From positions 111,350 through 175,349 of the forward strand of contig PAHY01000042.1 of the NCBI GenBank assembly GCA_002705055.1: a DNA stretch of 64,000 bases. Reading direction: 5' to 3'. A model generated the notes under the pieces. That model ran no database searches and was not told the DNA's origin. It saw only the letters and a list, made by a program, of their open reading frames with translations. The translations under genes were made by a program, and so were the position numbers. Below, in pieces: positions 1 to 64,000 of this stretch (position 1 is the first letter of the stretch; each line of letters opens with the position of its first letter). This DNA is from Planctomycetota bacterium. GTDB taxonomy: Bacteria > Planctomycetota > UBA1135.

Positions 1-264
1 CACCCGCTTCTTGGCCGCCTCAAGGATGCCGGCGAGGTCGCCCATCCCGGAGATGCCCGGCGCATGCTCGGCCCGGACCGCGGCCAGGCCTTCGATGCCC
101 CGCGCGCGGCGCCCGCGACGGCCGTCGGCGTCCTGGGCCGGGTGTGATTGCCGCAGCATGCGCGCGCCCACCGGCGAAGCCGCACGTCGGGCCAGGCTCT
201 CGAGCACCTTGTCGAGCTCAAGACAGGCAAGCGTCTCGGCGGGGAACGCGACGGAATCGGACAC
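1..264 (-). CDS. mutS2: Endonuclease MutS2, N-terminal fragment (runs off the left edge)
   Basis: Not in the ORF track. Manual translation from GTG at 264 gives VSDSVAFPAETLACLELDKVLESLARRAASPVGARML..., resembling the MutS2 N-terminal LEFDKV...ASxxG pattern. The frame is open to position 1. Confidence 0.65.
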   Translation of the reverse strand, partial: MSDSVAFPAETLACLELDKVLESLARRAASPVGARMLRQSHPAQDADGRRGRRARGIEGLAAVRAEHAPGISGMGDLAGILEAAKKRV

Positions 265-349
265 GGATCTCGCGGCTTCGGTCTGCCGCCTCGGCCCGAT
301 AGAATACGCCGCGCGCGGCCGCATCCCACGATCGGGCGCGAATTGCCCG

Positions 350-1777
350 ATGGAAACCCCGCTGACGCGCCCTCCCCGCACCTCGCAGATCTACACCAAC
401 GTCCTCGACACGATCGGCGGCACTCCGCTGATCCGACTCCCCGAGGGCTTTGATCCCGAGGTCCGCTGCGAGGTCCTGCTGAAGCTCGAGGCCATGAACG
501 CCAGCGGCTGCGTGAAGTCGCGGATCGCGCTGCGCCTGGTCGAGGCCGCCGAGGCGTCGGGGGCGCTGCAGCCGGGCGGCACGATCGTCGAGTGCACCTC
601 GGGCAACACCGGGGTCGGTCTGTGCATGGCGGCCGCGGTCAAGGGCTATCGCGCGGTCATCATCATGCCGGACAAGATGAGCCGCGAGAAGGTCGACATG
701 CTCAAGGCCTTCGGCGCGGAGGTGATCCTGACCAAGACCGGCGTGCCGCCGGAGCACCCTGATCACTATCTCAACGTCGCGCAGCGGGTCGCCGCATCGA
801 TCCCCGGTGCCTGGCACGCGGATCAGTTCGAGAACCCCGAGAACCCGAACGCGCATTACCTCGCGACCGGCCCCGAGATCATTCAGGCCTGCGACGGTCG
901 GCTCGATGCTTTCGTCGGCGGCTGCGGCACCGGAGGCACGGTGCACGGCACGGCGCGCGCATTGAAGGAGCACGATCCCAGCATTCAGATCATCGGCGTG
1001 GATCCGCCCGGCTCGGTCTATGCCCACTACTGGAAGACCGGCGAGCTGCCCGAGACCGGCCCCTATGCCGTCGAAGGTGTCGGCGACGACATGATCCCCG
1101 GCACCTGGAATCGCGAGCTCATCGACGCCTACGAGGTCGTCGAGGATCCCGAGTCCTTCGCCATGACCCGCCGCCTCGCCGCCGAGTGCGGTCTGTTTGT
1201 CGGCGGCTCCTCGGGCATGGCGCTCACGGCCGCGTTGCGCCACGCGCGACGCATGGGTCCGGAGCAGCGCATGGTGGTGCTGCTGCCCGATTCGGGCAGT
1301 CGCTACCTCTCCAAGATTTACTCCGATGACTGGATGAAGGATGGCGGCTTCGTGCCGCGCGTCTCCGCCGAGACTGCCACGGTCGCCGACCTCGCGCGCG
1401 ACCGCCCGCGCGCCACGCTGCGCGGCAGCGACGATCTCGCGAGCGCCTACAAGCACATCGCCGACCGCGATGTGGACCCGGTGCCGGTCGTCGCCGGCGA
1501 CCCGGACGACCCGCGCACCGAATTGCTGGGCGTCATCGACGCCGAGAAGCTGGCGCGTCATCTGGCCGCTGGGCTGGATCTGGAGGCCCTGCAGGCGGAT
1601 TCCTGCCTTGCCCCCGCCCCGCCGGTGATTGACCCGGCTGCCCCCTGGACGGCGCTGCAGGAAGCGCTCCAGGACAGCCCCGCCGTCCTCATTCAGGACG
1701 AACGCGGCTATGTCGGCTGCACGCGCCGCGATCTGCTGCGCAGTCTCGCCCGCCTGTCACACGATCAAGATGTCTAA
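350..1777 (+). CDS. Cystathionine beta-synthase / cysteine synthase family PLP enzyme with C-terminal CBS (Bateman)-like extension
   Basis: Motifs IGGTPL, VK(S)RIA (PLP lysine), TSGNTG, GTGGT, GGSSG, PDSGSRYLSKIYSDDWM. ATG at 350; overlaps the downstream cystathionine lyase gene. Confidence 0.9.
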   Translation: METPLTRPPRTSQIYTNVLDTIGGTPLIRLPEGFDPEVRCEVLLKLEAMNASGCVKSRIALRLVEAAEASGALQPGGTIVECTSGNTGVGLCMAAAVKGYRAVIIMPDKMSREKVDMLKAFGAEVILTKTGVPPEHPDHYLNVAQRVAASIPGAWHADQFENPENPNAHYLATGPEIIQACDGRLDAFVGGCGTGGTVHGTARALKEHDPSIQIIGVDPPGSVYAHYWKTGELPETGPYAVEGVGDDMIPGTWNRELIDAYEVVEDPESFAMTRRLAAECGLFVGGSSGMALTAALRHARRMGPEQRMVVLLPDSGSRYLSKIYSDDWMKDGGFVPRVSAETATVADLARDRPRATLRGSDDLASAYKHIADRDVDPVPVVAGDPDDPRTELLGVIDAEKLARHLAAGLDLEALQADSCLAPAPPVIDPAAPWTALQEALQDSPAVLIQDERGYVGCTRRDLLRSLARLSHDQDV

Positions 1778-2924
1778 ATCATCCCACCACGGACTCGGCA
1801 CCAAGGCCGTTCACGCCGGCTGGGAGCCGGAAGAGCTCACGGGCGCGGTCATGCCGCCGATCTACATGACCAGCACTTATGTGCAGGACGGTCCCGGCAA
1901 GCCCCGGCGCGGCTTTGAGTACTCGCGTACCCAGAACATCACGCGCTACGCGCTGCAGGATGCGCTGGCCGAGCTCGAGGGCGGCGCCTGCGGCTTCACC
2001 TTCACCTCGGGGATGGCGGCGATCCACACCCTGATGCTGATGATGAAGCCCGGCGACCACATCGTCGCCGCGCACGATCTCTACGGCGGCACCCACCGAC
2101 TGTTCCGCAAGATCGAAGAGCGCTTTGGCCTGCGCTTCAGCTTCATCGATGCGCGCAAGCCGGAGCTGCTGGACGAGCTGCCCGAGGACACGCGCCTGCT
2201 CTACCTCGAGACCCCTTCCAACCCGATGCTCAACATCACGCCGCTCGAGCGCGCGGTCGCCGGAGCACGTCGGGTCGGGGCCGAGATCGCCGTGGACAAC
2301 ACCTTCGCCACGCCGATCCTGCAGAGCCCGATCGCCTTCGGCGTCGACTACGTGATTCACTCGACGACCAAGTACGTCGCCGGGCATAGCGATGTGGTCG
2401 GCGGCGCGCTGATCGCCCGCGAGGAATCCAAGAAGGAAGACATCTGGTTCCACCAGAACTCGGCCGGCACGGTCAACTCGCCTTTCGACGCCTTCCTTAC
2501 GCTGCGCGGCCTGCGCACGCTGCATCTGCGGATGCAGCGCCATTGCGAGAACGCGCGGATGCTGGCCGAATACCTCGAGCAGCACCCGCAGGTCTCGAAG
2601 GTGGTCTACCCCGGCCTGCCTTCGCACCCGCAGCACGCCATCGCCAAGCAGCAGATGCGCGACTTCGGCGGCATGCTCAGCTTCGAAGTCCGCGGCGGCG
2701 CCGAGATGGCCGACCGCGTGGTCCGCGAGACCAAGCTGTTCGCGCTCGCCGAATCCCTCGGCGGGGTCGAATCGCTCATCGAGCTGCCGGCCCCGATGAC
2801 GCACGCTTCGGTCCCGGCCGAGGAGCGCGCCAAGATCGGCATCACCGATGGCCTGATCCGGCTCTCGGTCGGCATCGAGGACGGCGAGGATCTGCGCGCC
2901 GATCTCGAAGCGGCGCTGTCGTAG
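1770..2924 (+). CDS. Cystathionine gamma-lyase/gamma-synthase (Cys/Met metabolism PLP enzyme)
   Basis: Motifs YSRTQN, SGMAAI, ETPSNP, DNTFATP, HSTTKY, ESLGGVESL, RLSVGIED. ATG at 1770 overlaps the cbs stop. Confidence 0.92.
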   Translation: MSKSSHHGLGTKAVHAGWEPEELTGAVMPPIYMTSTYVQDGPGKPRRGFEYSRTQNITRYALQDALAELEGGACGFTFTSGMAAIHTLMLMMKPGDHIVAAHDLYGGTHRLFRKIEERFGLRFSFIDARKPELLDELPEDTRLLYLETPSNPMLNITPLERAVAGARRVGAEIAVDNTFATPILQSPIAFGVDYVIHSTTKYVAGHSDVVGGALIAREESKKEDIWFHQNSAGTVNSPFDAFLTLRGLRTLHLRMQRHCENARMLAEYLEQHPQVSKVVYPGLPSHPQHAIAKQQMRDFGGMLSFEVRGGAEMADRVVRETKLFALAESLGGVESLIELPAPMTHASVPAEERAKIGITDGLIRLSVGIEDGEDLRADLEAALS

Positions 2925-2950
2925 CCGCCGAAGCGCAGTCTGCGCCGGGA

Positions 2951-3316
2951 CTAGGCCATGCCCCCGCCTGCAGGCGGGGCACCCGGCGCAGGCGGCGCCG
3001 GCGCGGGGGCCTCGGGCACCGTCTCAACGCGCTTCTTCAGCACGTTGCCCACCTTGAACTTCACGACCCGCTTCGAGGGCACCACGACCTTCTCGAGGGT
3101 CTTCGGGTTCTGCGCCACGCGGCCGGGGCGCAGGCGGACCTCAAAGACGCCGAACTTGCGGAATTCCAAGCGGTTGCCGCGAATCAGCTCCTCGGAGACC
3201 TCGTCCAAAAAGCGCTGCAGGATGTCACGGACGAGGACCTTGGTCTGACCCGTTTGGTCCGCGATGCGCTGCACCAGGTCGCGCTTGGTGATGGTCTCAG
3301 GGGCGTTCGATTCCAT
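2951..3316 (-). CDS. HU/IHF family histone-like DNA-binding protein with Pro/Ala-rich tail
   Basis: TKRDLV...LEFRKFGVFEVR...AQNPKTLEKVVVPSKRVVKFKVG is the HU/IHF signature. Confidence 0.92.
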   Translation of the reverse strand: MESNAPETITKRDLVQRIADQTGQTKVLVRDILQRFLDEVSEELIRGNRLEFRKFGVFEVRLRPGRVAQNPKTLEKVVVPSKRVVKFKVGNVLKKRVETVPEAPAPAPPAPGAPPAGGGMA

Positions 3317-3385
3317 TTCGGAGGAGGGCTGGAGGGGCCGGGCAGCGACGCAAACCTAGGCCGCTGCGCGTGATGGGGAGATACC

Positions 3386-3826
3386 TTAGCCTACCTCAAG
3401 GAGATAGGTTGCGGGTCCGTGGTTCGTGAGTTCGACCAACATTTCGGCGCCGAAGACGCCTTCTGCGACCACGAGGCCCTGCTCCCGGAGCCGGGCGATG
3501 AAGGCTCGTACTAGCTCTGTGGCCTGTTCTGGCGCGAGCGCGGTGGAAAAGGAAGGGCGGTTCCCCTTCCGCGTATCGGCGGCCAAGGTGAACTGCGGCA
3601 CAACCAGCGCCGCGCCGTGCGCCTGGCTCACGTTCAGGTTGGTCTTCCCTTCTTCGTCGGGAAAGACCCGGTAGCGCGCCACCCGATCCGCCAGCCGCAC
3701 GGCTTCCTCTACTCCGTCGCCGCGACTGCAGCCCAGGAAGATCAGCAGGCCGCGGCCGATGCGCGCGACCTCTTGGGCCTCGACGTGCACGGCGGCTCGA
3801 TCCACGCGCTGCAGCAGAGCCTTCAT
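3386..3826 (-). CDS. dtd: D-aminoacyl-tRNA deacylase
   Basis: MKALLQRV start, plus QFTLAADTRKGNRPSF and FGAEMLVELTNHGP motifs. Confidence 0.93.
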   Translation of the reverse strand: MKALLQRVDRAAVHVEAQEVARIGRGLLIFLGCSRGDGVEEAVRLADRVARYRVFPDEEGKTNLNVSQAHGAALVVPQFTLAADTRKGNRPSFSTALAPEQATELVRAFIARLREQGLVVAEGVFGAEMLVELTNHGPATYLLEVG

Positions 3827-4857
3827 CCCTCGTCCTCTTCCGAGAGCTCCGCGCTCTGGGCGCGCGGGTTCTGGTGCTGCCAGAGCCACACCTGCGCCTG
3901 CAGCACCCGAAACTCGTCCACCTGTTCGCCGCGCGCACGCCGCGCTTCCATGAGCTGAAGGAAGCGCTCGAACTCGACCGCCGCCCGCGCAGGCTGGGCC
4001 AGGTAGTCGCGCGCGAGCAGGCCAAGATTGAAGCTGAGGATCGCGTCCTGCGGGCTCTGCTGCTGCATCGCGAGCAGCAGCTCCCAGGCCTCCGGCGCAC
4101 GCCCGGTCTCGGCCAGCGCGGAGGCGCGCAGCAACTGCGCAGCCCGGCCCTCGAGACGATAGGCGTCGAGCTTCTCCAAGGCACGACGCGCGCGCCCCGC
4201 CGCCAAACAGGTGCGCACCTGGTCCAGCTGCGCGGCGCGCGGGTCTTCCTGCGGGCACCAGGGTTCGAGCTCGGCTGCGAGCACCGCCAGATCCGGCTGG
4301 CCGTAGCGCGGCCCCAGCTCGCGCAGCAGCCGCCAGCCCTCCGCCAACCCCGGCTCGCGGTCGAGCAGCTTGACCAGCCGTTCGATGACGGTCTTGTCCC
4401 CGACGCGGAAGGGCTCGTTCGCCAGAATCTCGACGCGCACCAGCAGCAGCTCAGGATCCGACTTCTTGGCTTCGTCCAAGAGCCGACGCCGCACCGGCAG
4501 TTCTTCGGTCACTCGGGCAAGCAGCAGCGCCGAGACCGCGTCACCGCTGGCGAGATAGCGCCGGTCATAGTGCTCGACGAGCTGGGCGCGCTCCCATTCC
4601 TGCTGACGCAGATCCTGCAGCAGAATCTCCTCGCGCACGCTCGGCTCCTGGCCGTTCAGCAGGAAGACCTCGGTCGATTCCAGCCCCTGCTCGGTGTACA
4701 GCGCGAGCGCCTCGCCCAGCCTCTGCCAGCCGGCGGCATCGGCCGCCTTGGCCCGGAGCGCGCGCTCCAACGTCGGCGGCTCGGGGTCAAAACTGAGCAG
4801 ACCGCAACCGCCGAGAGCCGCCAGAGTGGCCGCCGCGAGCAGAGTCCTTCTCGACAC
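3823..4857 (-). CDS. TPR-like helical lipoprotein, function unknown
   Basis: Lipobox ALGGC, helical repeats (LSFNLGLLARDYL...AAVEFERFLQL), 4-bp overlap with the dtd start. Confidence 0.65.
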   Translation of the reverse strand: MSRRTLLAAATLAALGGCGLLSFDPEPPTLERALRAKAADAAGWQRLGEALALYTEQGLESTEVFLLNGQEPSVREEILLQDLRQQEWERAQLVEHYDRRYLASGDAVSALLLARVTEELPVRRRLLDEAKKSDPELLLVRVEILANEPFRVGDKTVIERLVKLLDREPGLAEGWRLLRELGPRYGQPDLAVLAAELEPWCPQEDPRAAQLDQVRTCLAAGRARRALEKLDAYRLEGRAAQLLRASALAETGRAPEAWELLLAMQQQSPQDAILSFNLGLLARDYLAQPARAAVEFERFLQLMEARRARGEQVDEFRVLQAQVWLWQHQNPRAQSAELSEEDEG

Positions 4858-4863
4858 CCCTCC

Positions 4864-4910
4864 AGCCTAGCCGCTCGTACCGAAACTCAGCCACCGCGCG
4901 CGTTTAGAAT
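4864..4910. promoter_or_regulatory. Back-to-back -10 boxes (TAGGCT on -, TAGAAT on +), each 6 nt before a start codon
   Basis: TAGGCT at 4869-4864 precedes GTG 4857. TAGAAT at 4905-4910 precedes ATG 4917. Confidence 0.55.
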
Positions 4911-4916
4911 CCCGCG

Positions 4917-6470
4917 ATGGCCCGGCTCCTCGGTTCGATTGTGCTGCTGCTCCTGACCGGGAGCGGCTGCGCTTCACCGAGTTCCGAGATCAACCTGGCG
5001 CCGCTCTACCTGCGGTCGACGGTGCCGGGCGTGCAGCGCACCGAAGCCCTCGGCGGCCTCGCGCGCTTTGAGGAAGCGGGCGGTCACACGCGGTGGGCGC
5101 TCAACCCGCTGCTGTGGCGGGAACGGCGACCGGACGGAAGTCTGCAGGCCGACTTTGCCGTCCTGCTGGGGCGCTATGAACACGACCCCGAGCGCAACCG
5201 CACCCGAACGCGGATCTTCCCGCTCTACCTCTTCGAGACCGAACGGCGTCCCGATGGTGTGCAGGACACCGACTGGCTGCTGCTGCCCTTCTTTGCCGGC
5301 GGCTCGTCAAGCGACAAGGAAGAGGACTACTTCGCCTTCTTCCCCCTCTGGGGCAGACTGAAGAACGTGCTGGCCTGGGAGGAAGTCAACTTCGTGATGT
5401 TCCCGCTGTGGGCGCATACCCGCAAGCAGACCGGCACCCAGACCACGCACTGGTTCTGGCCCTTCTTTGGCTACTCACGCGGACGCGGCGAGGGCTGGCA
5501 CCTCTGGCCCTTCTTCGGCGAATGGGAGGTGCCGGGGCGCGAGCGCAGCTCCTATCTGCTTTGGCCCTTCTGGAATCAGAGCGAGACGGATCTCGACAAG
5601 CCGCACCCGCGCAAGAGCTGGTTCCTGTTCCCCTTCTACGGCCGGATCGAACAAGACGACTACACCGCTTCGACCTGGTTGTGGCCCTTCCTCGGTCGCG
5701 CGGAACGCCCGAGCACCGGTTACTACTCGTGGTCCTTCTGGCCCTTCCTGAAGTTCGAGGAAGGCGGCCGCGGCGAACTCGGCGACACCGACCCGCGCAA
5801 GCTGCAGCGGATCCTGCCGTTCTACATGCACTTCGAGGACGAAGCGACCGAGTGGAGTGCGCTGCTGTTTCCGCTGTTCTGGAAACGCCACGATCACTTC
5901 GGCGACATCGACCGCGAGGCTCACTACGCGCTGCCGCTCTGGTGGTCCTGGACCACCAAGCGCTACGACGCCCCTGCGAGCGACCCCGATCGGCAGCTCA
6001 TTCAGGTCGAAGAGGTGCGCCGACTGTGGCCCTTCGCCGCCTGGCGCCGGATTCAGCCGGTCGACCCGGATCGACCGCCGATCGCCCCGGAGGACGCCTT
6101 GCGGCCCGAGGACGTCGAAGGGGATCAGCTGGAAGTCCCCTACCTGGGTGAGCAGATTGCCCGCAATCTCACCCGCCCGCTGGCCCTCTGGCAGCGTCGC
6201 GAATATGCCCCGCGTGGGCCACGCCTGGAACGCGCCTTCCTGGGTCTCTACCATTCCCTGAAGGCGGAAGGTCACCACCGCTGGTCGATGCCGATCATCG
6301 GCGGGCAGTGGACCGAGCCGGACGGCACTCGCCACCATGCCTATCTGTTCGGACTGCTCCGTTGGAGCTCCGGGCGAGACGGGCGGACGTGGCAGGCGCC
6401 GGCATTCCCGGGGCCGGGCTGGCCCGAACTCCACCGCACGACCTCGGTCGAGCCGGCGGATCAACCATGA
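4917..6470 (+). CDS. Trp/Phe-rich repeat lipoprotein, first gene of the MCE operon
   Basis: Signal ending LLLLLTGSGC, more than 10 copies of (L/F)(W/F)P(F/L)(F/W/Y)G-like motifs, ATGA overlap with mlaE. Confidence 0.7.
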   Translation: MARLLGSIVLLLLTGSGCASPSSEINLAPLYLRSTVPGVQRTEALGGLARFEEAGGHTRWALNPLLWRERRPDGSLQADFAVLLGRYEHDPERNRTRTRIFPLYLFETERRPDGVQDTDWLLLPFFAGGSSSDKEEDYFAFFPLWGRLKNVLAWEEVNFVMFPLWAHTRKQTGTQTTHWFWPFFGYSRGRGEGWHLWPFFGEWEVPGRERSSYLLWPFWNQSETDLDKPHPRKSWFLFPFYGRIEQDDYTASTWLWPFLGRAERPSTGYYSWSFWPFLKFEEGGRGELGDTDPRKLQRILPFYMHFEDEATEWSALLFPLFWKRHDHFGDIDREAHYALPLWWSWTTKRYDAPASDPDRQLIQVEEVRRLWPFAAWRRIQPVDPDRPPIAPEDALRPEDVEGDQLEVPYLGEQIARNLTRPLALWQRREYAPRGPRLERAFLGLYHSLKAEGHHRWSMPIIGGQWTEPDGTRHHAYLFGLLRWSSGRDGRTWQAPAFPGPGWPELHRTTSVEPADQP

Positions 6471-7261
6471 ACCTCATCACGCGGGTCGGCGCCACCTGGT
6501 TGCGCCCCACCATCGAATCTGCAGGCTTTGCGGTTTCGATCGGTCTGCAGTCGCTGCTAACGCTGCCGCACCTGCCGCGGCGAATGCGCGCGACCCTGGA
6601 CCAGATGCATCTGGTCGGGGTCAAGACCATGCCCGTGGTGCTGATGGTCGGCTTCTTCGTCGGCATGATCCTCTCGCTGCAGGTCGGCCAGCAGCTCGCG
6701 ACCTTCAGCCAGCAGGAGTCGATCGGCCTGATCGTCGCCCCGCTGATGGCGCTCGAGATGTCGCCGCTGATCACGGCGATTCTGCTCGCGGCGAGCGTGG
6801 GCTCGGCGATGGCCGCCGAACTCGGCACGATGAAGGTGCAAGAGGAACTGACCGCGCTCAACGTGCTGTCGGTCAACGTCATCAGCTACCTGGTGCTGCC
6901 GCGGGTGATCGCGCTCACTCTGATGGCTCCGCTCCTCTCGCTGCTCGTGACCTGGGTGGCGACCCTGGGCGGCGGCATCATCGCGGTCTCGCAGCTGGGG
7001 CTGAGCTTCGAGGGCTACATCAACAACTCGCTCGATTCGATGCGCGTGATTCGCGAGACGATTCCGGTGCCGAAGTACCTCTTCGACGGCCTGCTGAAGG
7101 CGACCATCTTCGGCTTCGTCACCGCGGTGGTGGGCTGCGCCTCCGGCATGACGGCCAGCAACGGCGCGCAGGGCGTCGGTCAGACCACCCGCTCGGCGGT
7201 CCGCAACGCGATCGTGCTGATCATCGTCCTCGACTTCTTCCTCGGCAAGGTGCTGATGTGA
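6467..7261 (+). CDS. mlaE: MlaE-family ABC permease
   Basis: EMSPLITAILLAASVGSAMAAELGTMKVQEEL...LVLPR and GAQGVGQTTRSAV. Confidence 0.93.
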   Translation: MNLITRVGATWLRPTIESAGFAVSIGLQSLLTLPHLPRRMRATLDQMHLVGVKTMPVVLMVGFFVGMILSLQVGQQLATFSQQESIGLIVAPLMALEMSPLITAILLAASVGSAMAAELGTMKVQEELTALNVLSVNVISYLVLPRVIALTLMAPLLSLLVTWVATLGGGIIAVSQLGLSFEGYINNSLDSMRVIRETIPVPKYLFDGLLKATIFGFVTAVVGCASGMTASNGAQGVGQTTRSAVRNAIVLIIVLDFFLGKVLM

Positions 7262-7998
7262 GCGAGGGGCCGGTCATTCGCGTGCAGGATGTGCACAAGG
7301 CCTTCGGGCCGCAGAAGGTGCTCCAAGGCCTCTGCTTTGAGGTCGCCCGGGGCGAGTCTTTGGTCATCATGGGCCCCTCTGGCTCGGGCAAGAGCGTCAT
7401 CCTGAAGCACCTGATCGGCCTGCTGCGACCGGACTCCGGTTCGATCGAGGTCGCCGGGCGCGAAGTGCCGCGGCTGCGCCCCGCGGGCCTGGCCGAGCTG
7501 CGCCGCGACATGGGCTATCTGTTCCAGCATGCGGCGCTGATCAACTGGCTGAGCGTCTACGACAACGTGGCGCTCCCGCTGCGCGAGACGACCTCGAAGA
7601 GCGAATCAGAGATCGAGTCGAAGGTTTACTCGGTGCTGGAGCTCGTCCGTCTACTGGATGCCCGCAGCAAGTTCCCCGGCGAGATCAGCGGCGGGATGCA
7701 GAAGCGCGTCGGCCTGGCGCGCGCGCTGGTCACCGACCCGGAGATCATCCTCTACGACGAGCCGGAAGCCGGCCTCGACCCCGAAATGTCAGCCAGCGTC
7801 AGCCGGATGATGGTCAAGCTGCGCCACGAGCTGGGCATGACCTCGGTTACGGTGACTCACAGCTGGCCCTGCGCGGAGGCCGTCGGAGATCGCGTGGCGT
7901 TCTTCGAGCATGGCAAGCTGGTGATCGACGCCGCCCCCGCCGAGGTCCTCGCCAGCGACAATCCGCGCGTGCAAGAGTTCTTCGCCGTTCCCAAGTAG
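7258..7998 (+). CDS. mlaF: MlaF-family ABC ATPase
   Basis: Walker A GPSGSGKS, LFQHAAL, ISGGMQKRVGLARAL, ILYDEP, VTH. GTGA overlap with mlaE. Confidence 0.92.
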   Translation: MSEGPVIRVQDVHKAFGPQKVLQGLCFEVARGESLVIMGPSGSGKSVILKHLIGLLRPDSGSIEVAGREVPRLRPAGLAELRRDMGYLFQHAALINWLSVYDNVALPLRETTSKSESEIESKVYSVLELVRLLDARSKFPGEISGGMQKRVGLARALVTDPEIILYDEPEAGLDPEMSASVSRMMVKLRHELGMTSVTVTHSWPCAEAVGDRVAFFEHGKLVIDAAPAEVLASDNPRVQEFFAVPK

Positions 7999-8009
7999 CC
8001 CCTACCTCG

Positions 8010-9122
8010 ATGGACAGCAACCCCACCCGCCGTGACTTCACCCTGGGCGTCGTTTTCTTCGGCGCTCTGGCGATGCTGCTCTACTACACGATCGTGTTGA
8101 CGGGCTTCTCGCTGCAGGAGAAGACCTATCTCGAAGCGTGGTTCTCGGACGGCGCCGGCCTCAAGCAGGGCGACGCCGTGCTGGTGGCCGGGCTGCAGGC
8201 GGGCACCGTCAAGGAGGTCGGCTACGTCGATGACCGCGCCGAAGATCGCCGCGTCCGCGTGATGATGGAGTTCGAGGTGCCGGTCACGCTGCGGGATGGC
8301 TACGCGCTGCAGATCAGTGAGTTCACGCTGCTGGGCGGGCGCGTGGTCGAGATCGACCCGGGCCCGAGCGCGGCCCGTGCGATCGGCGCTGACACCGAGC
8401 TGATCGGCGTCGTCGAGCCCTCAGCGATCGAGGCTCTGGGCGAGCTCGTCACCACCAACCGCGACAAGGTCGACGAGATCATCGAGAACCTGCGCGTCTC
8501 CAGCGACGCGCTGGCCAACGGCGAAGGGCCGCTCGGCGCGCTCCTGATGGACCAGGAGCTGCGCGGCGAGGTCGAGTCCTTCATCAACGCGGCCGGGAAG
8601 ATTGCCGACGACCTCGAGGCCGGAGCCGGCGTGCTGGGCCTGCTGACCTCCGACCAGGAGGCCCGCGACCGGGTCGAGTCGATGATCAGCAGCGCCACCA
8701 CCGCGGTAGCCAGCATCGAGGAGATCGCCACTCACATCGCGGCCGGCGAGGGCCTGGCGGGCTCGATCGTCTACGACGACCAGCTCGAGGCCGATGCTCT
8801 GGCCCTGGTCGCCGACCTGCGCGTCTCGGCCGGCGAGCTGCGCAACGCCCTGGAACGCGCCAATTCCGGGGACGGCCTGCTCGGGGCGATCCTGACGGAT
8901 CCGAGCCTGGCAGAAGATGCCTCAGCATTTCTGGCCAATCTGCGCCAAGTCAGCGACAATCTTGCCCAGGGTGAAGGCACCCTCGGCAAGCTGCTCAACG
9001 AAGAAGTCGCCTACGACGAACTGGTCCGGGCGCTCTCGCTGTTGACCGCCACGCTCGAGGACCTGCGCGAAGCCCAGCCGGTGTCCTCCTTCGCCGGCCT
9101 GCTGTTCGGGACTTCGTTCTAA
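8010..9122 (+). CDS. mlaD: MlaD/MCE-domain protein with long helical repeat region
   Basis: N-terminal TM helix, MCE motif [18 protein letters not shown]...[12 protein letters not shown], five GxGxLGxLL-like repeats. Confidence 0.88.
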
Positions 9123-9149
9123 GTCCGCCCTCTGCATCCCCATTCGCCT

Positions 9150-10961
<1,812 letters not shown>

Positions 10962-10972
10962 AATCGGGTTCC

Positions 10973-11695
10973 GTGCGCTTTCTGACCCGCCCCCGCCGCG
11001 TCGGCCGTCTGCTCGGGGTCCCGGTCCTGGTCTCCCCGCTGGTGGTCGCGCTGCTGGCGGTGATCCTGGTCCAGGTCGCCCACCGCGCCGGGCTGGCTGC
11101 GCTGGGCGAGGTCACCGGCTGGCTGGCGCTCGCCCTGGCCTCGCTGCTGGCGCACGAATTCGCCCATGCCTGGGCGGCCCGACGGCTCGGCGTGCGGGTC
11201 TTTGACGTGCGCATCGGTCCGCTCGGCGGCATGGCGCGCATGGAGGGTGTCAGCACCCGCCCAGAGATCGAGCTGCGGGTCGCGGCGGCGGGGCCCGCGG
11301 TCAATCTGCTGCTGGCGGGCCTGTTTCTGCTCGTCCCCGGTCACATCGGGACAGGCGGCACGCTGATCAACCTGGTGTTCGGTCTGGGCAACTTGATCCC
11401 GGCCTTTCCGCTGGACGGCGGCCGCGTGCTGCGTGCCTGGCTGGCGATGCGCGCGCCGCTGCTGGCGGCGACCCGCGCGGCGATCCGGGTGAGCCACCTC
11501 GTCCTGGTGATTCTGCTGGGTGTCGCCGGCTGGTACGGCGAGTTTCCGATCGCGCTGCTGCTGGTCGGCTTCCTCTATCTGGCGGGCCGTGAAGAGCTGG
11601 TGCAGGTCCTGCTGCACAGCGGCACCGATTCGACGCTCGACACCGGGGAAGTCGTGCGCCGGGCCTTTCGTCGCCAGGATCACACCGAGTGCTAA
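10973..11695 (+). CDS. Site-2 protease (M50) family membrane metalloprotease
   Basis: HEFAH zinc motif, AGPAVN, NLIPAFPLDGGRVL. Confidence 0.88.
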   Translation: MRFLTRPRRVGRLLGVPVLVSPLVVALLAVILVQVAHRAGLAALGEVTGWLALALASLLAHEFAHAWAARRLGVRVFDVRIGPLGGMARMEGVSTRPEIELRVAAAGPAVNLLLAGLFLLVPGHIGTGGTLINLVFGLGNLIPAFPLDGGRVLRAWLAMRAPLLAATRAAIRVSHLVLVILLGVAGWYGEFPIALLLVGFLYLAGREELVQVLLHSGTDSTLDTGEVVRRAFRRQDHTEC

Positions 11696-11704
11696 GATTT
11701 CGCC

Positions 11705-12604
11705 ATGTGCGGCTCCACCCCTCGGATTGCGATCCTCGCGCTCGTGCTGTGCCTGTTCGCGGCGCCGGCTTCGGCCCAGCGCGGCAAGAAGCCCCCGGTG
11801 CTGATCCCGCCCGGCCAGGGCGCTGAAGAGACCCAGGAGCCCGCGGCCGAGACGCCTCCTCCGCCGGCCGCGCAGCCGGGCGCAGGCCAACTCAGCACGA
11901 CCGGTGCACCGGCCGTCGAGGACCCGAAGCAGCCGCGTACCCTGCCCGGCAATCTGAAGCTGCCCTACACCAGCAATCGGCCGCTGATTCAGATCGACGG
12001 CAACCCCCTCTACACCGCGGAGCTCAACCAGCTGGTCGCCTACTACCAGAGCTTTCGCCCGGGTTCGGTCGATCTGCAGCTCCGCGACGCAGTGTCTGCG
12101 CTGCTGCCGTCCAAGCTGATGGCGGTCCGCTACAAGGACGACCTGCCCGCGATGCGCGAGCGGATCGATGAAGCGCTCGACCGCATCCGCAACGGGGAGC
12201 TCAGCTGGGCGGACGCCGTCGCGGAGTACAGCGACGACACCGACGAAGAGAATCCGGAAGGCAAGTACGTCTTCGGGCGCGAGCGCGCGGTGCAGCCCTT
12301 CGATCGCCTGGCGCACTCCGGGCGAGTGGGCCAGATCCACGGTCCTTTCCTGACCGTTTACGGCTACCACTTCCTTGAGATTCTCGACTACGAGCGCGGC
12401 GCGGCCGCCAACCAAGATCAGACCACGGTTCGCCACGTGCTCGTGATGTATCCGGATCTCAAGAAGCGTGACGCCGCCGGCGAGGACATCCGCGCCTACA
12501 TCAAGAAATCGGTGCGCGAAGCGGACATTCAGGTCCTCGAGCGCGGCGCACAGAATCTGCTCGCGCCGCCGCCGCTGCCCAAAACGGACGAAGCCAAGAA
12601 CTAG
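11705..12604 (+). CDS. Exported parvulin (PpiC)-type peptidyl-prolyl isomerase
   Basis: Signal peptide, WADAVAEYSDD...VQPFDRLA...GQIHGPFLTVYGYHFLEI. Confidence 0.75.
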   Translation: MCGSTPRIAILALVLCLFAAPASAQRGKKPPVLIPPGQGAEETQEPAAETPPPPAAQPGAGQLSTTGAPAVEDPKQPRTLPGNLKLPYTSNRPLIQIDGNPLYTAELNQLVAYYQSFRPGSVDLQLRDAVSALLPSKLMAVRYKDDLPAMRERIDEALDRIRNGELSWADAVAEYSDDTDEENPEGKYVFGRERAVQPFDRLAHSGRVGQIHGPFLTVYGYHFLEILDYERGAAANQDQTTVRHVLVMYPDLKKRDAAGEDIRAYIKKSVREADIQVLERGAQNLLAPPPLPKTDEAKN

Positions 12605-13125
12605 GCTTCTTCCTCGAGCGGCGCGAGCTTGACCAGCAGCTGATTGCCGGCCACGCTCTCGCCGGCTTCGACCAGGATCTCCTGGACGATGCCGCCGTGC
12701 TCGCTGCAGATCTCATTCTGCATCTTCATCGCTTCGAGGACCAGCACCGGATCGCCCGGCTCGAGCGTCTGACCCAGCTCGACCCGCAGCCCGACGACGA
12801 TTCCCGGCATCGAGGCCATGATGGTCTCGGCCTTCGGGCGCGAGGCCGCGAGCTCGCCGGCCGCACGCTCGCGTTCGTCGACGGCGGTCACGGCGAAGCT
12901 CTCGCCGGCCAGCGTCACCACGAGCTGCGTGTCACTGCGCGCCTCGATCGAAGCCGCGTAACTGCGCCCGTCAAGCCCCACCGCGTACTGCCCCAAGCGG
13001 TCGACATCGAGAAAGTCGGCCGCGACCTCGCGACCATCGACCAGCAGGCGCGCCGTGCCCGGCCCCTGCTCGAGCACTTCCAGTTCGACCTCGCGGCCGG
13101 AAGACAGGCTGAGGTAATACTTCAT
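12601..13125 (-). CDS. Biotin carboxyl carrier protein of an acyl-CoA carboxylase
   Basis: EAMKMQNEI biotinylation motif. ATG at 13125 overlaps the upstream stop. Confidence 0.92.
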   Translation of the reverse strand: MKYYLSLSSGREVELEVLEQGPGTARLLVDGREVAADFLDVDRLGQYAVGLDGRSYAASIEARSDTQLVVTLAGESFAVTAVDERERAAGELAASRPKAETIMASMPGIVVGLRVELGQTLEPGDPVLVLEAMKMQNEICSEHGGIVQEILVEAGESVAGNQLLVKLAPLEEEA

Positions 13126-14645
13126 CGATTGGCCCTCCCGGCGAGACGGCGCTGACGTCCCACGGCCACCCAGGGCGATAGCCCGCCGCCCGCGGCGCTC
13201 TCGCGGCGGAGCGGCGCCGCGCCCTGATGGATGCGGTGCAGAGCCGCGACGATCGCCGCCACCTCTTCGAGGTCGTCGGCAAACTCGCGCTGCGGCGCAC
13301 GCCCTTCCTCGAGGTAACGCTCGACGAAGTTGGTGTCGGCCCGCGCGGCGCAGAACTCTTCGGTCTGCAGGATCTGCATCGCCAGGCCGGCGCTGGTCGT
13401 GACCCCGCCGATGTGCAGCTCCTGGAGCATGCGCATCATGCGTCGCCGCGCCTGCTCGCGATCCGCGCCGCTGGCGATCAGCTTGGCGATCATCGCGTCG
13501 TAGTAGGGCGTGATCTCCATGCCGTGATAGACCGCCCCATCGACCCGCGCCCCGGGGCCGAAGGGCATCCGCAGCCCGCTGACCGTGCCCAGCGAAGGCA
13601 TGAAGTTGTTGGCCGCATCTTCGGCGTTGATCCGCACTTCGATCGCGTGGCCGCGCGGCTCGAGCGCGCTCAGATCCTCCAGTTCCTCGCCGCCGGCAAC
13701 CCGGATCATCAGCTCGACCAGATCGACCCCGTAGACCTCCTCGGTGACCGGGTGCTCGACCTGCAGGCGCGTGTTCATCTCGAGGAAATAGAACTCGCCG
13801 CGTGAGTAGAGAAACTCGACTGTGCCCGCGGAGAAGTAGTCCACGGCCTTGGCCGCGGCGACCGCCGCTTCCTGGATGCGCTCGCTGACGCCATCCGCCA
13901 GGTTGACCGCCGGCGCTTCCTCGATCAGCTTCTGGTGGCGACGCTGAATCGAGCACTCGCGGGTGCCGATCGCGTAGCAGTTGCCGTGGCGATCGCCGAC
14001 CACCTGCACCTCAATGTGGCGCGGCTCGACCACCATCTTCTCGACGTACATCCGGCCGTCGCCGAAGGCGCTCGCGGCCTCGCCGCTGGCGGTGGAAAAG
14101 GCCGACTCCATCTCGCTGGGCTCACGCACCACGCGAATCCCCTTGCCACCGCCCCCGGCTGAAGCCTTGAGCATGACCGGGTAGCCAATGTCCTCCGCGG
14201 CGGCCAGCGCCTCGTCGACGTCGGCCGCCGGATCGGTGGTCCCCGGCACCACCGGGACCCCCGCCTCGATCATGGCGCGCCGCGAAGCCAGCTTGTCGCC
14301 CATGATCTCCATGGCGCGCACCGGCGGACCGATGAAGGCGACCCCGGCCTCTTCACAGGCCGCGACCAACGCCGGGTTCTCGGCCAGGAAGCCGAAGCCC
14401 GGGTGAATCCCATCCGCCCCGGTCTTGCGGGCGATCTCCATGATGCGATCCAGGCGCAGGTAGCTGTCGGCGGGCGCCGGCCCCCCGAGCAGATAGGCCT
14501 CATTGGCAAAGCGCACGTGCAGCGCCTCCCGGTCGGCTTCCGAATAGACGGCGACCGTATCCACCCCCATCTCGCGACAGGTGCGCAGAATCCGCAGCGC
14601 GATTTCGCCGCGGTTGGCGATCAGTACCTTGCGTAGCGGTGGCAT
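13122..14645 (-). CDS. Biotin carboxylase subunit of acetyl/propionyl-CoA carboxylase
   Basis: KVLIANRGEIA, GGGGKGIR, RECSIQRRHQK, FLEMNTRLQVEHPVTE. Confidence 0.95.
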   Translation of the reverse strand: MPPLRKVLIANRGEIALRILRTCREMGVDTVAVYSEADREALHVRFANEAYLLGGPAPADSYLRLDRIMEIARKTGADGIHPGFGFLAENPALVAACEEAGVAFIGPPVRAMEIMGDKLASRRAMIEAGVPVVPGTTDPAADVDEALAAAEDIGYPVMLKASAGGGGKGIRVVREPSEMESAFSTASGEAASAFGDGRMYVEKMVVEPRHIEVQVVGDRHGNCYAIGTRECSIQRRHQKLIEEAPAVNLADGVSERIQEAAVAAAKAVDYFSAGTVEFLYSRGEFYFLEMNTRLQVEHPVTEEVYGVDLVELMIRVAGGEELEDLSALEPRGHAIEVRINAEDAANNFMPSLGTVSGLRMPFGPGARVDGAVYHGMEITPYYDAMIAKLIASGADREQARRRMMRMLQELHIGGVTTSAGLAMQILQTEEFCAARADTNFVERYLEEGRAPQREFADDLEEVAAIVAALHRIHQGAAPLRRESAAGGGLSPWVAVGRQRRLAGRANR

Positions 14646-14648
14646 CGA

Positions 14649-16196
14649 TCAGAGCGGGACGTTGCCGTGCTTCTTGGCGGGCATCGCATCCCGCTTGGTG
14701 GCGTGGAGGTCGAGCGCCTTGATCAGCTGCCGGCGGGTGTCGGCCGGCTCGATCACAGCATCGACGAATCCGCGGGAAGCGGCATCAAAGGGGTTGTTGA
14801 ACCGATCCTCGTACTCGGCGACCTTGCGCGCCTCTTCGGCGACGGGGTCGTCGGCGGCCTGAATCTCGCGACGGAAGATGATCTTGGCCGCGCCTTCGGC
14901 GCCCATCACCGCGATCTGCGCGCTGGGCCATGCCACGTTCCAGTCGCCCCCGGTCGACTTCGAGGACATCACGCAGTAGGCGCCGCCGTAGGCCTTGCGG
15001 GTGATCACCGTGAGCTTCGGCACCGTCGCTTCGCAGTAGGCGTAGAGCAGCTTCGCGCCGCGGCGGATGATGCCGCCGAGCTCCTGCTGAGTTCCGGGAA
15101 GGAAGCCCGGCACGTCTTCGAAGGTGACGATCGGGATGTTGAAGGCGTCGCAGAAGCGCACAAAGCGCGCGCCCTTCTCGCTGGCGTCGATGTCGAGCAC
15201 GCCCGCCATCGCCGCGGGCTGATTGGCGACGATGCCCACCGGCCGCCCGCCCAGGCGGGCGAAGCCGATCAGCAGGTTGCGGGCAAAGTCGGCCTGCACC
15301 TCGAAGAAGTCTGCCTCGTCGACGACCGCCTCGATCACCTTGCGCATGTCGTAAGGCTGATTGGCCGACTCGGGGATGATGTCGTTCAGCTCTTCGGCGC
15401 GCCGCTCGACCGGATCATCCGTCTCCTGGCGCGGCGGATCCTCGGCGTTGTTCTGCGGCAGGAAGGACAGCAGCCGGCGCACCCGCACCAGGCACTCGCC
15501 GTCGTCATTGCAGGTGAAGTGCGACACGCCGCTGACGCTCGCGTGGACGCGCGCGCCGCCCAGGTCCTCGGAGGTGACCTCTTCGTGGGTCACCGTCTTC
15601 ACCACATCCGGGCCGGTGATGTGCATATAGCTCGTGCCCTCGACCATGAAGATGAAGTCGGTCAGCGCCGGCGAGTAGACCGCGCCGCCCGCGCAGGGCC
15701 CGAGGATCGCCGAGATCTGCGGGACCACTCCACTCGCCTGCACATTGCGCAGGAACAGGCTGGAGTAGCCGGCCAGCGACACCACGCCCTCCTGAATGCG
15801 CGCGCCGCCGGAATCATTCAGGCCGACGACCGGGATCCCCAGCCGCATCGCGGTATCCATCAGCCGCGCGATCTTGCGCGCGTGCTCTTCAGACAGCGAG
15901 CCGCCGAAGACGGTGAAGTCCTGGCTGAAGACCGCGACCGGTCGGCCATCGATCAGCCCGGTTCCCGTGACCACCCCGTCGCCCGGGATGCGCTGATCCG
16001 CCATGCCGAAGTTGTCGGAGCGATGCGTGACCAGCTGACCGATCTCTTCGAAGGAGCCTTGGTCGAGTAGCAGGTCGATGCGCTCGCGCGCGGTCAGCTT
16101 GCCTTTGGCGTGCTGGGCATCGATGCGCTTCTGGCCACCGCCGAGGCGCGCGGCCTCCTGCATGGCGGCCAATCGGGTCGGGACGTCTTGACTCAT
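14649..16196 (-). CDS. pccB: Propionyl-CoA carboxylase beta (carboxyltransferase) subunit
   Basis: [48 protein letters not shown]. Adjacent to the epimerase. Confidence 0.92.
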
Positions 16197-16218
16197 GGTT
16201 CAGGGGAAAGTGGAGCGG

Positions 16219-16644
16219 CTACGACTGCCAGGGACCCTCGCCGCCTTCGACGAGCTCGGTCAGGACCCCGCCCGCCGACTTGGGGTGGACGAAGGCGATC
16301 CGCGTGTTGTGGGCCCCGCCGCGCGGCTCGGGGTCGATCATGCGACCGCCCGCTGCGGCCACCTGTTCGATGGCGCCGGCGCAGTCGGCGACCGAGAGCG
16401 CGAGATGATGCAGGCCTGGGCCGCGCTTTTCGAGGAAGCCCGCCATCGGAGAATCCGGGCGGATCGGGCAGACCAGCTCGATCCGCGTCTCGCCGGCGTA
16501 CATCATCTGCACCTCGACGCCCTGATCTTCGACGATCTCGCGGGCGCCTTCGCGCAGGCCCAGCCGATCGCGCCAGATGGCGGTGGCCTCGTCGAGGTCC
16601 TCGACGGCGATGGCCAGATGGTCGACACCCTGGATTTCCGGCAT
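16219..16644 (-). CDS. mce: Methylmalonyl-CoA epimerase
   Basis: VDHLAIAV, RGPGLHHLAL, IAFVHPKSAGGVLTELV. Confidence 0.92.
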   Translation of the reverse strand: MPEIQGVDHLAIAVEDLDEATAIWRDRLGLREGAREIVEDQGVEVQMMYAGETRIELVCPIRPDSPMAGFLEKRGPGLHHLALSVADCAGAIEQVAAAGGRMIDPEPRGGAHNTRIAFVHPKSAGGVLTELVEGGEGPWQS

Positions 16645-16692
16645 GGGCGCATTCTAGGTCCGCGCCGGGTAGCCGCGTACACTCCGAGAGCC

Positions 16693-17151
16693 ATGCTGAC
16701 GGCTCCCCAGATCCCGGCGGAGAGCGAGTTTCGCTTCCGCGCACGCCTGTTCACGCGCTGGTCCGACGAGGACATGCAGGGCGTGCTCAACAACGCGGTC
16801 TATCTGAGCCTGTGCGAGGAAGCGCGCTACCGCTACTTCGATGAGCTGGGGCTGGTGGGCGGCGATCGCCACTTTCCTTTCGTGCTGCTGCAGAGCAACG
16901 TGCGCTTTCTGGCGCCCGGCCGCGGCCCCGCCGAGGTCGAGGTCGCGCTGCGCACCACCCACCTCGGCGGCAAGAGCTTTCAGCAGGCCTATCGCATCCG
17001 CCCCGTCGAAGGCGAGGAGGTCTGGGCCGAGGCGGAAGCCGTGCTGGTCTGCTGGGATCCGGTCCGGCGCGGCAGCGCGCCGGTCCCCGAGGAGCTGCGC
17101 GAAGCCGTGGCCCGTTTCGAGGGGATCCCGGCCCGCGGCGACGGCGACTAG
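16693..17151 (+). CDS. Hotdog-fold acyl-CoA thioesterase (4HBT/YbgC family)
   Basis: RWSDEDMQGVLNNAVYLSLCEEAR motif. ATG at 16693. Confidence 0.85.
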   Translation: MLTAPQIPAESEFRFRARLFTRWSDEDMQGVLNNAVYLSLCEEARYRYFDELGLVGGDRHFPFVLLQSNVRFLAPGRGPAEVEVALRTTHLGGKSFQQAYRIRPVEGEEVWAEAEAVLVCWDPVRRGSAPVPEELREAVARFEGIPARGDGD

Positions 17152-17831
17152 GCCGCCCGCCGCCGCTGCCCTTCAAAGTGCAGCTGGCGGTCGGAGTGCA
17201 GGAAGGGAATCGGCGTCGGCGCGGGCCCGGGACGGCGCACGCCTTCTCCCCAGAGCCGCAGCGCGAGTTCGACCCAGGCCGGATCAAACTGGCTGCCGGC
17301 GCCGCTCGCCAGCACCTTGAGCGCTTCGCGACGGCCGCTTGGGCGTCGATATGCGGTGTGCATGCTGAGCGCGTCCAGGGTGTCAGCGATCAGCACGATG
17401 CGCGCGGTAGGCGGGATGTCGTCGGCCCGCAGACCATCCGGCGAGCCAGTGCCGTCCCAGTGCTCGCGCGCATTGCGAATCGCCTCGACCAGCGGATCAC
17501 CGGGCGGAAAGTAGGGCCTCAGCAGCGATTCGCCGCAGGTCGTCGCCATGTGCACGATCTCCCACTCCTGGCGGTCGAGCGGTCCCGGCTTCTCGAGGAT
17601 GGACACAGGCACCACCAGCTTGCCGAGGTCGTGCAGGTAGCCGGCCAGAAAGACCTGTTCGAGCTCTGGCCGCGCCAGGCGGTGTGAGAACTCGGCCAGC
17701 TGCAGGGCCAGAGTGGCGACACGGCGCCCGTGGGCGGCCGTCGCGGGATTGCGCTCCTCAAGCGCCTGGACCAGGGCCTGGACCGGTGCTGGAAGGAGCC
17801 GCAGACATGGAGAAATCGGGGCAGATCGCAT
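17148..17831 (-). CDS. Stand-alone HD-GYP domain protein with degenerate motifs
   Basis: HGRRVA, LHDLGK, ILEKPGPL, EHWDGTGSPDGL, IADTLDAL, AGSQFDP. Start position uncertain. Confidence 0.82.
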   Translation of the reverse strand: MRSAPISPCLRLLPAPVQALVQALEERNPATAAHGRRVATLALQLAEFSHRLARPELEQVFLAGYLHDLGKLVVPVSILEKPGPLDRQEWEIVHMATTCGESLLRPYFPPGDPLVEAIRNAREHWDGTGSPDGLRADDIPPTARIVLIADTLDALSMHTAYRRPSGRREALKVLASGAGSQFDPAWVELALRLWGEGVRRPGPAPTPIPFLHSDRQLHFEGQRRRAA

Positions 17832-17883
17832 AAAGGTGCGGCTCTCCCTCCTCGGCTGCCCCGGGCCGCACTTAAGGCGCGGC

Positions 17884-18864
17884 TCAGCGCGGCGGCAGCT
17901 TCTCGCGCAGAAAGCGGGCGAGGCCCTCGAAATCCGGCGGCGGATCCGAGCGGAAGGTGACGGTTTCGCCGCTGACCGGGTGCTCAAAGCGCAGCGCGTA
18001 GGCGTGGAGCAGGGTGCGCTGGACCTCTGGGTGGCCGTCCGGGAGCATTCCCAGGCCATAGTTCTTCGCCCGGTAGATCGGGTCGCCGACGATCGGGTGG
18101 TCGATCGAGCGCAGATGGGCGCGGATCTGGTGCTTGCGACCGGTCTTGGGCCGCAGCCGCAGCGCCGCGTAGCCGTGGAAGCGCTCGATCACCTGCCAGA
18201 AGGTGGCCGCGTCGCGGGTGCCGGCGTCCCAGGAGCGGGTGATCCGCACGCGGTTGGGGCGGCGCGGGTCGGACATCAGCCGCTTCTCGATCCAGTCGGA
18301 CTCGAAGCGCGGCTCCCCGTAGACGAGGGCGCGGTACTCCTTGGCCACGCTGCGGTCAGCGAACTGCTGCATCAGATCCTCGAAGACGCGCGGCTGGAAA
18401 GCGACCACGCAAACCCCGCTGGTATCGCGGTCGAGGCGATGGACCACTCCCGGACGGTTGGCGCCCTGGGCAATCGGCAGCTTGCTGCCGTAACGCTGGA
18501 CCAGCCAGGAAGCCACGCTGGGCTGCGGGTCCCCCGCCGAGGTCCCGTGCATCACCAAGCCTGCAGGCTTGTCCAGAATCGCCAGCGCCTCGTCTTCGTA
18601 CAAGATGCCGGGCTCGAGTGGCGATCCCGGCTCGACCAGCTGCTGCCGGGGCGGCGTCAGGGCCAGTTCCTGGCCTTCCGCGACCAGCTCGCCGGGAGTG
18701 GCGACGACCTTGCCGTCGACCCGGAGGCGCCCGTCCCGGATCCATGTTCCCAATCGGGAACGGGACACCTCGGCTGGCAGCAATTCCAGGGCGACGAGAT
18801 CCAAGCGGGTCCCGGCAAGAGCCTCGGGAACGGTCGCGCGCAGCGTATCGGAGTCGTCGGACAT
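17884..18864 (-). CDS. rluD: RluA/RluD family 23S rRNA pseudouridine synthase
   Basis: S4-like N-terminus, KPAGLVMH, HRLDRDTSG, TGRKHQIRAH, PIVGDPIY. Confidence 0.9.
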   Translation of the reverse strand: MSDDSDTLRATVPEALAGTRLDLVALELLPAEVSRSRLGTWIRDGRLRVDGKVVATPGELVAEGQELALTPPRQQLVEPGSPLEPGILYEDEALAILDKPAGLVMHGTSAGDPQPSVASWLVQRYGSKLPIAQGANRPGVVHRLDRDTSGVCVVAFQPRVFEDLMQQFADRSVAKEYRALVYGEPRFESDWIEKRLMSDPRRPNRVRITRSWDAGTRDAATFWQVIERFHGYAALRLRPKTGRKHQIRAHLRSIDHPIVGDPIYRAKNYGLGMLPDGHPEVQRTLLHAYALRFEHPVSGETVTFRSDPPPDFEGLARFLREKLPPR

Positions 18865-18990
18865 GTTGGGAAACCGGCCTCGCTCATCAGTCTAGAGCAA
18901 CGGTCCCCGAGATTCTCGCTTGATGGTCGAACGAGCTTGATCGGGTAAACTGAACGGCCGTCTTCTCGACGCCCCCTGCACGAGATCACG

Positions 18991-20748
18991 ATGCTGAGCA
19001 CCCTAGTTCTTCTCGCTGTCCCCACCCCCTGCGCGCTTCAGGCCGCGGGTTCCGATGCTGCGCCGCAAGGCCTGGTCGAAATCCCCGCCGGTCGCGTGCA
19101 ACTTGGCCTCAAGCAATCCGAGGCCGAGGAGCTGATCAACGAGCACCCGAACAGCGCGGCGCAGATCGGCGCCCAGGTGGGCAACCATCGCCCCTCGCTG
19201 GAGCGCTTCTGGATCGCCCCGACCGAGGTCACCAACGAGATGTACCTCCGCTTCGTCGAGGACACCGGCGCGATGCCCCCGGCTTCCTGGGTGCAGCTCG
19301 ATCGCGATCAGCGACTCGCCATCATCGAAGAGCTGAAGAAGGACGACCCCGCTGCCAAGCTCGACGCCAACACCCTCGGCCTGTGGTGGGAAGACAACTG
19401 GCAGTCCGGTGAGTACAAGTGGGAAGTGCCGCCCGCCGAAGCCACCATGCCGGTCGGTTACATCAGCCACGAAGATGCGCGCGCCTACTGCAAGTGGGCC
19501 GGTCTGCGTCTGCCCACCGAAGAAGAGTGGGTACGCGCCGCGCGCGGTGACGAAGCCGAGCAGCACTACCCGATGGGAGAGTTTGACGCCGCCCTGGTCG
19601 CGCACGAAGCCACCAAGCCGCGCGATCTGGCGTACAAGCCGCTGCCCGTTTCGGCGCTCAACAACGCTTCGCCCTTCGGCCTCTACGACATGTCGGGCAA
19701 CCTCTGGGAATGGACCGACAGCCGCTTCCAGCCGCTTCCGAAGTTCAAGGCCTTCAGCGTCAAGACCGAGAAAGCCGGCAAGGTGGACGTGGCCCCCGCA
19801 TTCGATGGCGCGGCCTTCGTGATCAAAGGCGGCAGCTACATGAACCCGGGCTACGTCTGCAACGTCACGGTGCGCCCGGGCCTGCGCGGCCAGTTCCGCG
19901 CGCCGATCCTCGGCTTCCGCGTCGCCTCGAGCGGTGTCCCGGGTCGCGACTTCGCGGCTTACTGCCTCGACGAGATCAGTGGCTCGATGGTCGGCGGCAT
20001 GCCTTCGACGGTGCTCGACCTCGACAAGGTGATCGCCGTCCAGAAGCACCGCATCGTCGCCGCCTCCGAGCTTGAGTCGCGCCGCGCCGAGCCGCAGAAG
20101 CCGCTGCCCGCCAGCAAGCTGCCCAACAACTACGCGGTCTTTGACCGCGCCGACGCGCTGGCCGTCGTGCCGATGCGCGAGCTCGGTGTGAAGAAAGGCC
20201 GCCTGGCCCGCACCATCGAAGACGAGGGCCCGATCGCGGTCGCCACGCTGTTTAGCACTGTCGCCCTGGAGTCGGCCAATGTTCTGCCGGGCTCGTATGT
20301 GCTGATGTACGCGGCCCCGCAGGACGCCAAGACCTTGCTCGAGCTGGGGATCACCCTGTCCGAGGAAGACACGCCGAAGAACTGGAAGCCCAAGAAGCTG
20401 AAGGAAGGCGAAGTGTCGATTCGCGAGATCTGGCCCAACGTCGAGGGCCTCGCGCTGCAGATCAACACCCCGTACATGCTGGTTGTCGACAAGGACCGCA
20501 CCGCGGTCGGCGCCATCGCGCTACCGCGCGAGCCGCGCGAAGAGCGGATCAAGACTGCGAACAGCAGCATCACCTTCAACCTCGACAAGGACTTCGTCGA
20601 CTTCCAGGTCGCGGTACCGGCTTCGGGGGCAAGGGACGCCTTCATCTTCAACCTGCCGCTGCGTCCGCGCGATGCGAACGGCACGATGATGACTCCCGGC
20701 GACTGGAACGAAGGGCCGTACGCGGTGATCGAGAAGAAGAAGGACTAG
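18991..20748 (+). CDS. Exported formylglycine-generating-enzyme (SUMF1/FGE-sulfatase) fold protein with C-terminal extension
   Basis: TEVTNEMY, RLPTEEEWVRAARG, FGLYDMSGNLWEW, KGGSY, GFRV, plus a signal peptide. Confidence 0.85.
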   Translation: MLSTLVLLAVPTPCALQAAGSDAAPQGLVEIPAGRVQLGLKQSEAEELINEHPNSAAQIGAQVGNHRPSLERFWIAPTEVTNEMYLRFVEDTGAMPPASWVQLDRDQRLAIIEELKKDDPAAKLDANTLGLWWEDNWQSGEYKWEVPPAEATMPVGYISHEDARAYCKWAGLRLPTEEEWVRAARGDEAEQHYPMGEFDAALVAHEATKPRDLAYKPLPVSALNNASPFGLYDMSGNLWEWTDSRFQPLPKFKAFSVKTEKAGKVDVAPAFDGAAFVIKGGSYMNPGYVCNVTVRPGLRGQFRAPILGFRVASSGVPGRDFAAYCLDEISGSMVGGMPSTVLDLDKVIAVQKHRIVAASELESRRAEPQKPLPASKLPNNYAVFDRADALAVVPMRELGVKKGRLARTIEDEGPIAVATLFSTVALESANVLPGSYVLMYAAPQDAKTLLELGITLSEEDTPKNWKPKKLKEGEVSIREIWPNVEGLALQINTPYMLVVDKDRTAVGAIALPREPREERIKTANSSITFNLDKDFVDFQVAVPASGARDAFIFNLPLRPRDANGTMMTPGDWNEGPYAVIEKKKD

Positions 20749-20765
20749 GTCCCCCGCTTCACGGC

Positions 20766-20810
20766 AACGGGCCCGCCTGGCAGCTGCCAGGCGGGCCCGT
20801 TCTTCGTTTC
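20766..20810. terminator. Perfect 36-bp palindrome between convergent genes; likely intrinsic terminator
   Basis: aacgggcccgcctggcag|ctgccaggcgggcccgtt (20766-20801) followed by a pyrimidine-rich tract on +. Confidence 0.75.
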
Positions 20811-20821
20811 AGGCGAGGCAT

Positions 20822-23539
20822 CTAGAGTGCCGCCAGGTTGGCCTCGAGCATGCCGGCTTCCTGCTGCAGCTCCGCAAGTCGTTCGCGCTCGGACTGCACC
20901 ACTTCGGCATCGGCGTTTTGCAGGAAGCGCTCGTTGCCGAGCTTCTTCTCGATGCCGCCGATCCCCTTCTGGACCTTGTCGAGCTTCTTCTGCAGCGAAG
21001 CCTGCAGCTTGGCCGGCTCGGTATCGGCGGCGAAGGGCAGGAAGACTGCGCCTGCCAGGGTCACGTCGGTCCCCGACTGCGCCGGCCGCTCGCCGCCGCG
21101 CTGCACCTGCAGGCCGTCCAACTTGGCCAGCCACAGGACCAGCTCCTGATTCTGCTTGAGGAGCTCAGCCGTCGTCGCTTCTTCCGCGAGCAGCTGACCC
21201 GCGGGCTGATCGCCCGCCGGAATCTCGAGCAGGGCGCGCACGTTGCGGAAGCCGCGGACCACATCCTGGAGCAGGGCGAAGCCCTGTTCGGCGGCCTCGT
21301 CGGCGGCCCCGGCCTGGGTCGGCCAGGCGGCGCGGATCAGCAGCTCTTCCTCGCCGCGGACTGCAGCCGGCAGTTCGGACCAGAGGGCCTCCGTGAGGTA
21401 CGGCGTGAAGGGATGAAGCAGTTTCAGGAGGGCGTGCAGGACCTCCGCCAGCGTGCGGCGCACGCGCGCGGCTTCGGCGGCCTCGGCGCTGCCTGGGCCG
21501 GCATCCTCGCCCGCGCGCAAGCGGCGCTTGGCGGCCTCGAGATACCAGTCGCAGAAGTCATCCCAGGTGAAGCGATACAGCGCGGTCGCCGCGTCGTGGA
21601 AGTCGTAGGCATCCAGCGCCCGGCTGACCTCGGCGGTGGTGGCCGCAAGGCGCGCGCGGATCCAGCGATCCTCGAGCGCATCCGCTCCGGCGCCGGCGAT
21701 CTCGCCCTCGAGATGTCCGAGGACAAAGCGCGCTGCGTTCCAGATCTTGTTGCAGAAGCGCTGGCCAAGCTCGAAACGATTCGCCGCCAGCTTCACATCC
21801 TGCCCCTCGCGGGTGAGGATCATCAGCGAATAGCGAACCGCATCGGCCCCGTACTGCTCGATCATTTCGACTGGATCGATGCCATTGCCGGCCGACTTCG
21901 ACATCCGCTTGCCCTGCGCGTCGAGCACATTGGCGTGGATGTAGCAGGTCGAGAAGCACAGCTGCGGGTCGTCGTTGTCGTAACCCGTCGGGCCGTCCTC
22001 GTCGGTGAACGCGTAGCCGGCCATGATCATGCGCGCCACCCACAGGTAGATGATGTCGCGCGCGGTCGACAGGAACTGCGTCGGGTAGAAGCGACGGTAG
22101 TCCTCGGTCGACTCCGGCCAGCCCAGCGTGGCGAAAGGCCACAGCCAGGATGAAGCCCAGGTGTCCATGACGTCGTCATCCTGGCGCACGATGGGCTTAC
22201 CGGTCTGCGGGTGCGGATCGCCGAGCGACAGCTCTTCGACCGAAGCGACGGGGACTTCGTCCTCGTCGTACCACACCGGGATGCGGTGCCCCCACCACAG
22301 CTGGCGCGAGATGCACCAGTCACGAACGTTCTCGAGCCAGTCGAGGTAGACCTTCTCCCAGCGCGCTGGCTTGAACTTGAGCTTGCCGGACTTCGCCGCC
22401 GCGATGGCCGGCTCGGCCAGCTTCTCCATGGCGACGAACCACTGCTCGGAGACCAGCGGCTCGATGGCCGTCTTCGAGCGATCCGAGATCGTGACGTTGT
22501 GGGTGTGGTCCTCGACCTTTTCGAGCAGACCCAGCTCGTCCATGGCAGCCACCACGGCCTCACGCGCCTGCTCGCGGCTCATGCCGGCGAATCGCCCGCC
22601 GTTCTCGTTGATCGAGCCGTCCTTGCCGAGCACGATGATGATCGGCAGCCCCGCGCGCGCGCCGCGCTCGTAGTCGGCCGGGTCGTGGCCCGGAGTCAGC
22701 TTGACCGCGCCGGTGCCAAACTCGGCCTCGACGGTGTCGGCGGCGACGATCGGGATCTCGCGATCGACCAGCGGCAGCATCAGCTTCTTGCCGACCCAAT
22801 CCTTGTAGCGGGGATCGTCCGGGTGCACCGCCACGCCGGTATCGCCCAGCATGGTCTCGGGCCGGGTGGTCGCGACCGTCAGATGGCCGCTGCCATCGGC
22901 CAGCGGATAGCGCAGATGCCAAAGATGGCCCTTCCGGGTGACGTACTCGATCTCGTCGTCCGAGACCGCGGTCTGCAGCTTGCAGTCCCAGTTGACGATC
23001 CGCGCGCCGCGGTAGACCAGGCCCTGCTCCCACAGGCGCACGAAGCTGACCCGCACCGCGTGCGACATGTCGTCGTCCAGGGTGAACTTGGTGCGCTTCC
23101 AGTCGCAGCTGGCGCCGAGCCGGCGCAGCTGGCCCAGGATCGTGTTGCCGTGGTGCTCTTTCCAGTCCCACACCTCCTGCAGGAAGGCCTCGCGGCCGAG
23201 GTCCTTGCGGGTGGTGTTCTTCTCCTGGAACAGCTTCTTCTCGACGACCGCCTGGGTCGCGATGCCGGCGTGGTCGGTGCCGGGCAGCCACAGCGCGTCG
23301 AAGCCCTGCATTCGCCGGTGCCGGATCACGATGTCCTGAATCGTGTTGTTCAGCGCGTGGCCCATGTGCAGCACGCCGGTGACGTTCGGCGGCGGCATCA
23401 TGATGGTGAAGGTCTCGCGGCCGGACGCTTCGGCCGGTGGCGCGAAGCAGTCGTGGGCTTCCCAGCGCGCGTAGATCGCGTCCTCGAACTCCGCCGGCGT
23501 GTAGCGGGTCGGCAGCGTCGGTGCGGTGCTTTCGGTCAT
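20822..23539 (-). CDS. valS: Valine--tRNA ligase
   Basis: PPPNVTGVLHMGH, DHAGIATQ, WCISRQLWWGHRIP, RMSKS, C-terminal coiled coil. Confidence 0.97.
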   Translation of the reverse strand: MTESTAPTLPTRYTPAEFEDAIYARWEAHDCFAPPAEASGRETFTIMMPPPNVTGVLHMGHALNNTIQDIVIRHRRMQGFDALWLPGTDHAGIATQAVVEKKLFQEKNTTRKDLGREAFLQEVWDWKEHHGNTILGQLRRLGASCDWKRTKFTLDDDMSHAVRVSFVRLWEQGLVYRGARIVNWDCKLQTAVSDDEIEYVTRKGHLWHLRYPLADGSGHLTVATTRPETMLGDTGVAVHPDDPRYKDWVGKKLMLPLVDREIPIVAADTVEAEFGTGAVKLTPGHDPADYERGARAGLPIIIVLGKDGSINENGGRFAGMSREQAREAVVAAMDELGLLEKVEDHTHNVTISDRSKTAIEPLVSEQWFVAMEKLAEPAIAAAKSGKLKFKPARWEKVYLDWLENVRDWCISRQLWWGHRIPVWYDEDEVPVASVEELSLGDPHPQTGKPIVRQDDDVMDTWASSWLWPFATLGWPESTEDYRRFYPTQFLSTARDIIYLWVARMIMAGYAFTDEDGPTGYDNDDPQLCFSTCYIHANVLDAQGKRMSKSAGNGIDPVEMIEQYGADAVRYSLMILTREGQDVKLAANRFELGQRFCNKIWNAARFVLGHLEGEIAGAGADALEDRWIRARLAATTAEVSRALDAYDFHDAATALYRFTWDDFCDWYLEAAKRRLRAGEDAGPGSAEAAEAARVRRTLAEVLHALLKLLHPFTPYLTEALWSELPAAVRGEEELLIRAAWPTQAGAADEAAEQGFALLQDVVRGFRNVRALLEIPAGDQPAGQLLAEEATTAELLKQNQELVLWLAKLDGLQVQRGGERPAQSGTDVTLAGAVFLPFAADTEPAKLQASLQKKLDKVQKGIGGIEKKLGNERFLQNADAEVVQSERERLAELQQEAGMLEANLAAL

Positions 23540-23541
23540 CG

Positions 23542-24492
23542 TCAGGTCTCCTGGCCGCGCCTGCCCTGCGAGGCGGCTGCAGCCGATCGAGCCAAGGATT
23601 GTCGCAGATCCGGCGGCTCAAAGCCCAGATCTCTGATCGCCAACTCGCAGCGCAGGATGAGCCGCGGCGGCCGCGGATCGCCCTGCCACGCGGCCAGCCG
23701 CGCGCGACGATGCACGAACTCGACGCCCGCAGCTGCGCACGCCGCCTGCCCCAGGTGGTAGCGATCGATCGCGTCGGCCCCGGCGAGGTGGTAGATCGGC
23801 TCGGGCGGACGCATCGCCGGGTCCGCCGCGGCGAGCCGCTCGAGCAGCTTGCCCAGCGGCGCGCAGAGGTCGGCGGCGTCGGCAGGAGCCCGCCACTCGT
23901 CCTCGAACAAATCCCAGGGCTGAGCCTTGCGCGCGGCTTCGACCAGGACCGCGTCCGCCCCCATCCGCGCAGGCCGCCCGGGCACCGCCGGCCCCAAGAG
24001 CAGCGGCAGCCGCACCACCACGCCCCCGCCGGCCAGACAGGCGCGCTCGCCTTCCGCCTTGCTGCGTCCGTAGGCGTGAATCGGCGCCGGCTCGGCGTCC
24101 TCGGCGAGCTCCTTCGCCTGACCGTCAAAGACCTGGTCCGTGCTGAGGAAGATCACCCGTCCGGGGCAGGCTGCGAGGAACTCCTCGACCACCTGCACGT
24201 GCATCCGGTGTGCCAGCTCGGGCTGGCGCTCGCAGGCGTCGATCCGCGAGACCGCCGCCGCGTGCAGTACGGCGCGCGGCTGCAGCGCGTCGACGAGCCG
24301 GCGTGCGGCGCCGGGCTGGCTGAGATCGCAGCAAACAAAAGGGGCGGCCCGCCAGGCCTCGGGCGCCTCCCGCCCGGCGACGACTACCCCCGGCCACTGC
24401 TCGACGGCGCCGCCGCGCGCCAGCCCGGCACCCAGTACGCCACCCATCCCGGTCAGGAGGACGGGCGCTTCCGGCTGCGTGGGGTCCATCAC
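23542..24492 (-). CDS. RmlD-like (dTDP-4-dehydrorhamnose reductase) SDR oxidoreductase
   Basis: LLTGMGGVLG, HAAAVSRIDACE, STDQVFDG, YGRSKAEGE. Confidence 0.82.
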   Translation of the reverse strand: MMDPTQPEAPVLLTGMGGVLGAGLARGGAVEQWPGVVVAGREAPEAWRAAPFVCCDLSQPGAARRLVDALQPRAVLHAAAVSRIDACERQPELAHRMHVQVVEEFLAACPGRVIFLSTDQVFDGQAKELAEDAEPAPIHAYGRSKAEGERACLAGGGVVVRLPLLLGPAVPGRPARMGADAVLVEAARKAQPWDLFEDEWRAPADAADLCAPLGKLLERLAAADPAMRPPEPIYHLAGADAIDRYHLGQAACAAAGVEFVHRRARLAAWQGDPRPPRLILRCELAIRDLGFEPPDLRQSLARSAAAASQGRRGQET

Positions 24493-24513
24493 GCCGCTAG
24501 GCTACTCGCTCGC

Positions 24514-25437
24514 ATGCGAGTCGCCCTGCTCGCCAATCCGTGGTCTGGCCGCGGGGTCGGCCCGACCCGCGCGCGGGCCATCGCCGCCGCGCTGCAAGAG
24601 CACGGCTGGGACGCCGACGTCCACGTAGGCGATTCGCGCTCGGCCACGGTCGATTGGGGTGCGCGCCTCCCCGAGGTAGCGGATCGGGCTGTGGTCGTCG
24701 GCGGGGACGGCACGCTCAATGCGGTCGTGGAAGGCATGCTGACGCTTGGCGCCGCCGACAGCGGGCTCCCCCCGGTGCTGCAGGTCGGCCTGGGCACCGC
24801 CAATCTGCTCACTCATGAACTGGGACTGCCACGCCGCAATCGGCGCCTGGCCCAGCTCGTCGAGCGCGGCACCGTGCAGGCCTTCGACCTGGGCGAACTG
24901 AGCCTCGCCACGGCCGAGGACGCGCCGCCCTCGCCGCGCCCGAGCCTGCTCTGCTGGGACTTCGGCCTGGGCGGAGCGCTGATGAAGGCGATGGACGAGG
25001 TGCGCACCGGCCCGATCCGCAAGAGCGACTACATGGGGCTGCTGTGGCGTTTGTTCCGCGAGTACAAACCCGTACCCCAGCGCGTGATCGCCGACGGCGA
25101 GGACTTGGGCGAGTTTGAGTACGGCATCGTCACCGGCATCCGCACCTATGCCTCCTCGGCCTTCAAGTTCCCCCGCTGCCAGTACGACGACGGCCTCTGG
25201 GAGCTCTACCTGATCCCGAAGGTCAACAAGCGCCGCCTGGCCAGCCTCGCCGGGCGCTCGCTGATCCGCCGGCTGGCCACGATGCCCGGGCTGGTGCACC
25301 GCACCGCGCGCCAGGTCGAGGTCAGCGGCCCGGCCCCGGCGCCGGTCCAGATCGACGGCGACTACTACGGACACACTCCCGTATCATTCGGGCTCACAGG
25401 ACGGCAACTGCCGATCCTTCGCCCTGCGCGCTCATGA
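24514..25437 (+). CDS. Diacylglycerol/lipid kinase family protein
   Basis: NPWSG, GGDGTLN, GLGTANLL, QIDGD. Confidence 0.87.
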   Translation: MRVALLANPWSGRGVGPTRARAIAAALQEHGWDADVHVGDSRSATVDWGARLPEVADRAVVVGGDGTLNAVVEGMLTLGAADSGLPPVLQVGLGTANLLTHELGLPRRNRRLAQLVERGTVQAFDLGELSLATAEDAPPSPRPSLLCWDFGLGGALMKAMDEVRTGPIRKSDYMGLLWRLFREYKPVPQRVIADGEDLGEFEYGIVTGIRTYASSAFKFPRCQYDDGLWELYLIPKVNKRRLASLAGRSLIRRLATMPGLVHRTARQVEVSGPAPAPVQIDGDYYGHTPVSFGLTGRQLPILRPARS

Positions 25438-26252
25438 GCCCTTCTCCCGTCGAGTTCCTGCCCGGCCGCCACGTCGGGCCCGGTCATGCCCCTCTGCTTA
25501 TCGCTGGCCCCTGCGCCATCGAGGGGCCGCAGACCGTCGACTACGCCCACGCCATTCAGGAGGCCATCGACGGCCTCGCGGTGCAGTGGGTGTTCAAGGC
25601 TTCCTTCGACAAGGCCAATCGCACCTCGGTCGGCGGCGGCCGAGGGGTCGGCCTGGACAACGGGTTGGCGATCCTGCGCCAGATCCGCGACGAGCTGAAG
25701 GTCCCGGTGCTGACCGACGTGCACCTGCCCGAGCAGTGCTCTCCGGTCGCCGAGGTCTGTGATGTGCTGCAGATTCCGGCCTTCCTCTGTCGGCAGACCG
25801 ATCTGCTTCAGGCTGCCGGCGCGACCGGTAAGACGGTCAACATCAAGAAGGGGCAGTTCCTGGCGCCGGAAGGCATGGCCAAGGCGGCCGACAAGGTGCG
25901 GGCCACCGGCAACGAGAAGGTCCTGCTGACCGAGCGCGGCACCTTCTTCGGCTACGGTCGCCTGGTCGTCGATTTCTCCGGCTTCGCCGCGATGCGCGAG
26001 GCGGCACCGCTGATCTTCGACGCGACGCATTCGGTGCAGCAGCCCGGCGGTCTCGGCGATCGCACCGGCGGCGACTGGGAAATGGCGCCGGTCCTGTTGC
26101 GCGCGGCCGCGGCCGTGGGCTGCGACGGCTGGTTCGTCGAGACGCACCCGCGCCCGCTGGAGTCGCCCTCGGACGGGCCCAACATGATCCCGCTCGAACA
26201 CCTGCGGGAGACGCTCGAGCGCGCCCTCGCGGTGCGCGCGGCGAGCGCCTAG
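25434..26252 (+). CDS. kdsA: 3-deoxy-8-phosphooctulonate (KDO8P) synthase
   Basis: IAGPCAIE, KASFDKANRTS, QIPAFLCRQTDLL, DATHSVQQPG, SDGPN. Confidence 0.96.
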   Translation: MSPSPVEFLPGRHVGPGHAPLLIAGPCAIEGPQTVDYAHAIQEAIDGLAVQWVFKASFDKANRTSVGGGRGVGLDNGLAILRQIRDELKVPVLTDVHLPEQCSPVAEVCDVLQIPAFLCRQTDLLQAAGATGKTVNIKKGQFLAPEGMAKAADKVRATGNEKVLLTERGTFFGYGRLVVDFSGFAAMREAAPLIFDATHSVQQPGGLGDRTGGDWEMAPVLLRAAAAVGCDGWFVETHPRPLESPSDGPNMIPLEHLRETLERALAVRAASA

Positions 26253-27022
26253 GCCTTTTCGCTGAAGCGTTCCTGCAGGCGCTCGACGATGCGGTGCAGG
26301 ATCTTCGAGACGCGCGACTGCGAGATGCTCATCTCGTCGCCGATCTCTTTGAGCGTGCGACCCTCGAAGAAGCGCTTGTAGAGAATCTCGCGATTCTCGA
26401 TCGACAGCGTGGCCGCGATCTGCTCGAGCAGCTCGCGACGGTGCACGTCTTCGCTGGGGCCTTCGGCGCGGACATCCTCGAGGAAGTCAAGGCCGGCTTC
26501 GCTTTCGCCGTCTTCCGAGACCGGCTTGCCACCTGCGAGGACGGGAGCTTCGTGGTCCTTGCCGAAGCGCTTGTGGTACTCCTCGAGGTTGAGGCCCAGC
26601 TCGGCGGCGATCTCCTGATCGACCGGGGCGCGCCCCAGCTCGCCGCGGAGGTTCTCGATGACCTCCTTCTTCTGGTTGAGGCGGTGGCGCATCGGCCGCG
26701 GCAGCCAGTCATGACGGCGCAGTTCGTCGAGAATCGCGCCGTGGACCCGGTGCTCGCAGAATGCCTCAAAGGGCACGCCGCGGGCAGGGTCGAAGTTCTG
26801 AATGGCCTGGATCAGACCGACATCCCCCGCTGCCTCGAGATCGGCCATTTCGACGGTGCGCGGCAGGCGCGCTTTGACCCGTCGCGCAACACGCGCGGCA
26901 TGTGGCCGGTAGTACTCGACCAGAGCGTTGCGCGCGTTCAGACATTCCCCGGACCGGTAGTCCTCCCAGAGACGAACTAGGGCAGGATTCTCGGTGCGAG
27001 GGCGACGCGCTCGTTTGACCAT
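26249..27022 (-). CDS. FliA/WhiG (sigma-28) family RNA polymerase sigma factor
   Basis: DLEAAGDVGLIQAIQNFDPARGVPF, GAILDELRRHDWLPR, TLKEIGDEMSISQSRVSKI. Confidence 0.9.
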   Translation of the reverse strand: MVKRARRPRTENPALVRLWEDYRSGECLNARNALVEYYRPHAARVARRVKARLPRTVEMADLEAAGDVGLIQAIQNFDPARGVPFEAFCEHRVHGAILDELRRHDWLPRPMRHRLNQKKEVIENLRGELGRAPVDQEIAAELGLNLEEYHKRFGKDHEAPVLAGGKPVSEDGESEAGLDFLEDVRAEGPSEDVHRRELLEQIAATLSIENREILYKRFFEGRTLKEIGDEMSISQSRVSKILHRIVERLQERFSEKA

Positions 27023-27095
27023 GAGGTGTTTTTCGGGGGGAGAGATCGCGGGGTTCCCCGCGACTCGAAAAATTCCACCGAAAACTTGCGCGCGA

Positions 27096-27113
27096 TGCAA
27101 GCAACTGCTTGCA
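27096..27113. promoter_or_regulatory. Palindromic operator candidate upstream of the sigma-28 gene
   Basis: tgcaagca-ac-tgcttgca inverted repeat in an AT-rich intergenic stretch. Confidence 0.35.
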
Positions 27114-27127
27114 AAAAATATCGCGAG

Positions 27128-27559
27128 CTACACACCCAGTGCTTGCATCACGCGTACTTCGGCAGCGCGCATTTCAGCACGATCGGCATCGGTGTGGTCG
27201 TCATATCCCAACAAATGCAAGCAACCGTGCACGACGTAGAGCGTGCATTCCTGCTCTGCAGTTTGCCCGTGTTCGGCGGCAACACGCGCTGCCATCTCGA
27301 CGTTGACAAGCAATTCTCCGAAGCAATCCTCTTCGCCGTACGGGAATGCCATCACGTCGGTCGCGCTGGGATCATGCAAGAACTCACCGTGCAGCTGCGA
27401 GTGCTCTTCCTCGTCCATCAGCACCACTTCGACCCGCGCTGCGGGGCCGCTTTCCAGCTCCCACACTTTGCGCACCGCCTCGCGCACCTGTTGCACGTTC
27501 AACAAGGCGTCCTGCGTGGCGCGGATCGTGACCGCCACGGTCACGCCGGCGCTACTCAT
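27128..27559 (-). CDS. ybeY: rRNA maturation RNase YbeY
   Basis: ATDVMAF, HGCLHLLGYDD metal motif. Confidence 0.93.
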   Translation of the reverse strand: MSSAGVTVAVTIRATQDALLNVQQVREAVRKVWELESGPAARVEVVLMDEEEHSQLHGEFLHDPSATDVMAFPYGEEDCFGELLVNVEMAARVAAEHGQTAEQECTLYVVHGCLHLLGYDDHTDADRAEMRAAEVRVMQALGV

Positions 27560-28499
27560 CGTCGCCGTAGGCTTCGACGATCCGCTGCACCAGAGCACTA
27601 CGCTGCACGTCCGCCTTCGAAAACTCGATCCAGCTGACACCCGGAGTTCCCTGCAGGCGATCGATCGCATCGGCGAGTCCGCCCTTCTGCTCCTGCGGCA
27701 GGTCCGACTGAGTGCGGTCGCCGGTGACCACTGCCCGCGTGCCTTCGCCCAGACGCGTCAGGAACATCTTGAGCTGGCCCGTCGTGGCGTTCTGCGCCTC
27801 GTCCAGAATGACGTAGGAACGCGCCAGCGTGCGCCCGCGCATGAAGGCCAGCGGGGCGATCTCGACGATGTCCAGCTCGCGCATACGGCGGGCCTGCGCC
27901 GGCCCCAGCAGGTCGCTCATCGCGTCGAACAGCGGGCGCAGATAAGGGTCGATCTTGTCTTCCAGATCGCCCGGAAGAAAGCCCAGCCGCTCGCCAGCTT
28001 CGACGACGGGCCGCGTCAGCACGAGTCGCTTCACCTCGCCGCGGCGCAGCGCCTGCAGAGCCGCCGCCACCGCGAGGTAAGTCTTGCCCGTACCCGCCGG
28101 ACCGGTCGCAAGGATGAGGTCGTCACGCTGCAGTGCTTCGAGGTAGACCCGCTGCGCTTCGGTACGCGCGGTGGGCATCCGGCGCGGCTGCGTTTCATCC
28201 GGCAGCGCTTCGCCGAAGACGCTGCGCGCGCGTTCGGCGCTGGGGTCCATGCTGCCCAGCAGCGCCGTCTCGACTTCCAGCGGCCCCAGCTTGTCGCCGC
28301 GGCGCATGCGCGTGAGCAGATCTTCGACCCGCGGGACCAGCGCCTGCACGGCGTCGTCCGGGCCTTGGAAGCGAAGCTCTCCCCCGCGTGAACTGAGCCG
28401 CACACCGAGGCGGCGGCTGACCTGCTTCACGTGGCGGTCGTAAGGACCCAGAATCAGCTTCTCCTCGTCTAGCGAGAGCAAGGGAAGGCGGGTTTCCAT
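27552..28499 (-). CDS. phoH: PhoH family ATPase
   Basis: GPAGTGKTYLA, RPVVEAGERLGFLPGD, AFMRGRT, DEAQN. Confidence 0.94.
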   Translation of the reverse strand: METRLPLLSLDEEKLILGPYDRHVKQVSRRLGVRLSSRGGELRFQGPDDAVQALVPRVEDLLTRMRRGDKLGPLEVETALLGSMDPSAERARSVFGEALPDETQPRRMPTARTEAQRVYLEALQRDDLILATGPAGTGKTYLAVAAALQALRRGEVKRLVLTRPVVEAGERLGFLPGDLEDKIDPYLRPLFDAMSDLLGPAQARRMRELDIVEIAPLAFMRGRTLARSYVILDEAQNATTGQLKMFLTRLGEGTRAVVTGDRTQSDLPQEQKGGLADAIDRLQGTPGVSWIEFSKADVQRSALVQRIVEAYGDDE

Positions 28500-28561
28500 G
28501 CGACGGCGAGAGGAGACGGAGGGGACGGAGCGCGAGGCGTGTTGCTTCAGGCGGGCGCGTT

Positions 28562-29377
28562 TCAATTCGCGAAGTAAGCCAAGTAGAGGTGCAACGCGGG
28601 GGCGGCGAGCAGGAAGGAATCGACGAGGTCGAAGGTACCGCCAAAGGCAGGCAAAAGCCCAGCCGAATCCTTGGTCCGGAAGCTGCGCTTCAACAGACTT
28701 TCCGATAGATCACCGAACTGCGCGCCGATATTGGCGACCAGCGCGGCGGGCAGCCAGAGCTGCCAGCCCGGGTTCTGGTCGAAGCAGGTCGACGCGACGA
28801 TCCACCCGGCCAGCGCGGCTCCGCCCAGCGAGGCCACCGCCCCTTCCCAGGACTTGTTCGGGCTGACCTCGGGGATCAGCTTGTGCCGCCCGAAGGCCGA
28901 GCCGACGAAGAAGGCCATGCTGTCGCCGGTCTTGGCGACGGCCACCACGAAGATCAGCCAGGCCCAGCCCTCGGGGAGTTCGCGCAGCGCGATCAGCTGA
29001 GCGAGCAGAAAGGGCACGGCCAGGAAGCCGAGCAGGGTGATGCCGAGGCGGTCGGAAGCCCCCTCCGGCTTGCGACCGAGCACCGAGATCAGCAACAGCG
29101 CCATCAGCAGGCCGGCCAGCAGATCGGCCGAGGCCCAGCCCAGCGCGGTGGCGAGCAGCCAGACGGCCCCCATCCCCAGCCCGATCGGGATCGACGGCGC
29201 CCGCCCATCCGAGCGCGCCATCATGTAGAACTCAGCCTGGGCAGCCAAGGCGAGCAGGCCGATGACCAGCGCCGAGGGGATGCCCTCGAAGAGATGCTTG
29301 TCGCTCCAGAACAGCCCGGTGACCACCGCAACCAGAATGCTGCCGTAGCGCAGGCGGGTCGCGACGACGCTGCTCAT
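28562..29377 (-). CDS. cdsA: Phosphatidate cytidylyltransferase
   Basis: SPNKSWEG, GDLSESLLKR...KDS...PAFGGTFDLVDS. Confidence 0.93.
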   Translation of the reverse strand: MSSVVATRLRYGSILVAVVTGLFWSDKHLFEGIPSALVIGLLALAAQAEFYMMARSDGRAPSIPIGLGMGAVWLLATALGWASADLLAGLLMALLLISVLGRKPEGASDRLGITLLGFLAVPFLLAQLIALRELPEGWAWLIFVVAVAKTGDSMAFFVGSAFGRHKLIPEVSPNKSWEGAVASLGGAALAGWIVASTCFDQNPGWQLWLPAALVANIGAQFGDLSESLLKRSFRTKDSAGLLPAFGGTFDLVDSFLLAAPALHLYLAYFAN

Positions 29378-30132
29378 GCCGAGGACTGCGGGGCCTGGGC
29401 GGCCGGATCGTTGTCGATCACCCGGCCGAATCGTCGGACGCGCTGGGCGTAGGCTTCGCAGCCGGCGGCGAGTTCGGCGCGACGGAACTCGGGCCACAGC
29501 ACCTCGGTGAACCAGAACTCTGCGTAGCTGGCTTCCCAGAGCAGGAAGTTGGAGAGGCGCAGCTCTCCGGCCGAGCGGATCACCAGGTCCGGGTCGGGCA
29601 TGCTCGGATCGTACAGCTCGCGGGCGATCGCGGCAGCGTCGATCTGCTCTGGGTCGAGCTCGCCGCGCACGGCCTTGCGAGCCAGCTCTTGGGCGGCGTC
29701 GGCGATCTCCTGGCGGCCGCCGTAGGAAAGCGCGAGGCGCAGGGTCATCCGATCTCCGTGCGCGGTCTGCTGCTCGATCTCGCGCAGCACCTCGAGCACG
29801 TCGTCGGGCAGATCATCGAGCCGTCCCAGGCCGCGTAGCCGGATGCCGTTCTGAAGCAGCGTCGGCAGCTCGTCGCGCAGGAAGCGCTTGAGAAAGCGCA
29901 TCAGCCCGCGGACTTCGGCCGCCGGCCGCTTCCAGTTCTCGACCGAGAAAGCGTACAGCGTGAGGTGCTCGATGCCCCATTCCGCCGCCGCCGTGGTGAC
30001 ATCGCGGACCGAATCCACGCCGGCTTCGTGCCCGCGCAGCCGCAGCATGCCGCCGCGTCGTGCCCAGCGGCCGTTGCCGTCCATGATGATCGCCACGTGT
30101 CGCGGCACGATCGACGGGGCCGGCGTGCTCAT
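29374..30132 (-). CDS. uppS: Undecaprenyl diphosphate synthase
   Basis: PRHVAIIMDGNGRWA, YAFSVENWKRP, RLSNFLLW. Confidence 0.96.
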   Translation of the reverse strand: MSTPAPSIVPRHVAIIMDGNGRWARRGGMLRLRGHEAGVDSVRDVTTAAAEWGIEHLTLYAFSVENWKRPAAEVRGLMRFLKRFLRDELPTLLQNGIRLRGLGRLDDLPDDVLEVLREIEQQTAHGDRMTLRLALSYGGRQEIADAAQELARKAVRGELDPEQIDAAAIARELYDPSMPDPDLVIRSAGELRLSNFLLWEASYAEFWFTEVLWPEFRRAELAAGCEAYAQRVRRFGRVIDNDPAAQAPQSSA

Positions 30133-31430
30133 GTCCAGAGGCAGTCGCGGCCGTTCTCGCCGCGGAAGATCTGATCCCGTCCGGGACCCACGGAAATACG
30201 TTCGATGGGAGCGCCCATTTGCTGCTCCAGAAAACGCACGTAGTTCTGACACGTTTCGGGAAGATCCTCAAAACGTCGCACCGCGGTGATGTCCTCCTGC
30301 CAGCCGGGCAACACTTCCTGGACCGGCTCGAGCCGCTCGAGCACCGCGCCGTCGGCGGGGAACTCGGTCAGAACCTGGTCGCCGTCGCGGTAGCCGACCG
30401 TGACCGGAACCTCCTCGAAGCCCGACAGCACGTCGAGGTTGGTGAGGAAGATGCCGTCCAGCCCGTTCAGCGCGCTGGCGTAACGAGCGACGACCGCATC
30501 AAACCAGCCGCAGCGGCGCGGGCGACCCGTGGTCGCGCCGTACTCGTTGCCGGCTGCACGCAGCCGCTCCCCCATCTCGCCGTGCAGCTCGGAGGGGAAT
30601 GGACCTTCGCCGACCCGGGTGGTGTAGGCCTTGGTCACCGCATAGGCGCGGTTCAGCGAACGCGCCGGGAAGCCGGTGCCGCCGGCGATCCCGGCGACGC
30701 CCGTCCACGACGAGGTCACGAAGGGATAGGTGCCGGCGTCCAGGTCGAGCATCGCGCCCTGCGCACCTTCAAACAGGATGCGCTTGCCGTCGGCTTCAGC
30801 CTGACGCAACAGCGCGCCGCCGTCGACGACCAGACCGCGCAGCCGTTCAGCGCACTCCAGCGCCTGATCGGCGAGGCTCTCATCGAACTCCGGCTTCTGG
30901 CCGTAGACACGCTCAATCATCGCGTTCTTCTCGGCCAGCGCCGCGTGCAGCCGGCGACGGAAGTAGTCCGGGTCGAGCAGGTCTGCGACCCGAATGCCGG
31001 TGCGCGCCACCTTGTCAGCGTAGGCCGGGCCGATGCCGCGGCCGGTCGTGCCGATGCGGCCCTCGCCGCGCCAGACTTCGGCCAGGCCGTCAAGCTGCTG
31101 GTGATACGGCAGGATGACGTGCGCGCGGCCGTCAATCCGCAGCCGCTCTTCGATCGGTACGCCGCGCGCCACCAGGCCGTCCATTTCCTCGAGCAGAGCC
31201 GCCGGGTTCACCACCACGCCGCGACCGATCAGATTGATCTTGCCCTCGTGCAGGATGCCACCCGGGATCAGGTGCAGCACGTACTTCTCTTCGCCGACGA
31301 TGACGGTGTGGCCGGCGTTGTTGCCGCCGGCGTAGCGCGCGACGACATCCGCGTCGCTGGCCAGCCCGTCGATCACCTTGCCCTTGCCCTCGTCTCCCCA
31401 CTGGAGACCGATGACGGCGGTGGAACTCAT
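30129..31430 (-). CDS. purA: Adenylosuccinate synthetase
   Basis: QWGDEGKGK, GGNNAGHT, GIGPAYADK, EYGATTGRPRRCGW. Confidence 0.97.
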   Translation of the reverse strand: MSSTAVIGLQWGDEGKGKVIDGLASDADVVARYAGGNNAGHTVIVGEEKYVLHLIPGGILHEGKINLIGRGVVVNPAALLEEMDGLVARGVPIEERLRIDGRAHVILPYHQQLDGLAEVWRGEGRIGTTGRGIGPAYADKVARTGIRVADLLDPDYFRRRLHAALAEKNAMIERVYGQKPEFDESLADQALECAERLRGLVVDGGALLRQAEADGKRILFEGAQGAMLDLDAGTYPFVTSSWTGVAGIAGGTGFPARSLNRAYAVTKAYTTRVGEGPFPSELHGEMGERLRAAGNEYGATTGRPRRCGWFDAVVARYASALNGLDGIFLTNLDVLSGFEEVPVTVGYRDGDQVLTEFPADGAVLERLEPVQEVLPGWQEDITAVRRFEDLPETCQNYVRFLEQQMGAPIERISVGPGRDQIFRGENGRDCLWT

Positions 31431-31526
31431 TCTGGGACGTTTCGATTGCGGGGGATGGCGTCGAGACGCCGAAGGAGAGATTGTCCCATCGCCCCAGGGG
31501 AGTGCAAGCGAAGCCGGTCGGCCGGC

Positions 31527-33161
31527 CTAGTACTCGGGCGGGAAATAGGCCCCGAGCTCGTTCTGGAAGTCCGGGATGCGCCAGCGCGTCTGCGTGACCT
31601 CGTGCCAGGGCTCGATGAACACGAACTTGGCCCCGTCCTCGCCCTGGCGGCGCCAGACCACGGCCTTCAGCCGCAGCACCGGCCCCGGGGGCTCCTCGTA
31701 GTGGGCCTTCTGCTCCCAGCCCTCGTCCGGGATTCGGCACCAGAGGTAGACCGAGAAAATGTCCGATTGCACCCCGACGAGCGCCTCGAAGGCCTCCCGC
31801 TGCTCGGCCTCGAGCCGCTCCTCCCAGCCCTCGATGTTGGCGAGGTCTTCGAGGTTGCGGAAGTAGCGATACGGGATCTTGTCGTCCTCGCGGAAGATCG
31901 CGCGCTGCAACTCGACCTCCTCGAACTCGCGCTGCTCGCCCTCCATTTCGGCCAGGGCTTCCTCGTCGACTTCGTTGCGATAACGCAGGATCTGATCGAC
32001 AAAGAAGGACGGAAACAGCTCGGGAGGGAGCAGCCCTTCGATCACCGCCGGATGCGCGGTATTGATGTTGATCAGCGTGCCGATCGCCGCCGGCGCTTCG
32101 AGAATGTCGTCGAGGCCGCCGATGGGCTCGGTGAGAGAGGAATCCGAGTCCTCGTCCTCAAGCCCGGCATCCGCTTCCTCTTCGCCGGCGCCCGGGTCGA
32201 CATCCGAAAGGTCGTTGGCCGTGCCATCGCCCACCTGCCCCAACTCGTCGGCGCTCGGCGGATCCAGGTCGATCGTGGTGTACACGGTGAACACCGTCTC
32301 GATGCCCGGCGCGATGCGATCGCGCGCCCGGACCTGGTCGTAGAACAGCTCCTCGGTCACCGACTCGAGCAGCAGCAGCTCTTCGAGCGAGTACGGCAGA
32401 AACAGCTCGCGTACTTCCTGCGCGGCCTGCCCCCCGCCTTCGCCCCCGCCCGATCCAGCGAGCTCTTCGGCAGCCCCGGCGGAGGAACCGCTCAGCTGCG
32501 CCTCGTTCTCGAGCTGGGCGAGCAGCATGGTCGAATGACGCTGCGGGACGGGATACTCAAGATCGCGCAGGTCGCCTTCGACCCACTCGACGAACTCCTC
32601 GAGGATCCGCGCGGCTTCGCGGGAATCGAGGTCGTCCTCGAAGTCCTCGCGCATGAAGTCGAGGATGCGCACGAAGCGCTCGCGGTGCGCTTCGCGCTCC
32701 TCTTCGTCGGGATGGAAGACCTGCAGGATGTTGAACTTGCCGTTCTCGTCCTGGACGTAGCCGTGGACCTCCATTTCGCCGATCGGGAAGCGAGTCGGTC
32801 GCCACCAGTCGTCGTTGCGCGAATCCGAGTTGGAACCGTCGTCCTCTTCTTCTTCGCCGCCCTCTTCGCCTGCAGCCGGATCCTGCCCAAAGCCACCGGT
32901 CAGGCTATCGGCGGCCGCAGCGGCCTCTTCCTCCGCGCCGCCGGGCATGTCGTCCGCCAGCATGCGGAGCAGTTCATCGGCCGAGACGTCGGTGGCCGCC
33001 CGCTGCATGCGCACGCGGTTGGCCGAGTTCTCGGCGACCTGATACGACACCGAAGTGCCGATCGTGAGCTGCGCCACCAGGGCGTAGGTGATCAGAATCA
33101 CGAACAGGGTCAGCAGCAGGATGACGCCGCCTTCCTTCCGCCGCGCTGGCCTCAGCCTCAT
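31527..33161 (-). CDS. GspK-like minor pseudopilin with large acidic insertions
   Basis: Class III signal RRKEGG|VILLLTLFVIL, VQDENGKFNI, ININTAHPAVI, FRNLEDL, VQSDIFSV. Confidence 0.7.
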   Translation of the reverse strand: MRLRPARRKEGGVILLLTLFVILITYALVAQLTIGTSVSYQVAENSANRVRMQRAATDVSADELLRMLADDMPGGAEEEAAAAADSLTGGFGQDPAAGEEGGEEEEDDGSNSDSRNDDWWRPTRFPIGEMEVHGYVQDENGKFNILQVFHPDEEEREAHRERFVRILDFMREDFEDDLDSREAARILEEFVEWVEGDLRDLEYPVPQRHSTMLLAQLENEAQLSGSSAGAAEELAGSGGGEGGGQAAQEVRELFLPYSLEELLLLESVTEELFYDQVRARDRIAPGIETVFTVYTTIDLDPPSADELGQVGDGTANDLSDVDPGAGEEEADAGLEDEDSDSSLTEPIGGLDDILEAPAAIGTLININTAHPAVIEGLLPPELFPSFFVDQILRYRNEVDEEALAEMEGEQREFEEVELQRAIFREDDKIPYRYFRNLEDLANIEGWEERLEAEQREAFEALVGVQSDIFSVYLWCRIPDEGWEQKAHYEEPPGPVLRLKAVVWRRQGEDGAKFVFIEPWHEVTQTRWRIPDFQNELGAYFPPEY

Positions 33162-34525
33162 TCTTCGTCGAACGGATTGAAGATGTCGGCATACGGCTCG
33201 ATCGAGGCGGCCCGTGTCTTGATGATCGGCGTGATCACAAAGAAGACCTCCGAGGTCGTCGTCTCGGTCGAACGGTAGCTAAACAGCCAGCCCAAGAGCG
33301 GAATCGCGCCCAGGAGCGGCACCCGCGACTCGAGCTCGCGCGTTTCGTTCAGCATCAGACCGCCGATCACCACCGATTGCCCATCCCGCACCGCGACCTC
33401 GGTCTTGGCCGAGCGGTCCGTGGTCACGGGCATGAAGACATCAGGAGCGATCGCCACCAGGCGACCGGCGCGCGAGACCTGCGCGTCGATGGCGAGGTGA
33501 ATCGTGTCGGCGCCCAGCAAGGTCGGCAGCACCCGCAGGTTGACGCCGACATCGAGGAAGCCCACCGTGGCCGCGGTGTTGCCGTTGGTGTTGATGTTCT
33601 TGAACTGCTGATACGGCACCTTCTCCTTGGACGACAGCTGCGCCGCCGTGGAGTTGCGCGTCACCACGCGCGGGCGCGACACGATGTCGGCCCCTTCGAT
33701 GGTGCGGACCAGCTTCAAGAAGGCATCGAGGATGTAGGACTTGTTGATAATCGCCAATTCAAACCCACCCCCGGCCGAGGGGTAAGGGAAGTCCGTGTTA
33801 AATCCTCGTAAGAATGGCCCCGGCACCGAGACATCGGTGGGGTTGTCCCACAGCCCAGTGTTGGGATCGACGATCGGATTGCCGTTGGCGTCCAGGCGCG
33901 GATAGACGAAGGGGTTGCCGTCCTGGAGGTTCTGGAAGGTGAGCTCCTGAATGCCGCGCTCAAAGGCATCGGTGTTCGAGACCTCGACGATCTGCGCCTG
34001 GATCTCGATCTGCGGCGCGGAGTTGAAGTAGACATCCATGAAGTCGAGAACTTCGCGGATGTCTTCCTCGGTGCCCGTCAGCAGGATGACGTCCTCGCGC
34101 GGCTTGTAGGTCGGAGCCGACTGCTCGGGAGTTGCCGCCGGATTGCCGGACACGCCGTAGCCCTGCTCCACCCCGATCACCGCCGGATCCTCCGGGCGGT
34201 TGAGGCTGGGGCACCTGTCCATCAGCACCGGCACGATCACGCTCTCGGCCGAGCCGATCGGCACCGGAATCATGGCCTGTAGCTTGCCGTCGGTCTGCAG
34301 CAGAAAACGGATGAAGGGGAACTCCTCCGAGACGTGCTGCTTGCGGACCGGCGCGTTGTCGACCGCTCGCTCTTCCGCCTCTTCCTCGGCGATGGCTACG
34401 GCCTCGGGACCAGGCTGCTCAAAGGCCGGCCCAAAAGTCGAACAGCTTCCCCCTGCCAAAAGCAGGAGGAAGCTGCACAGGATCGGCCAGAGGGCCGATG
34501 GAGCGGGCGAAGGGGCAGACCGCAT
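33158..34525 (-). CDS. Short lipoprotein secretin (GspD/PilQ family)
   Basis: PQIEIQAQIVEV, SRPRVVT, DVGVNLRVLP, VRDGQSVVIGGL, VPLLGAIPLLGWLF, FVITP. Lipobox-like LAGGSC. Confidence 0.85.
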   Translation of the reverse strand: MRSAPSPAPSALWPILCSFLLLLAGGSCSTFGPAFEQPGPEAVAIAEEEAEERAVDNAPVRKQHVSEEFPFIRFLLQTDGKLQAMIPVPIGSAESVIVPVLMDRCPSLNRPEDPAVIGVEQGYGVSGNPAATPEQSAPTYKPREDVILLTGTEEDIREVLDFMDVYFNSAPQIEIQAQIVEVSNTDAFERGIQELTFQNLQDGNPFVYPRLDANGNPIVDPNTGLWDNPTDVSVPGPFLRGFNTDFPYPSAGGGFELAIINKSYILDAFLKLVRTIEGADIVSRPRVVTRNSTAAQLSSKEKVPYQQFKNINTNGNTAATVGFLDVGVNLRVLPTLLGADTIHLAIDAQVSRAGRLVAIAPDVFMPVTTDRSAKTEVAVRDGQSVVIGGLMLNETRELESRVPLLGAIPLLGWLFSYRSTETTTSEVFFVITPIIKTRAASIEPYADIFNPFDEE

Positions 34526-34565
34526 CGTGAAGCTGAGAGCTCCGCCCGGGAAACCAGCCCAGGCC

Positions 34566-34988
34566 TTAGAGCGCTTCGATGATAGCGTCGGTGAGCTCCG
34601 AGGTCTTCACCCCAGAAACGCCGCCGGTTTCGACGATGAGCTTGATGCTCTTGTCTTGGGCCACCTTCTCGAGGGTGGAGCGATAGACGGCCGTGGCTTC
34701 TTCCATCAGCTGGATGTAGCGCGCCGAGCCCTTCTCGATCTTGTCCTTGACGATGGTCTTGTAGGCCGGGATCTCGAGGTAGACCTTCTTGGAGTTGACG
34801 ACTCCGATCTTGTCCTTGGCGAGGTCCACGTCGGCCAGCTTGCCGTAACGGACCTTCGACGAATCCACCTTGGGCTCTTCGTCCTGGACGAGAGCCGTGA
34901 CCGGCAAAATAACGGAACTCGCCTGCCAGGCCGGAGCGATGGCGGCGAGTGCCCAGGCGGCGAGCACGGTAGCTGTTGTGCGAAGCAT
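34566..34988 (-). CDS. Exported protein, shortened Skp/OmpH-like
   Basis: Signal peptide. KIGVVNSKKV and KVAQDKSIKLIV...ELTDAIIEAL resemble the Skp core strands, with a short helical section between them. Confidence 0.55.
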   Translation of the reverse strand: MLRTTATVLAAWALAAIAPAWQASSVILPVTALVQDEEPKVDSSKVRYGKLADVDLAKDKIGVVNSKKVYLEIPAYKTIVKDKIEKGSARYIQLMEEATAVYRSTLEKVAQDKSIKLIVETGGVSGVKTSELTDAIIEAL

Positions 34989-35049
34989 TTTTCGATTCCC
35001 CCAGAGGTAGTCTAAAAAGACAACGCCTGAATGGAAGGTGATATGAGGC

Positions 35050-35070
35050 AAAAAACGGGGGTTCTCCCCG
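35050..35070 (-). terminator. Intrinsic terminator downstream of pnp
   Basis: The minus strand reads cggggagaacccccg-tttttt. Confidence 0.6.
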
Positions 35071-35198
35071 ATTCTCGGCTGTTTCTCGGCTCGACATGAG
35101 CCGACTACAAGATGTAGTGCGAAATTGTCGCAGGGTGACCCGATTCCGGGCCACCCTGCAGAGAGGAAACGCTGTTTCCTCACGAAAAACGACGAAAA

Positions 35199-37559
<2,361 letters not shown>

Positions 37560-37694
37560 TTTCCGCTTTCCGCAGTGTGTTCCGATTCCTGAATGCAACG
37601 TTGCCGCAGGTTCGGTGAGACGGTTTGCCTTCACCTTGAGCGCGAAGAGGGCCCGGAACGCAGCCCCAGCGCATGTCGTGAGCCCCCTGGCCCA

Positions 37695-37730
37695 CAACGA
37701 ACACGGGCACCGCAGTACGCGGTGCCCGTG
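37695..37730 (-). terminator. rpsO terminator hairpin
   Basis: 12-bp stem cacgggcaccgc-N5-gcggtgcccgtg just after the rpsO stop, followed by ttcgttg on -. Confidence 0.65.
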
Positions 37731-37736
37731 ATGGTC

Positions 37737-38006
37737 CTAGTGACGGATGCCGAGCTTCTGGACGATTGCCTGATAGCGCCCGGTGTCCTGGCGACGCAAG
37801 TAGTTGAGAAGCTTGCGGCGCTTGGCGACCATCGCCACCAGGCCGCGCGTCGTCGACTTGTCCTTGCGGTGCTTCTTGAGGTGTGTGGTGAGGTTGGAGA
37901 TGCGCGTCGTGAGGACGGCGACCTGGACCTCGACCGAGCCGGTGTCGCCCTGGTTTTGGGCGTTCTCGGCGATGACGGCGGTTTTTTCCGCTTTGCTGAC
38001 AGACAT
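37737..38006 (-). CDS. rpsO: 30S ribosomal protein S15
   Basis: DTGSVEVQVAVLT, HLKKHRKD, KRRKLLNYL. Canonical rpsO-pnp order. Confidence 0.97.
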   Translation of the reverse strand: MSVSKAEKTAVIAENAQNQGDTGSVEVQVAVLTTRISNLTTHLKKHRKDKSTTRGLVAMVAKRRKLLNYLRRQDTGRYQAIVQKLGIRH

Positions 38007-38127
38007 GTTCTTGTGCTTCCTTGAAGGTCTTGAGTGGCCGCAGAGCCCCATCAGGAGGGTGCGGACCTACGCCTCTCGCCCAGACTCAAGGACGTCCAGG
38101 ACCGAGGTCGAAGCCGGGATTGTAGCA
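38007..38127 (-). promoter_or_regulatory. rpsO promoter (extended -10 TGcTACAAT) and structured 5' leader
   Basis: TACAAT at 38124-38119. A gtccttgagt/actcaagac stem encloses a ccgca/tgcgg stem. Confidence 0.5.
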
Positions 38128-38144
38128 ATCCGGGCGCAGACGGG

Positions 38145-38684
38145 CTAGGGAGCGTCCAGATCCGGCGGCGGAGGCAGCTGCCCCACCAGCTCGGCCGCAA
38201 AGCGCCGCCGCAAGGCCGTCAGCTGGCCCGCCGAGTCGGCCGCCATGGCCAGGGAATCACTGCGCAGATCCACCCGGTACTGGTAGTCGGCCAGGAGTTC
38301 GCCTTGCTGATAGAGGCTCAGATGGACCCGCCCGCGCAGCCGCGCCGGTGGTCCCGCCTCGGGCTCCCAGTCGAGGAGACGGACCCGCAGCACCCCGGCC
38401 TCGCCGAGGGCAGGCACGTCCAGATCGATCTCCGCCCGATCCACGTAACCGCGCCCCAGCGGGCTGAAGCCGCGCTCGACGGCGGCCGCAGCGATGGCCT
38501 CGCGCAAGGCCTCCGCCTGAGTCGCCGGGTGCCGCTGACGATCCTCGACCGGGAGAATGGCAAGCTCGGCCGGAGCCACCTCGACCCGGACGATCTCCTG
38601 GCGCTCGGGCGGCGGCCCGGCGCAGGCGCCGAGCAGAGCCGCCATCAGGCAGCCCCCCGCCGCAGCCAACCGGGCCATCCCCAC
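38145..38684 (-). CDS. Hypothetical lipoprotein
   Basis: Lipobox LLGAC, LAILPVED strand, TAGTG stop/start overlap with the upstream gene. Confidence 0.6.
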   Translation of the reverse strand: MGMARLAAAGGCLMAALLGACAGPPPERQEIVRVEVAPAELAILPVEDRQRHPATQAEALREAIAAAAVERGFSPLGRGYVDRAEIDLDVPALGEAGVLRVRLLDWEPEAGPPARLRGRVHLSLYQQGELLADYQYRVDLRSDSLAMAADSAGQLTALRRRFAAELVGQLPPPPDLDAP

Positions 38685-41587
38685 TAGTTCGTCACCGTGC
38701 GATCGCCCGAGCGAGTGCGTGCGTTCCAGTCGCGCTCCAGCTCGCGGAAGAAGAAGCCCTGCTCGCTGAAGCCGGCCGGCATATGGAAGGCCTCGACCAG
38801 CATGGTCCAGACCGCGTCCACGTTGTCATCCAGCGGCGAGCTGTCGAGCGTCGGGAAGGGCGGGTTCCCGGCGGCGCGTTCGCTGGCCGGGACCCACAGA
38901 TCCCATTGCACCGTGCCGTCGTCGAGCACCACGATGTAGTAGCCGGCGTCGCCATCGAGCGAGAGCGAGTCGCGGAAGCCGAGCGGCGTGCCGTAGTAGG
39001 CCTGTGGATCCACGCCCGCGGTCTGGACCGTGGGGACGTTGCTGGGCCAGGCCAGGTTGTTCGGCCCGGCTGCGGAGGCGTCGCGCACGCGCGCGGTGAG
39101 CCGCGCGCCGTTGGCGAAGTCGGCTTCCGCCATCAGGTCGACTTCCAGGTCGGCGAAGGCCGTACCGGCGTAGTCGGCGGCTGCCTGACGCACCGCGTCG
39201 ACCACCGTGATGGTCGAGGAGGTCGCGCCCGAACCCGCGCCCAGCTCTTCGCCGGCGGCGATCGTCACCGGGCCCATCAGGCCGGGCAGCGTCGCCAGCG
39301 CAGCGGTGCGGAGTGCATCTTCGCCAGCCAGCGCCGGGAAGTTGAGCGGGAAGTTGACCCGCGCCGCGGCGGCAATCTCGATCATGTCGAGACTCGGCGA
39401 AGCGGCGATGGTGCTGGCGCTGAAGGGGTCGACCACAACCCGCGGATCGAGCGCATACTGCGTGAAGGGGTCGGTCGTGCTGAGGCGGAAGAAGCCGCCG
39501 AACCAGCCCGGGCGATCGGCGAACACCGGGGCGCCGCCGAACTCAAAACCGAAGGGCACGGTGGCATCGCTGGTCGCATCGGCGATCGAGCGGCCGTCGG
39601 CGTCCGTCAGCAGCGGGCTGGCCATGCGCAGCTCCCCGCCGTTGGCGTTGGCCAGGCTGACCAGCGGCGAGACCACCTGCGTGCCCCCTACCGTGGGGCG
39701 CAGCGGCAGCGACACGGTCGTGCTCTGCAGCCCGTAGAAGGTCGCGCTGTGGTACCCCGCCGCCTGGATGGTGACGTGGTAGGCGCGGCCCGCCAGGCCG
39801 GTGAAGGTCGTCTGTCCGGTCACCGAGTTGACCGCGGCGCGGAAGTCGCTGCCATCGGCGGCTTCGATCTGCATGATGCAGCCGAAGATCGGTGCCAGCG
39901 TGCGCGCATCGATCGCCTGGACAGTCATCGAGTCGGCGCTGGCGACGTCGCCGACGAAGCCGCGGAAGCCGACCCGGCCGGTCACGGTTTCGACCATCGG
40001 GTTCCCCGCCGCATCATCGAGTGAGAGCTCGAAGGGCGTGGTGCCGAGCGAGTAGCGGTTGGCGTCGGTGACCCCGGGGGTGTCGGCGCCGAGGAAGAAG
40101 TTGTTGGCGCTGGGCGAGGCCGCCGCTTGCGCCGCGAAGCCACCGCCGTTGACGCTGGCTTCGGCCAGCCCGATCGGCTCGTTGGCGCTGCCGTACGGAC
40201 GCAGCTCGGGGAGGTCGGTCAGGAAGGTGCCGGCGCTGCTCGCGAAGGGCGGACCGAAGCGCGTGAGCGAAGGCGGAACGGTGTCTTGGACCAGCCCGTC
40301 GAGCCCGCGCACCAGGCTGCGGCGAGTGCCGCGCTGCGACCAGGCGTGGACCGCGAGCGGGCCTTCCCGCAGCTTGGACAGCGCCGGGAACATCGGATCG
40401 GCCTGGAAGTCGAAGCTGAACACGACCTCGGCGCCGGCCGCCTGAGCCGTGGTGAGCACGGTCGAGCGCTGTTCGAAGGCGACCCCGTTGGCGGCGCTGG
40501 CTGCAACGGTCTCGCCGATGCGAGTGAACAGCACATCCCCCGCGACCACTCCCGAGCCGGTCATAGCGACCCGCAAGGGATAAGCCGGCAGCAGCGCAAG
40601 GTTGAGGTTCTGATCCTCGCCCCCCATCGTCGACGCCGTCGACAGCGTCGTGGGCGGCCCAAAGTCAATCGTGTCCCAGGCAGCTTGGTAAGCGGTCAGC
40701 AGCGTGTTGGGATTGAACTCGGTGTCTTCCACGCCCGGGTCCACCGACACCGCCAAGCGCGCGCCCAGGTCGAGCGCGCCGGCCCCCTCGGTGCGGGTGT
40801 AAGGGAAGACGCGACCGTTCAGCTCGGCTGCAGCCGGCGCATCGACGGCCGCGAAACCGAGCGGGTTGCCTCCCGCATCGACCTGCTCGACGCGGATGTT
40901 GGCGACCGCCGTTTCGTAGCTGACCGGCTTTGAAAACACGACCAGCACATCGCCATCGTGCGGTTCATCGTCGGCTCCGGCAGGCGGAAAACTGCCCACG
41001 ACTTGCGGCGCCAGCCCGCTCGTCGCGCTGGCGGTCGTGAAGCGGGCGAGCACTCCGCTCGCAGGAGGGCTCAACCGACTGCCGCTGAGATCATGGACGC
41101 CATCGCTGGCAAAAATCTCATACTCGGTGCTCGCGCTGAGCGGCGAGGTCGGCGTGAGGACCACGCAGCGGTTGCCGTTGAAGAAGCTCGTCGTGCGGTT
41201 GATCCCGCCGCCGCCATCGGCGCGACGCACACCGAGGCTGCCGAGATCAATCGAACTCTGAGCGATCGTCTCCGAGAACCAGACCACGATCGGCGTGCGC
41301 ACATCGACGCCCGTGGCACCGTTGCGGGGCCCGAAGGCCTCGGCGCGCGGCGCGGCCGCCAGGACGAGCGCCCCATCAAACAACGCCTGCGGCGGTGCCG
41401 GCGGATTGGGCGGCTCGCCGCCGTTTCCCCCACCGCCGCCGCCTTCGCCACCGCTGCTGCCGCCGTTGTTGCCACTGAACACCTTGCCCGCGTTCGAGGT
41501 ACAGGTACCACCGAACAGGCTGAAGGAAAGGATCAGGGCGACGGCGAGCAGGCCGCGGACCCAGGTCTCGGAGCGTCCTTGCGTCAT
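38684..41587 (-). CDS. Large exported/lipoprotein with bacterial Ig-like (Big_5/SbsA-type) domains
   Basis: Signal ending FGGTC, Gly/Pro linker, PRNGATGVDVRTPIVVWFSETI and PQVVGSFPPAGA...VLVVFSKPV, later FTGLAGRAYHVTIQAAGY. Confidence 0.7.
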   Translation of the reverse strand: MTQGRSETWVRGLLAVALILSFSLFGGTCTSNAGKVFSGNNGGSSGGEGGGGGGNGGEPPNPPAPPQALFDGALVLAAAPRAEAFGPRNGATGVDVRTPIVVWFSETIAQSSIDLGSLGVRRADGGGGINRTTSFFNGNRCVVLTPTSPLSASTEYEIFASDGVHDLSGSRLSPPASGVLARFTTASATSGLAPQVVGSFPPAGADDEPHDGDVLVVFSKPVSYETAVANIRVEQVDAGGNPLGFAAVDAPAAAELNGRVFPYTRTEGAGALDLGARLAVSVDPGVEDTEFNPNTLLTAYQAAWDTIDFGPPTTLSTASTMGGEDQNLNLALLPAYPLRVAMTGSGVVAGDVLFTRIGETVAASAANGVAFEQRSTVLTTAQAAGAEVVFSFDFQADPMFPALSKLREGPLAVHAWSQRGTRRSLVRGLDGLVQDTVPPSLTRFGPPFASSAGTFLTDLPELRPYGSANEPIGLAEASVNGGGFAAQAAASPSANNFFLGADTPGVTDANRYSLGTTPFELSLDDAAGNPMVETVTGRVGFRGFVGDVASADSMTVQAIDARTLAPIFGCIMQIEAADGSDFRAAVNSVTGQTTFTGLAGRAYHVTIQAAGYHSATFYGLQSTTVSLPLRPTVGGTQVVSPLVSLANANGGELRMASPLLTDADGRSIADATSDATVPFGFEFGGAPVFADRPGWFGGFFRLSTTDPFTQYALDPRVVVDPFSASTIAASPSLDMIEIAAAARVNFPLNFPALAGEDALRTAALATLPGLMGPVTIAAGEELGAGSGATSSTITVVDAVRQAAADYAGTAFADLEVDLMAEADFANGARLTARVRDASAAGPNNLAWPSNVPTVQTAGVDPQAYYGTPLGFRDSLSLDGDAGYYIVVLDDGTVQWDLWVPASERAAGNPPFPTLDSSPLDDNVDAVWTMLVEAFHMPAGFSEQGFFFRELERDWNARTRSGDRTVTN

Positions 41588-41610
41588 GAACCCCCTCTAT
41601 AATGCCGTCG

Positions 41611-43347
41611 ATGCTGGCCAGTTTCCCCTCCAGTTTGGTCAACCCGGGTTCACACGCGCGCCTGCTGCTCCTTTTGGGCCTGCTGGCGGCGGCGCCGAGC
41701 TGCACCCAGAACTACCCCGAGCCGGTCGCGGGCGGCCCGCTCGACCCCACGCCGGGAGCGCAGACGGATCCTCAGGAGGGCCCCAGCCTGGAGTCCTTCC
41801 TCGAGCGCGCCCAACAGCCCGAGGCCGATCTGAACGCGCTGCTCGTCGAGCTCGAACGCGAGGAAGAGCGATTCGCCCAGGAGCCGCTCTACTGGAAGGC
41901 CTTCGGCGGGGTCAGCCTGGCCTTCGCCCAGCAGCAGGAGGCGCGCGGCGAGGTCGATGCCCTGGACGTCATGTTCAACGACGCGGAATGGGCCTACGGC
42001 AAGGCGATCGAGCTCGACGCCAACGATCTGGAGGCGCGCCGCGGGCTGGTCTATGCGCGCCGCATGCTGGGTGATTTTGAGGGCGCCTGGGAGGCCGTCC
42101 TCCCCGCCGTCGACGCCGGCAAGGAAGCCAGCCAGCCGGCCTGGGACGAAGAGCTCGGCCGCGTCGGCCTCGCTCTGGTGATCGAGGCGATGCAGGCATC
42201 CCAGCCGGTGCCGCCTGCCGCGCTGCCAGCCGAGAACGCGCTCGGCCGCGCGATTGAGGCCGGCAGCGCCAGCGCCTCGATCGCGCTCGCTGATCTGCTC
42301 GCCTGGCAAGGCCGCGGCGCCGAAGGCCGCGAGATCCTCGTCGAAGCGCTCCTGCGCGACCCGAACCACGCCGACGCGGTCGGCCGTCTGCAAAACCTCA
42401 CCCCCAGCGACGCGCAGGTCGTGGCCTGGGAGCGCATCCGCCGGGCCCACCCGGACGCCCCGGTCGTGCAGTGGCGCCTCGGCGAGGCGCTGTGGAATCT
42501 GCACTGGCTCCACCGCCAAAACCGCAACTGGTTCGGCGCGCACGACGCGCTGGATCGTGCGGAGTCGCTGTTCCTGGCCGCGCAGGCCGGCGAGCCGAGC
42601 TACCTCGAGAGCTGCGGCCAGTGGCTGCACCTGGTGCGGACCGCCCACGGCTGGATCTACTGGAGCCAGAGCCTGGTCGACGATGCGGCGGACGCTTTCC
42701 TGGCTGCCCTCGAAGCCGACCCGGACCGCCTCGAGGCCGAGCCGGTCGCCGAATCGCTGCGGCTCGGCATCTACTCGGTGGAAGGGCACTACTTCGCCCA
42801 GAACCGTCTGGATAAGGCGCGGACCTTCCACCGCCGCCTGTTCGACACCTACCGCGACAACCCGGACTGGACCAACAACTACGCCTTCGCCTGCCGCGAG
42901 GTGGGCCTGGCGCTGGCCGCGCAGGACGAACTTGAGGACGCCCAGGCGGTCTGGCAGGAGTCCTGGCGCGCCTACACCCGCACCGTCGAGCTGGCCCCCG
43001 AAGACGTCCGGCTGGTCAATGACCGCGCCCTGATCGCCGTCTACTACCTCGAGGACGAGACGCACCTGCCGCTCGCGGAACAGGAGTTGCACAGAGCAAC
43101 CCAGTTGGGCCAGCAACAGCTGGCTGAACTACCCGGAGATGTTCCCGCCAGGGAACGTCGGGATCTCGACGAAGCTGTCGGTGACGCCTGGGAAAACTTG
43201 GCCTATCTGGACGTGATGCGCAGGCAGCGTCTCGACCGGGCGGAGGACTTCCTGACCCAAGCCGTCAAGCACTTCCCCTTCGAGAGCCGCCCGGGCGTCG
43301 TCGCGATTCGCTCCGAAATCGAGCGCTTGCGCTCCGAGAACCCCTGA
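41611..43347 (+). CDS. TPR-repeat lipoprotein
   Basis: LLAAAPSC lipobox, YGKAIELDAND and YTRTVELAPED repeats. TATAAT lies 7 nt before ATG 41611; ATG 41602 is the alternative start. Confidence 0.75.
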   Translation: MLASFPSSLVNPGSHARLLLLLGLLAAAPSCTQNYPEPVAGGPLDPTPGAQTDPQEGPSLESFLERAQQPEADLNALLVELEREEERFAQEPLYWKAFGGVSLAFAQQQEARGEVDALDVMFNDAEWAYGKAIELDANDLEARRGLVYARRMLGDFEGAWEAVLPAVDAGKEASQPAWDEELGRVGLALVIEAMQASQPVPPAALPAENALGRAIEAGSASASIALADLLAWQGRGAEGREILVEALLRDPNHADAVGRLQNLTPSDAQVVAWERIRRAHPDAPVVQWRLGEALWNLHWLHRQNRNWFGAHDALDRAESLFLAAQAGEPSYLESCGQWLHLVRTAHGWIYWSQSLVDDAADAFLAALEADPDRLEAEPVAESLRLGIYSVEGHYFAQNRLDKARTFHRRLFDTYRDNPDWTNNYAFACREVGLALAAQDELEDAQAVWQESWRAYTRTVELAPEDVRLVNDRALIAVYYLEDETHLPLAEQELHRATQLGQQQLAELPGDVPARERRDLDEAVGDAWENLAYLDVMRRQRLDRAEDFLTQAVKHFPFESRPGVVAIRSEIERLRSENP

Positions 43348-43355
43348 ACCCCATC

Positions 43356-44840
43356 ATGATCCTCTCGACTCTGCTCCTGCTCCTGCCCCAGGCGGGCGAC
43401 CTGAAGGCCGCCCTGACCGAGGCCAAGGCCCAAGCCGAGCGCGGCCAGTTCGCGGCCGCCGTGACCACCCTCGAGGACGCGGGCGCGCTCGACTCGAAGA
43501 ACGCCGACGCGCTCACTGCGCTGGGCACCTACATGCTGCGCAACACCGAAGCGCAGATCGCTGCCGGCACCTTGCGCGGGCTCGCCATCAACGATGGCTT
43601 TTTGCAGGCCGGCTACGTGCTTGAAGAAGCGGCGCAGCTCGGCGGCGCCCCGATCGGCGCCTTCGAGAACTGGTCGGAAGCGCTGCTGAACGGGGGTGAC
43701 AAGCGCAACGCGCTGCGCGCCGCGGAAGCCGCGATTGACAAGTTCCCCAAGGACCCGCGCGGCCTGATGCAGCGCGGTCGCGTGCTGGTGGCGATGGCCA
43801 ACGACAGCACCGAAGTCAGCGATAAGGTCGACGCCTTCGATCAGGCCATCGCCGATTACCGCGCGGCCATGAAGCTCGATAAGAAGGACACCGCGGCCTG
43901 CCTGAAGCTGGGTGAGACCCTGATCCTGGCGAGCTACGCCGACCCGGAAGGCGGCAAGCCCGCCGAAGCGCGCAAGGAAGCGGCGCAGGCCTGGCAGGAA
44001 GCGCTCGACCGCAATGCCGCGGCCGTCGACCTCTCGACCATGTGCCAATGGCTGCACGGCGAGGCCGTCCCGCTGCTGCAGAAGCTCGACAAGTCGAAGG
44101 GCAAGGACGCCACCATGGCCTGGTACATGGGCTTCGCCGAGTACAACGGCCAGCCGCGTGACTGGGAAGAGGTGCGCAAGCACTTCGAGAAGGCGCTCGA
44201 GCTCTCGCCCGAGATGTACAACTGCCACTTCTTCCTGGCGCAGGGCGCCTTCGATCGCGGGGCGCAGCTGCAGGCCGAGAACAACAACGAGATGTCGCAG
44301 GCCTCGCGCAACGCCTATCTCTATTCGGCGATTCAGTGGGGCAAGTACCTCGAGACCCAAGGCCCAGTTCACCGCAACGCCACGCTGGCCGCCGCCGATG
44401 GCGGCGCCTCGGCGATCGCCACCCTGAAGTGGATCGCGGGCCAGGCCGTGGGCAGCGGTCGCTTCGAACCGGCGATTCAGATCTCGAAGTGGATCACCGA
44501 GACCACGCCGAACGACGTCGAAGCCTGGAATAACTTGGCCTTCCTTTACCGCGACTCGGGTCAGGCTGAGAAGTCGCTGGCCGCCTACGCCAAGTCGGCC
44601 GAGCTCGCCCCGGAGGATCCGCAGGTCCTGAACGACTGGGCCGTGATCTACCACTACTACCTCAAGACCGAGGACGAGAAGGCCAAGGGCCTCTATCGCA
44701 AGGCGATCGAGCTCGCCGAGGAGATCCTGGCCGATGACACCGGCCTGTCGACCGACGACAAGCAGCGGATTCAGATCGGCCTCCGCGACGCACGGAACAA
44801 CCTTCGCAAGCTCGAGGCAGGCAACCGCCGCAACGGCTAG
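43356..44840 (+). CDS. Exported TPR-repeat protein
   Basis: Short signal, FEKALELSPE, AWNNLAFLYRD, YAKSAELAPEDPQVLND. Confidence 0.8.
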   Translation: MILSTLLLLLPQAGDLKAALTEAKAQAERGQFAAAVTTLEDAGALDSKNADALTALGTYMLRNTEAQIAAGTLRGLAINDGFLQAGYVLEEAAQLGGAPIGAFENWSEALLNGGDKRNALRAAEAAIDKFPKDPRGLMQRGRVLVAMANDSTEVSDKVDAFDQAIADYRAAMKLDKKDTAACLKLGETLILASYADPEGGKPAEARKEAAQAWQEALDRNAAAVDLSTMCQWLHGEAVPLLQKLDKSKGKDATMAWYMGFAEYNGQPRDWEEVRKHFEKALELSPEMYNCHFFLAQGAFDRGAQLQAENNNEMSQASRNAYLYSAIQWGKYLETQGPVHRNATLAAADGGASAIATLKWIAGQAVGSGRFEPAIQISKWITETTPNDVEAWNNLAFLYRDSGQAEKSLAAYAKSAELAPEDPQVLNDWAVIYHYYLKTEDEKAKGLYRKAIELAEEILADDTGLSTDDKQRIQIGLRDARNNLRKLEAGNRRNG

Positions 44841-44864
44841 GCTCCGCGCCTTCTGGCCGTTTCC

Positions 44865-44896
44865 AAGCGACCCGGCAACGGGGCGCTTTCTTTTTT
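44865..44896 (+). terminator. Intrinsic terminator
   Basis: aagcg.ccc.g-gcaa-c.ggg.cgctt stem followed by tctttttt. Confidence 0.65.
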
Positions 44897-44923
44897 CCTC
44901 CACGCAGGCCTAGAATCCGCTTC

Positions 44924-46279
44924 ATGCGTGTGCTGATCGGCGGGGAAGACGAGCTTGCGGTCTCGCTTGCCGAGGTGCTGATGCAAGACCACGACGTCAC
45001 GGTGCTGGCCCCATCGTCGATGCGTGGCAGCAGCCTCGACCGACTCGACGTCGAAGTGCGCTGGGGGTCGTGCTCCTCCTCCACGGCGCTGCAGTCGGCC
45101 AACGTCGACCAGGCTGAGTTCTTCATCGCCTGCACTCCAGCCGACGAGCGCAACCTGGTGGCCGCCGCGGCCGCCAAGCGACTGGGCGCCAAGCAGGCGA
45201 TCTGCTTCCTGCGTCGTCACGAAGTGCAGGCCAACGAACGCGAGGCCGAACGGCTGGCGCTGTCGCTGGGCATCGACCAGGTCATTCTGCCGGCCGAGCG
45301 CCTGGCCCGCGAGATTCTGCGCATCGTCATGGTGCCCGGCGCGCTCGACGTAGTCGCCTTCGAAGGCGGTCGGGTGCGTCTGGTGCGCAAGGAGATTCCG
45401 GAAGGCTCGCACCTCACCACGGGAACGCTGCGCGAGATCGGCGTTCCGCAGGGCGTGGTTCTGGTGACATGCCGCCGCGATGAAGAGCTGTTCATCCCCA
45501 AGGGGGACACGCGCTTCCGCCCCGGTGATCAGGTCACCGCGATGGGCGATCAGAAGGGCATCAACAAGTTCATGACGCGCTTTCTGGGCGACCGCCAACG
45601 GCGCGACCTCCGACGCGCGACCGTGGTCGGCGGCGGGGTCGTGGGCCTGACGGTGGCCAAAGGCCTGGAGAGCGCCGGTTGGACAGTCAAGGTGGTCGAG
45701 AGCAATGAGCGGCGAGCCAATGAGATCGCGCAGCAGCTCAAGTCGATGGTCCTGCATGGCGATGGCACCGACCTCGAGCTGCTTGCGGAGGAACACATCG
45801 GCGAGGATCCGGTGCTGATCGCGGTCACCAGTCGCGACGAGGTCAACCTGCTGGTCTCGCTGCTCGCCAAACAGGAAGGCGTGCCGCGCATTATCACCCG
45901 CGCCGACCGCATGACCAACGAGCGACTGTTCGAGAAGGTCGGCATCGATGTGGTGCGTTCGGCCCAGGGCGCGGCGATTCACTCGGTGCTGCGCAAGATC
46001 TCGCGCAGCCGCGACGAGCCGATCGCAGAACTCGAACATGGCGATCTGAAGGTGCTGCGCCTGCCGGTGCGCGAGGACTTCCCGCCCACTCCGCTGGCGC
46101 AGATGCGCGCGCCGGTGTTCGCGATCGTCGGAGCGGTTTCCCGCGGCGGGAACGTGCTGATTCCGCAGGGCGACACCGTCATTGAGGCCGGCGACACGCT
46201 GCTGACCATCTGCACCGCCGAGGACGAGGAGGAAGCCCGCAACTTCTTCTCCAACTTCTCCGGGGCCTCCGCCGACTGA
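44924..46279 (+). CDS. trkA: Trk potassium uptake regulatory subunit TrkA
   Basis: Two RCK N/C pairs, VGGGVVG, GDGTDLELL. Adjacent to trkH. Confidence 0.93.
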   Translation: MRVLIGGEDELAVSLAEVLMQDHDVTVLAPSSMRGSSLDRLDVEVRWGSCSSSTALQSANVDQAEFFIACTPADERNLVAAAAAKRLGAKQAICFLRRHEVQANEREAERLALSLGIDQVILPAERLAREILRIVMVPGALDVVAFEGGRVRLVRKEIPEGSHLTTGTLREIGVPQGVVLVTCRRDEELFIPKGDTRFRPGDQVTAMGDQKGINKFMTRFLGDRQRRDLRRATVVGGGVVGLTVAKGLESAGWTVKVVESNERRANEIAQQLKSMVLHGDGTDLELLAEEHIGEDPVLIAVTSRDEVNLLVSLLAKQEGVPRIITRADRMTNERLFEKVGIDVVRSAQGAAIHSVLRKISRSRDEPIAELEHGDLKVLRLPVREDFPPTPLAQMRAPVFAIVGAVSRGGNVLIPQGDTVIEAGDTLLTICTAEDEEEARNFFSNFSGASAD

Positions 46280-46283
46280 GTCG

Positions 46284-47777
46284 ATGCGCATCTCCCGAGT
46301 GCTCGGAGTGATCGGACGCCTGCTGCGGGTGTTCTGCCTGGGCTTCCTGCCGCCGCTGGCACTTTGCCTCTGGGATGGCTACCAGGGTGTCGCCGGCCAG
46401 TACCAGGCCGCGGGTCAGTTTGCGCTGGCCCTCGCCATCACCTGGCTGGCGGGCACGGTCTTCGCGCATGGCTTCATCCCGCGCCCCGACGTCCGCCGCG
46501 CGGAAGCGTTGGGTGTGGTCGCGGGCTCGTGGCTGGTGATCTCCGCCTTCTCAGGCATCCCCTACCTGTTCGCCGGCCTGTCCTGGGACGACGCGCTGTT
46601 CGAGTCGATGTCCGGCTTCACCACGACCGGCGCGACCATCCTGCGCGACTTCGACGCCTACGGGCGCGGCTTCTTCCTGTGGCGCTCGATGACTCAGTGG
46701 TTCGGCGGCTTGGGAGTCATCGCGCTATTCGTGGTCGTCCTGCCGCAGCTCGGGATCGCCGGTCGCCAGCTCTTCTTCGCCGAGACTTCGACGGCGCCCA
46801 GCGAAGTGGTGGGATCGCGCGTCCGTGAGAGCGCGCGGCGGCTGTGGTTTCTCTACGTCACGCTGACGGCGGCGCTCGTCGCAGCGCTCATGCTGGGCGC
46901 AGGTTTTCCGCTCTATGAATCGGTCTGCCACGCGCTCACGACGATGTCGGCGGGCGGCTTCTCGCCGAACGGCGAGTCGATCGCAGGCTACGCCAACCCG
47001 GCGGCCGAGTGGATCCTGGTCGTCTTCATGCTGATCGCCGGCACCAGCTTCCCGCTGCTCTGGGTGGGCATGACGCGCAACCCGCTCGAGGTCTGGAAGG
47101 ACGGCGAGTTCCGCTTCTACCTGCTCGCTGCGGCCCTGGGCTGCGGCATGCTGGCCTTCCTGCTGGCGCCGAGCCTGCCCGGCGAGGCCGAGCTGCGCGC
47201 GGGCGCCTTCCAGGCGGCATCGCTGATCTCCAGTACCGGCTTTGCCAGCACCAACTACGACCTGTGGGGTGACGCCGCCAAGGCGGTGCTGATCATGGTC
47301 ATGCTGGTCGGGGGCTGCGCCGGCTCAGCCGCCGGTGGCCCCAAGGCGATCCGCAATCTGTTCGCGCTGAAGTTCGTGTGGCGCGAGATCACGCGCTCGC
47401 TGCACCCGCGCGCGGTGCTGCCGCTGCGCCACAAAGGCAAGGCCGTGCCCGATCCGATCGTGCGCGCGGTCCTCAACCTGATCTTCCTCTACCTGATCGG
47501 GCACTTCGTCATCGGCCTGCTGCTCACGCTCACCGGCGAGAGCCTGGTGACCAGCTTCACCGCGGCGCTGGCCTGCCTGGGCAACATCGGCCCTGGCTTC
47601 GAGGCGGTCGGCCCGATGGGTAACTTCGCCGACTTCTCCACTCCGGCCAAGCTGCTGCTCACGTTCGCGATGTGGCTGGGCCGACTCGAAGTCGTCACCG
47701 TGCTCGCGCTGCTGCACCCGGACGTCTTGCGCCGGCTGCGCTGGAAGGACGAGCAGACCAACCGCGCGGCCTCCTAG
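46284..47777 (+). CDS. trkH: Trk potassium uptake membrane subunit TrkH
   Basis: FESMSGFTTTGAT, QWFGGLG, GGCAGSAAGG, LGNIGPG, MWLGRLE. Confidence 0.95.
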   Translation: MRISRVLGVIGRLLRVFCLGFLPPLALCLWDGYQGVAGQYQAAGQFALALAITWLAGTVFAHGFIPRPDVRRAEALGVVAGSWLVISAFSGIPYLFAGLSWDDALFESMSGFTTTGATILRDFDAYGRGFFLWRSMTQWFGGLGVIALFVVVLPQLGIAGRQLFFAETSTAPSEVVGSRVRESARRLWFLYVTLTAALVAALMLGAGFPLYESVCHALTTMSAGGFSPNGESIAGYANPAAEWILVVFMLIAGTSFPLLWVGMTRNPLEVWKDGEFRFYLLAAALGCGMLAFLLAPSLPGEAELRAGAFQAASLISSTGFASTNYDLWGDAAKAVLIMVMLVGGCAGSAAGGPKAIRNLFALKFVWREITRSLHPRAVLPLRHKGKAVPDPIVRAVLNLIFLYLIGHFVIGLLLTLTGESLVTSFTAALACLGNIGPGFEAVGPMGNFADFSTPAKLLLTFAMWLGRLEVVTVLALLHPDVLRRLRWKDEQTNRAAS

Positions 47778-47793
47778 CCGCGTCACTGGAGTC

Positions 47794-47988
47794 ATGACTC
47801 AGGACCCCGTCTCGCCCTGCAGCGGCGTCTGCTTGCTCGACGCCCGCTTTGGCTGGTGCGCCGGCTGCTTCCGCCGCCCCACCGAGATCCGCGATTGGCC
47901 GACCGCCAGCGCGGAGCAGAAGCAGGCGATTCTGGACCGGCTCGATGAGCGCGAAGCCGAGGCGCAGGCGACGGACCAGGGCGAATAA
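47794..47988 (+). CDS. DUF1289 family small Cys-rich protein
   Basis: SPCSGVC...WCAGCFRRPTEIRDW. Confidence 0.8.
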   Translation: MTQDPVSPCSGVCLLDARFGWCAGCFRRPTEIRDWPTASAEQKQAILDRLDEREAEAQATDQGE

Positions 47989-48026
47989 ATAAAAGTCCTT
48001 GTCGAATATTTATTCGACCCTATCCT
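47980..48026 (+). promoter_or_regulatory. Tandem ARG boxes overlapping the arg operon promoter
   Basis: Box 1 ggcGAATaaatAaaagtc (47980-47997), 3-bp spacer, palindromic box 2 gtcGAATatttATTCgac (48001-48018). -35 TTGTCG at 47999 and -10 TATCCT at 48021. Confidence 0.8.
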
Positions 48027-48032
48027 GGCGGC

Positions 48033-48461
48033 TTGCCCACCGCCCAAGCACGCCGTCGCGCCCTGGTCGAGATTCTCGAACAGGGCGACGCCCAGAGCCA
48101 GGCCGAGATCCTCGACGCCCTGGCTGACGCGGGCCATCCCACGACGCAGCCGGTCGTCAGTCGCGACCTGCGCGCGCTCGGCGCGATGAAGGCGGATGGG
48201 CGCTACCTGCTGCCGCAGGAAGAGCGGGTCACCCCGCTCGAGTCGCTCGCCACGCTGCTGCGCGACGCCCGCGCTGCTGGCTCGAACATGGTGGTCGTGG
48301 TCTGCGAGCCGGGCGCCGCCAGCGCGATCGCCCGTGCCCTCGAAGCCGAAGGTGATCTGCCGATCCTCGGGACGGTCGCCGGGGACGACACCGTGTTCGT
48401 CGCCACCGCCAGCCGCCGTGAGGGCGACCGCGTCCGCAACCGGGTCCTCGCCCTCGTCTAG
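48033..48461 (+). CDS. argR: Arginine repressor
   Basis: SQAEI...TQPVVSRDL, PGAASAIA, GTVAGDDT. Confidence 0.92.
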   Translation: MPTAQARRRALVEILEQGDAQSQAEILDALADAGHPTTQPVVSRDLRALGAMKADGRYLLPQEERVTPLESLATLLRDARAAGSNMVVVVCEPGAASAIARALEAEGDLPILGTVAGDDTVFVATASRREGDRVRNRVLALV

Positions 48462-48485
48462 GCTCTCTTCCCCCTGCTGATTCCC

Positions 48486-49691
48486 ATGCGCATTCTGCTC
48501 GCCTACTCTGGCGGTCTCGACACCTCCTATCTCGTTGCCAAGCTGAGCCGGGAAGGTCATGAGGTCGTCGCCTGCACCATCGACTGCGGCGGCTTCGATG
48601 AGGCGGAACGTCTCACGATCGCCGAACGCGCCCAGCTCTACGGTGCGAAGCAGCACCTGTTTCTGGAGGCGCGCGCGATCATGTTCGAACGGGTGCTGCG
48701 CTGGCTGATCGCCGCCAACGTCTTGCGCGGACGGGTCTACCCGCTGTCGGTCGGCGCCGAGCGCGGCCTGCAGGCGGAGCTGCTCGCTGCGCACGCCGTG
48801 GAGCACGGCTTCGACGCCCTCGCCCATGGCTGCACGGCTGCCGGCAACGACCAGGTCCGCTTCGACGCCGCGCTGCGCGTGATCGCCCCGCAGGTTCAGG
48901 TGCTCGCCCCGATTCGCGACGAAGCGCCGAGCCGCGAGGAGCAGACCGCCTGGCTGGAGGCGCAGGGCCTGCCGCTTCCCCAATCGGGTGGGCGGTTCTC
49001 GATCAACGCCGGCCTGTGGGGGCTCACCCTCGGCGGCGGCCCGCTGCTTCAAGAGGACGGCGAGTTTCCCGAGGATGGCTGGGTCTGGACGCAGCCTCAG
49101 GCAGACGCACCGCAGTCCGTCACGGTCAGCTTCGAAGGCGGCGTCCCCTGCGCGCTCGACGGTGTACCGATGGATCCGGTCGCGCTGATCGAAACGCTGA
49201 ATGAACGCGCCGGTGCGGCCGGGGTCGGTCGCGGCTTCCACCTCGGCGACACGGTGCTGGGCATCAAGGGCCGCATCGCTTTCGAGGCTCCGGCCGCGAT
49301 GGTCCTGCTCGAAGCGCACCGCGAACTTGAGAAGCTGGTGCTGACCGAGGATCAGCGCTTCTGGAAGGACCACCTCGGCGAGGTCTACGGCCGCCATCTG
49401 CACCAGGGCCGCTTCCATGATCCGCTGCTGCGTGATCTTGAGGCGATGTTCCGCAGCAGCCAGAGCCGGGTCAGCGGCTGGGCCAAGCTCAGCCTCGTCG
49501 GCGGCCAGGCCCAGGTCGTGGCCATGCAGTCGCCGCACTCGATGATGCGCGCCAGCGACGCGGCCTACGGCGAACGCGCCGCGACCGATGCCGACGCCGC
49601 GGGCCTGCGCACCTTCGCCCGTGTCCTGGCTGAACCCGCTGCGCTGCACGCCCGGGCCGGCCAACTGCAAGAGCATGAGGCGCTGACATGA
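48486..49691 (+). CDS. argG: Argininosuccinate synthase
   Basis: LAYSGGLDTS, YPLSVGAER, HGCTAAGNDQVRF, FSINAGLWG, GIKGRIAFEAP. Confidence 0.95.
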   Translation: MRILLAYSGGLDTSYLVAKLSREGHEVVACTIDCGGFDEAERLTIAERAQLYGAKQHLFLEARAIMFERVLRWLIAANVLRGRVYPLSVGAERGLQAELLAAHAVEHGFDALAHGCTAAGNDQVRFDAALRVIAPQVQVLAPIRDEAPSREEQTAWLEAQGLPLPQSGGRFSINAGLWGLTLGGGPLLQEDGEFPEDGWVWTQPQADAPQSVTVSFEGGVPCALDGVPMDPVALIETLNERAGAAGVGRGFHLGDTVLGIKGRIAFEAPAAMVLLEAHRELEKLVLTEDQRFWKDHLGEVYGRHLHQGRFHDPLLRDLEAMFRSSQSRVSGWAKLSLVGGQAQVVAMQSPHSMMRASDAAYGERAATDADAAGLRTFARVLAEPAALHARAGQLQEHEALT

Positions 49692-50761
49692 GGCGCGTCA
49701 CCGTCAACAAGATCGCTTCGATCGCCCAACGGCTGGCCCTGCGCAAGCAGGTCGTGCTGGGGCCGGACATCCCGGCTCAGACCGGCACGGTGGTGGTCGG
49801 TCGCGTGCTGACCAGCAAGACCACCTACAACAAGCTGGAGGACATCACCGGCCGCATGACTGAACTGCGGCCCGGCGATCTGATCGTCGGCGCGCTCGGC
49901 GCGCGTCACGCCCTGCACGGCTACTCCGGTCGCGTGCCGGAGCGGGTCCAGGTGGGCGACCGCCTGCAGCTGCTCAACATCGGCGGTGTCCTGGGCGTGG
50001 GCGCCAGCCCGGCCCCGGGCTTAGGCGCGCCGCACGAGGTCGAGGTGCTGGGCTGCGTCCAGCAGTTTCATGGCCTCGACCGCGGGGTCGGGCGACCTGC
50101 GAACATCGCAGATGCCGCCCTGGAGAAACTGCCTCTGCCGGCCCAGCTGCCGCCGGTTCTGACGCTGCTCGGCACCTCGATGGACGCCGGCAAGACCACG
50201 GCCGCCGCCGTGATCGTCGGCGGGCTGACGCGCCGCGGCCTGCGGGTTGCAGGCGGCAAGCTGACCGGCGTTTCACTGCGCCGCGACATCCTGCAGATGG
50301 CCGATGCCGGCGCCGATCCGGTCAGCCTGTTCACCGATTTTGGCGTGGTGACCTCCAGCCCGGAGAACGCTCCGCCGACCGCGCGCGCCATCCTCGCGCA
50401 CCTGGCTGAATCGGAGCCTGATCTGATCGTGCTGGAAATGGGCGACGGCCTGCTGGGCACCTATGGCGTGCAGGCCATCCTTGACGCGCCGGACCTGCGG
50501 GCGGCGACGACTGCGATCGTGCTCTGCGCCCAGGATCCGGTCGGCGCATGGGGCGCACAGCAGCTGCTGGCCGATCGTCACGAGGCCCGCGCCTCGCTCG
50601 TCTCCGGACCGGTCACGGACAACCCGGTGGGCCGCGAGTTCTGCGAGAAGCAGCTGGGCCTCCCGGCGTACAACGCGCTGCTCGCTCCCGCCGAGCTGGT
50701 GGACGGCTGCCTCGATGCCCTGGAACTCCCGCGCGGCGCGGTCGCCGTGCCCTCCCCATGA
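49688..50761 (+). CDS. DUF1611/DgcN-like P-loop-fold protein; candidate alternative N-acylglutamate synthase
   Basis: GTSMDAGKTT, GGKLTG...RD...DAGA...FTDFG..TS, DLIVLEMGDG. ATGA overlaps with both argG and argC. The family call is from motif recognition and the function is inferred. Confidence 0.7.
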   Translation: MRRVTVNKIASIAQRLALRKQVVLGPDIPAQTGTVVVGRVLTSKTTYNKLEDITGRMTELRPGDLIVGALGARHALHGYSGRVPERVQVGDRLQLLNIGGVLGVGASPAPGLGAPHEVEVLGCVQQFHGLDRGVGRPANIADAALEKLPLPAQLPPVLTLLGTSMDAGKTTAAAVIVGGLTRRGLRVAGGKLTGVSLRRDILQMADAGADPVSLFTDFGVVTSSPENAPPTARAILAHLAESEPDLIVLEMGDGLLGTYGVQAILDAPDLRAATTAIVLCAQDPVGAWGAQQLLADRHEARASLVSGPVTDNPVGREFCEKQLGLPAYNALLAPAELVDGCLDALELPRGAVAVPSP

Positions 50762-51834
50762 GCAGCGCGGCGCACCCGCTGTTCCTGCTCGGAGCACGCG
50801 GCCTGCTGGCCGGCGAGTTTCTGCGCCTGCTGGATGGTCACCCCTGCCTGCGTTTGGCTGGCGCCTACGCGCGCTCGGCCGAGGGCGCTCTCGGCCAATC
50901 GCATCCGCACCTGGCGGGAGCTCTAGCCGCGACCCCGCTCGAGGAAGCGAGCGCGCTCGCGGATGCGCTGAAGACGACCGCGCAGGCCGGCGGCCCGGCC
51001 CCGGTCCTGCTGCTCGCGCTGCCGCACGGAGCGTCGGCGCCCTGGTGGGCGGAACACCGCGCCGCCCTGCAGGCCGCCTGCCCGGCGCTGGTCGTCGTCG
51101 ATCTGTCCGCCGACTTCCGACTCGAATCGGCCGAGGCCTACCAGGCCAGCTACGCGCTGCAGCACCCCTGCCCGGATGAGTTTGGCCAGTGGATCTACGG
51201 TCTACCTGAACTGCACCCGGTCCCGGAGGGCAGCAAACGGATCGCGGTCCCCGGCTGCTTCGCCACGGCGATGCAGCTCGCGGTCGTGCCGATGGCCCGC
51301 GCGGCGCAGATCGAAGCGACCGAGCCCATCATCGTGCACGGCGTCACCGGCTCGAGTGGCAGCGGTGCCCAGGCCAAGGCCGGGACGCACCACCCGCACC
51401 GGGCGATGAACTTCCATGCCTACGGCCTGCAGGGGCATCGCCACGAAGCTGAGCTGCTGAGCCCGCGCAATGCCCTTCCGCAGGGCTGCGCGCTCGACTT
51501 CACCCCCCACTCCGCGCCGCTCAGTCGCGGCATCCACCTGCACGCGGTCATGCAGGCCAGCGCGCAGGCCGACGAGCAGCCGCAGGCCGTGCTCGAGACC
51601 TTCTGCGCCGATAAGCCCTTCCTCGAAGCGGTTCGCCAGGCCCCGCAGCTGCGCCACATCGCCGGCAGCCAACGCGTGCAGCTGCACGCCTACCGGCGCG
51701 GCAGGCTGCTGCACGTCCTGGTGGCTCTGGACAACACCATCAAAGGCGGCGCCGGCCAGGCGCTGCAGGCTCTCAACCTCGCTCTCGGACTCCCCGAAAC
51801 GACTGCGCTTCCAAGCCACGGGCTTGGCTACTGA
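50758..51834 (+). CDS. argC: N-acyl-gamma-glutamyl-phosphate reductase
   Basis: LALPHG, DLSADFRL, YGLPEL, PGCFAT, GSSGSG, HRHEAE, DNTIKGGAGQA. Confidence 0.93.
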   Translation: MSSAAHPLFLLGARGLLAGEFLRLLDGHPCLRLAGAYARSAEGALGQSHPHLAGALAATPLEEASALADALKTTAQAGGPAPVLLLALPHGASAPWWAEHRAALQAACPALVVVDLSADFRLESAEAYQASYALQHPCPDEFGQWIYGLPELHPVPEGSKRIAVPGCFATAMQLAVVPMARAAQIEATEPIIVHGVTGSSGSGAQAKAGTHHPHRAMNFHAYGLQGHRHEAELLSPRNALPQGCALDFTPHSAPLSRGIHLHAVMQASAQADEQPQAVLETFCADKPFLEAVRQAPQLRHIAGSQRVQLHAYRRGRLLHVLVALDNTIKGGAGQALQALNLALGLPETTALPSHGLGY

Positions 51835-51836
51835 TC

Positions 51837-52976
51837 ATGCCGACTCTTCAGGAATATCCCGCGTACGCCCGGCTGCAGGGCAGCCTGCTCGGTGCCAGCG
51901 AAAGCCTGCTGTCCTGGAGCGACGGCCGCGAGCTGCTGGATCTCTACGGCGGCCACTGCGTCAACGCGCTCGGCGCCGGCGACCTCGGATTGGGCCGCGC
52001 GCTGGAGCGCCAATGGCAGCAGCTCAGCTTCGCGACCAATCTGGTGGATCATCCCGGCCGCGCCCCCTTCTACGAGGCCTGGCAGAAGCTGATGCCGGAG
52101 GGCGACTGGCAGGTCTTCGCCAGCAACAGCGGCGCCGAAGCCAATGAGAACCTGCTCAAGATGGCGCTGGCGGCCACCGGCCGCAGCCGAGTCGTCTGCT
52201 TCGAGGGCGGCTTCCACGGCCGCACCGCGGCGGCCGCCGCCGTCAGCGATGGAGCGAACGGCTTCCCGCTGACCCCTTTCGATGTGCTTCGTCTGCCGTG
52301 GGGCACGACGGCGGGCATCGACTCCAGCGTCGGCGCGGTGATCCTCGAGCCGATCCAGTCACTCGGCGGCGTGGTCGAGCCCCCGGCCGGCTTCCTCGAG
52401 GAGCTGCGCGCGCTTTGCGATGCCACAGGCGCCTGGCTGATTTTCGACGAGGTGCAGACCGGCCCGGGTCGCCTCGGAACGCCTTGGGCCTCGCAGCACT
52501 ACGGCGTGATTCCGGATGCCTTCAGCTCGGCCAAGGGATGCGCAGGCGGCTTCCCGCTTGGCCTCAGCTTCGCCCAGAGCGAGCGGGCCGCGAGCGTGCC
52601 CGCCGGCTTGTGCGGCTCGACCTTCGGCGGCGCGCCGCTCGCCTTAGCGGCGGCGACCCATGTCGCACAGCGCGTGGCGCAGCCGGAGTTCCTCGATCAC
52701 GTCAGCAAGCTCGGCCGCGCCTTCCACGGCCTCGTCGGCACCGGGCCGGTGGTCGGAGTCCGCGGCGTGGGCCTCTTGATTGGGCTCGAGCTCGCTCCGG
52801 GCCTCAGCGCCAAGGAAGCGCGCGACGCGCTGCTCGAACAGGGCATCCTGACCGCGACCTGCTGGAACCCGCAGGTGCTGCGCATCAGTCCGCCGCTGAC
52901 GCTTGCCGGCTCGGCAGTGGGTCAGCTTGCTCAGGCGCTCTGTCATCTGCCCTACCCCAGCCCGGCAGGTTCCTGA
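51837..52976 (+). CDS. argD: N-acylornithine aminotransferase (class III PLP)
   Basis: DLYGGHCV, NSGAEANE, FHGRT, EPIQSLGG, DEVQTG, AKGCAGGFP, GSTFGG. Confidence 0.92.
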   Translation: MPTLQEYPAYARLQGSLLGASESLLSWSDGRELLDLYGGHCVNALGAGDLGLGRALERQWQQLSFATNLVDHPGRAPFYEAWQKLMPEGDWQVFASNSGAEANENLLKMALAATGRSRVVCFEGGFHGRTAAAAAVSDGANGFPLTPFDVLRLPWGTTAGIDSSVGAVILEPIQSLGGVVEPPAGFLEELRALCDATGAWLIFDEVQTGPGRLGTPWASQHYGVIPDAFSSAKGCAGGFPLGLSFAQSERAASVPAGLCGSTFGGAPLALAAATHVAQRVAQPEFLDHVSKLGRAFHGLVGTGPVVGVRGVGLLIGLELAPGLSAKEARDALLEQGILTATCWNPQVLRISPPLTLAGSAVGQLAQALCHLPYPSPAGS

Positions 52977-53980
52977 TGAGCACGACCACTCCTCTCGCCC
53001 CCGGGCTGGACCATCTCGGCAACTTGCCTGCCGCGGAGATTCAGCGGCTTGCCGATCGCGCCAACGCCCTGCGCACGGGCGCGGCCCCGCAGCGCTTCGC
53101 CGGCAAGGCGCTCGGTCTGTTCTTCCTCAATCCCTCGCTGCGCACCTCCGCGTCCTTCCAGCGCGCCGCGGCGCGCCTGGGCCTCGAGTTGGTCCAGCTC
53201 CGCGGAGATGGCGTCTGGGGGCTCGAGCATCAGGACGGCGTCGTCATGGATGGCACCACCGCCGAGCACCTGCGCGAGGCGGCCCCGGTCCTGGGGCGCT
53301 ACGTGGATCTGCTGGCGGTGCGCGCCTTTCACGGAGCCGGCAGCTTCGAGGAGTGCCGTCAGGATCCGATCATGCAGGGCTTCCGCCGCTGGGCGGGGGT
53401 TCCGGTCATCAACATGGAATCCGCGCGCTGGCACCCCTGCCAAGCGCTGGCCGACTGGGCGACGCTGGATCAGCACGCGATCCCGAAGCGGGCCAAGTTC
53501 GTGCTGAGCTGGGCCTGGCACCCGAAGCCGCTGCCCCACGCGGTGCCCAACTCGACCCTTTGCATGGCGGCACAGCGCGGGATGGACGTCGTCCTGCTTT
53601 GCCCGCCTGGGCTGGAGCTGCACGACGAGGTGCTGGCCGAGGCCGAACAGCTGGCGACCACGCACGGCGGCAGCCTGACGGTCACGCATGATCGCGAGGA
53701 AGCCTTGCACGGCGCCGCCGCCGTCTACGCTAAGTCCTGGGGCAGCCAGCAGCACTGGGGTGACCTGGAGAGCGAGACGGCGTTCCGCGCCGCACTGCGC
53801 GACTGGTGCGTCACGCCCGCGTGGCTCGGCGATTCCGCGCGCTTCATGCACTGCCTGCCCATCCGCCGCAACGTGGTGGCGAGCGACGCCGTTCTGGACG
53901 GCCCGCAGTCGATTGTCCTGGATCAGGCGGAGCACCGCCTGCACGCTCAGACCGCCCTCTTGGAGAGCCTCCTGTCATGA
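52976..53980 (+). CDS. argF: N-acylornithine carbamoyltransferase (ArgF', AOTCase/SOTCase family)
   Basis: FLNPSLRT, VMDGTTAEH, HPCQALAD, WAWHPKPLPHAVPNS, HCLPIRRN are ArgF' motifs rather than canonical OTCase motifs. Confidence 0.93.
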   Translation: MSTTTPLAPGLDHLGNLPAAEIQRLADRANALRTGAAPQRFAGKALGLFFLNPSLRTSASFQRAAARLGLELVQLRGDGVWGLEHQDGVVMDGTTAEHLREAAPVLGRYVDLLAVRAFHGAGSFEECRQDPIMQGFRRWAGVPVINMESARWHPCQALADWATLDQHAIPKRAKFVLSWAWHPKPLPHAVPNSTLCMAAQRGMDVVLLCPPGLELHDEVLAEAEQLATTHGGSLTVTHDREEALHGAAAVYAKSWGSQQHWGDLESETAFRAALRDWCVTPAWLGDSARFMHCLPIRRNVVASDAVLDGPQSIVLDQAEHRLHAQTALLESLLS

Positions 53981-54861
53981 AAGAACTCGTTCGCGCAGCC
54001 GCCCACGTGCGGTATCACCAGGGTGCCGTGATGGTGCTGAAAATCGGCGGGGCCTGCCTGCGCAAGCCGCGCTTCCAGCGCGCGCTCGCCGAGCAGATCG
54101 CCACCGTGCAGGCGCTCGGCGGCCGACCGGTCATCGTCCATGGCGGCGGCCCGCAGATTGACGTGGTGCAACGCAGCCTCGGCGAAGAACCGCGGATGGT
54201 CGACGGCCGCCGCGTGACCTCGCCGGTCGCGCTGCGCGCGCTGCGCATGGCCACCGCCGGCGAGCTGAACGGCGAGCTCGCCGCCGCGATCACCACCGCC
54301 GGCGCCAAGGCCGTGGGCGTCTGCGCCGCCGACGCCGGGATCGTGACCGCGCGCAAGCGGCCGCCGCGCGAGACCAGCGAGGGCGAGGTCGACTTCGGCG
54401 CGGTCGGCGACGTCGCCAGCGTTGATCCGGCGCCGCTGCTGGGCCTGATCGAGCAGGGCGTGACCCCGGTGGTCTGCCCGCCGGTCGGCGACGGCGCCGG
54501 CGGCTTCCTCAACCTCAACGCCGATACGCTGGCCGCCGCGCTGGCCTGTGCACTCGACGCCGCCAAGCTGGTGCTGCTGACGGGCGAAGCGGGGATCCTG
54601 GCCGACCCGGCTGATCCCGAGTCGGTGCTGTCGGTGCTGGGCCTCGCCACGCTCGACGCGCTCGAGCAGGAAGGCGCGCTGCAGAAGGGCATGAAGGTCA
54701 AGGCGGCTGCGGTGCGCGCGGCGCTGACCGGCGGCGTGCCCAAGGTGCACATCGTTTCGGGCGTGGACCCGGAAGCGCTGCTCGTCGAGCTCTACACCAA
54801 CCACGGCTCGGGCACGCTGGTCACTGCCGACGAGCCGGCCCAGGCCCCGGCCCACGCATGA
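53977..54861 (+). CDS. argB: N-acylglutamate kinase
   Basis: VLKIGG, IVHGGGPQI, GRRVT, LNLNADT, GMKVK. No fused acetyltransferase domain. Confidence 0.94.
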   Translation: MKELVRAAAHVRYHQGAVMVLKIGGACLRKPRFQRALAEQIATVQALGGRPVIVHGGGPQIDVVQRSLGEEPRMVDGRRVTSPVALRALRMATAGELNGELAAAITTAGAKAVGVCAADAGIVTARKRPPRETSEGEVDFGAVGDVASVDPAPLLGLIEQGVTPVVCPPVGDGAGGFLNLNADTLAAALACALDAAKLVLLTGEAGILADPADPESVLSVLGLATLDALEQEGALQKGMKVKAAAVRAALTGGVPKVHIVSGVDPEALLVELYTNHGSGTLVTADEPAQAPAHA

Positions 54862-55967
54862 GCCTGCCCCACCTCGACGAGGCCGCGCAGCTGCTCGCCG
54901 AGCTGGTGCGGATCCCGAGCATCTCGGGCGACGAAGCCGCGGCCGCCGACCACGCCCAGGCCTGGCTGAGCGCGCGCGGCGTGGACAGCGAGCGCCTGGG
55001 GCACACCGTCGTCGCGCGTGTCGAGGGCAGTCAGCCCGGCCCGACCCTGCTGCTCAACTCGCACCTCGACACCGTGCCGGCCGGCAATCAGTGGACCGTC
55101 GACCCGCACGCGGGCGTCTGGCAGGACGGTCGGCTGACCGGCCTCGGCGCCAACGACGCCGGCGGCTGCGTGGTCGCGATGATGACGGCGACCGCGCGGC
55201 TCGCAGCCCAGCCGGATTTCGCTGGCACGCTGCTGCTGTCGCTGCACGCCGAGGAGGAAACCAACAACCGGGGTATGGGCGACTTCCTGGCTGCCTATGG
55301 CGCGCCGGACGCGGCGATCACCGGCGAACCCACCGGCCTGGACGTCGTGCGCAGCCAAGCCGGCCTGGCCGTCTTCACGCTGCAGTGGCACGGCAAGAGC
55401 TGCCACGCCGCGCACGTCGCGCGGGTCGAGCACGACAACGCGCTGCTGCGCGCCGCGCGCGAGCTGGCGACGCTGCCGGACTGGCTCCACCCCGGCGAGG
55501 AACATCCGCTGCTTGGGAAGTCGACCCTCGCCGTCACCGCACTGCACGCCGGCGGCCCGCACAACAAGGTGCCGGACCTCGCGGAAGCGCTCGTGGATGG
55601 CCGGCTGGTCCCGCCGACCACAGCGGCTGATTGCCTGGCGCAGCTGCAGGAGAAGCTGCCGAGCGCCGAGGTCGCGATCCGTTCGGAACGACTGGGCCCG
55701 ATCGACACGCCGGAAGTCGATCAGCTGGTGCAGGTCGCGCTGGAAGCGGCCGGACGCTCGGAAGCGGTGGGCTCGACCACGCTTTCCGACATGGCGCTGC
55801 TCCCGCCCGGCGTGCCGGCGGTCAAGGTCGGCCCTGGGCAGACCGCGCGTTCGCACACTCCAGACGAGTACCTGCTCCTCGACGAGCTGGCCGCCGGCAT
55901 CGCCTTCTACGAGGCCGTCGTCCCCGCCTGGTTCCAGGCCCTCCACCCGCAATCGATCTCGAGCTGA
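54858..55967 (+). CDS. argE: M20 deacylase (ArgE-like; N-acylcitrulline deacylase in this context)
   Basis: LLLNSHLDTV, GLGANDAGG, AEEE, GEPT, GKSCHAAH, SHTPDEY. Confidence 0.88.
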   Translation: MSLPHLDEAAQLLAELVRIPSISGDEAAAADHAQAWLSARGVDSERLGHTVVARVEGSQPGPTLLLNSHLDTVPAGNQWTVDPHAGVWQDGRLTGLGANDAGGCVVAMMTATARLAAQPDFAGTLLLSLHAEEETNNRGMGDFLAAYGAPDAAITGEPTGLDVVRSQAGLAVFTLQWHGKSCHAAHVARVEHDNALLRAARELATLPDWLHPGEEHPLLGKSTLAVTALHAGGPHNKVPDLAEALVDGRLVPPTTAADCLAQLQEKLPSAEVAIRSERLGPIDTPEVDQLVQVALEAAGRSEAVGSTTLSDMALLPPGVPAVKVGPGQTARSHTPDEYLLLDELAAGIAFYEAVVPAWFQALHPQSISS

Positions 55968-57166
55968 TGACCGAACACCACCGCCCCATCTGGGATCGCG
56001 GCGAAGCGATCGACCCCGAGATGCTGTCCTACACCATCGGCGACGATTGGCTGCAGGATCAGCGCCTGGTCGAGCACGATATCGCCGGTTCTCTGGCTCA
56101 CGTGGCCGGGCTGGTGCACGCCGGTCTGCTTGAGGACGAGGCCGGGCAACGCATCTCGAAGGGGCTGCGCGAGCTGCTGGACGAGTATCGGGCCGGGTCC
56201 TGGCAGCTCACCCCGGCCGACGAGGACGTGCACTCGGCGGTGGAGCGGTTGCTGACCGCCAAGATCGGCGAGGACGGCGGCCGCATGCACCTCGGCCGTT
56301 CGCGCAACGATCAGGTCACCGTCGACGTCCGGCTGTGGCTGCGCGCGGCGAGCGCCGACGCCATCGCGGCCACCGAGCAGCTCATCGCTTCGCTGCAGGA
56401 GCTGGAGTCAGCGCACGGCAGCCTGCCGCTGCCGGGCTACACCCACCTGCGCCGCGCCATGCCGTCCTCAATCGGCGATTGGCTGGGCGCGCACCGGGCC
56501 TCCTTCGCGGCCGACCTGGACGCGCTGCGGGACGCGCAGAAACGCGGCCGCTTCTGCCCGCTGGGTAGCGGCTCCGGCTACGGCATCCCGCTTCCGCTAG
56601 ACCGCGGCTTCGTCGCCGAGCAGCTCGGCTTTGACGGCCCGGAGGAGCCCGTCACCGCGGTGCAGCATGGCCGCGGCCGCCCCGAGCTGGCCTACCTGAG
56701 CGCGCTCGAAGGCCTGGCGATCTCGCTGGGCAAGCTGGCCGCCGACCTGTGGCTTTATTCCAGCGCCGAGTTCGGCTTCGTCGTGCTGCCGACCGAGTTC
56801 ACGACCGGCAGCAGTCTGATGCCGCAGAAGCGCAACCCGGACCTAATCGAACTCCTGCGCGCGCAGTGCCGCCAGGTCCTGGCCGACCGCGCCGCTCTGC
56901 TGGCCGTGATCCAAGATCTGCCCAGCGGCTACCACCGCGACTTCCAGCTGATCAAGCCGCCGCTCTTCCGCGGCCACGACCGCGCGCTGGCCTCGGTGCG
57001 GATCACCGCGCGCCTCGTGCCAGCACTACAGTTCGATACCGAGACCCTGCAGCAGGCCGCCGCCGACCCGCAGCTCGCCGCCACCGCCAAGGCTCTGCAA
57101 GCCGCCGCCGAAGGCGGCCAAAGCTTCCGCTCTGCCTATCGCGAAGAGGCTGGCTCCGAAAACTAG
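55967..57166 (+). CDS. argH: Argininosuccinate lyase (short form)
   Basis: EDVHSAVE, HLGRSRNDQV, PGYTHL, GSSLMPQKRNPD, SGYHRD. Confidence 0.95.
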   Translation: MTEHHRPIWDRGEAIDPEMLSYTIGDDWLQDQRLVEHDIAGSLAHVAGLVHAGLLEDEAGQRISKGLRELLDEYRAGSWQLTPADEDVHSAVERLLTAKIGEDGGRMHLGRSRNDQVTVDVRLWLRAASADAIAATEQLIASLQELESAHGSLPLPGYTHLRRAMPSSIGDWLGAHRASFAADLDALRDAQKRGRFCPLGSGSGYGIPLPLDRGFVAEQLGFDGPEEPVTAVQHGRGRPELAYLSALEGLAISLGKLAADLWLYSSAEFGFVVLPTEFTTGSSLMPQKRNPDLIELLRAQCRQVLADRAALLAVIQDLPSGYHRDFQLIKPPLFRGHDRALASVRITARLVPALQFDTETLQQAAADPQLAATAKALQAAAEGGQSFRSAYREEAGSEN

Positions 57167-57175
57167 GGCAGCGCT

Positions 57176-58189
57176 CTAGCGAGCACGCTGAGAGCGCTGG
57201 AAAGCAAAGACTCCATCGCGAATTGCATGGAGCTGAGCAACTGCAGCGGAGCGCGCCCATGCAATGCGCTTCGTACTAGGCTTGCCTTCGTAGGGTCGAA
57301 ACGAGCTTGCGAGTTCTTCCCAACTCGACTCGACCGCCATGCGATTTCGAGGACTCAACTCCAATCGATCGATGGAGTACCGGAATCTCCGAAGCTCTCC
57401 TAACTCATCGCGCCCGAGCCCTTCTGGCAGAGCCTCCACCTGCACAATCAACCAGTCCAGCGCGGCCAGGGGGTCAACAAGAGCCCAGAGGCCCCAAAGC
57501 TCGCCACAGCGACGCCCCCCCAGCACACTTGCATGAGCGGGCCCAAAGAGATCGACAAGGACCTGGGGATGCAACCCACGAAGGGAGTCCCGAAAGAACT
57601 GCCATTCCTCCGGCAATCGACAATCGTCAGCTTCCGGCAAGAATACATGGACAGCCTCCTGTCGAAGCTCGGGCACATGAAGGAGACCGACCAGCCAGTA
57701 GAACTCGCGTAAAAGCACCTCATCCCGTTGTCGCGGCCCCGAGCCTTCGCGGAGGGCGCCCCAGTCCTGAATTGCTTTGCGGTAGAGCGGCAAATGCTCG
57801 ACCGACTTGGTTCCGTAGTGGAGACCAATCGTGGTCCAGCGGCCTCGGCGCTTCTCCAGAAATACCAGGCGCGACTCTCCCGGCTGATAGTCGGGGGGTT
57901 GCGGGCAGATGATGTTGAAGCTCGCAAGCACCGAGATGCGATCCCCTTCCGGATCACCGCGCAGGACTTCGAGAACACGCAGGTCCACCTGCGCGTCGCT
58001 AGGCCCCCATGGCCCGCCCCGTTCCTTCTTTCCATTGATGGACTCCACATCCACCACAGCGACCAAATCAGCGGTGTGCAACAACTCAAGCAGTGGAACC
58101 GGCGCAATCGGATAGACCAAAACTTCCTCTCCGTTGGCGTGAAGAGAAGCGCAATGCGCCAGAACGAAAACCGAGAGCAGACTTGCCAT
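57176..58189 (-). CDS. Hypothetical exported protein with atypical, lower-GC composition
   Basis: 337-codon ORF with AAGGAG close to the ATG and a signal-like N-terminus. Visibly more AT-rich than its flanks. Confidence 0.65.
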   Translation of the reverse strand: MASLLSVFVLAHCASLHANGEEVLVYPIAPVPLLELLHTADLVAVVDVESINGKKERGGPWGPSDAQVDLRVLEVLRGDPEGDRISVLASFNIICPQPPDYQPGESRLVFLEKRRGRWTTIGLHYGTKSVEHLPLYRKAIQDWGALREGSGPRQRDEVLLREFYWLVGLLHVPELRQEAVHVFLPEADDCRLPEEWQFFRDSLRGLHPQVLVDLFGPAHASVLGGRRCGELWGLWALVDPLAALDWLIVQVEALPEGLGRDELGELRRFRYSIDRLELSPRNRMAVESSWEELASSFRPYEGKPSTKRIAWARSAAVAQLHAIRDGVFAFQRSQRAR

Positions 58190-58313
58190 CTCCTTGGTCT
58201 AACGCCGAGCGTTAGGCCTGCATTTCACTTTTTGCGCCGTGAATTCTCTGTAGCACAGCCTGCGTAGGGAGAGAGGCTGCCGCTGCGACGCCGCTCCCGG
58301 CCGACTCGGAAGG

Positions 58314-59522
58314 CTAGGAAATCACGCCGTGCTTCTTGCCGACCTTGACGAAGGCGGCGACGGCGCGTTCGAGGTGTTCCTGCTCGTGGCCGGCGGAGAT
58401 TTGGACGCGGATGCGGGCCTGGCCGCGCGGCACGACCGGGAAGCTGAAGCCGATCACGTAGATGCCTTCGTCGAGCATGTCGCGGGCCACGTCGGCGGCC
58501 AGCTTGGCGTCGCCGAGCATGATCGGCACGATGGCGTGCACGCCCTCCTTGATGGCGAAGCCGGCCTCGGTCATGGCCTGGCGGAACCACATCGTGTTGC
58601 GCTCCAGCTTGTCGCGCAGCTCGGTCGTGGCCGAAAGGCGATCGAAGACCGCGATGCTGGCGGCCACGATCGGCGGCGCGACCGAGTTCGAGAACAGATA
58701 GGGCCGCGAGCGGTTGCGCAGGGTGTCGACGATCACCTTGGAGGCGCTGGTGTAGCCGCCGGAAGCGCCGCCCAGCGCCTTGCCGAGCGTCGAGGTGATG
58801 ATGTGCACCCGCCCCATCACGCCGCAGTGCTCGTGGGTGCCGCGACCGGTCGCGCCCATGAAGCCGCTCGAGTGACTGTCGTCGACGTGGACGATCGCGC
58901 CGTACTTCTCGGCCAGATCGCAGATCTCGCCCAGCTTGGCGACGTAGCCGTCCATCGAGAACACCCCGTCGGTGGTAATCATGATCCGGCGCGCGTTGCC
59001 CTCGACCGCTTCCTTCAGGCAGTTCTCCAGCTCGGCCATGTCCGAGTTGGCGTAACGGAAGCGCTTGGCCTTGCACAGCCGCACGCCGTCGATGATCGAG
59101 GCGTGGTTGAGCGCATCGGAGATGATCGCGTCTTCCGGGCCGAGCAGGGTCTCGAACAGACCGGCGTTGGCGTCGAAGCAGCTGGTGTAGAGGATCGTGT
59201 CCTCAAAGCCGAGGAACTCCGAGATCTTGGCCTCGAGCTGCTTGTGGATGTCCTGCGTGCCGCAGATGAAGCGCACCGAGGACATGCCGAAGCCATGGGT
59301 ATCCAGGCTCTTGCGCGCGGCTTCGATCAGCGCCGGGTCGTCGGACAGGCCCAGGTAGTTATTGGCGCAGAAGTTGAGCACCTCCTGGCCGGTGGACACC
59401 TTGATCAGAGCGTCCTGCGGCGTGACGATCACGCGCTCTTCCTTGTAGAGGCCCGCTTCGCGGATCTCGTCGAGTTCGGCGGCAAGTTGCGCTTCGAAGG
59501 GCGTCTGCACGGCTTCGGTCAT
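58314..59522 (-). CDS. kbl: Glycine C-acetyltransferase (2-amino-3-ketobutyrate CoA ligase)
   Basis: [49 protein letters not shown]. Confidence 0.96.
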
Positions 59523-59553
59523 GCGACCGATTCTAGCAGCGCCCCGGCCCGGC

Positions 59554-60627
59554 CTAGCCGGCGGACGGATCCAGGACCACCTTGTGCGCCTCGCCCTTGT
59601 CGAGCAGCGCGATGCCCTCCTCGAAGGAGGACAGCGGCAGCTGGTGGGTGACGATGTGGTCGAGGTCGAGGCCCAGCTTGAGCATCGACAGCATCTCGTC
59701 CCAGGTGTCGAACATGCGCCGACCGACCACCCCCTTGAGGGTGAGTCCTTTGAAGATGACCCGCTCGCTGAAGCGATCGATCAGCAGATCGCGGCCGGCA
59801 GGAATGCCCAGCATGACCATCTCGCCGCCCGGGTAGAGCACCTCGAGGCCATCGTTGATCGCCGGCACCGCGCCGCTCATTTCGAGCACCACGTCGACGC
59901 CGCCGCCGCTGAACTCGCGGACCTTGCCGGCGAAGTCCGGCTCGCTGAGCGGATTGACGATGTGAATCGGCACGCGGTCGCCCATGCGGGCCGCCCACTC
60001 GTGGGCGCGCTCGAGGTGCCCGGGCGAGACCTCGGAGATTGTCAGCGACGCGGCACCCTTGAACTGCACCACCGCCGCGGCCATCGCGCCGATGGCGCCG
60101 TAACCGGACAGCAGCACGTGGCGCCCTTCGACCGTGTTGGCTGCCTGCACGGTGTGCACCGCATTGCCCAGCGCGTCAAGCAGAGCGCCGATGTGCGGCG
60201 GCACCGTTTCCGGGTCGAGCCGCACCAGGTTGGAAGCCGGTACCACGACCGACTCGGCGAAGCAGCCGTTCTGCTGCAGGCCGGCGATCTTGGTGTGCTC
60301 GCAGACGTGGAAATCGCCGCGCAGGCAGGCGCGACAGTGGCCGCAGACGATGTGCATCTCGGCGGAGACGTAGTCGCCTTCCGACCAGGTCTCGACACCA
60401 TCACCCACGGCGTCGATGTAACCGCAGAACTCGTGGCCGATCGTGACCGGCGGCCGCACCAGATGCGAGATCGACTCGTCCCAGTGGTAGATGTGGCGGT
60501 CGGTGCCACAGATCGCCGTGCGCGCCACGCGCACACGGACCTCGCCCGGCCCCGGTGTGGGAACCTCGACATCATCGCCGTAGGAGACCCCGCGGGCCTC
60601 CGGGCGCACCATCTGGATTGCACGCAT
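59554..60627 (-). CDS. tdh: L-threonine 3-dehydrogenase
   Basis: [25 protein letters not shown]...[14 protein letters not shown]. Adjacent to kbl. Confidence 0.93.
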
Positions 60628-60663
60628 GCGCTTTCGATTCTACCGCCGGCGGCGGCTTAGCTT

Positions 60664-61809
60664 CTAATCATCGTCCCCGTAGGCCCGCCTTTCAAATAGC
60701 GGCGCGGGCGCGGCCCCGGCCGAGAGCGCGACCCCCAGCAGCAGGCCCGAGACCGCCATCGAGCTGCCGCCCCAGGACACCATCGGCAGCGGCAGCCCCG
60801 TGGTCGGCCAGGCGCCGCTGGATACCCCCACGTTGAGGCAGAGGTGGGTCGCGAAGTGCACCCCGATCCCCGCCACGACCAGCCGGGTGAAGGGGTCGCG
60901 GTATCGGCTGGCCCGCACGAAGGCCGTGACCGGCAGCAGCGAGTACAGAAACAGGAAGGCGAGCGAGCCGAGGAAGCCAAACTCCTCGGCGATCACCGGG
61001 AAGATGAAGTCGTTGTGGCGCTCGGGGAGTCGGTCCAGCCGGTTCTCCGGCCCCTGCCCCCAGCCATGCCCGGTCCATCCGCCCGACCCGATGGCCAGCT
61101 TGGCATGCCAGAGGTGATAACCGGCGTCGGCGATCTCTTCTTCGCTGAGATGATCCTGCCGCCACCAGGTCTCGATTCGCTCGCGTTGATAATCCTGAAT
61201 CGCCAGGAAGGCGAATGGGGCCAGCAGCACCGGCAGGATGAAGAACCAGCGCATCACGCGGCCCGGCGTGCCGGCCAACCAGGCGAGCGCCAAGAACAGC
61301 GGGACGGTGCTGAGCGCGGTACCCAGATCCGGCTGGATCAGGATCAGACCGAAGGGGACGACGGTGAGCAGCGCCGGGGTGGTGAGCTCGGTCATCCGGC
61401 GCGGGCGCGGCCGCGAGGCGAACCAACGCGCCAGCGCCAGAATGATGCCGAGCTTGGCAAACTCACTAGGCTGCAGCTTGAAGCCGCCGCCGAGGTCAAT
61501 CCAGCGCCGGGCGTTGTTGGTCGAGTCGCCGATGACGAAGACCGAGAGCAGGAATCCGATGCAGCCGGCGTAGACCAGCCAGGCCTGACTGCGCCACAGC
61601 CGCGCGGGGATCGAGGCGCCGATCGCGCAGGTCACCCCGACCGCCGCCATCCGCACCATATGCCCCTTCGGCAGCGCGTCGGCGCCGCCGATGCTCCACT
61701 GCATGATCAGCCCAGCCAGCAGGATCATCCCCGTGACCGGCAGCAGCGGCCAGTCGGTGCGCTTCAGGAAGCGCCAGACTCGAACCGGGGGGGAACCGCT
61801 TGCCGCCAT
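60664..61809 (-). CDS. rodA: SEDS family peptidoglycan glycosyltransferase RodA
   Basis: ARRWIDLG, QPSEFAK, QPDLGT, AIGSGG, LPERHNDFIF, GLPLPMVSWGGSS. Confidence 0.9.
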   Translation of the reverse strand: MAASGSPPVRVWRFLKRTDWPLLPVTGMILLAGLIMQWSIGGADALPKGHMVRMAAVGVTCAIGASIPARLWRSQAWLVYAGCIGFLLSVFVIGDSTNNARRWIDLGGGFKLQPSEFAKLGIILALARWFASRPRPRRMTELTTPALLTVVPFGLILIQPDLGTALSTVPLFLALAWLAGTPGRVMRWFFILPVLLAPFAFLAIQDYQRERIETWWRQDHLSEEEIADAGYHLWHAKLAIGSGGWTGHGWGQGPENRLDRLPERHNDFIFPVIAEEFGFLGSLAFLFLYSLLPVTAFVRASRYRDPFTRLVVAGIGVHFATHLCLNVGVSSGAWPTTGLPLPMVSWGGSSMAVSGLLLGVALSAGAAPAPLFERRAYGDDD

Positions 61810-61815
61810 CGCCGG

Positions 61816-63585
61816 CTATTCGCCTTCGAGAATCAGCGTGAAAGGCGAAGGCAGATTGGAGGCGTTGTGGGTCCAGCGCATTTCCACTTCGGAAACGCCG
61901 GCCGTCTTCGGCTCGTAGATGACCGTGAACTCCAGCGCGTCGCCCGGATTGAGGCGCAACGGGCTAAGGCAGGAGTCATCGGCGACGCGCCGCATGACCG
62001 TCGCGATGTAGGGCTCGAAGTCGGGGTCGATCCGATTCAAGCCGCCGACGCAGGTGTGGCAATAACTCAGGATGGTGCCTTTGACGCAATCCCGCTGAGT
62101 CTGGCAGACCCCGAAGGCCTGCGAGCACTCATCGAAGGGCGGGCAATAGTCGTGGGTGTGCGCGGTCCCGAAGTTGTGACCGATCTCGTGCGCGACGACG
62201 ACGAAATCCCAGTAGCCGACGGCGCGGTCAAAGTCGAAGCTCGACCAGACGGCGCCGGTCGTGATCCCGGTGCTGACCCCAAAGCCGCCGGTGCGGCTGC
62301 ACAGAGTGCCGCTCTCGGAGTAGTAGGCGATCCCACCTTCGTTCATGCCGTTGCACAGCAGATGCCCCAGGTCCGCATCTGCGGCGGCACCCGGCCAGTT
62401 ATTGCCCCAGTGATCAGCAAACTCCTCGAGCAGGTCCTCGGCGGAGCCGGCGGTATCCGGAGCTACCCAGGGATCCGACTCGGTGTCGTAGAGCCGCAGG
62501 TAGACCATCTCGAGCTGCGTCTGAATGCGCTGCTGATAGCGATGCCCCACGGCCGCGACGAGCTGGGCGACGTAGGTCGTGGCCGCCGCGTTGTCGCCGA
62601 ACTGGTCGAAGAAGTCCTCGTCGGTCTCGAAGCCAAGCTGGCAACGGCGCACCGCACCCACGCTCGCGGCGAGGCCCTCGGAGTCGCCGTCACCGTCAGA
62701 GCCGGGCGACTGCAGGATGTCATCGCCCTCGGTGCCGCCGGTCCAGCCCGGCTCACGCACCGGCGGCGGAACGAGCCCGCATCGGAAGTCGCGCGCCGAT
62801 TGCGGCTCGACCGCCTGCAGGCTACTCAGCCTCCAGATGCGCTGGCGTGCCGCATCCCAACCCTGCACCGGATCCGGCTCGGTGCCCAGCAGGATGACCT
62901 CATCGTCGGTGTGCATCCAACCACGACTTCCGCGCGGCGAGAAGCTGAGGAAGACGGTGCTACCGGGATCTCCTACGACTTCGCCGGTCCAGGCGCTGAA
63001 CCCCGCGAGCACTTCCGTGACGGCGTCAGCCCAGACCTGGCCGTCGACCACCACCTGCGCGCCCGCGGCGAAGGGCGAGGGCAGCGGCCGCAGGATGAGG
63101 TCCGCGGTCTCGCCGTCCGGCATCGGAAAGGACGGGATCAGCCGCGGGCGGGCGTCGCGTTGCGCGGCCGCCGCCCACTGGCCGATGCTCGCAGCATCGG
63201 GCAGGAAGACCTCGCCAAAGACCGGGTCGCTGCTGAGCGGCGCGCCGGGGAAGCGCAGCTCACTCTCCGGCGGCGGCGAACCCGCGGTGAGGCTGGAGTA
63301 GTTGGACTCCGACAGCAGTTCGAAGTCGCGGACATCGAGTTCGTCGGTGGCCTCAAACAGCACCGGGTCCAGCCGCACCGAATCCGAACCGGAGTTCATG
63401 AAGCGGATGTTCAGCTCCTGGCCCGGCTGAATCCCTGTGATCCGATCGCCCGAGGAGTAGCCGCTGCCGCCAATCTCAATGTCGAGACTGGCGTTGGGGT
63501 TCTTCTTGCTGCCCCCGCCCCCACAGGCGGCCAAGCTGGCCGCGACAAGAAGGAAGGCGAACAATCGTGGCGGAGAACTCTGCAT
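61816..63585 (-). CDS. Reprolysin-like (M12B/metzincin) zinc metalloprotease lipoprotein
   Basis: Lipobox SLAAC, FRCG propeptide cysteine, HEIGHNFGTAH, GTILSYC. ATG at 63585. Confidence 0.85.
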   Translation of the reverse strand: MQSSPPRLFAFLLVAASLAACGGGGSKKNPNASLDIEIGGSGYSSGDRITGIQPGQELNIRFMNSGSDSVRLDPVLFEATDELDVRDFELLSESNYSSLTAGSPPPESELRFPGAPLSSDPVFGEVFLPDAASIGQWAAAAQRDARPRLIPSFPMPDGETADLILRPLPSPFAAGAQVVVDGQVWADAVTEVLAGFSAWTGEVVGDPGSTVFLSFSPRGSRGWMHTDDEVILLGTEPDPVQGWDAARQRIWRLSSLQAVEPQSARDFRCGLVPPPVREPGWTGGTEGDDILQSPGSDGDGDSEGLAASVGAVRRCQLGFETDEDFFDQFGDNAAATTYVAQLVAAVGHRYQQRIQTQLEMVYLRLYDTESDPWVAPDTAGSAEDLLEEFADHWGNNWPGAAADADLGHLLCNGMNEGGIAYYSESGTLCSRTGGFGVSTGITTGAVWSSFDFDRAVGYWDFVVVAHEIGHNFGTAHTHDYCPPFDECSQAFGVCQTQRDCVKGTILSYCHTCVGGLNRIDPDFEPYIATVMRRVADDSCLSPLRLNPGDALEFTVIYEPKTAGVSEVEMRWTHNASNLPSPFTLILEGE

Positions 63586-63586
63586 G

Positions 63587-64000
63587 TCAATCCTGGATCT
63601 CGTGGAAGTACGCACGAGCTTCTTCGGACGCGAGGAACTGATGGACAACCAAGTTGGCGATTTCCCCCCCGTGCAGCTGGACATTCTCGCACAAGACCGC
63701 GAAGGCGTATCGAGGCTCGTCCCACGGGAAGTAGCCGGCAAACCAGGCATGGGTCGGGTGAATCCGGCTGGGTTGTGAGGTCCCCGTTTTGCCCGCGACG
63801 CGAAACAGGTCAAGCCGGTAGCGTTCATCGAAGGCGGTTCCGGCCGGGTCCTCGGTGACAGCACGCAGCGCGCCCTGAATCTGTCGCTGGAAAACCGGGT
63901 CGAGGGGGACGCGGGCGGGCTCGGGCAGGGCCGGCGCCCCCCCGCCGCTGCGCAGGACCAGCCGCGGCGTGACCAGCTCGCCGGTGGCGAGCCAGCCATA
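63587..64000 (-). CDS. mrdA: Penicillin-binding protein 2 transpeptidase, C-terminal fragment (runs off the right edge)
   Basis: Not in the ORF track. Manual translation gives ...GTAF...VAGKTGTSQ...HAWFAGYFPWDEPRYAFAVLCE...HGGEIA...*, containing the KTGT motif of class B PBPs. Confidence 0.85.
   Translation of the reverse strand, partial: YGWLATGELVTPRLVLRSGGGAPALPEPARVPLDPVFQRQIQGALRAVTEDPAGTAFDERYRLDLFRVAGKTGTSQPSRIHPTHAWFAGYFPWDEPRYAFAVLCENVQLHGGEIANLVVHQFLASEEARAYFHEIQD

What the first reader, a model, noticed from the sequence alone, without database searches (positions are those of the whole stretch)
49688..50761. DUF1611/DgcN-like gene fills the missing ArgA slot of the arginine operon: candidate new N-acylglutamate synthase
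Seen: the operon argR-argG-X-argC-argD-argF'-argB-argE-argH covers every step from N-acylglutamate to arginine. It has no argA, argJ or GNAT gene, and ArgB has no acetyltransferase fusion. X (357 aa) overlaps argG and argC by ATGA on both sides and carries GTSMDAGKTT (50171-50200), GKLTG and EMGDG motifs. Known: a linear ArgF'/ArgE pathway discards the acyl group, so it needs a de novo N-acylglutamate synthase. As I recall, the DUF1611 member DgcN is an acetyl-CoA-dependent D-glutamate N-acetyltransferase. Inference: X acylates L-glutamate and is a non-homologous replacement for ArgA, built on a P-loop-like fold. The family assignment is by eye, and I cannot confirm whether this subfamily has already been described.
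Basis: partly seen in the sequence, partly recalled or inferred. Interest (0 to 1): 0.9.

Follow-up and report, generated by a model that had tools for sequence, protein, structure and literature searches.

The report
Predicted succinylglutamate synthase replacing ArgA
A conserved gene of unknown family inside a complete arginine operon most likely makes the first pathway intermediate in place of the usual ArgA/ArgJ enzymes, an idea recently printed as an untested prediction for its relatives.

Summary
X (49688-50761, 357 aa) lies between argG and argC with ATGA overlaps, in a tightly coupled operon argR-argG-X-argC-argD-argF'-argB-argE-argH. The only step without a gene is glutamate N-acylation.

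The MAG (85% complete) shows no ArgJ and no ArgA over cut-off.

X reaches no Pfam or NCBIfam cut-off; DUF1611 scores 13.6 bits against 25. Its C-domain is a dethiobiotin-synthetase/DUF1611-like P-loop fold. Its all-beta N-domain has no solved relative.

All 54 related loci keep argG and/or argC beside X. In 301 genomes of the phylum, 1 of 102 X-carriers has ArgJ, against 120 of 199 others.

ArgF' has Ala at the Glu92 specificity site, so the intermediates are probably succinylated.

Price et al. (PLoS Genet, 12 Nov 2026) already predict this role for Steroidobacter ACG33_RS14135, without experiment. X is 49% identical to a Steroidobacteraceae homologue.

So X is a new member of a predicted, untested kind. 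The acyl donor is open. X keeps the Walker-A Thr and second Lys that BioD has and DUF1611 lacks, so ATP-driven ligation of succinate is a live rival to succinyl-CoA transfer.

The parts
48033..48461 (+). argR, arginine repressor (TTG start as listed)
   Evidence: PF01316 E 3.5e-11 and PF02863 E 3.2e-15
48486..49691 (+). argG, argininosuccinate synthase; its stop overlaps the X start (ATGA)
   Evidence: TIGR00032 290.6 bits, cut-off 268.2; junction read
49688..50761 (+). X, 357 aa: predicted N-succinyl-L-glutamate-forming enzyme with two domains
   Evidence: ORF; no family over cut-off; AF2 model pLDDT 96.4, pTM 0.93; arg linkage in 54 of 54 loci
49688..50131 (+). X N-terminal all-beta domain (residues 1-148); holds near-invariant E51, R73, G71, G81, P84, G100
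   Evidence: DSSP of the models; conservation; no solved relative: best VIA Z 3.3, 0 of 48,161 chains at Z>=5; Foldseek best E 0.48
50171..50200 (+). Walker-A P-loop GTSMDAGKTT (G168 and K169 invariant, T170 in >=90%)
   Evidence: aligns to the BioD P-loop and to DUF1611 GxDCxxGKM
50255..50269 (+). GKLTG motif (K191 and G194 invariant); K191 aligns with the second Lys of dethiobiotin synthetase (cKPvqtG)
   Evidence: DUF1611 has TGQTG here, without Lys
50435..50449 (+). EMGDG motif (E250 invariant, D245 near-invariant upstream); aligns with BioD vEGaGG and DUF1611 EGQG
50758..51834 (+). [quoted passage not shown]
   Evidence: TIGR01850 255.7 bits, cut-off 233.6
51837..52976 (+). argD, N-acylornithine aminotransferase
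   Evidence: PF00202 E 6.7e-66; acetylornithine transaminase models are the best NCBIfam hits, all below their cut-offs
52976..53980 (+). argF', N-acylornithine carbamoyltransferase with Ala at the Glu92-equivalent site (MDGTTAEH), which predicts succinyl specificity
   Evidence: NF003384 377.6 bits, cut-off 288; alignment to X. campestris AOTCase variants 3l02, 3l05 and 3m4n; start codon
53977..54861 (+). argB, N-acylglutamate kinase, 294 aa, kinase domain only
   Evidence: TIGR00761 187.3 bits, cut-off 151.3; start codon
54858..55967 (+). argE, M20 deacylase (N-acylcitrulline/ornithine)
   Evidence: PF01546 and PF07687; ArgE/DapE NCBIfam models match below their cut-offs
55967..57166 (+). 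argH, argininosuccinate lyase
   Evidence: TIGR00838 295.4 bits, cut-off 279.5; start codon

Best explanation
X is the enzyme for the first committed step of a linear arginine pathway that runs through N-succinylated intermediates. It converts L-glutamate to N-succinyl-L-glutamate. ArgB, ArgC, ArgD, ArgF' (succinylornithine-type), ArgE, ArgG and ArgH from the same operon then carry that product to arginine.

X replaces ArgA, ArgJ and the GNAT-type synthases without being homologous to them. It belongs to the family that Price et al. [quoted passage not shown]

**Proposed working (inferred).** The C-terminal dethiobiotin-synthetase/DUF1611-like P-loop domain binds the nucleotide part of the acyl-activating cofactor through K169, T170, K191 and E250. 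The family-specific all-beta N-domain (E51, R73) helps hold glutamate in the cleft between the domains.

**Acyl donor (unresolved).**
- First choice: transfer from succinyl-CoA, about 0.4. The only characterised relative, DgcN, is named an N-acetyltransferase, and to my recollection the known ArgA analogues use acyl-CoA.
- Second choice: ATP-driven ligation of free succinate, about 0.3 (see the rivals).

**Shown:** gene, operon, conservation, phyletic pattern, fold, motifs.
**Inferred:** substrate, product and donor.
For: 1. **One missing step.** The operon encodes every step after N-acylglutamate and no known enzyme for the first step. The whole MAG has no ArgJ and no ArgA over cut-off. The 15 GNAT ORFs reach no N-acetylglutamate synthase model.

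2. **Linkage.** Of 54 related loci, 45 have argG-X-argC. Two have only argG and 7 only argC, each because the contig ends. None contradicts. The linkage survives operon rearrangement in Acidobacteriota and Proteobacteria MAGs.

3. **Phyletic complementarity** in 301 genomes of the phylum:
   - 102 genomes have strong X (best E<=1e-100); 1 of these has ArgJ.
   - 120 of the other 199 have ArgJ.
   - ArgA over cut-off occurs in 4 genomes; all 4 have ArgJ and none has X.
   - The split recurs inside families. In f2, X is in G071, G174 and G240, and ArgJ is in G004, G096 and G256. In f24, 4 genomes have strong X and 5 others have ArgJ.
   - In 5 X-carrying genomes of other phyla, ArgJ is 0 of 5 and ArgA over cut-off 0 of 5.

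4. **Fused gene calls.** P0392 is X+ArgC (TIGR01850 276 bits, over cut-off). P0208 is X + an ArgC C-terminal domain. P0164 is X + an amino-acid kinase whose best hit is argB.

5. **Succinyl chemistry.** ArgF' has Ala where X. campestris AOTCase has Glu92. Of 36 ArgF' in the fetched loci (35 X-bearing loci plus X-less L076), 28 have Ala, 7 Val, 1 Gln and none Glu. The switch rule is quoted from Shi et al. 2007 as cited in GapMind 2026.

6. **Published parallel.** GapMind 2026 Appendix 2 reaches the same conclusion for ACG33_RS14135 from operon context, exclusion with ArgA, Foldseek similarity to 7XRJ and ArgF' residue 92. X is 49% identical (303 bits, full length) to the arg-cluster homologue of a Steroidobacteraceae MAG. 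The family occurs in 40 of 41 genomes sampled from that MAG's family.

7. **Fold.** The C-domain matches DUF1611 TM0796 (Z 17.0), BioD (16.1), the CTP synthase synthetase domain (16.0) and DgcN 7xrj (15.0).

8. **Contact with ArgB.** Complex prediction ArgB+X gave weak support only: score 0.36, best control 0.00. That mark was reached by 58 of 80 solved complexes and 2 of 110 mismatched pairs. At 0.60 or under it was reached by only 7 of the 80 and by both mismatches. Runs agree in at least 83% of contacts and partner pLDDT is at least 89.
Against: - No enzymatic, genetic or expression data exist for any family member; GapMind 2026 lists it only as 'predicted'.
- The MAG is 85% complete, so an ArgA or ArgJ on unassembled DNA cannot be excluded for this genome. 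The pattern across 102 genomes makes that unlikely as a general explanation.
- A short single-domain GNAT synthase among the 15 GNATs cannot be excluded by HMM scores alone.
- The ArgJ anticorrelation would also arise for any component specific to the linear ArgE/ArgF' pathway. Related genomes are not independent samples.
- 79 of 301 genomes have neither strong X nor ArgJ. At least one of them (G216, L076) has a succinyl-type ArgF' cluster without X, so a further solution exists.
- G104 has both X and ArgJ.
- Homology to DgcN is remote and limited to the P-loop domain.
- I could not compare X directly with A0A127FCT3.
Confidence: 0.7

Rival explanations
1. X makes the same product by different chemistry. 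It is an ATP-dependent succinate:L-glutamate ligase (N-succinylglutamate synthetase). It would activate free succinate as an acyl phosphate on the P-loop, as dethiobiotin synthetase, CobB/CobQ and CTP synthase activate their substrates. The glutamate amino group would then attack. Succinate released by ArgE could be recycled without CoA.
For: - X keeps the full nucleotide-triphosphate motif set of dethiobiotin synthetase. These are Walker A GKT (K169 invariant, T170 in >=90%), a second invariant Lys (K191) that aligns with BioD's 'cKPvqtG' Lys, and invariant E250 that aligns with BioD's 'vEGaGG'.
- The catalytic roles of those BioD residues are recalled knowledge, not a call result.
- True DUF1611 proteins have GKM in place of GKT and TGQTG in place of the Lys motif.
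- The profile of the X family hits BioD chains at E 1e-4 to 8e-4. That is at least as good as DUF1611 by Pfam (E 0.043) or by hhalign (E 3.9e-4).
- BioD and the CTP synthase synthetase domain tie with DUF1611 in fold score, Z 16.1 and 16.0 against 17.0.
- X lacks the DUF1611 N-domain.
Against: - To my recollection, every characterised N-acylglutamate synthase uses an acyl-CoA or an acetyl-ornithine donor.
- The closest characterised relative by family, DgcN, is named an N-acetyltransferase (PDB title; GapMind 2026).
- A P-loop can also bind the 3'-phospho-ADP part of CoA.
Confidence: 0.3
2. X is not the synthase. It is an accessory SIMIBI-type NTPase of the linear pathway, for example a metal-delivery or maturation factor for the M20 deacylase ArgE, or a regulator or scaffold. 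An unrecognised GNAT elsewhere makes N-acylglutamate.
For: - The fold list includes metallochaperone NTPases: HypB Z 14.8 and UreG Z 14.1.
- A paralogous subfamily sits next to an M20 peptidase (L079) or is fused to one (P0393).
- The genome has 15 GNATs of unknown substrate.
- The ArgJ anticorrelation fits any linear-pathway-specific part.
Against: - X stays between argG and argC in clusters without a detectable argE: L052-L054, and S. denitrificans according to GapMind 2026.
- The invariant residues include no Cys or His.
- Fusions of the arg-linked subfamily are to ArgC and ArgB, not ArgE.
- This reading leaves step 1 without a conserved candidate in 102 genomes.
Confidence: 0.1
3. X makes N-acetyl-L-glutamate, and the pathway runs through acetylated intermediates, as the NCBIfam name of ArgF' suggests.
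For: - ArgF' passes the NCBIfam model named N-acetylornithine carbamoyltransferase.
- DgcN is named an acetyltransferase.
Against: - ArgF' has Ala, not Glu, at the Glu92-equivalent position, and its best PDB match is the E92A variant 3l02.
- None of 36 ArgF' in the fetched loci has Glu there.
- GapMind 2026 reports A, P, S or V in 90% of 70 such ArgF' proteins.
Confidence: 0.07

Closest known systems
[quoted passage not shown] Source: Price et al., GapMind 2026, PLoS Genet 22(11):e1012372. I read Appendix 2 of the bioRxiv version in full and section 12 of the published paper.
   Same: - It is a hypothetical protein inside arg clusters, in genomes without ArgA.
- It has weak Foldseek similarity to 7XRJ.
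- The neighbouring ArgF' has A, P, S or V at position 92.
- X is 49% identical over its full length to a Steroidobacteraceae arg-cluster homologue.
- X meets each of the paper's criteria that I could test.
   Different: - X comes from a Planctomycetota-like MAG, in an operon that also has argE.
- I made no direct comparison with A0A127FCT3.
- The paper assumes an acyltransferase by analogy. It does not discuss the domain structure, the BioD-like motifs, ArgJ complementarity or the fusions.
DUF1611 (PF07755), including DgcN, a D-glutamate N-acetyltransferase (PDB 7XRJ), TM0796 (2G0T) and Ava_3511 (2OBN)
   Same: - The C-terminal P-loop domain shares the fold: Z 17.0, 15.4 and 15.0.
- Three motifs are collinear: P-loop, xTG and ExGxG.
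- DgcN acts on the amino group of a glutamate, according to the names.
   Different: - X is below the Pfam cut-off, 13.6 against 25 bits. True DUF1611 proteins score 180-250 bits.
- hhalign probability is only 35.5%.
- X has GKTT and KLTG where DUF1611 has GKM and TGQTG.
- The N-domain of X is all-beta, with no DUF1611_N hit.
- Both families co-occur in G002, G022, G074 and G099, so they are separate functions.
Dethiobiotin synthetase BioD and the related ATP-dependent C-N ligase domains (CTP synthase synthetase domain, CobB/CobQ)
   Same: - The P-loop domain shares the fold: Z 16.1 and 16.0; Foldseek E 7.8e-6 to 3of5.
- The P-loop GKT, the second Lys and the Glu motif align.
   Different: - There is no family-level sequence membership; only local profile hits at E about 1e-4.
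- X has an extra 150-residue N-domain.
- The substrate and the ATP use of X are untested.
ArgA, ArgJ and the Bacteroidetes GNAT 'ArgA2' (BT3761), an N-succinylglutamate synthase. Source: Ashniev et al. 2022, PMC9026213; I read passages only.
   Same: - The proposed reaction is the same, and for ArgA2 the succinyl product is the same.
- The gene is likewise encoded inside arg operons together with a succinyl-type ArgF'.
   Different: - There is no sequence or fold relationship. X has no GNAT, ArgJ or amino-acid-kinase domain.
- BT3761 has genetic support; X has none.

Membership tests
[quoted passage not shown] | [quoted passage not shown] | not testable with these tools
   The A0A127FCT3 sequence could not be fetched. 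By proxy, X against the arg-cluster homologue of a Steroidobacteraceae MAG (L050) gives 49% identity and 303 bits over the full length. The family is present in 40 of 41 genomes of that MAG's family.
[quoted passage not shown] | The gene lies inside an arginine biosynthesis cluster | tested here: met
   The window has argG-X-argC with ATGA overlaps. Of 54 loci, 45 have both neighbours, 9 have one neighbour at a contig end, and none contradicts.
[quoted passage not shown] | No ArgA-type synthase in the same genome | tested here: met
   The own MAG (85% complete) has nothing over the TIGR01890 cut-off. None of 102 strong-X genomes has ArgA over cut-off. The figure is 0 of 5 in other phyla.
[quoted passage not shown] | The neighbouring ArgF' has A, P, S or V at the Glu92-equivalent position | tested here: met
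   The window has Ala. The 36 fetched ArgF' (35 X-bearing loci plus X-less L076) have 28 Ala, 7 Val and 1 Gln.
[quoted passage not shown] | Weak structural similarity to DgcN (7XRJ) | tested here: met
   Foldseek E 1.4e-4, rank 44. VIA Z 15.0, rmsd 3.1 over 180 residues.
DUF1611 (Pfam PF07755 C-domain plus the Rossmann-like N-domain) | Score over Pfam's gathering threshold for PF07755 | tested here: not met
   13.6 bits against a cut-off of 25, covering residues 156-188 only. True members in the same phylum score 180-250 bits.
DUF1611 (Pfam PF07755 C-domain plus the Rossmann-like N-domain) | DUF1611-type N-terminal domain | tested here: not met
   No N-domain family appears at E<=10. Residues 1-148 are all-beta. 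The best solved match has Z 3.3. That the DUF1611 N-domain is Rossmann-like is recalled.
DUF1611 (Pfam PF07755 C-domain plus the Rossmann-like N-domain) | Family motifs GxDCxxGKM, TGQTG and EGQG (invariant in alignment A2) | tested here: not met
   The motifs align position for position but differ: GTSMDAGKTT, GKLTG and EMGDG.
DUF1611 (Pfam PF07755 C-domain plus the Rossmann-like N-domain) | Shared fold of the P-loop domain / remote homology | tested here: met
   VIA Z 17.0 (2g0t) and 15.4 (2obn), tied within about 1-2 Z with BioD and CTP synthase. hhalign probability 35.5%, E 3.9e-4, 182 columns.
DgcN (D-glutamate N-acetyltransferase of the DgcN-DgcA pathway) | Acetyl-CoA-dependent acetylation of D-glutamate | not testable with these tools
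   This needs an enzyme assay. The primary paper (Yu et al. 2023) is not held.
DgcN (D-glutamate N-acetyltransferase of the DgcN-DgcA pathway) | Catabolic gene context with dgcA | tested here: not met
   All neighbours are arginine biosynthesis genes. The flanks encode TPR, TrkA and TrkH proteins, an unknown ORF and an aminotransferase.
Dethiobiotin synthetase-like ATP-dependent ligases (BioD) | Walker A GKT, second Lys after beta-2, and a Glu in an ExGxG strand | tested here: met
   Alignment to M. tuberculosis BioD. K169, K191 and E250 are invariant and T170 is in >=90% of 71 sequences.
Dethiobiotin synthetase-like ATP-dependent ligases (BioD) | Family-level sequence membership (Pfam AAA_26/BioD models) | tested here: not met
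   X has no hit. A relative, P0155, scores 19.3 bits against a cut-off of 27.
ArgA / ArgJ / GNAT N-acylglutamate synthases | GNAT, ArgJ or amino-acid-kinase+GNAT domains | tested here: not met
   X has none of these domains.

The most novel reading that the evidence does not exclude
X is a CoA-independent, ATP-dependent N-succinylglutamate synthetase (succinate + L-glutamate + ATP). It would be a dethiobiotin-synthetase-type C-N ligase joined to a beta-domain with no solved structural relative. Arginine biosynthesis in about a third of the sampled Planctomycetota genomes, and in Steroidobacteraceae and some Acidobacteriota, would then start with a reaction class not known for this pathway. Succinate released by ArgE would be recycled directly.
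Probability: 0.3. Interest if true: 0.75.

Novelty: new member of a known kind. Interest (0 to 1): 0.45.

Why it matters
The first step of arginine biosynthesis is a textbook reaction. To my recollection, its known catalysts (ArgA, ArgJ, GNAT forms) all use acyl-CoA or an acetyl-ornithine donor on GNAT or ArgJ folds.

This family would be a fourth, structurally unrelated solution. It is widespread:
- 102 of 301 sampled genomes of this phylum;
- 40 of 41 genomes sampled from the family of the Steroidobacteraceae MAG;
- also Acidobacteriota.

Without it, automated metabolic reconstructions are likely to score these organisms as lacking the first step of arginine synthesis.

The function has been predicted in print but never tested. 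This window adds:
- a second phylum;
- the ArgJ complementarity;
- the fused gene calls;
- a domain model;
- a concrete mechanistic question (succinyl-CoA transfer or ATP-driven ligation) that a simple assay can settle.

Tried and rejected
**Fusions from long open frames: rejected.** One search listed long 'open frames' (700-1100 aa) around X in several genomes. I took them for possible X-ArgC or ArgG-X-ArgC fusions. In three fetched cases (L096-L098), X and argC lie in different frames. Only the gene calls P0392, P0208 and P0164 are kept as candidate fusions.

**Errors corrected.**
- My first argB query was out of frame and found nothing. It was corrected; argB is present in 47 of 54 loci.
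- A regular expression for the ArgF' site was too strict. It was replaced by tblastn column extraction.

**Searches that led nowhere.**
- PF04768 (NAT domain) in the own genome gave no hit, but the control rang in none of 14 genomes, so the result is uninformative.
- The 601-aa ORF at the end of the X-less arg cluster of G216 showed no relation to the X family by hhalign (probability 0.5%) and no Pfam family.
- A single-sequence search of X against PDB sequences gave nothing meaningful.
- The first literature search returned only unrelated 'DGCN' papers.
- 'N-acetylglutamate synthase' + 'DUF1611' found 0 papers.
- 'Planctomycet' + 'argJ' + 'N-acetylglutamate synthase' found 2 irrelevant papers.
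- Only the GapMind 2026 paper names ACG33_RS14135 or A0A127FCT3 in the library searched.

**Sources I could not see.**
- Yu et al. 2023 on DgcN is not held. DgcN's cofactor and mechanism therefore rest on the PDB title, on the GapMind wording and on recall.
- The published GapMind paper puts its rationale in S1B Text, a supplement I could not open. I read the equivalent Appendix 2 of the bioRxiv version.

**Not attempted.** Ligand preference (ATP against succinyl-CoA) could not be modelled. Expression data were not sought.

Full report
**1. Observation**

The ORF at 49688-50761 (+) encodes 357 aa. Its ATG overlaps the argG stop, and its stop overlaps the argC ATG; both are ATGA. The three quoted motifs sit at residues 162-171, 190-194 and 250-254.

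Pfam and NCBIfam identify the neighbours as follows:
- ArgR and ArgG;
- ArgC;
- ArgD;
- an N-acylornithine carbamoyltransferase (NF003384, 377.6 bits, cut-off 288);
- ArgB, with a kinase domain only;
- an M20 ArgE;
- ArgH.

Reading the junctions gives argF' 52976-53980, argB 53977-54861 and argH 55967-57166. Every junction from argG to argH overlaps or leaves 2 nt, so the genes form one translationally coupled operon.

The flanks encode a TPR protein, TrkA and TrkH upstream. Downstream lie an unknown ORF and a class I/II aminotransferase. No acyltransferase is nearby.

The window lies in a MAG of 3.85 Mb in 64 contigs, 85.31% complete.
- ArgJ (PF01960) has no match in it.
- TIGR01890 (ArgA) matches only kinase domains and two weak GNAT stretches, all below cut-off.
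- The 16 PF00583 hits (15 over cut-off) are on other contigs.
- None of the 15 ORFs reaches an N-acetylglutamate synthase model.

**2. What X is as a protein**

*Family searches.* X passes no curated family threshold. The best scores are MobB 17.6 bits (cut-off 26.6), DUF1611 13.6 bits (cut-off 25; residues 156-188 only) and CbiA 12.7 bits. NCBIfam gives nothing useful.

*Size of the family.* The family is large and unnamed.
- 1602 relatives at E<=1e-3 among the 8000 candidates scored; every source name among the 120 listed is 'hypothetical protein'.
- 1395 relatives among the 50%-identity representatives at E<=1e-3, and 860 at E<=1e-10.
- ESM Atlas neighbours are auto-named 'hypothetical' or 'DUF1611 domain-containing'. 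PF07755 appears on only 11-18% of members where it appears at all.

*Conservation.* In a 71-sequence alignment reaching down to about 28% identity:
- invariant: G33, G100, G168, K169, K191, G194, G208, G219, E250;
- near-invariant (among others): E51, R73, T170, D200, D217, D245, D283.

*Predicted structure.* AlphaFold2 gives a confident two-domain model (pLDDT 96.4, pTM 0.93).

*C-domain (about residues 150-348).* It is a SIMIBI/dethiobiotin-synthetase-like P-loop fold.
- Foldseek's top hits are Ffh/FtsY and BioD (3of5, E 7.8e-6). DgcN 7xrj is only rank 44, at E 1.4e-4.
- The Foldseek-independent VIA search ranks DUF1611 TM0796 first (Z 17.0). BioD (16.1), the CTP synthase synthetase domain (16.0), DUF1611 Ava_3511 (15.4) and DgcN (15.0) follow. 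These are essentially tied.

*N-domain (residues 1-148).* Modelled alone it reaches pLDDT 91.2. It is all-beta and has no solved relative. The best VIA Z is 3.3, and 0 of 48,161 chains reach Z 5. The best Foldseek E-value is 0.48.

*Relation to DUF1611.* I aligned 11 true DUF1611 proteins from genomes of the same phylum. They score 180-250 bits against PF07755 and occur in 25 of 101 genomes, but not in the own genome.
- hhalign against the X family gives probability 35.5% and E 3.9e-4 over 182 columns of the C-domain.
- The three motifs are collinear but differ: GTSMDAGKTT against GxDCxxGKM; GKLTG against TGQTG; ExGDG against EGQG.
- The two families co-occur in G002, G022, G074 and G099.

X is therefore a remote relative of the DUF1611 C-domain, not a member of DUF1611.

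*Relation to BioD.* The X profile also hits BioD chains at E 1e-4 to 8e-4. The P-loop, K191 (against BioD 'cKPvqtG') and E250 (against 'vEGaGG') align.

**3. Genomic evidence for function**

*Gene neighbourhood.* A scan of species-representative genomes returned 54 loci encoding relatives (47-84% identity). Most are Planctomycetota MAGs. Holophagaceae, Solibacteraceae, Steroidobacteraceae and 'Proteobacteria' MAGs also appear.
- 45 loci have argG immediately upstream and argC immediately downstream.
- 2 have only argG and 7 only argC, each because the contig ends.
- None contradicts.
- 19 loci share the window's nine-gene order.
- The argG-X-argC triplet persists where the rest of the operon is rearranged, and in clusters without argE (L052-L054).

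*Phyletic pattern.* I searched 301 genomes sampled evenly from the phylum.
- The X profile matched 109 genomes at E<=1e-10.
- 102 of these have a best E<=1e-100. I set that threshold after seeing a gap between 1e-101 and 1e-81. The other 7 carry only a divergent paralogue or a fragment.
- ArgJ over cut-off is in 121 genomes.
- ArgA over cut-off is in 4 genomes; all 4 have ArgJ and none has X.
- The overlap of strong X with ArgJ is 1 of 102 (G104), against 120 of 199 for the rest. 79 genomes have neither.

The split recurs within families. In f2, three genomes have X, three others have ArgJ and one has neither. In f24, four have strong X and five others have ArgJ. This argues for repeated replacement. 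Related genomes are not independent, however, so I give no weight to the Fisher p-value that the script printed.

Outside the phylum, 5 X-carrying genomes show ArgJ in 0 of 5 and ArgA over cut-off in 0 of 5.

*Fusions.* Three gene calls fuse X to pathway enzymes:
- P0392: X+ArgC, 721 aa; TIGR01850 276 bits, over cut-off;
- P0208: X + an ArgC C-terminal domain;
- P0164: X + an amino-acid kinase whose best hit is argB, at 127 bits against a cut-off of 151.

In G104, X sits between argR and argB.

*Contact with ArgB.* A complex prediction of ArgB with X gave weak support only: score 0.36, best control 0.00. That mark was reached by 58 of 80 solved complexes and 2 of 110 mismatched pairs. At 0.60 or under it was reached by only 7 of the 80 and by both mismatches. 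Runs agree in at least 83% of contacts and partner pLDDT is at least 89. I do not lean on this result.

**4. Which acyl group**

The window's ArgF' aligns best to X. campestris N-acetylornithine carbamoyltransferase variants. These entries differ at chain position 112 (residue 92 plus a 20-residue tag): A in 3l02, S in 3l05 and E in 3m4n. The window has Ala there (MDGTTAEH).

The 36 ArgF' in the fetched loci (35 X-bearing loci plus the X-less L076) have 28 Ala, 7 Val, 1 Gln and no Glu. According to Shi et al. 2007, as cited in GapMind 2026, replacing E92 with A, P, S or V switches specificity to N-succinylornithine. The pathway therefore most likely uses succinylated intermediates, despite the 'N-acetyl' name of the NCBIfam model.

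**5. What is already known**

Price et al., 'GapMind 2026', is held as a bioRxiv version of 2 July 2026 and as PLoS Genet 22(11):e1012372 of 12 Nov 2026. I read Appendix 2 of the preprint in full and section 12 of the published version.

[quoted passage not shown] Its grounds are:
- conserved operon context;
- no co-occurrence with ArgA homologues;
- weak Foldseek similarity to DgcN 7XRJ;
- ArgF' residue 92.

It reports no experiment for this protein. The published rationale is in S1B Text, which I could not open.

I could not fetch A0A127FCT3. However, X is 49% identical (303 bits, full length) to the only hypothetical protein in the arg cluster of a Steroidobacteraceae MAG. The family is present in 40 of 41 genomes sampled from that MAG's family. 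I therefore treat X as an orthologue of the published family.

In the library searched, no other paper names that protein. None links DUF1611 to N-acetylglutamate synthase.

Ashniev et al. 2022 describe the GNAT 'ArgA2' (BT3761) as the Bacteroidetes N-succinylglutamate synthase (passages read). It is the functional analogue and is unrelated in sequence.

**6. Mechanism**

*Shown.* The operon lacks only step 1, and X is the only conserved unassigned gene. X is distributed as a replacement for ArgJ and ArgA would be. It has a nucleotide-binding P-loop domain plus a family-specific domain.

*Inferred.* X forms N-succinyl-L-glutamate (confidence about 0.7).

*Acyl donor.* The donor is open.
- Analogy with DgcN, and (to my recollection) with the known ArgA analogues, favours succinyl-CoA.
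- X retains exactly those residues that BioD-type ATP-dependent C-N ligases have and that DUF1611 lacks: the Walker-A Thr170 and the second Lys191. It also shares Glu250 with both. The catalytic roles of these residues in BioD are recalled, not taken from a call.
- X also lacks the DUF1611 N-domain.
- I therefore give ATP-driven ligation of free succinate about 0.3. That is also the most novel reading.

*Accessory-NTPase reading.* The idea that X is, for example, an ArgE metallochaperone draws support from the M20 association of a paralogous subfamily. Three points speak against it. X persists in clusters without argE. It has no conserved Cys or His. Its fusions are to ArgC and ArgB. I give this reading about 0.1.

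**7. Verdict**

The gene is real, conserved and interesting. The DUF1611 assignment holds only as a remote resemblance. The likely product is N-succinylglutamate.

- the Planctomycetota distribution;
- ArgJ complementarity;
- the fused gene calls;
- the two-domain model, with an N-domain that has no solved relative;
- the BioD-like motif argument, which makes the donor question worth an assay.

Noticed in passing
L079:9037-10068 (G285), L080:8509-9537 (G135), L081 (G002); protein P0393: A divergent paralogous subfamily exists: about 30% identical to X, profile E about 1e-70 to 1e-81. It keeps GTSMxSGKTT, KLTG and the Glu motif but lies outside arg operons. In G285 it follows an M20 peptidase and a flavin reductase. 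P0393 (741 aa) is an M20 peptidase fused to such a paralogue. Four of the 7 genomes that carry only this form (or a fragment) also have ArgJ. This may be an acylation/deacylation pair acting on another amino acid.
   Followed up: partly
L076 (G216:C3), ORF 17209-19014: This genome has neither X nor ArgJ. Its cluster is argB-argH-argG-argC-argD-argF', with Ala at the succinyl-specificity site, followed by a 601-aa ORF. That ORF has no Pfam family and no relation to X (hhalign probability 0.5%). Four genomes of family f82 share the lack of X and ArgJ. A third way of making N-succinylglutamate may be hidden here.
   Followed up: partly
L077 and L078 (G104): This is the one sampled genome with both strong X and ArgJ (12.3 Mb, 87% complete, 3% contamination). 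X lies in argR-X-argB on one contig. The ArgJ match lies on another contig, whose fetched stretch also shows argC, argB and argD hits. Either the genome has two pathways or the bin is mixed.
   Followed up: partly
window 49688-50131 (X residues 1-148): The confidently modelled all-beta N-domain (pLDDT 91) has no solved structural relative. The best Z is 3.3 among 48,161 chains, far below the Z 7-8 that the tool's note calls typical for models without a clear match. It may be a new fold.
   Followed up: yes
table (e.g. G252:C86:8069-8956, G170:C66:10980-11855): ArgB proteins of many X-carrying genomes score 157-184 bits on the kinase half of the ArgA model TIGR01890. The window's own ArgB scores 100.8 bits. 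These kinases look ArgA-like, and their feedback regulation may differ.
   Followed up: no
window 57176-58189 (-) and 59521-60660 (+): Two ORFs of 337 and 379 aa just downstream of the operon have no Pfam family at E<=0.001. They may be spurious frames in 68% GC DNA.
   Followed up: no
G000:C4:35684-36343 (L002): A second amino-acid-kinase-family ORF (311 aa) lies elsewhere in the genome (51.6 bits to the kinase part of TIGR01890). Its identity was not determined.
   Followed up: no
G000:C45:108744-112031 (L066:619-1893): This open frame combines a QueC match (TIGR00364, 200 bits) with a C-terminal GNAT-like stretch. It may be a fusion, or two genes in one frame.
   Followed up: no

Follow-up and report, generated by a model that had tools for sequence, protein, structure and literature searches.

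Among the knotted N-acylornithine transcarbamylases, the enzyme of Xanthomonas campestris (AOTCase; 3KZC and related entries) serves a pathway of acetylated intermediates, whereas that of Bacteroides fragilis (SOTCase; 1JS1, 2FG6, 2FG7) acts on N-succinylornithine. According to PMC4581275, three residues separate the two types. Glu92, Asn185 and Lys302 mark the AOTCase, and the SOTCase equivalents are Ala, Ser, Pro, Val or Gln at the first position, Pro at the second and Val, Ile or Glu at the third. The first of these is the specificity switch, given for the B. fragilis enzyme as Pro90 (PMC4581275; Price et al., bioRxiv 10.1101/2024.10.14.618325). Replacement of Glu92 of the X. campestris enzyme by Ala, Pro, Ser or Val turns its specificity to N-succinylornithine (Shi 2007, cited in Price et al.). 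As presented in these sources, the specificity rule derives from mutagenesis of a single enzyme, X. campestris AOTCase.

The first step of the Bacteroidota pathway is assigned to a GNAT-type synthase (BT3761-like). In section 11 and Appendix 2 of Price et al., a family unrelated to this synthase, ACG33_RS14135, is predicted to act as an alternative N-succinylglutamate synthase, on the argument of the switch residue. Among 70 ArgF' genes located beside members of this family, 90% carry Ala, Pro, Ser or Val at position 92, according to the same source. The succinyl reading is therefore already in print as a prediction for the type of cluster described here; the substrates that we assign to each enzyme are likewise predicted, from the residues, synteny, co-occurrence patterns and fold of X observed in this study.

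The arginine cluster of the window

The window, a stretch of 64,000 nucleotides, belongs to a metagenome-assembled genome (MAG), and the named relatives closest to it are without exception Planctomycetota MAGs. Its forward strand carries eight intact, translationally coupled genes in the order argG-X-argC-argD-argF'-argB-argE-argH, in which neighbours overlap by 1-4 nt (argC is listed as ending at 51834 and argD as starting at 51837). The cluster opens with argG, for argininosuccinate synthase (48486..49691; TIGR00032, 290.6 bits, cut-off 268.2), whose stop overlaps the start of gene X (49688..50761) in an ATGA. The ATG of argC (50758..51834; TIGR01850, 254.8 bits, cut-off 233.6) at 50758 overlaps in turn the X stop. 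Then follow argD (51837..52976), encoding an N-acylornithine aminotransferase of the acetylornithine/succinylornithine family (PF00202, 223 bits; TIGR00707, 230 bits, under its cut-off), and argF' (52976..53980). The stop of the latter is overlapped by the ATG at 53977 of argB (53977..54861; TIGR00761, 187.3 bits, cut-off 151.3), which encodes an N-acylglutamate kinase consisting of the kinase domain only, without a fused acetyltransferase domain. An argE-like gene for an M20 deacylase (54858..55967) and argH, for argininosuccinate lyase (55967..57166, with its ATG at 55967; TIGR00838, 295.4 bits, cut-off 279.5), complete the set.

This order is shared with the cluster of a MAG labelled Steroidobacter denitrificans (argG-X-argC-argD-argF'-argB-...-argH). 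The X product there is 49% identical to that of the window over residues 1-352, and its X-adjacent ArgF' has Ala at the switch. The window differs in coming from a Planctomycetota MAG and in holding an M20 argE within the cluster, whereas the S. denitrificans locus is devoid of argE.

In the source MAG, which is 85.3% complete, no match to ArgJ was found. At the same completeness no ArgA scored above cut-off (the best match was the argB of the operon itself, 100.8 bits against a cut-off of 202.85), nor was a classical OTCase found, the sole other transcarbamylase match reaching 24.6 bits. Because the genome is a MAG and 85% complete, the absence of these three enzymes is unproven.

The acyl pocket of ArgF' and the proposed pathway

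Translation of argF' yields a protein of 334 amino acids that includes VMDGTTAEH, and its Ala96 is encoded by GCC at 53261..53263, as a preliminary description of this DNA had it. That description also placed Ala96 at the position of Glu92 in X. campestris AOTCase (GDTEEH), and the alignment agrees. In a phmmer comparison with PDB sequences, Ala96 lies opposite chain residue 112 of the X. campestris enzyme, which becomes native Glu92 once the 20-residue tag of the chain is subtracted; the offset was verified at W77, R112, E144, H148, Q151, K252, C294, L295, K302 and R322 (as listed in PMC4581275). The wild-type chains read GDTEEH, while four deposited mutants have A, S, V or P at Glu92. The top match of ArgF' is one of these, the E92A mutant 3L02 (255.6 bits, E 7e-75), with which it shares the local AEH motif. 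The best five PDB alignments are all to X. campestris variants, eight of which outscore 1JS1/2FG6. The same holds for a homolog with Pro at the switch (L093), which the X. campestris variants likewise match better than 1JS1/2FG6 do.

X. campestris AOTCase is thus the closest solved sequence to ArgF', and its catalytic residues are all conserved. The SxRT, HPxQ and HxLP core motifs of transcarbamylases (as defined in PMC4581275) read SLRT, HPCQ and HCLP in ArgF' and align to those of the X. campestris enzyme. All the AOTCase residues given for carbamoyl phosphate and the ornithine moiety in Table 1 of that source are kept (S-L-R-T, R, HPCQ, HCLP, R, the 80s-loop Trp and the equivalents of E144 and K252). 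ArgF' appears to be of the knotted type, since HPKPLPHAVP aligns with the X. campestris proline-rich loop and a Trp with W77 of the 80s loop.

In contrast to these shared residues, the AOTCase signature Glu92/Asn185/Lys302 is absent from ArgF', which reads Ala/Pro/Val, with Pro187 at Asn185 and Val301 at Lys302. His182, Lys184 and Arg297 are putative counterparts of H176, R178 and R278, the succinyl anchors of the B. fragilis enzyme, as placed solely by counting from HPxQ and HCLP in the numbering of Table 1 of PMC4581275. The middle anchor position is Lys in ArgF' and Arg in B. fragilis; among 65 X-linked homologs it is Arg in 30 and Lys in 27. With the B. fragilis SOTCase, ArgF' has in common the knotted fold family, a non-Glu switch, Pro at the Asn185 position, a hydrophobic residue at the Lys302 position, S-L-R-T and a location in an arginine cluster. 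It differs in having Ala rather than Pro at the switch, and it scores 181 bits to this enzyme versus about 255 to that of Xanthomonas.

ArgF' also passes the NF003384 model, 'N-acetylornithine carbamoyltransferase', with 379.9 bits against a cut-off of 288. This model is blind to the difference between acetyl and succinyl activity, since all the Ala/Pro/Val proteins tested pass it too. Annotation pipelines will nevertheless give argF' that name because the cut-off is exceeded. As they leave X 'hypothetical', the metabolic models built on them would, if the succinyl reading is right, wrongly lack an enzyme for the first step and contain wrong intermediates throughout.

ArgF' carries all three SOTCase marks, and therefore the operon probably makes arginine via succinylated intermediates. 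We consider it quite probable, from these sequence features, that ArgF' is an N-succinylornithine transcarbamylase in an operon running on N-succinyl intermediates. The small Ala96 at the Glu92 site would make room for the succinyl terminal carboxylate and remove a repelling charge; Pro in place of Asn185 and Val in place of Lys302 would complete a succinyl-type pocket, and the basic Lys184 and Arg297 seem positioned for carboxylate binding. ArgF' would then carbamoylate N-succinylornithine at its delta-amino group, with carbamoyl phosphate as the donor, to form N-succinylcitrulline. Upstream of this step, X would produce N-succinylglutamate, most likely from succinyl-CoA, which would be phosphorylated by ArgB, reduced by ArgC and transaminated by ArgD before carbamoylation. 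Downstream, the M20 ArgE would strip the succinyl group off N-succinylcitrulline, and ArgG and ArgH would carry out the final steps to arginine.

The M20 protein (PF01546, PF07687) is a candidate N-succinylcitrulline desuccinylase, a role foreseen in the preliminary description. Its best PDB sequence match is 3CT9 (178.8 bits), far ahead of 2F7V, the X. campestris acetylcitrulline deacetylase (57 bits), and of 7RSF, an E. coli-type ArgE (70 bits); this preference is consistent with the proposed role. We take 3CT9 to be a structural-genomics entry from Bacteroides thetaiotaomicron, possibly BT3549, the candidate desuccinylase of GapMind 2020, and give this identification no evidential weight. 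The wider proposal that the whole operon runs on N-succinyl intermediates likewise gains support from the Ala/Pro/Val residues, the family of X, the match of ArgE to 3CT9 and the lack of detected ArgJ, ArgA or OTCase in the 85%-complete genome, and it appears to stand as a prediction.

Gene X and the origin of the acyl group

Searches of Pfam and NCBIfam gave no match above threshold for gene X, Pfam DUF1611 being sub-threshold. By sequence comparison with the X product of the S. denitrificans MAG, X belongs to the ACG33_RS14135 family of predicted alternative N-succinylglutamate synthases. This membership, together with a near-exclusion of X and ArgJ (see below), supports the earlier suggestion that X would be the enzyme that succinylates glutamate.

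The protein consists of a beta-rich N-terminal domain, which is hardly covered by structure matches, and a C-terminal domain of the DTBS/SIMIBI-like P-loop type, with the motif GTSMDAGKTT. In VIA-align comparisons, an alignment-based AF2 model (pLDDT 95.9) matches TM0796 (Z 17.1), BioD (16.3), the synthetase domain of CTP synthase (16.0), the DUF1611 protein 2OBN (15.4) and DgcN (7XRJ; 15.0). DgcN, a D-glutamate N-acetyltransferase of the DUF1611 family, and X, as predicted, both target the amino group of glutamate. The P-loop domain of X superposes on that of DgcN with an rmsd of 3.1 Å over 179 residues, but further SIMIBI P-loop proteins, BioD and CTP synthase among them, score equally well, and there is no significant sequence match between X and DgcN. 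7XRJ is absent among the Foldseek matches listed for the X model, and a profile of 60 X homologs run against the PDB found only generic P-loop proteins (FtsY, BioD, MobB; E about 1e-4) and did not reach it. Weaker X-like matches of about 30% identity in ArgJ-positive genomes were considered as a DUF1611 bridge between X and DgcN and rejected; of seven examined, three gave P-loop matches, all of them sub-threshold, and the others gave none.

These structural likenesses leave some room for a different chemistry. In BioD and CTP synthase, ATP activates a carbonyl or carboxyl oxygen that an amine then attacks. The Walker A Lys and Thr are fully conserved in X (G168, K169, T170), as is a second Lys, Lys191, in a K-x-x-G context that aligns with a BioD motif. 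X might accordingly work as a ligase of the BioD/CTP-synthase kind, using ATP to phosphorylate free succinate (or a different dicarboxylate) and then joining it to the glutamate amino group, with the ArgF' pocket tuned to the same acyl group; we regard this as improbable. If true, it would mean a CoA-independent start of arginine synthesis. A similarly small likelihood is given to the broader idea that the acyl group on the ArgF' substrate is neither acetyl nor succinyl but some other dicarboxylic or unusual group, installed by X, possibly as such a ligase. The P-loop domain of X resembles BioD and CTP synthase as well as the DUF1611 and DgcN structures, and the Ala/Pro/Val pocket shows merely that a larger-than-acetyl, probably anionic group fits. 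Against this, Ala/Pro/Val is the exact signature that the sources cited above tie to succinyl in mutants of the X. campestris enzyme and in that of B. fragilis, and ArgE is closest to a structure of the ArgE/DapE deacylase group. Moreover, DgcN, the sole characterised relative in the fold family of X, is reported to be an acetyl-CoA-dependent N-acetyltransferase (cited in Price et al.).

Distribution of X and ArgF'

The cluster was compared with 80 named X loci, found with an alignment of ten X sequences, for which flanking DNA was fetched. These flanks hold argG in 76 cases, argC in 75 and argF' in 65, and the gene order is conserved across several phyla. The switch residue of the 65 X-adjacent ArgF' proteins is Ala in 60, Val in two, Ser in two and Gln in one. 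None has Glu, in line with the prior expectation of a non-Glu residue wherever X is present. Ala96 is therefore neither a matter of chance nor a sequencing slip. The equivalent of Asn185 is Pro in all 65, and that of Lys302 is Val in 39, Ala in 18, Lys in three, Glu in two, Ile in one and Ser in one, with one unreadable. Where the locus spans argB to argH, argE is missing from 42 of 61, a set that includes the locus of S. denitrificans and almost every gammaproteobacterial one. The window is one more well-preserved example with argE in the cluster, and therefore a convenient source of genes for assays.

Within 401 Planctomycetota genomes, a strong X was found in 138 and an ArgJ match in 167; two genomes have both and 98 neither. 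Of the usual N-acylglutamate synthases, this survey covered ArgJ alone. An ArgJ match occurs in 2 of the 138 strong-X genomes versus 165 of the 263 others, so that X and ArgJ are almost mutually exclusive in this sample. A knotted ArgF' is encoded in 131 of the strong-X genomes. X was also found in MAGs labelled Woeseiaceae, Steroidobacteraceae, Acidobacteriota, Longimicrobiales and Fimbriimonadaceae. If our assignment is true, succinylated arginine synthesis is no peculiarity of Bacteroidota; it would be common in Planctomycetota, given the share of sampled genomes with a strong X, and would extend to the other groups just named.

The survey also bears on the idea that ArgF' is an N-acetylornithine or dual-acyl transcarbamylase in a Xanthomonas-type acetylated route, with X as an N-acetylglutamate synthase like DgcN. 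The one relative of X that has been assayed does transfer acetyl, according to the work cited by Price et al., and ArgF' is closer to X. campestris AOTCase than to B. fragilis SOTCase and lies above the NF003384 cut-off. However, all three AOTCase residues are replaced in ArgF', and the NF003384 score does not separate the two activities. Furthermore, genuine Glu/Asn/Lys proteins do exist in the phylum, and none of the seven was fetched from an X genome. On balance this idea seems decidedly unlikely. It is more unlikely still that the operon is redundant or decaying and that the arginine comes from an ArgJ/OTCase route whose genes lie in the 15% of the genome missing from the assembly. Although the MAG is incomplete and a strong X occurs together with a strong ArgJ in one surveyed genome (G104), the eight genes are intact and coupled, their order is kept across several phyla and no ArgJ match was seen in 136 of the 138 genomes with a strong X.

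The seven Glu/Asn/Lys proteins come from 28 ArgF' genes fetched from genomes devoid of X, and it follows that the contrast between acetyl and succinyl types exists within the phylum. Nine of the same 28 have an SOTCase-type signature, however, and the switch rule is therefore no clean predictor at the level of the genome. Three ArgJ-positive genomes (G397, G096 and G256) have Pro at the ArgF' switch. Conversely, some X-positive genomes encode a second, unlinked ArgF' paralog whose switch residue is Glu or Asp, the three positions reading E-P-E in G309 and G352, D-S-E in G025 and D-P-E in G167.

Switch residue and acyl pocket of ArgF'

ArgF', the knotted N-acylornithine transcarbamylase encoded at 52976-53980 (+ strand), is probably an N-succinylornithine transcarbamylase (SOTCase), and the operon that holds it is predicted to run on N-succinyl intermediates, begun by the product of gene X (49688-50761). 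The alanine at the specificity switch, reported in the preliminary description, is confirmed. The 334-residue translation includes the motif VMDGTTAEH, in which codon 96 (53261-53263) is GCC (Ala). In the phmmer alignment against PDB sequences, Ala96 pairs with chain residue 112 of the X. campestris N-acetylornithine transcarbamylase (AOTCase). This is the native Glu92, since the deposited chain has a 20-residue tag; the offset was verified on ten residues (W77, R112, E144, H148, Q151, K252, C294, L295, K302 and R322), with the numbering of PMC4581275 (Table 1, section 8). Ala, not Glu, thus stands at the equivalent of Glu92. Wild-type chains of the X. campestris enzyme read GDTEEH, and deposited switch mutants carry A, S, V or P. 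Among PDB sequences ArgF' matches the E92A mutant 3L02 best, with 255.6 bits (E 7e-75), against 181.1 bits for B. fragilis SOTCase (1JS1).

Citing Shi 2007, the review PMC4581275 names Glu92, Asn185 and Lys302 (X. campestris numbering) as the residues telling AOTCase from SOTCase, the SOTCase states being A/S/P/V/Q, P and V/I/E, respectively. ArgF' aligns there with Ala96, Pro187 (HPKPLPHAV versus HPKPLNTAV in X. campestris) and Val301 (RRNVVASD versus RRNVKATD), and by this alignment is in the SOTCase state at all three positions. Every carbamoyl-phosphate and ornithine-moiety residue is retained. The first motif is S-L-R-T, as PMC4581275 lists for B. fragilis, and not S-M-R-T. That source also gives H176, R178 and R278 as the succinyl anchors of the B. 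fragilis enzyme; His182, Lys184 and Arg297 of ArgF', placed by counting from the HPxQ and HCLP motifs, are their putative counterparts.

With 379.9 bits, ArgF' clears the cut-off (288) of NF003384, 'N-acetylornithine carbamoyltransferase'; no ornithine carbamoyltransferase model gives it more than 164 bits. The NF003384 cut-off is passed in 163 of 401 sampled genomes of the phylum, including every examined A-P-V protein (signature triplets denote X. campestris positions 92/185/302). Acetyl-type and succinyl-type proteins thereby receive one name, and the automatic annotation of ArgF' (52976-53980) is therefore misleading.

Gene X and its predicted place at the first step of the pathway

The eight genes of the operon lie on the + strand (48486-57166, in a window of 68% G+C), and neighbouring stops and starts overlap by 1-4 nt. 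Families assigned with NCBIfam and Pfam give the order argG (48486-49691), X (49688-50761), argC (50758-51834), argD (51837-52976), argF' (52976-53980), argB (53977-54861), an M20 argE-like gene (54858-55967) and argH (55967-57166); X matches no family in either collection, and the fused acetyltransferase domain is absent from argB. A TrkH-family potassium transporter (46284-47777, + strand) forms the upstream flank. Downstream, on the opposite (-) strand, are an ORF without family match (57176-58189) and kbl, encoding glycine C-acetyltransferase (58314-59522; 667.7 bits).

The 85.3%-complete assembly of this genome yields no ArgJ match, no second ornithine-type transcarbamylase (the sole other match has 24.6 bits) and no ArgA above cut-off, the best candidate being the kinase domain of the operon's own argB (100.8 bits versus 202.85). 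With neither ArgJ nor ArgA above cut-off, and an ArgB devoid of the acetyltransferase domain, the operon needs a glutamate N-acylating enzyme. X is its sole gene without an assigned role.

A succinyl reading of this gene family is already in print as a prediction. Price et al., GapMind 2026 (bioRxiv 10.1101/2024.10.14.618325), report that Steroidobacter denitrificans is without ArgA and that its arginine cluster holds ACG33_RS14135, 'a very distant homolog' of the D-glutamate acetyltransferase 7XRJ. Proteins homologous to ACG33_RS14135 are described there as virtually always in arginine operons and never together with P. aeruginosa-type ArgA, and 90% of the 70 ArgF' proteins beside them have A/P/S/V at position 92. 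Price et al. conclude in favour of N-succinylated intermediates, with ACG33_RS14135 the predicted N-succinylglutamate synthase; GapMind 2020 (PMC7311316) had earlier described the Bacteroidota pathway, using the same switch residue. Judged by sequence, the window's X is a member of this family. With one genome scanned per species, 595 relatives are found, and 80 loci were kept; at one of these (L027, in a MAG that carries the label Steroidobacter denitrificans) X is 49% identical over residues 1-352 and the gene order is that of the window. The proposal that the whole operon uses N-succinyl intermediates, with X a succinyl-CoA:glutamate N-succinyltransferase, stands as the likeliest reading, given the Ala/Pro/Val pocket, the place of X in the ACG33_RS14135 family and an X-linked ArgF' without Glu in every case examined.

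At E<=1e-3, about 1,600 homologs of X are found, the named ones being 'hypothetical protein', and X matches 1,395 clusters (50% identity). The named homologs are chiefly from Planctomycetota MAGs. The AF2 model of X, for which 60 diverse homologs were aligned, is confident (pLDDT 95.9): an N-terminal domain rich in beta structure is followed by a C-terminal P-loop domain. Four residues never vary in the sequences (G168, K169, K191 and E250), and T170 is kept in at least 90% of them. A PDB search with the sequence profile finds generic P-loop proteins only. VIA-align places the model nearest T. maritima TM0796 (2G0T, Z 17.1), followed by BioD (16.3), CTP synthase (16.0), 2OBN (15.4; deposited as a DUF1611 family member) and DgcN 7XRJ (15.0). 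Because the matches from TM0796 to DgcN all fall inside about 2 Z units, and 7XRJ is not among the Foldseek matches listed, X is, on its model, a DTBS/SIMIBI-like P-loop protein; its link to DgcN is plausible, though not specific.

The P-loop of X is intact and nucleotide-type, and X is as close to ATP-dependent carboxyl-activating enzymes as to DgcN. These features favour the main live alternative, namely that the acyl group, or the way in which X installs it, departs from succinyl-CoA chemistry, which we consider unlikely. An acetyl pathway is more improbable still, since the AOTCase-defining residues are replaced in ArgF' at three of three positions.

The nearest PDB match of the M20 ArgE is 3CT9 (178.8 bits); 7UOI (DapE, 84 bits) and 7RSF (acetylornithine deacetylase, 70 bits) are far weaker, and X. 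campestris acetylcitrulline deacetylase 2F7V gives only 57 bits. This fits a deacylase of another type than the Xanthomonas enzyme, although likeness to 3CT9 is by itself no proof of succinyl specificity.

Elsewhere in the phylum there is a paralog family of X, about 25-34% identical to it at E values between 1e-16 and 1e-31 (loci L125-L131; genomes G135, G285, G007, G115, G094, G088 and G079). Its members have no Pfam match above threshold, and three of the seven have sub-threshold DUF1611_C P-loop matches. Of these seven genomes, four have an ArgJ match and no strong X, and G088 carries strong X as well.

ArgF' in X-linked loci and across the phylum

By tblastn, the 80 named X loci contain argG in 76 cases, argC in 75 and argF' in 65. 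Position 92 of the 65 X-linked ArgF' proteins is A in 60, V in 2, S in 2, Q in 1 and E in none; position 185 is P throughout, and position 302 is V (39), A (18), K (3), E (2), I (1), S (1) or unreadable (1). ArgF' travelling with X has no Glu at the switch in any case examined. argE is absent from 42 of the 61 named loci spanning argB-argH. Nearly all the Gammaproteobacteria clusters (Woeseiaceae, Steroidobacteraceae) are without it, and it is kept in Planctomycetota loci and some loci of other phyla. Three Planctomycetota X loci have argD followed directly by argB; the unlinked ArgF' of these genomes is Q-P-V in two, and in the third the sequence ends before the switch. L020, where X adjoins argB only, is an exception. 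Since its 12.3-Mb genome (G104/G404) has a strong ArgJ and just a classical OTCase-like match (105 bits), X may there have another role or be redundant.

Among the 401 genomes, X is matched in 148 (strongly, E<=7e-44, in 138) and ArgJ in 167. Strong X and ArgJ both occur in two, G104 (ArgJ strong) and G350 (ArgJ 5e-7 only), and neither in 98. Knotted ArgF' is found in 168 genomes, in 131 of the 138 with strong X and in 37 without X. Because the sampled genomes are kin, these counts are descriptive and carry no statistical test.

The preliminary description raised the question whether genomes carrying X consistently have a non-Glu residue at the switch. They do in the ArgF' that travels with X (65/65) and not across whole genomes, some of which hold an extra Glu/Asp-type paralog. 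Both copies were read in six X-positive genomes with two: each has one A-P-V copy, adjoining X in four, and the second, unlinked copies are Q-T-N, E-P-E (twice), D-S-E, A-S-A and D-P-E.

Signatures were read in 28 of the 37 genomes with ArgF' and no X found. Seven are E-N-K (canonical AOTCase), one E-P-E and nine A/V/P-P-V/I (SOTCase-like), all with no ArgJ match; five are E-S-A/V, all with an ArgJ match, and six P-S-E or P-S-N, three with one. The converse rule, that non-Glu implies X, fails, as SOTCase-like ArgF' occur in genomes without X. The full SOTCase-type signature, with X and ArgJ not found, is seen at L097-L100 and L094-L096 (G364, G183, G216, G263, G028, G060 and G085). These seven genomes may have a third kind of N-succinylglutamate synthase, such as the Bacteroides GNAT type, or be incomplete assemblies; in both G183 and G216 the ArgF' match includes a single in-frame TAG.

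ArgJ organisms make free ornithine and have no evident need of an N-acylornithine-type transcarbamylase. ArgJ-positive genomes without X that belong to the window's taxonomic order (loci L101, L103, L104, L106-L108, L110 and L111) have knotted ArgF'-like proteins of signature E-S-A/V or P-S-E, neither of which is a published type, and these may be knotted enzymes of another specificity.

A midpoint-rooted FastTree phylogeny of 105 sequences (no support values; one sequence removed because of unreadable residues) places the window's ArgF' among X-linked A-P-V proteins in a clade of Planctomycetota. This clade adjoins a large X-linked clade, mostly of Gammaproteobacteria, and the E-N-K group forms a clade of its own. 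Second ArgF'-like paralogs are frequent in X-positive genomes of the phylum (L113, L115, L117, L120, L121 and L123, from G331, G309, G352, G025, G018 and G167, in the order of the second-copy signatures given above), and four of them group together in the tree.
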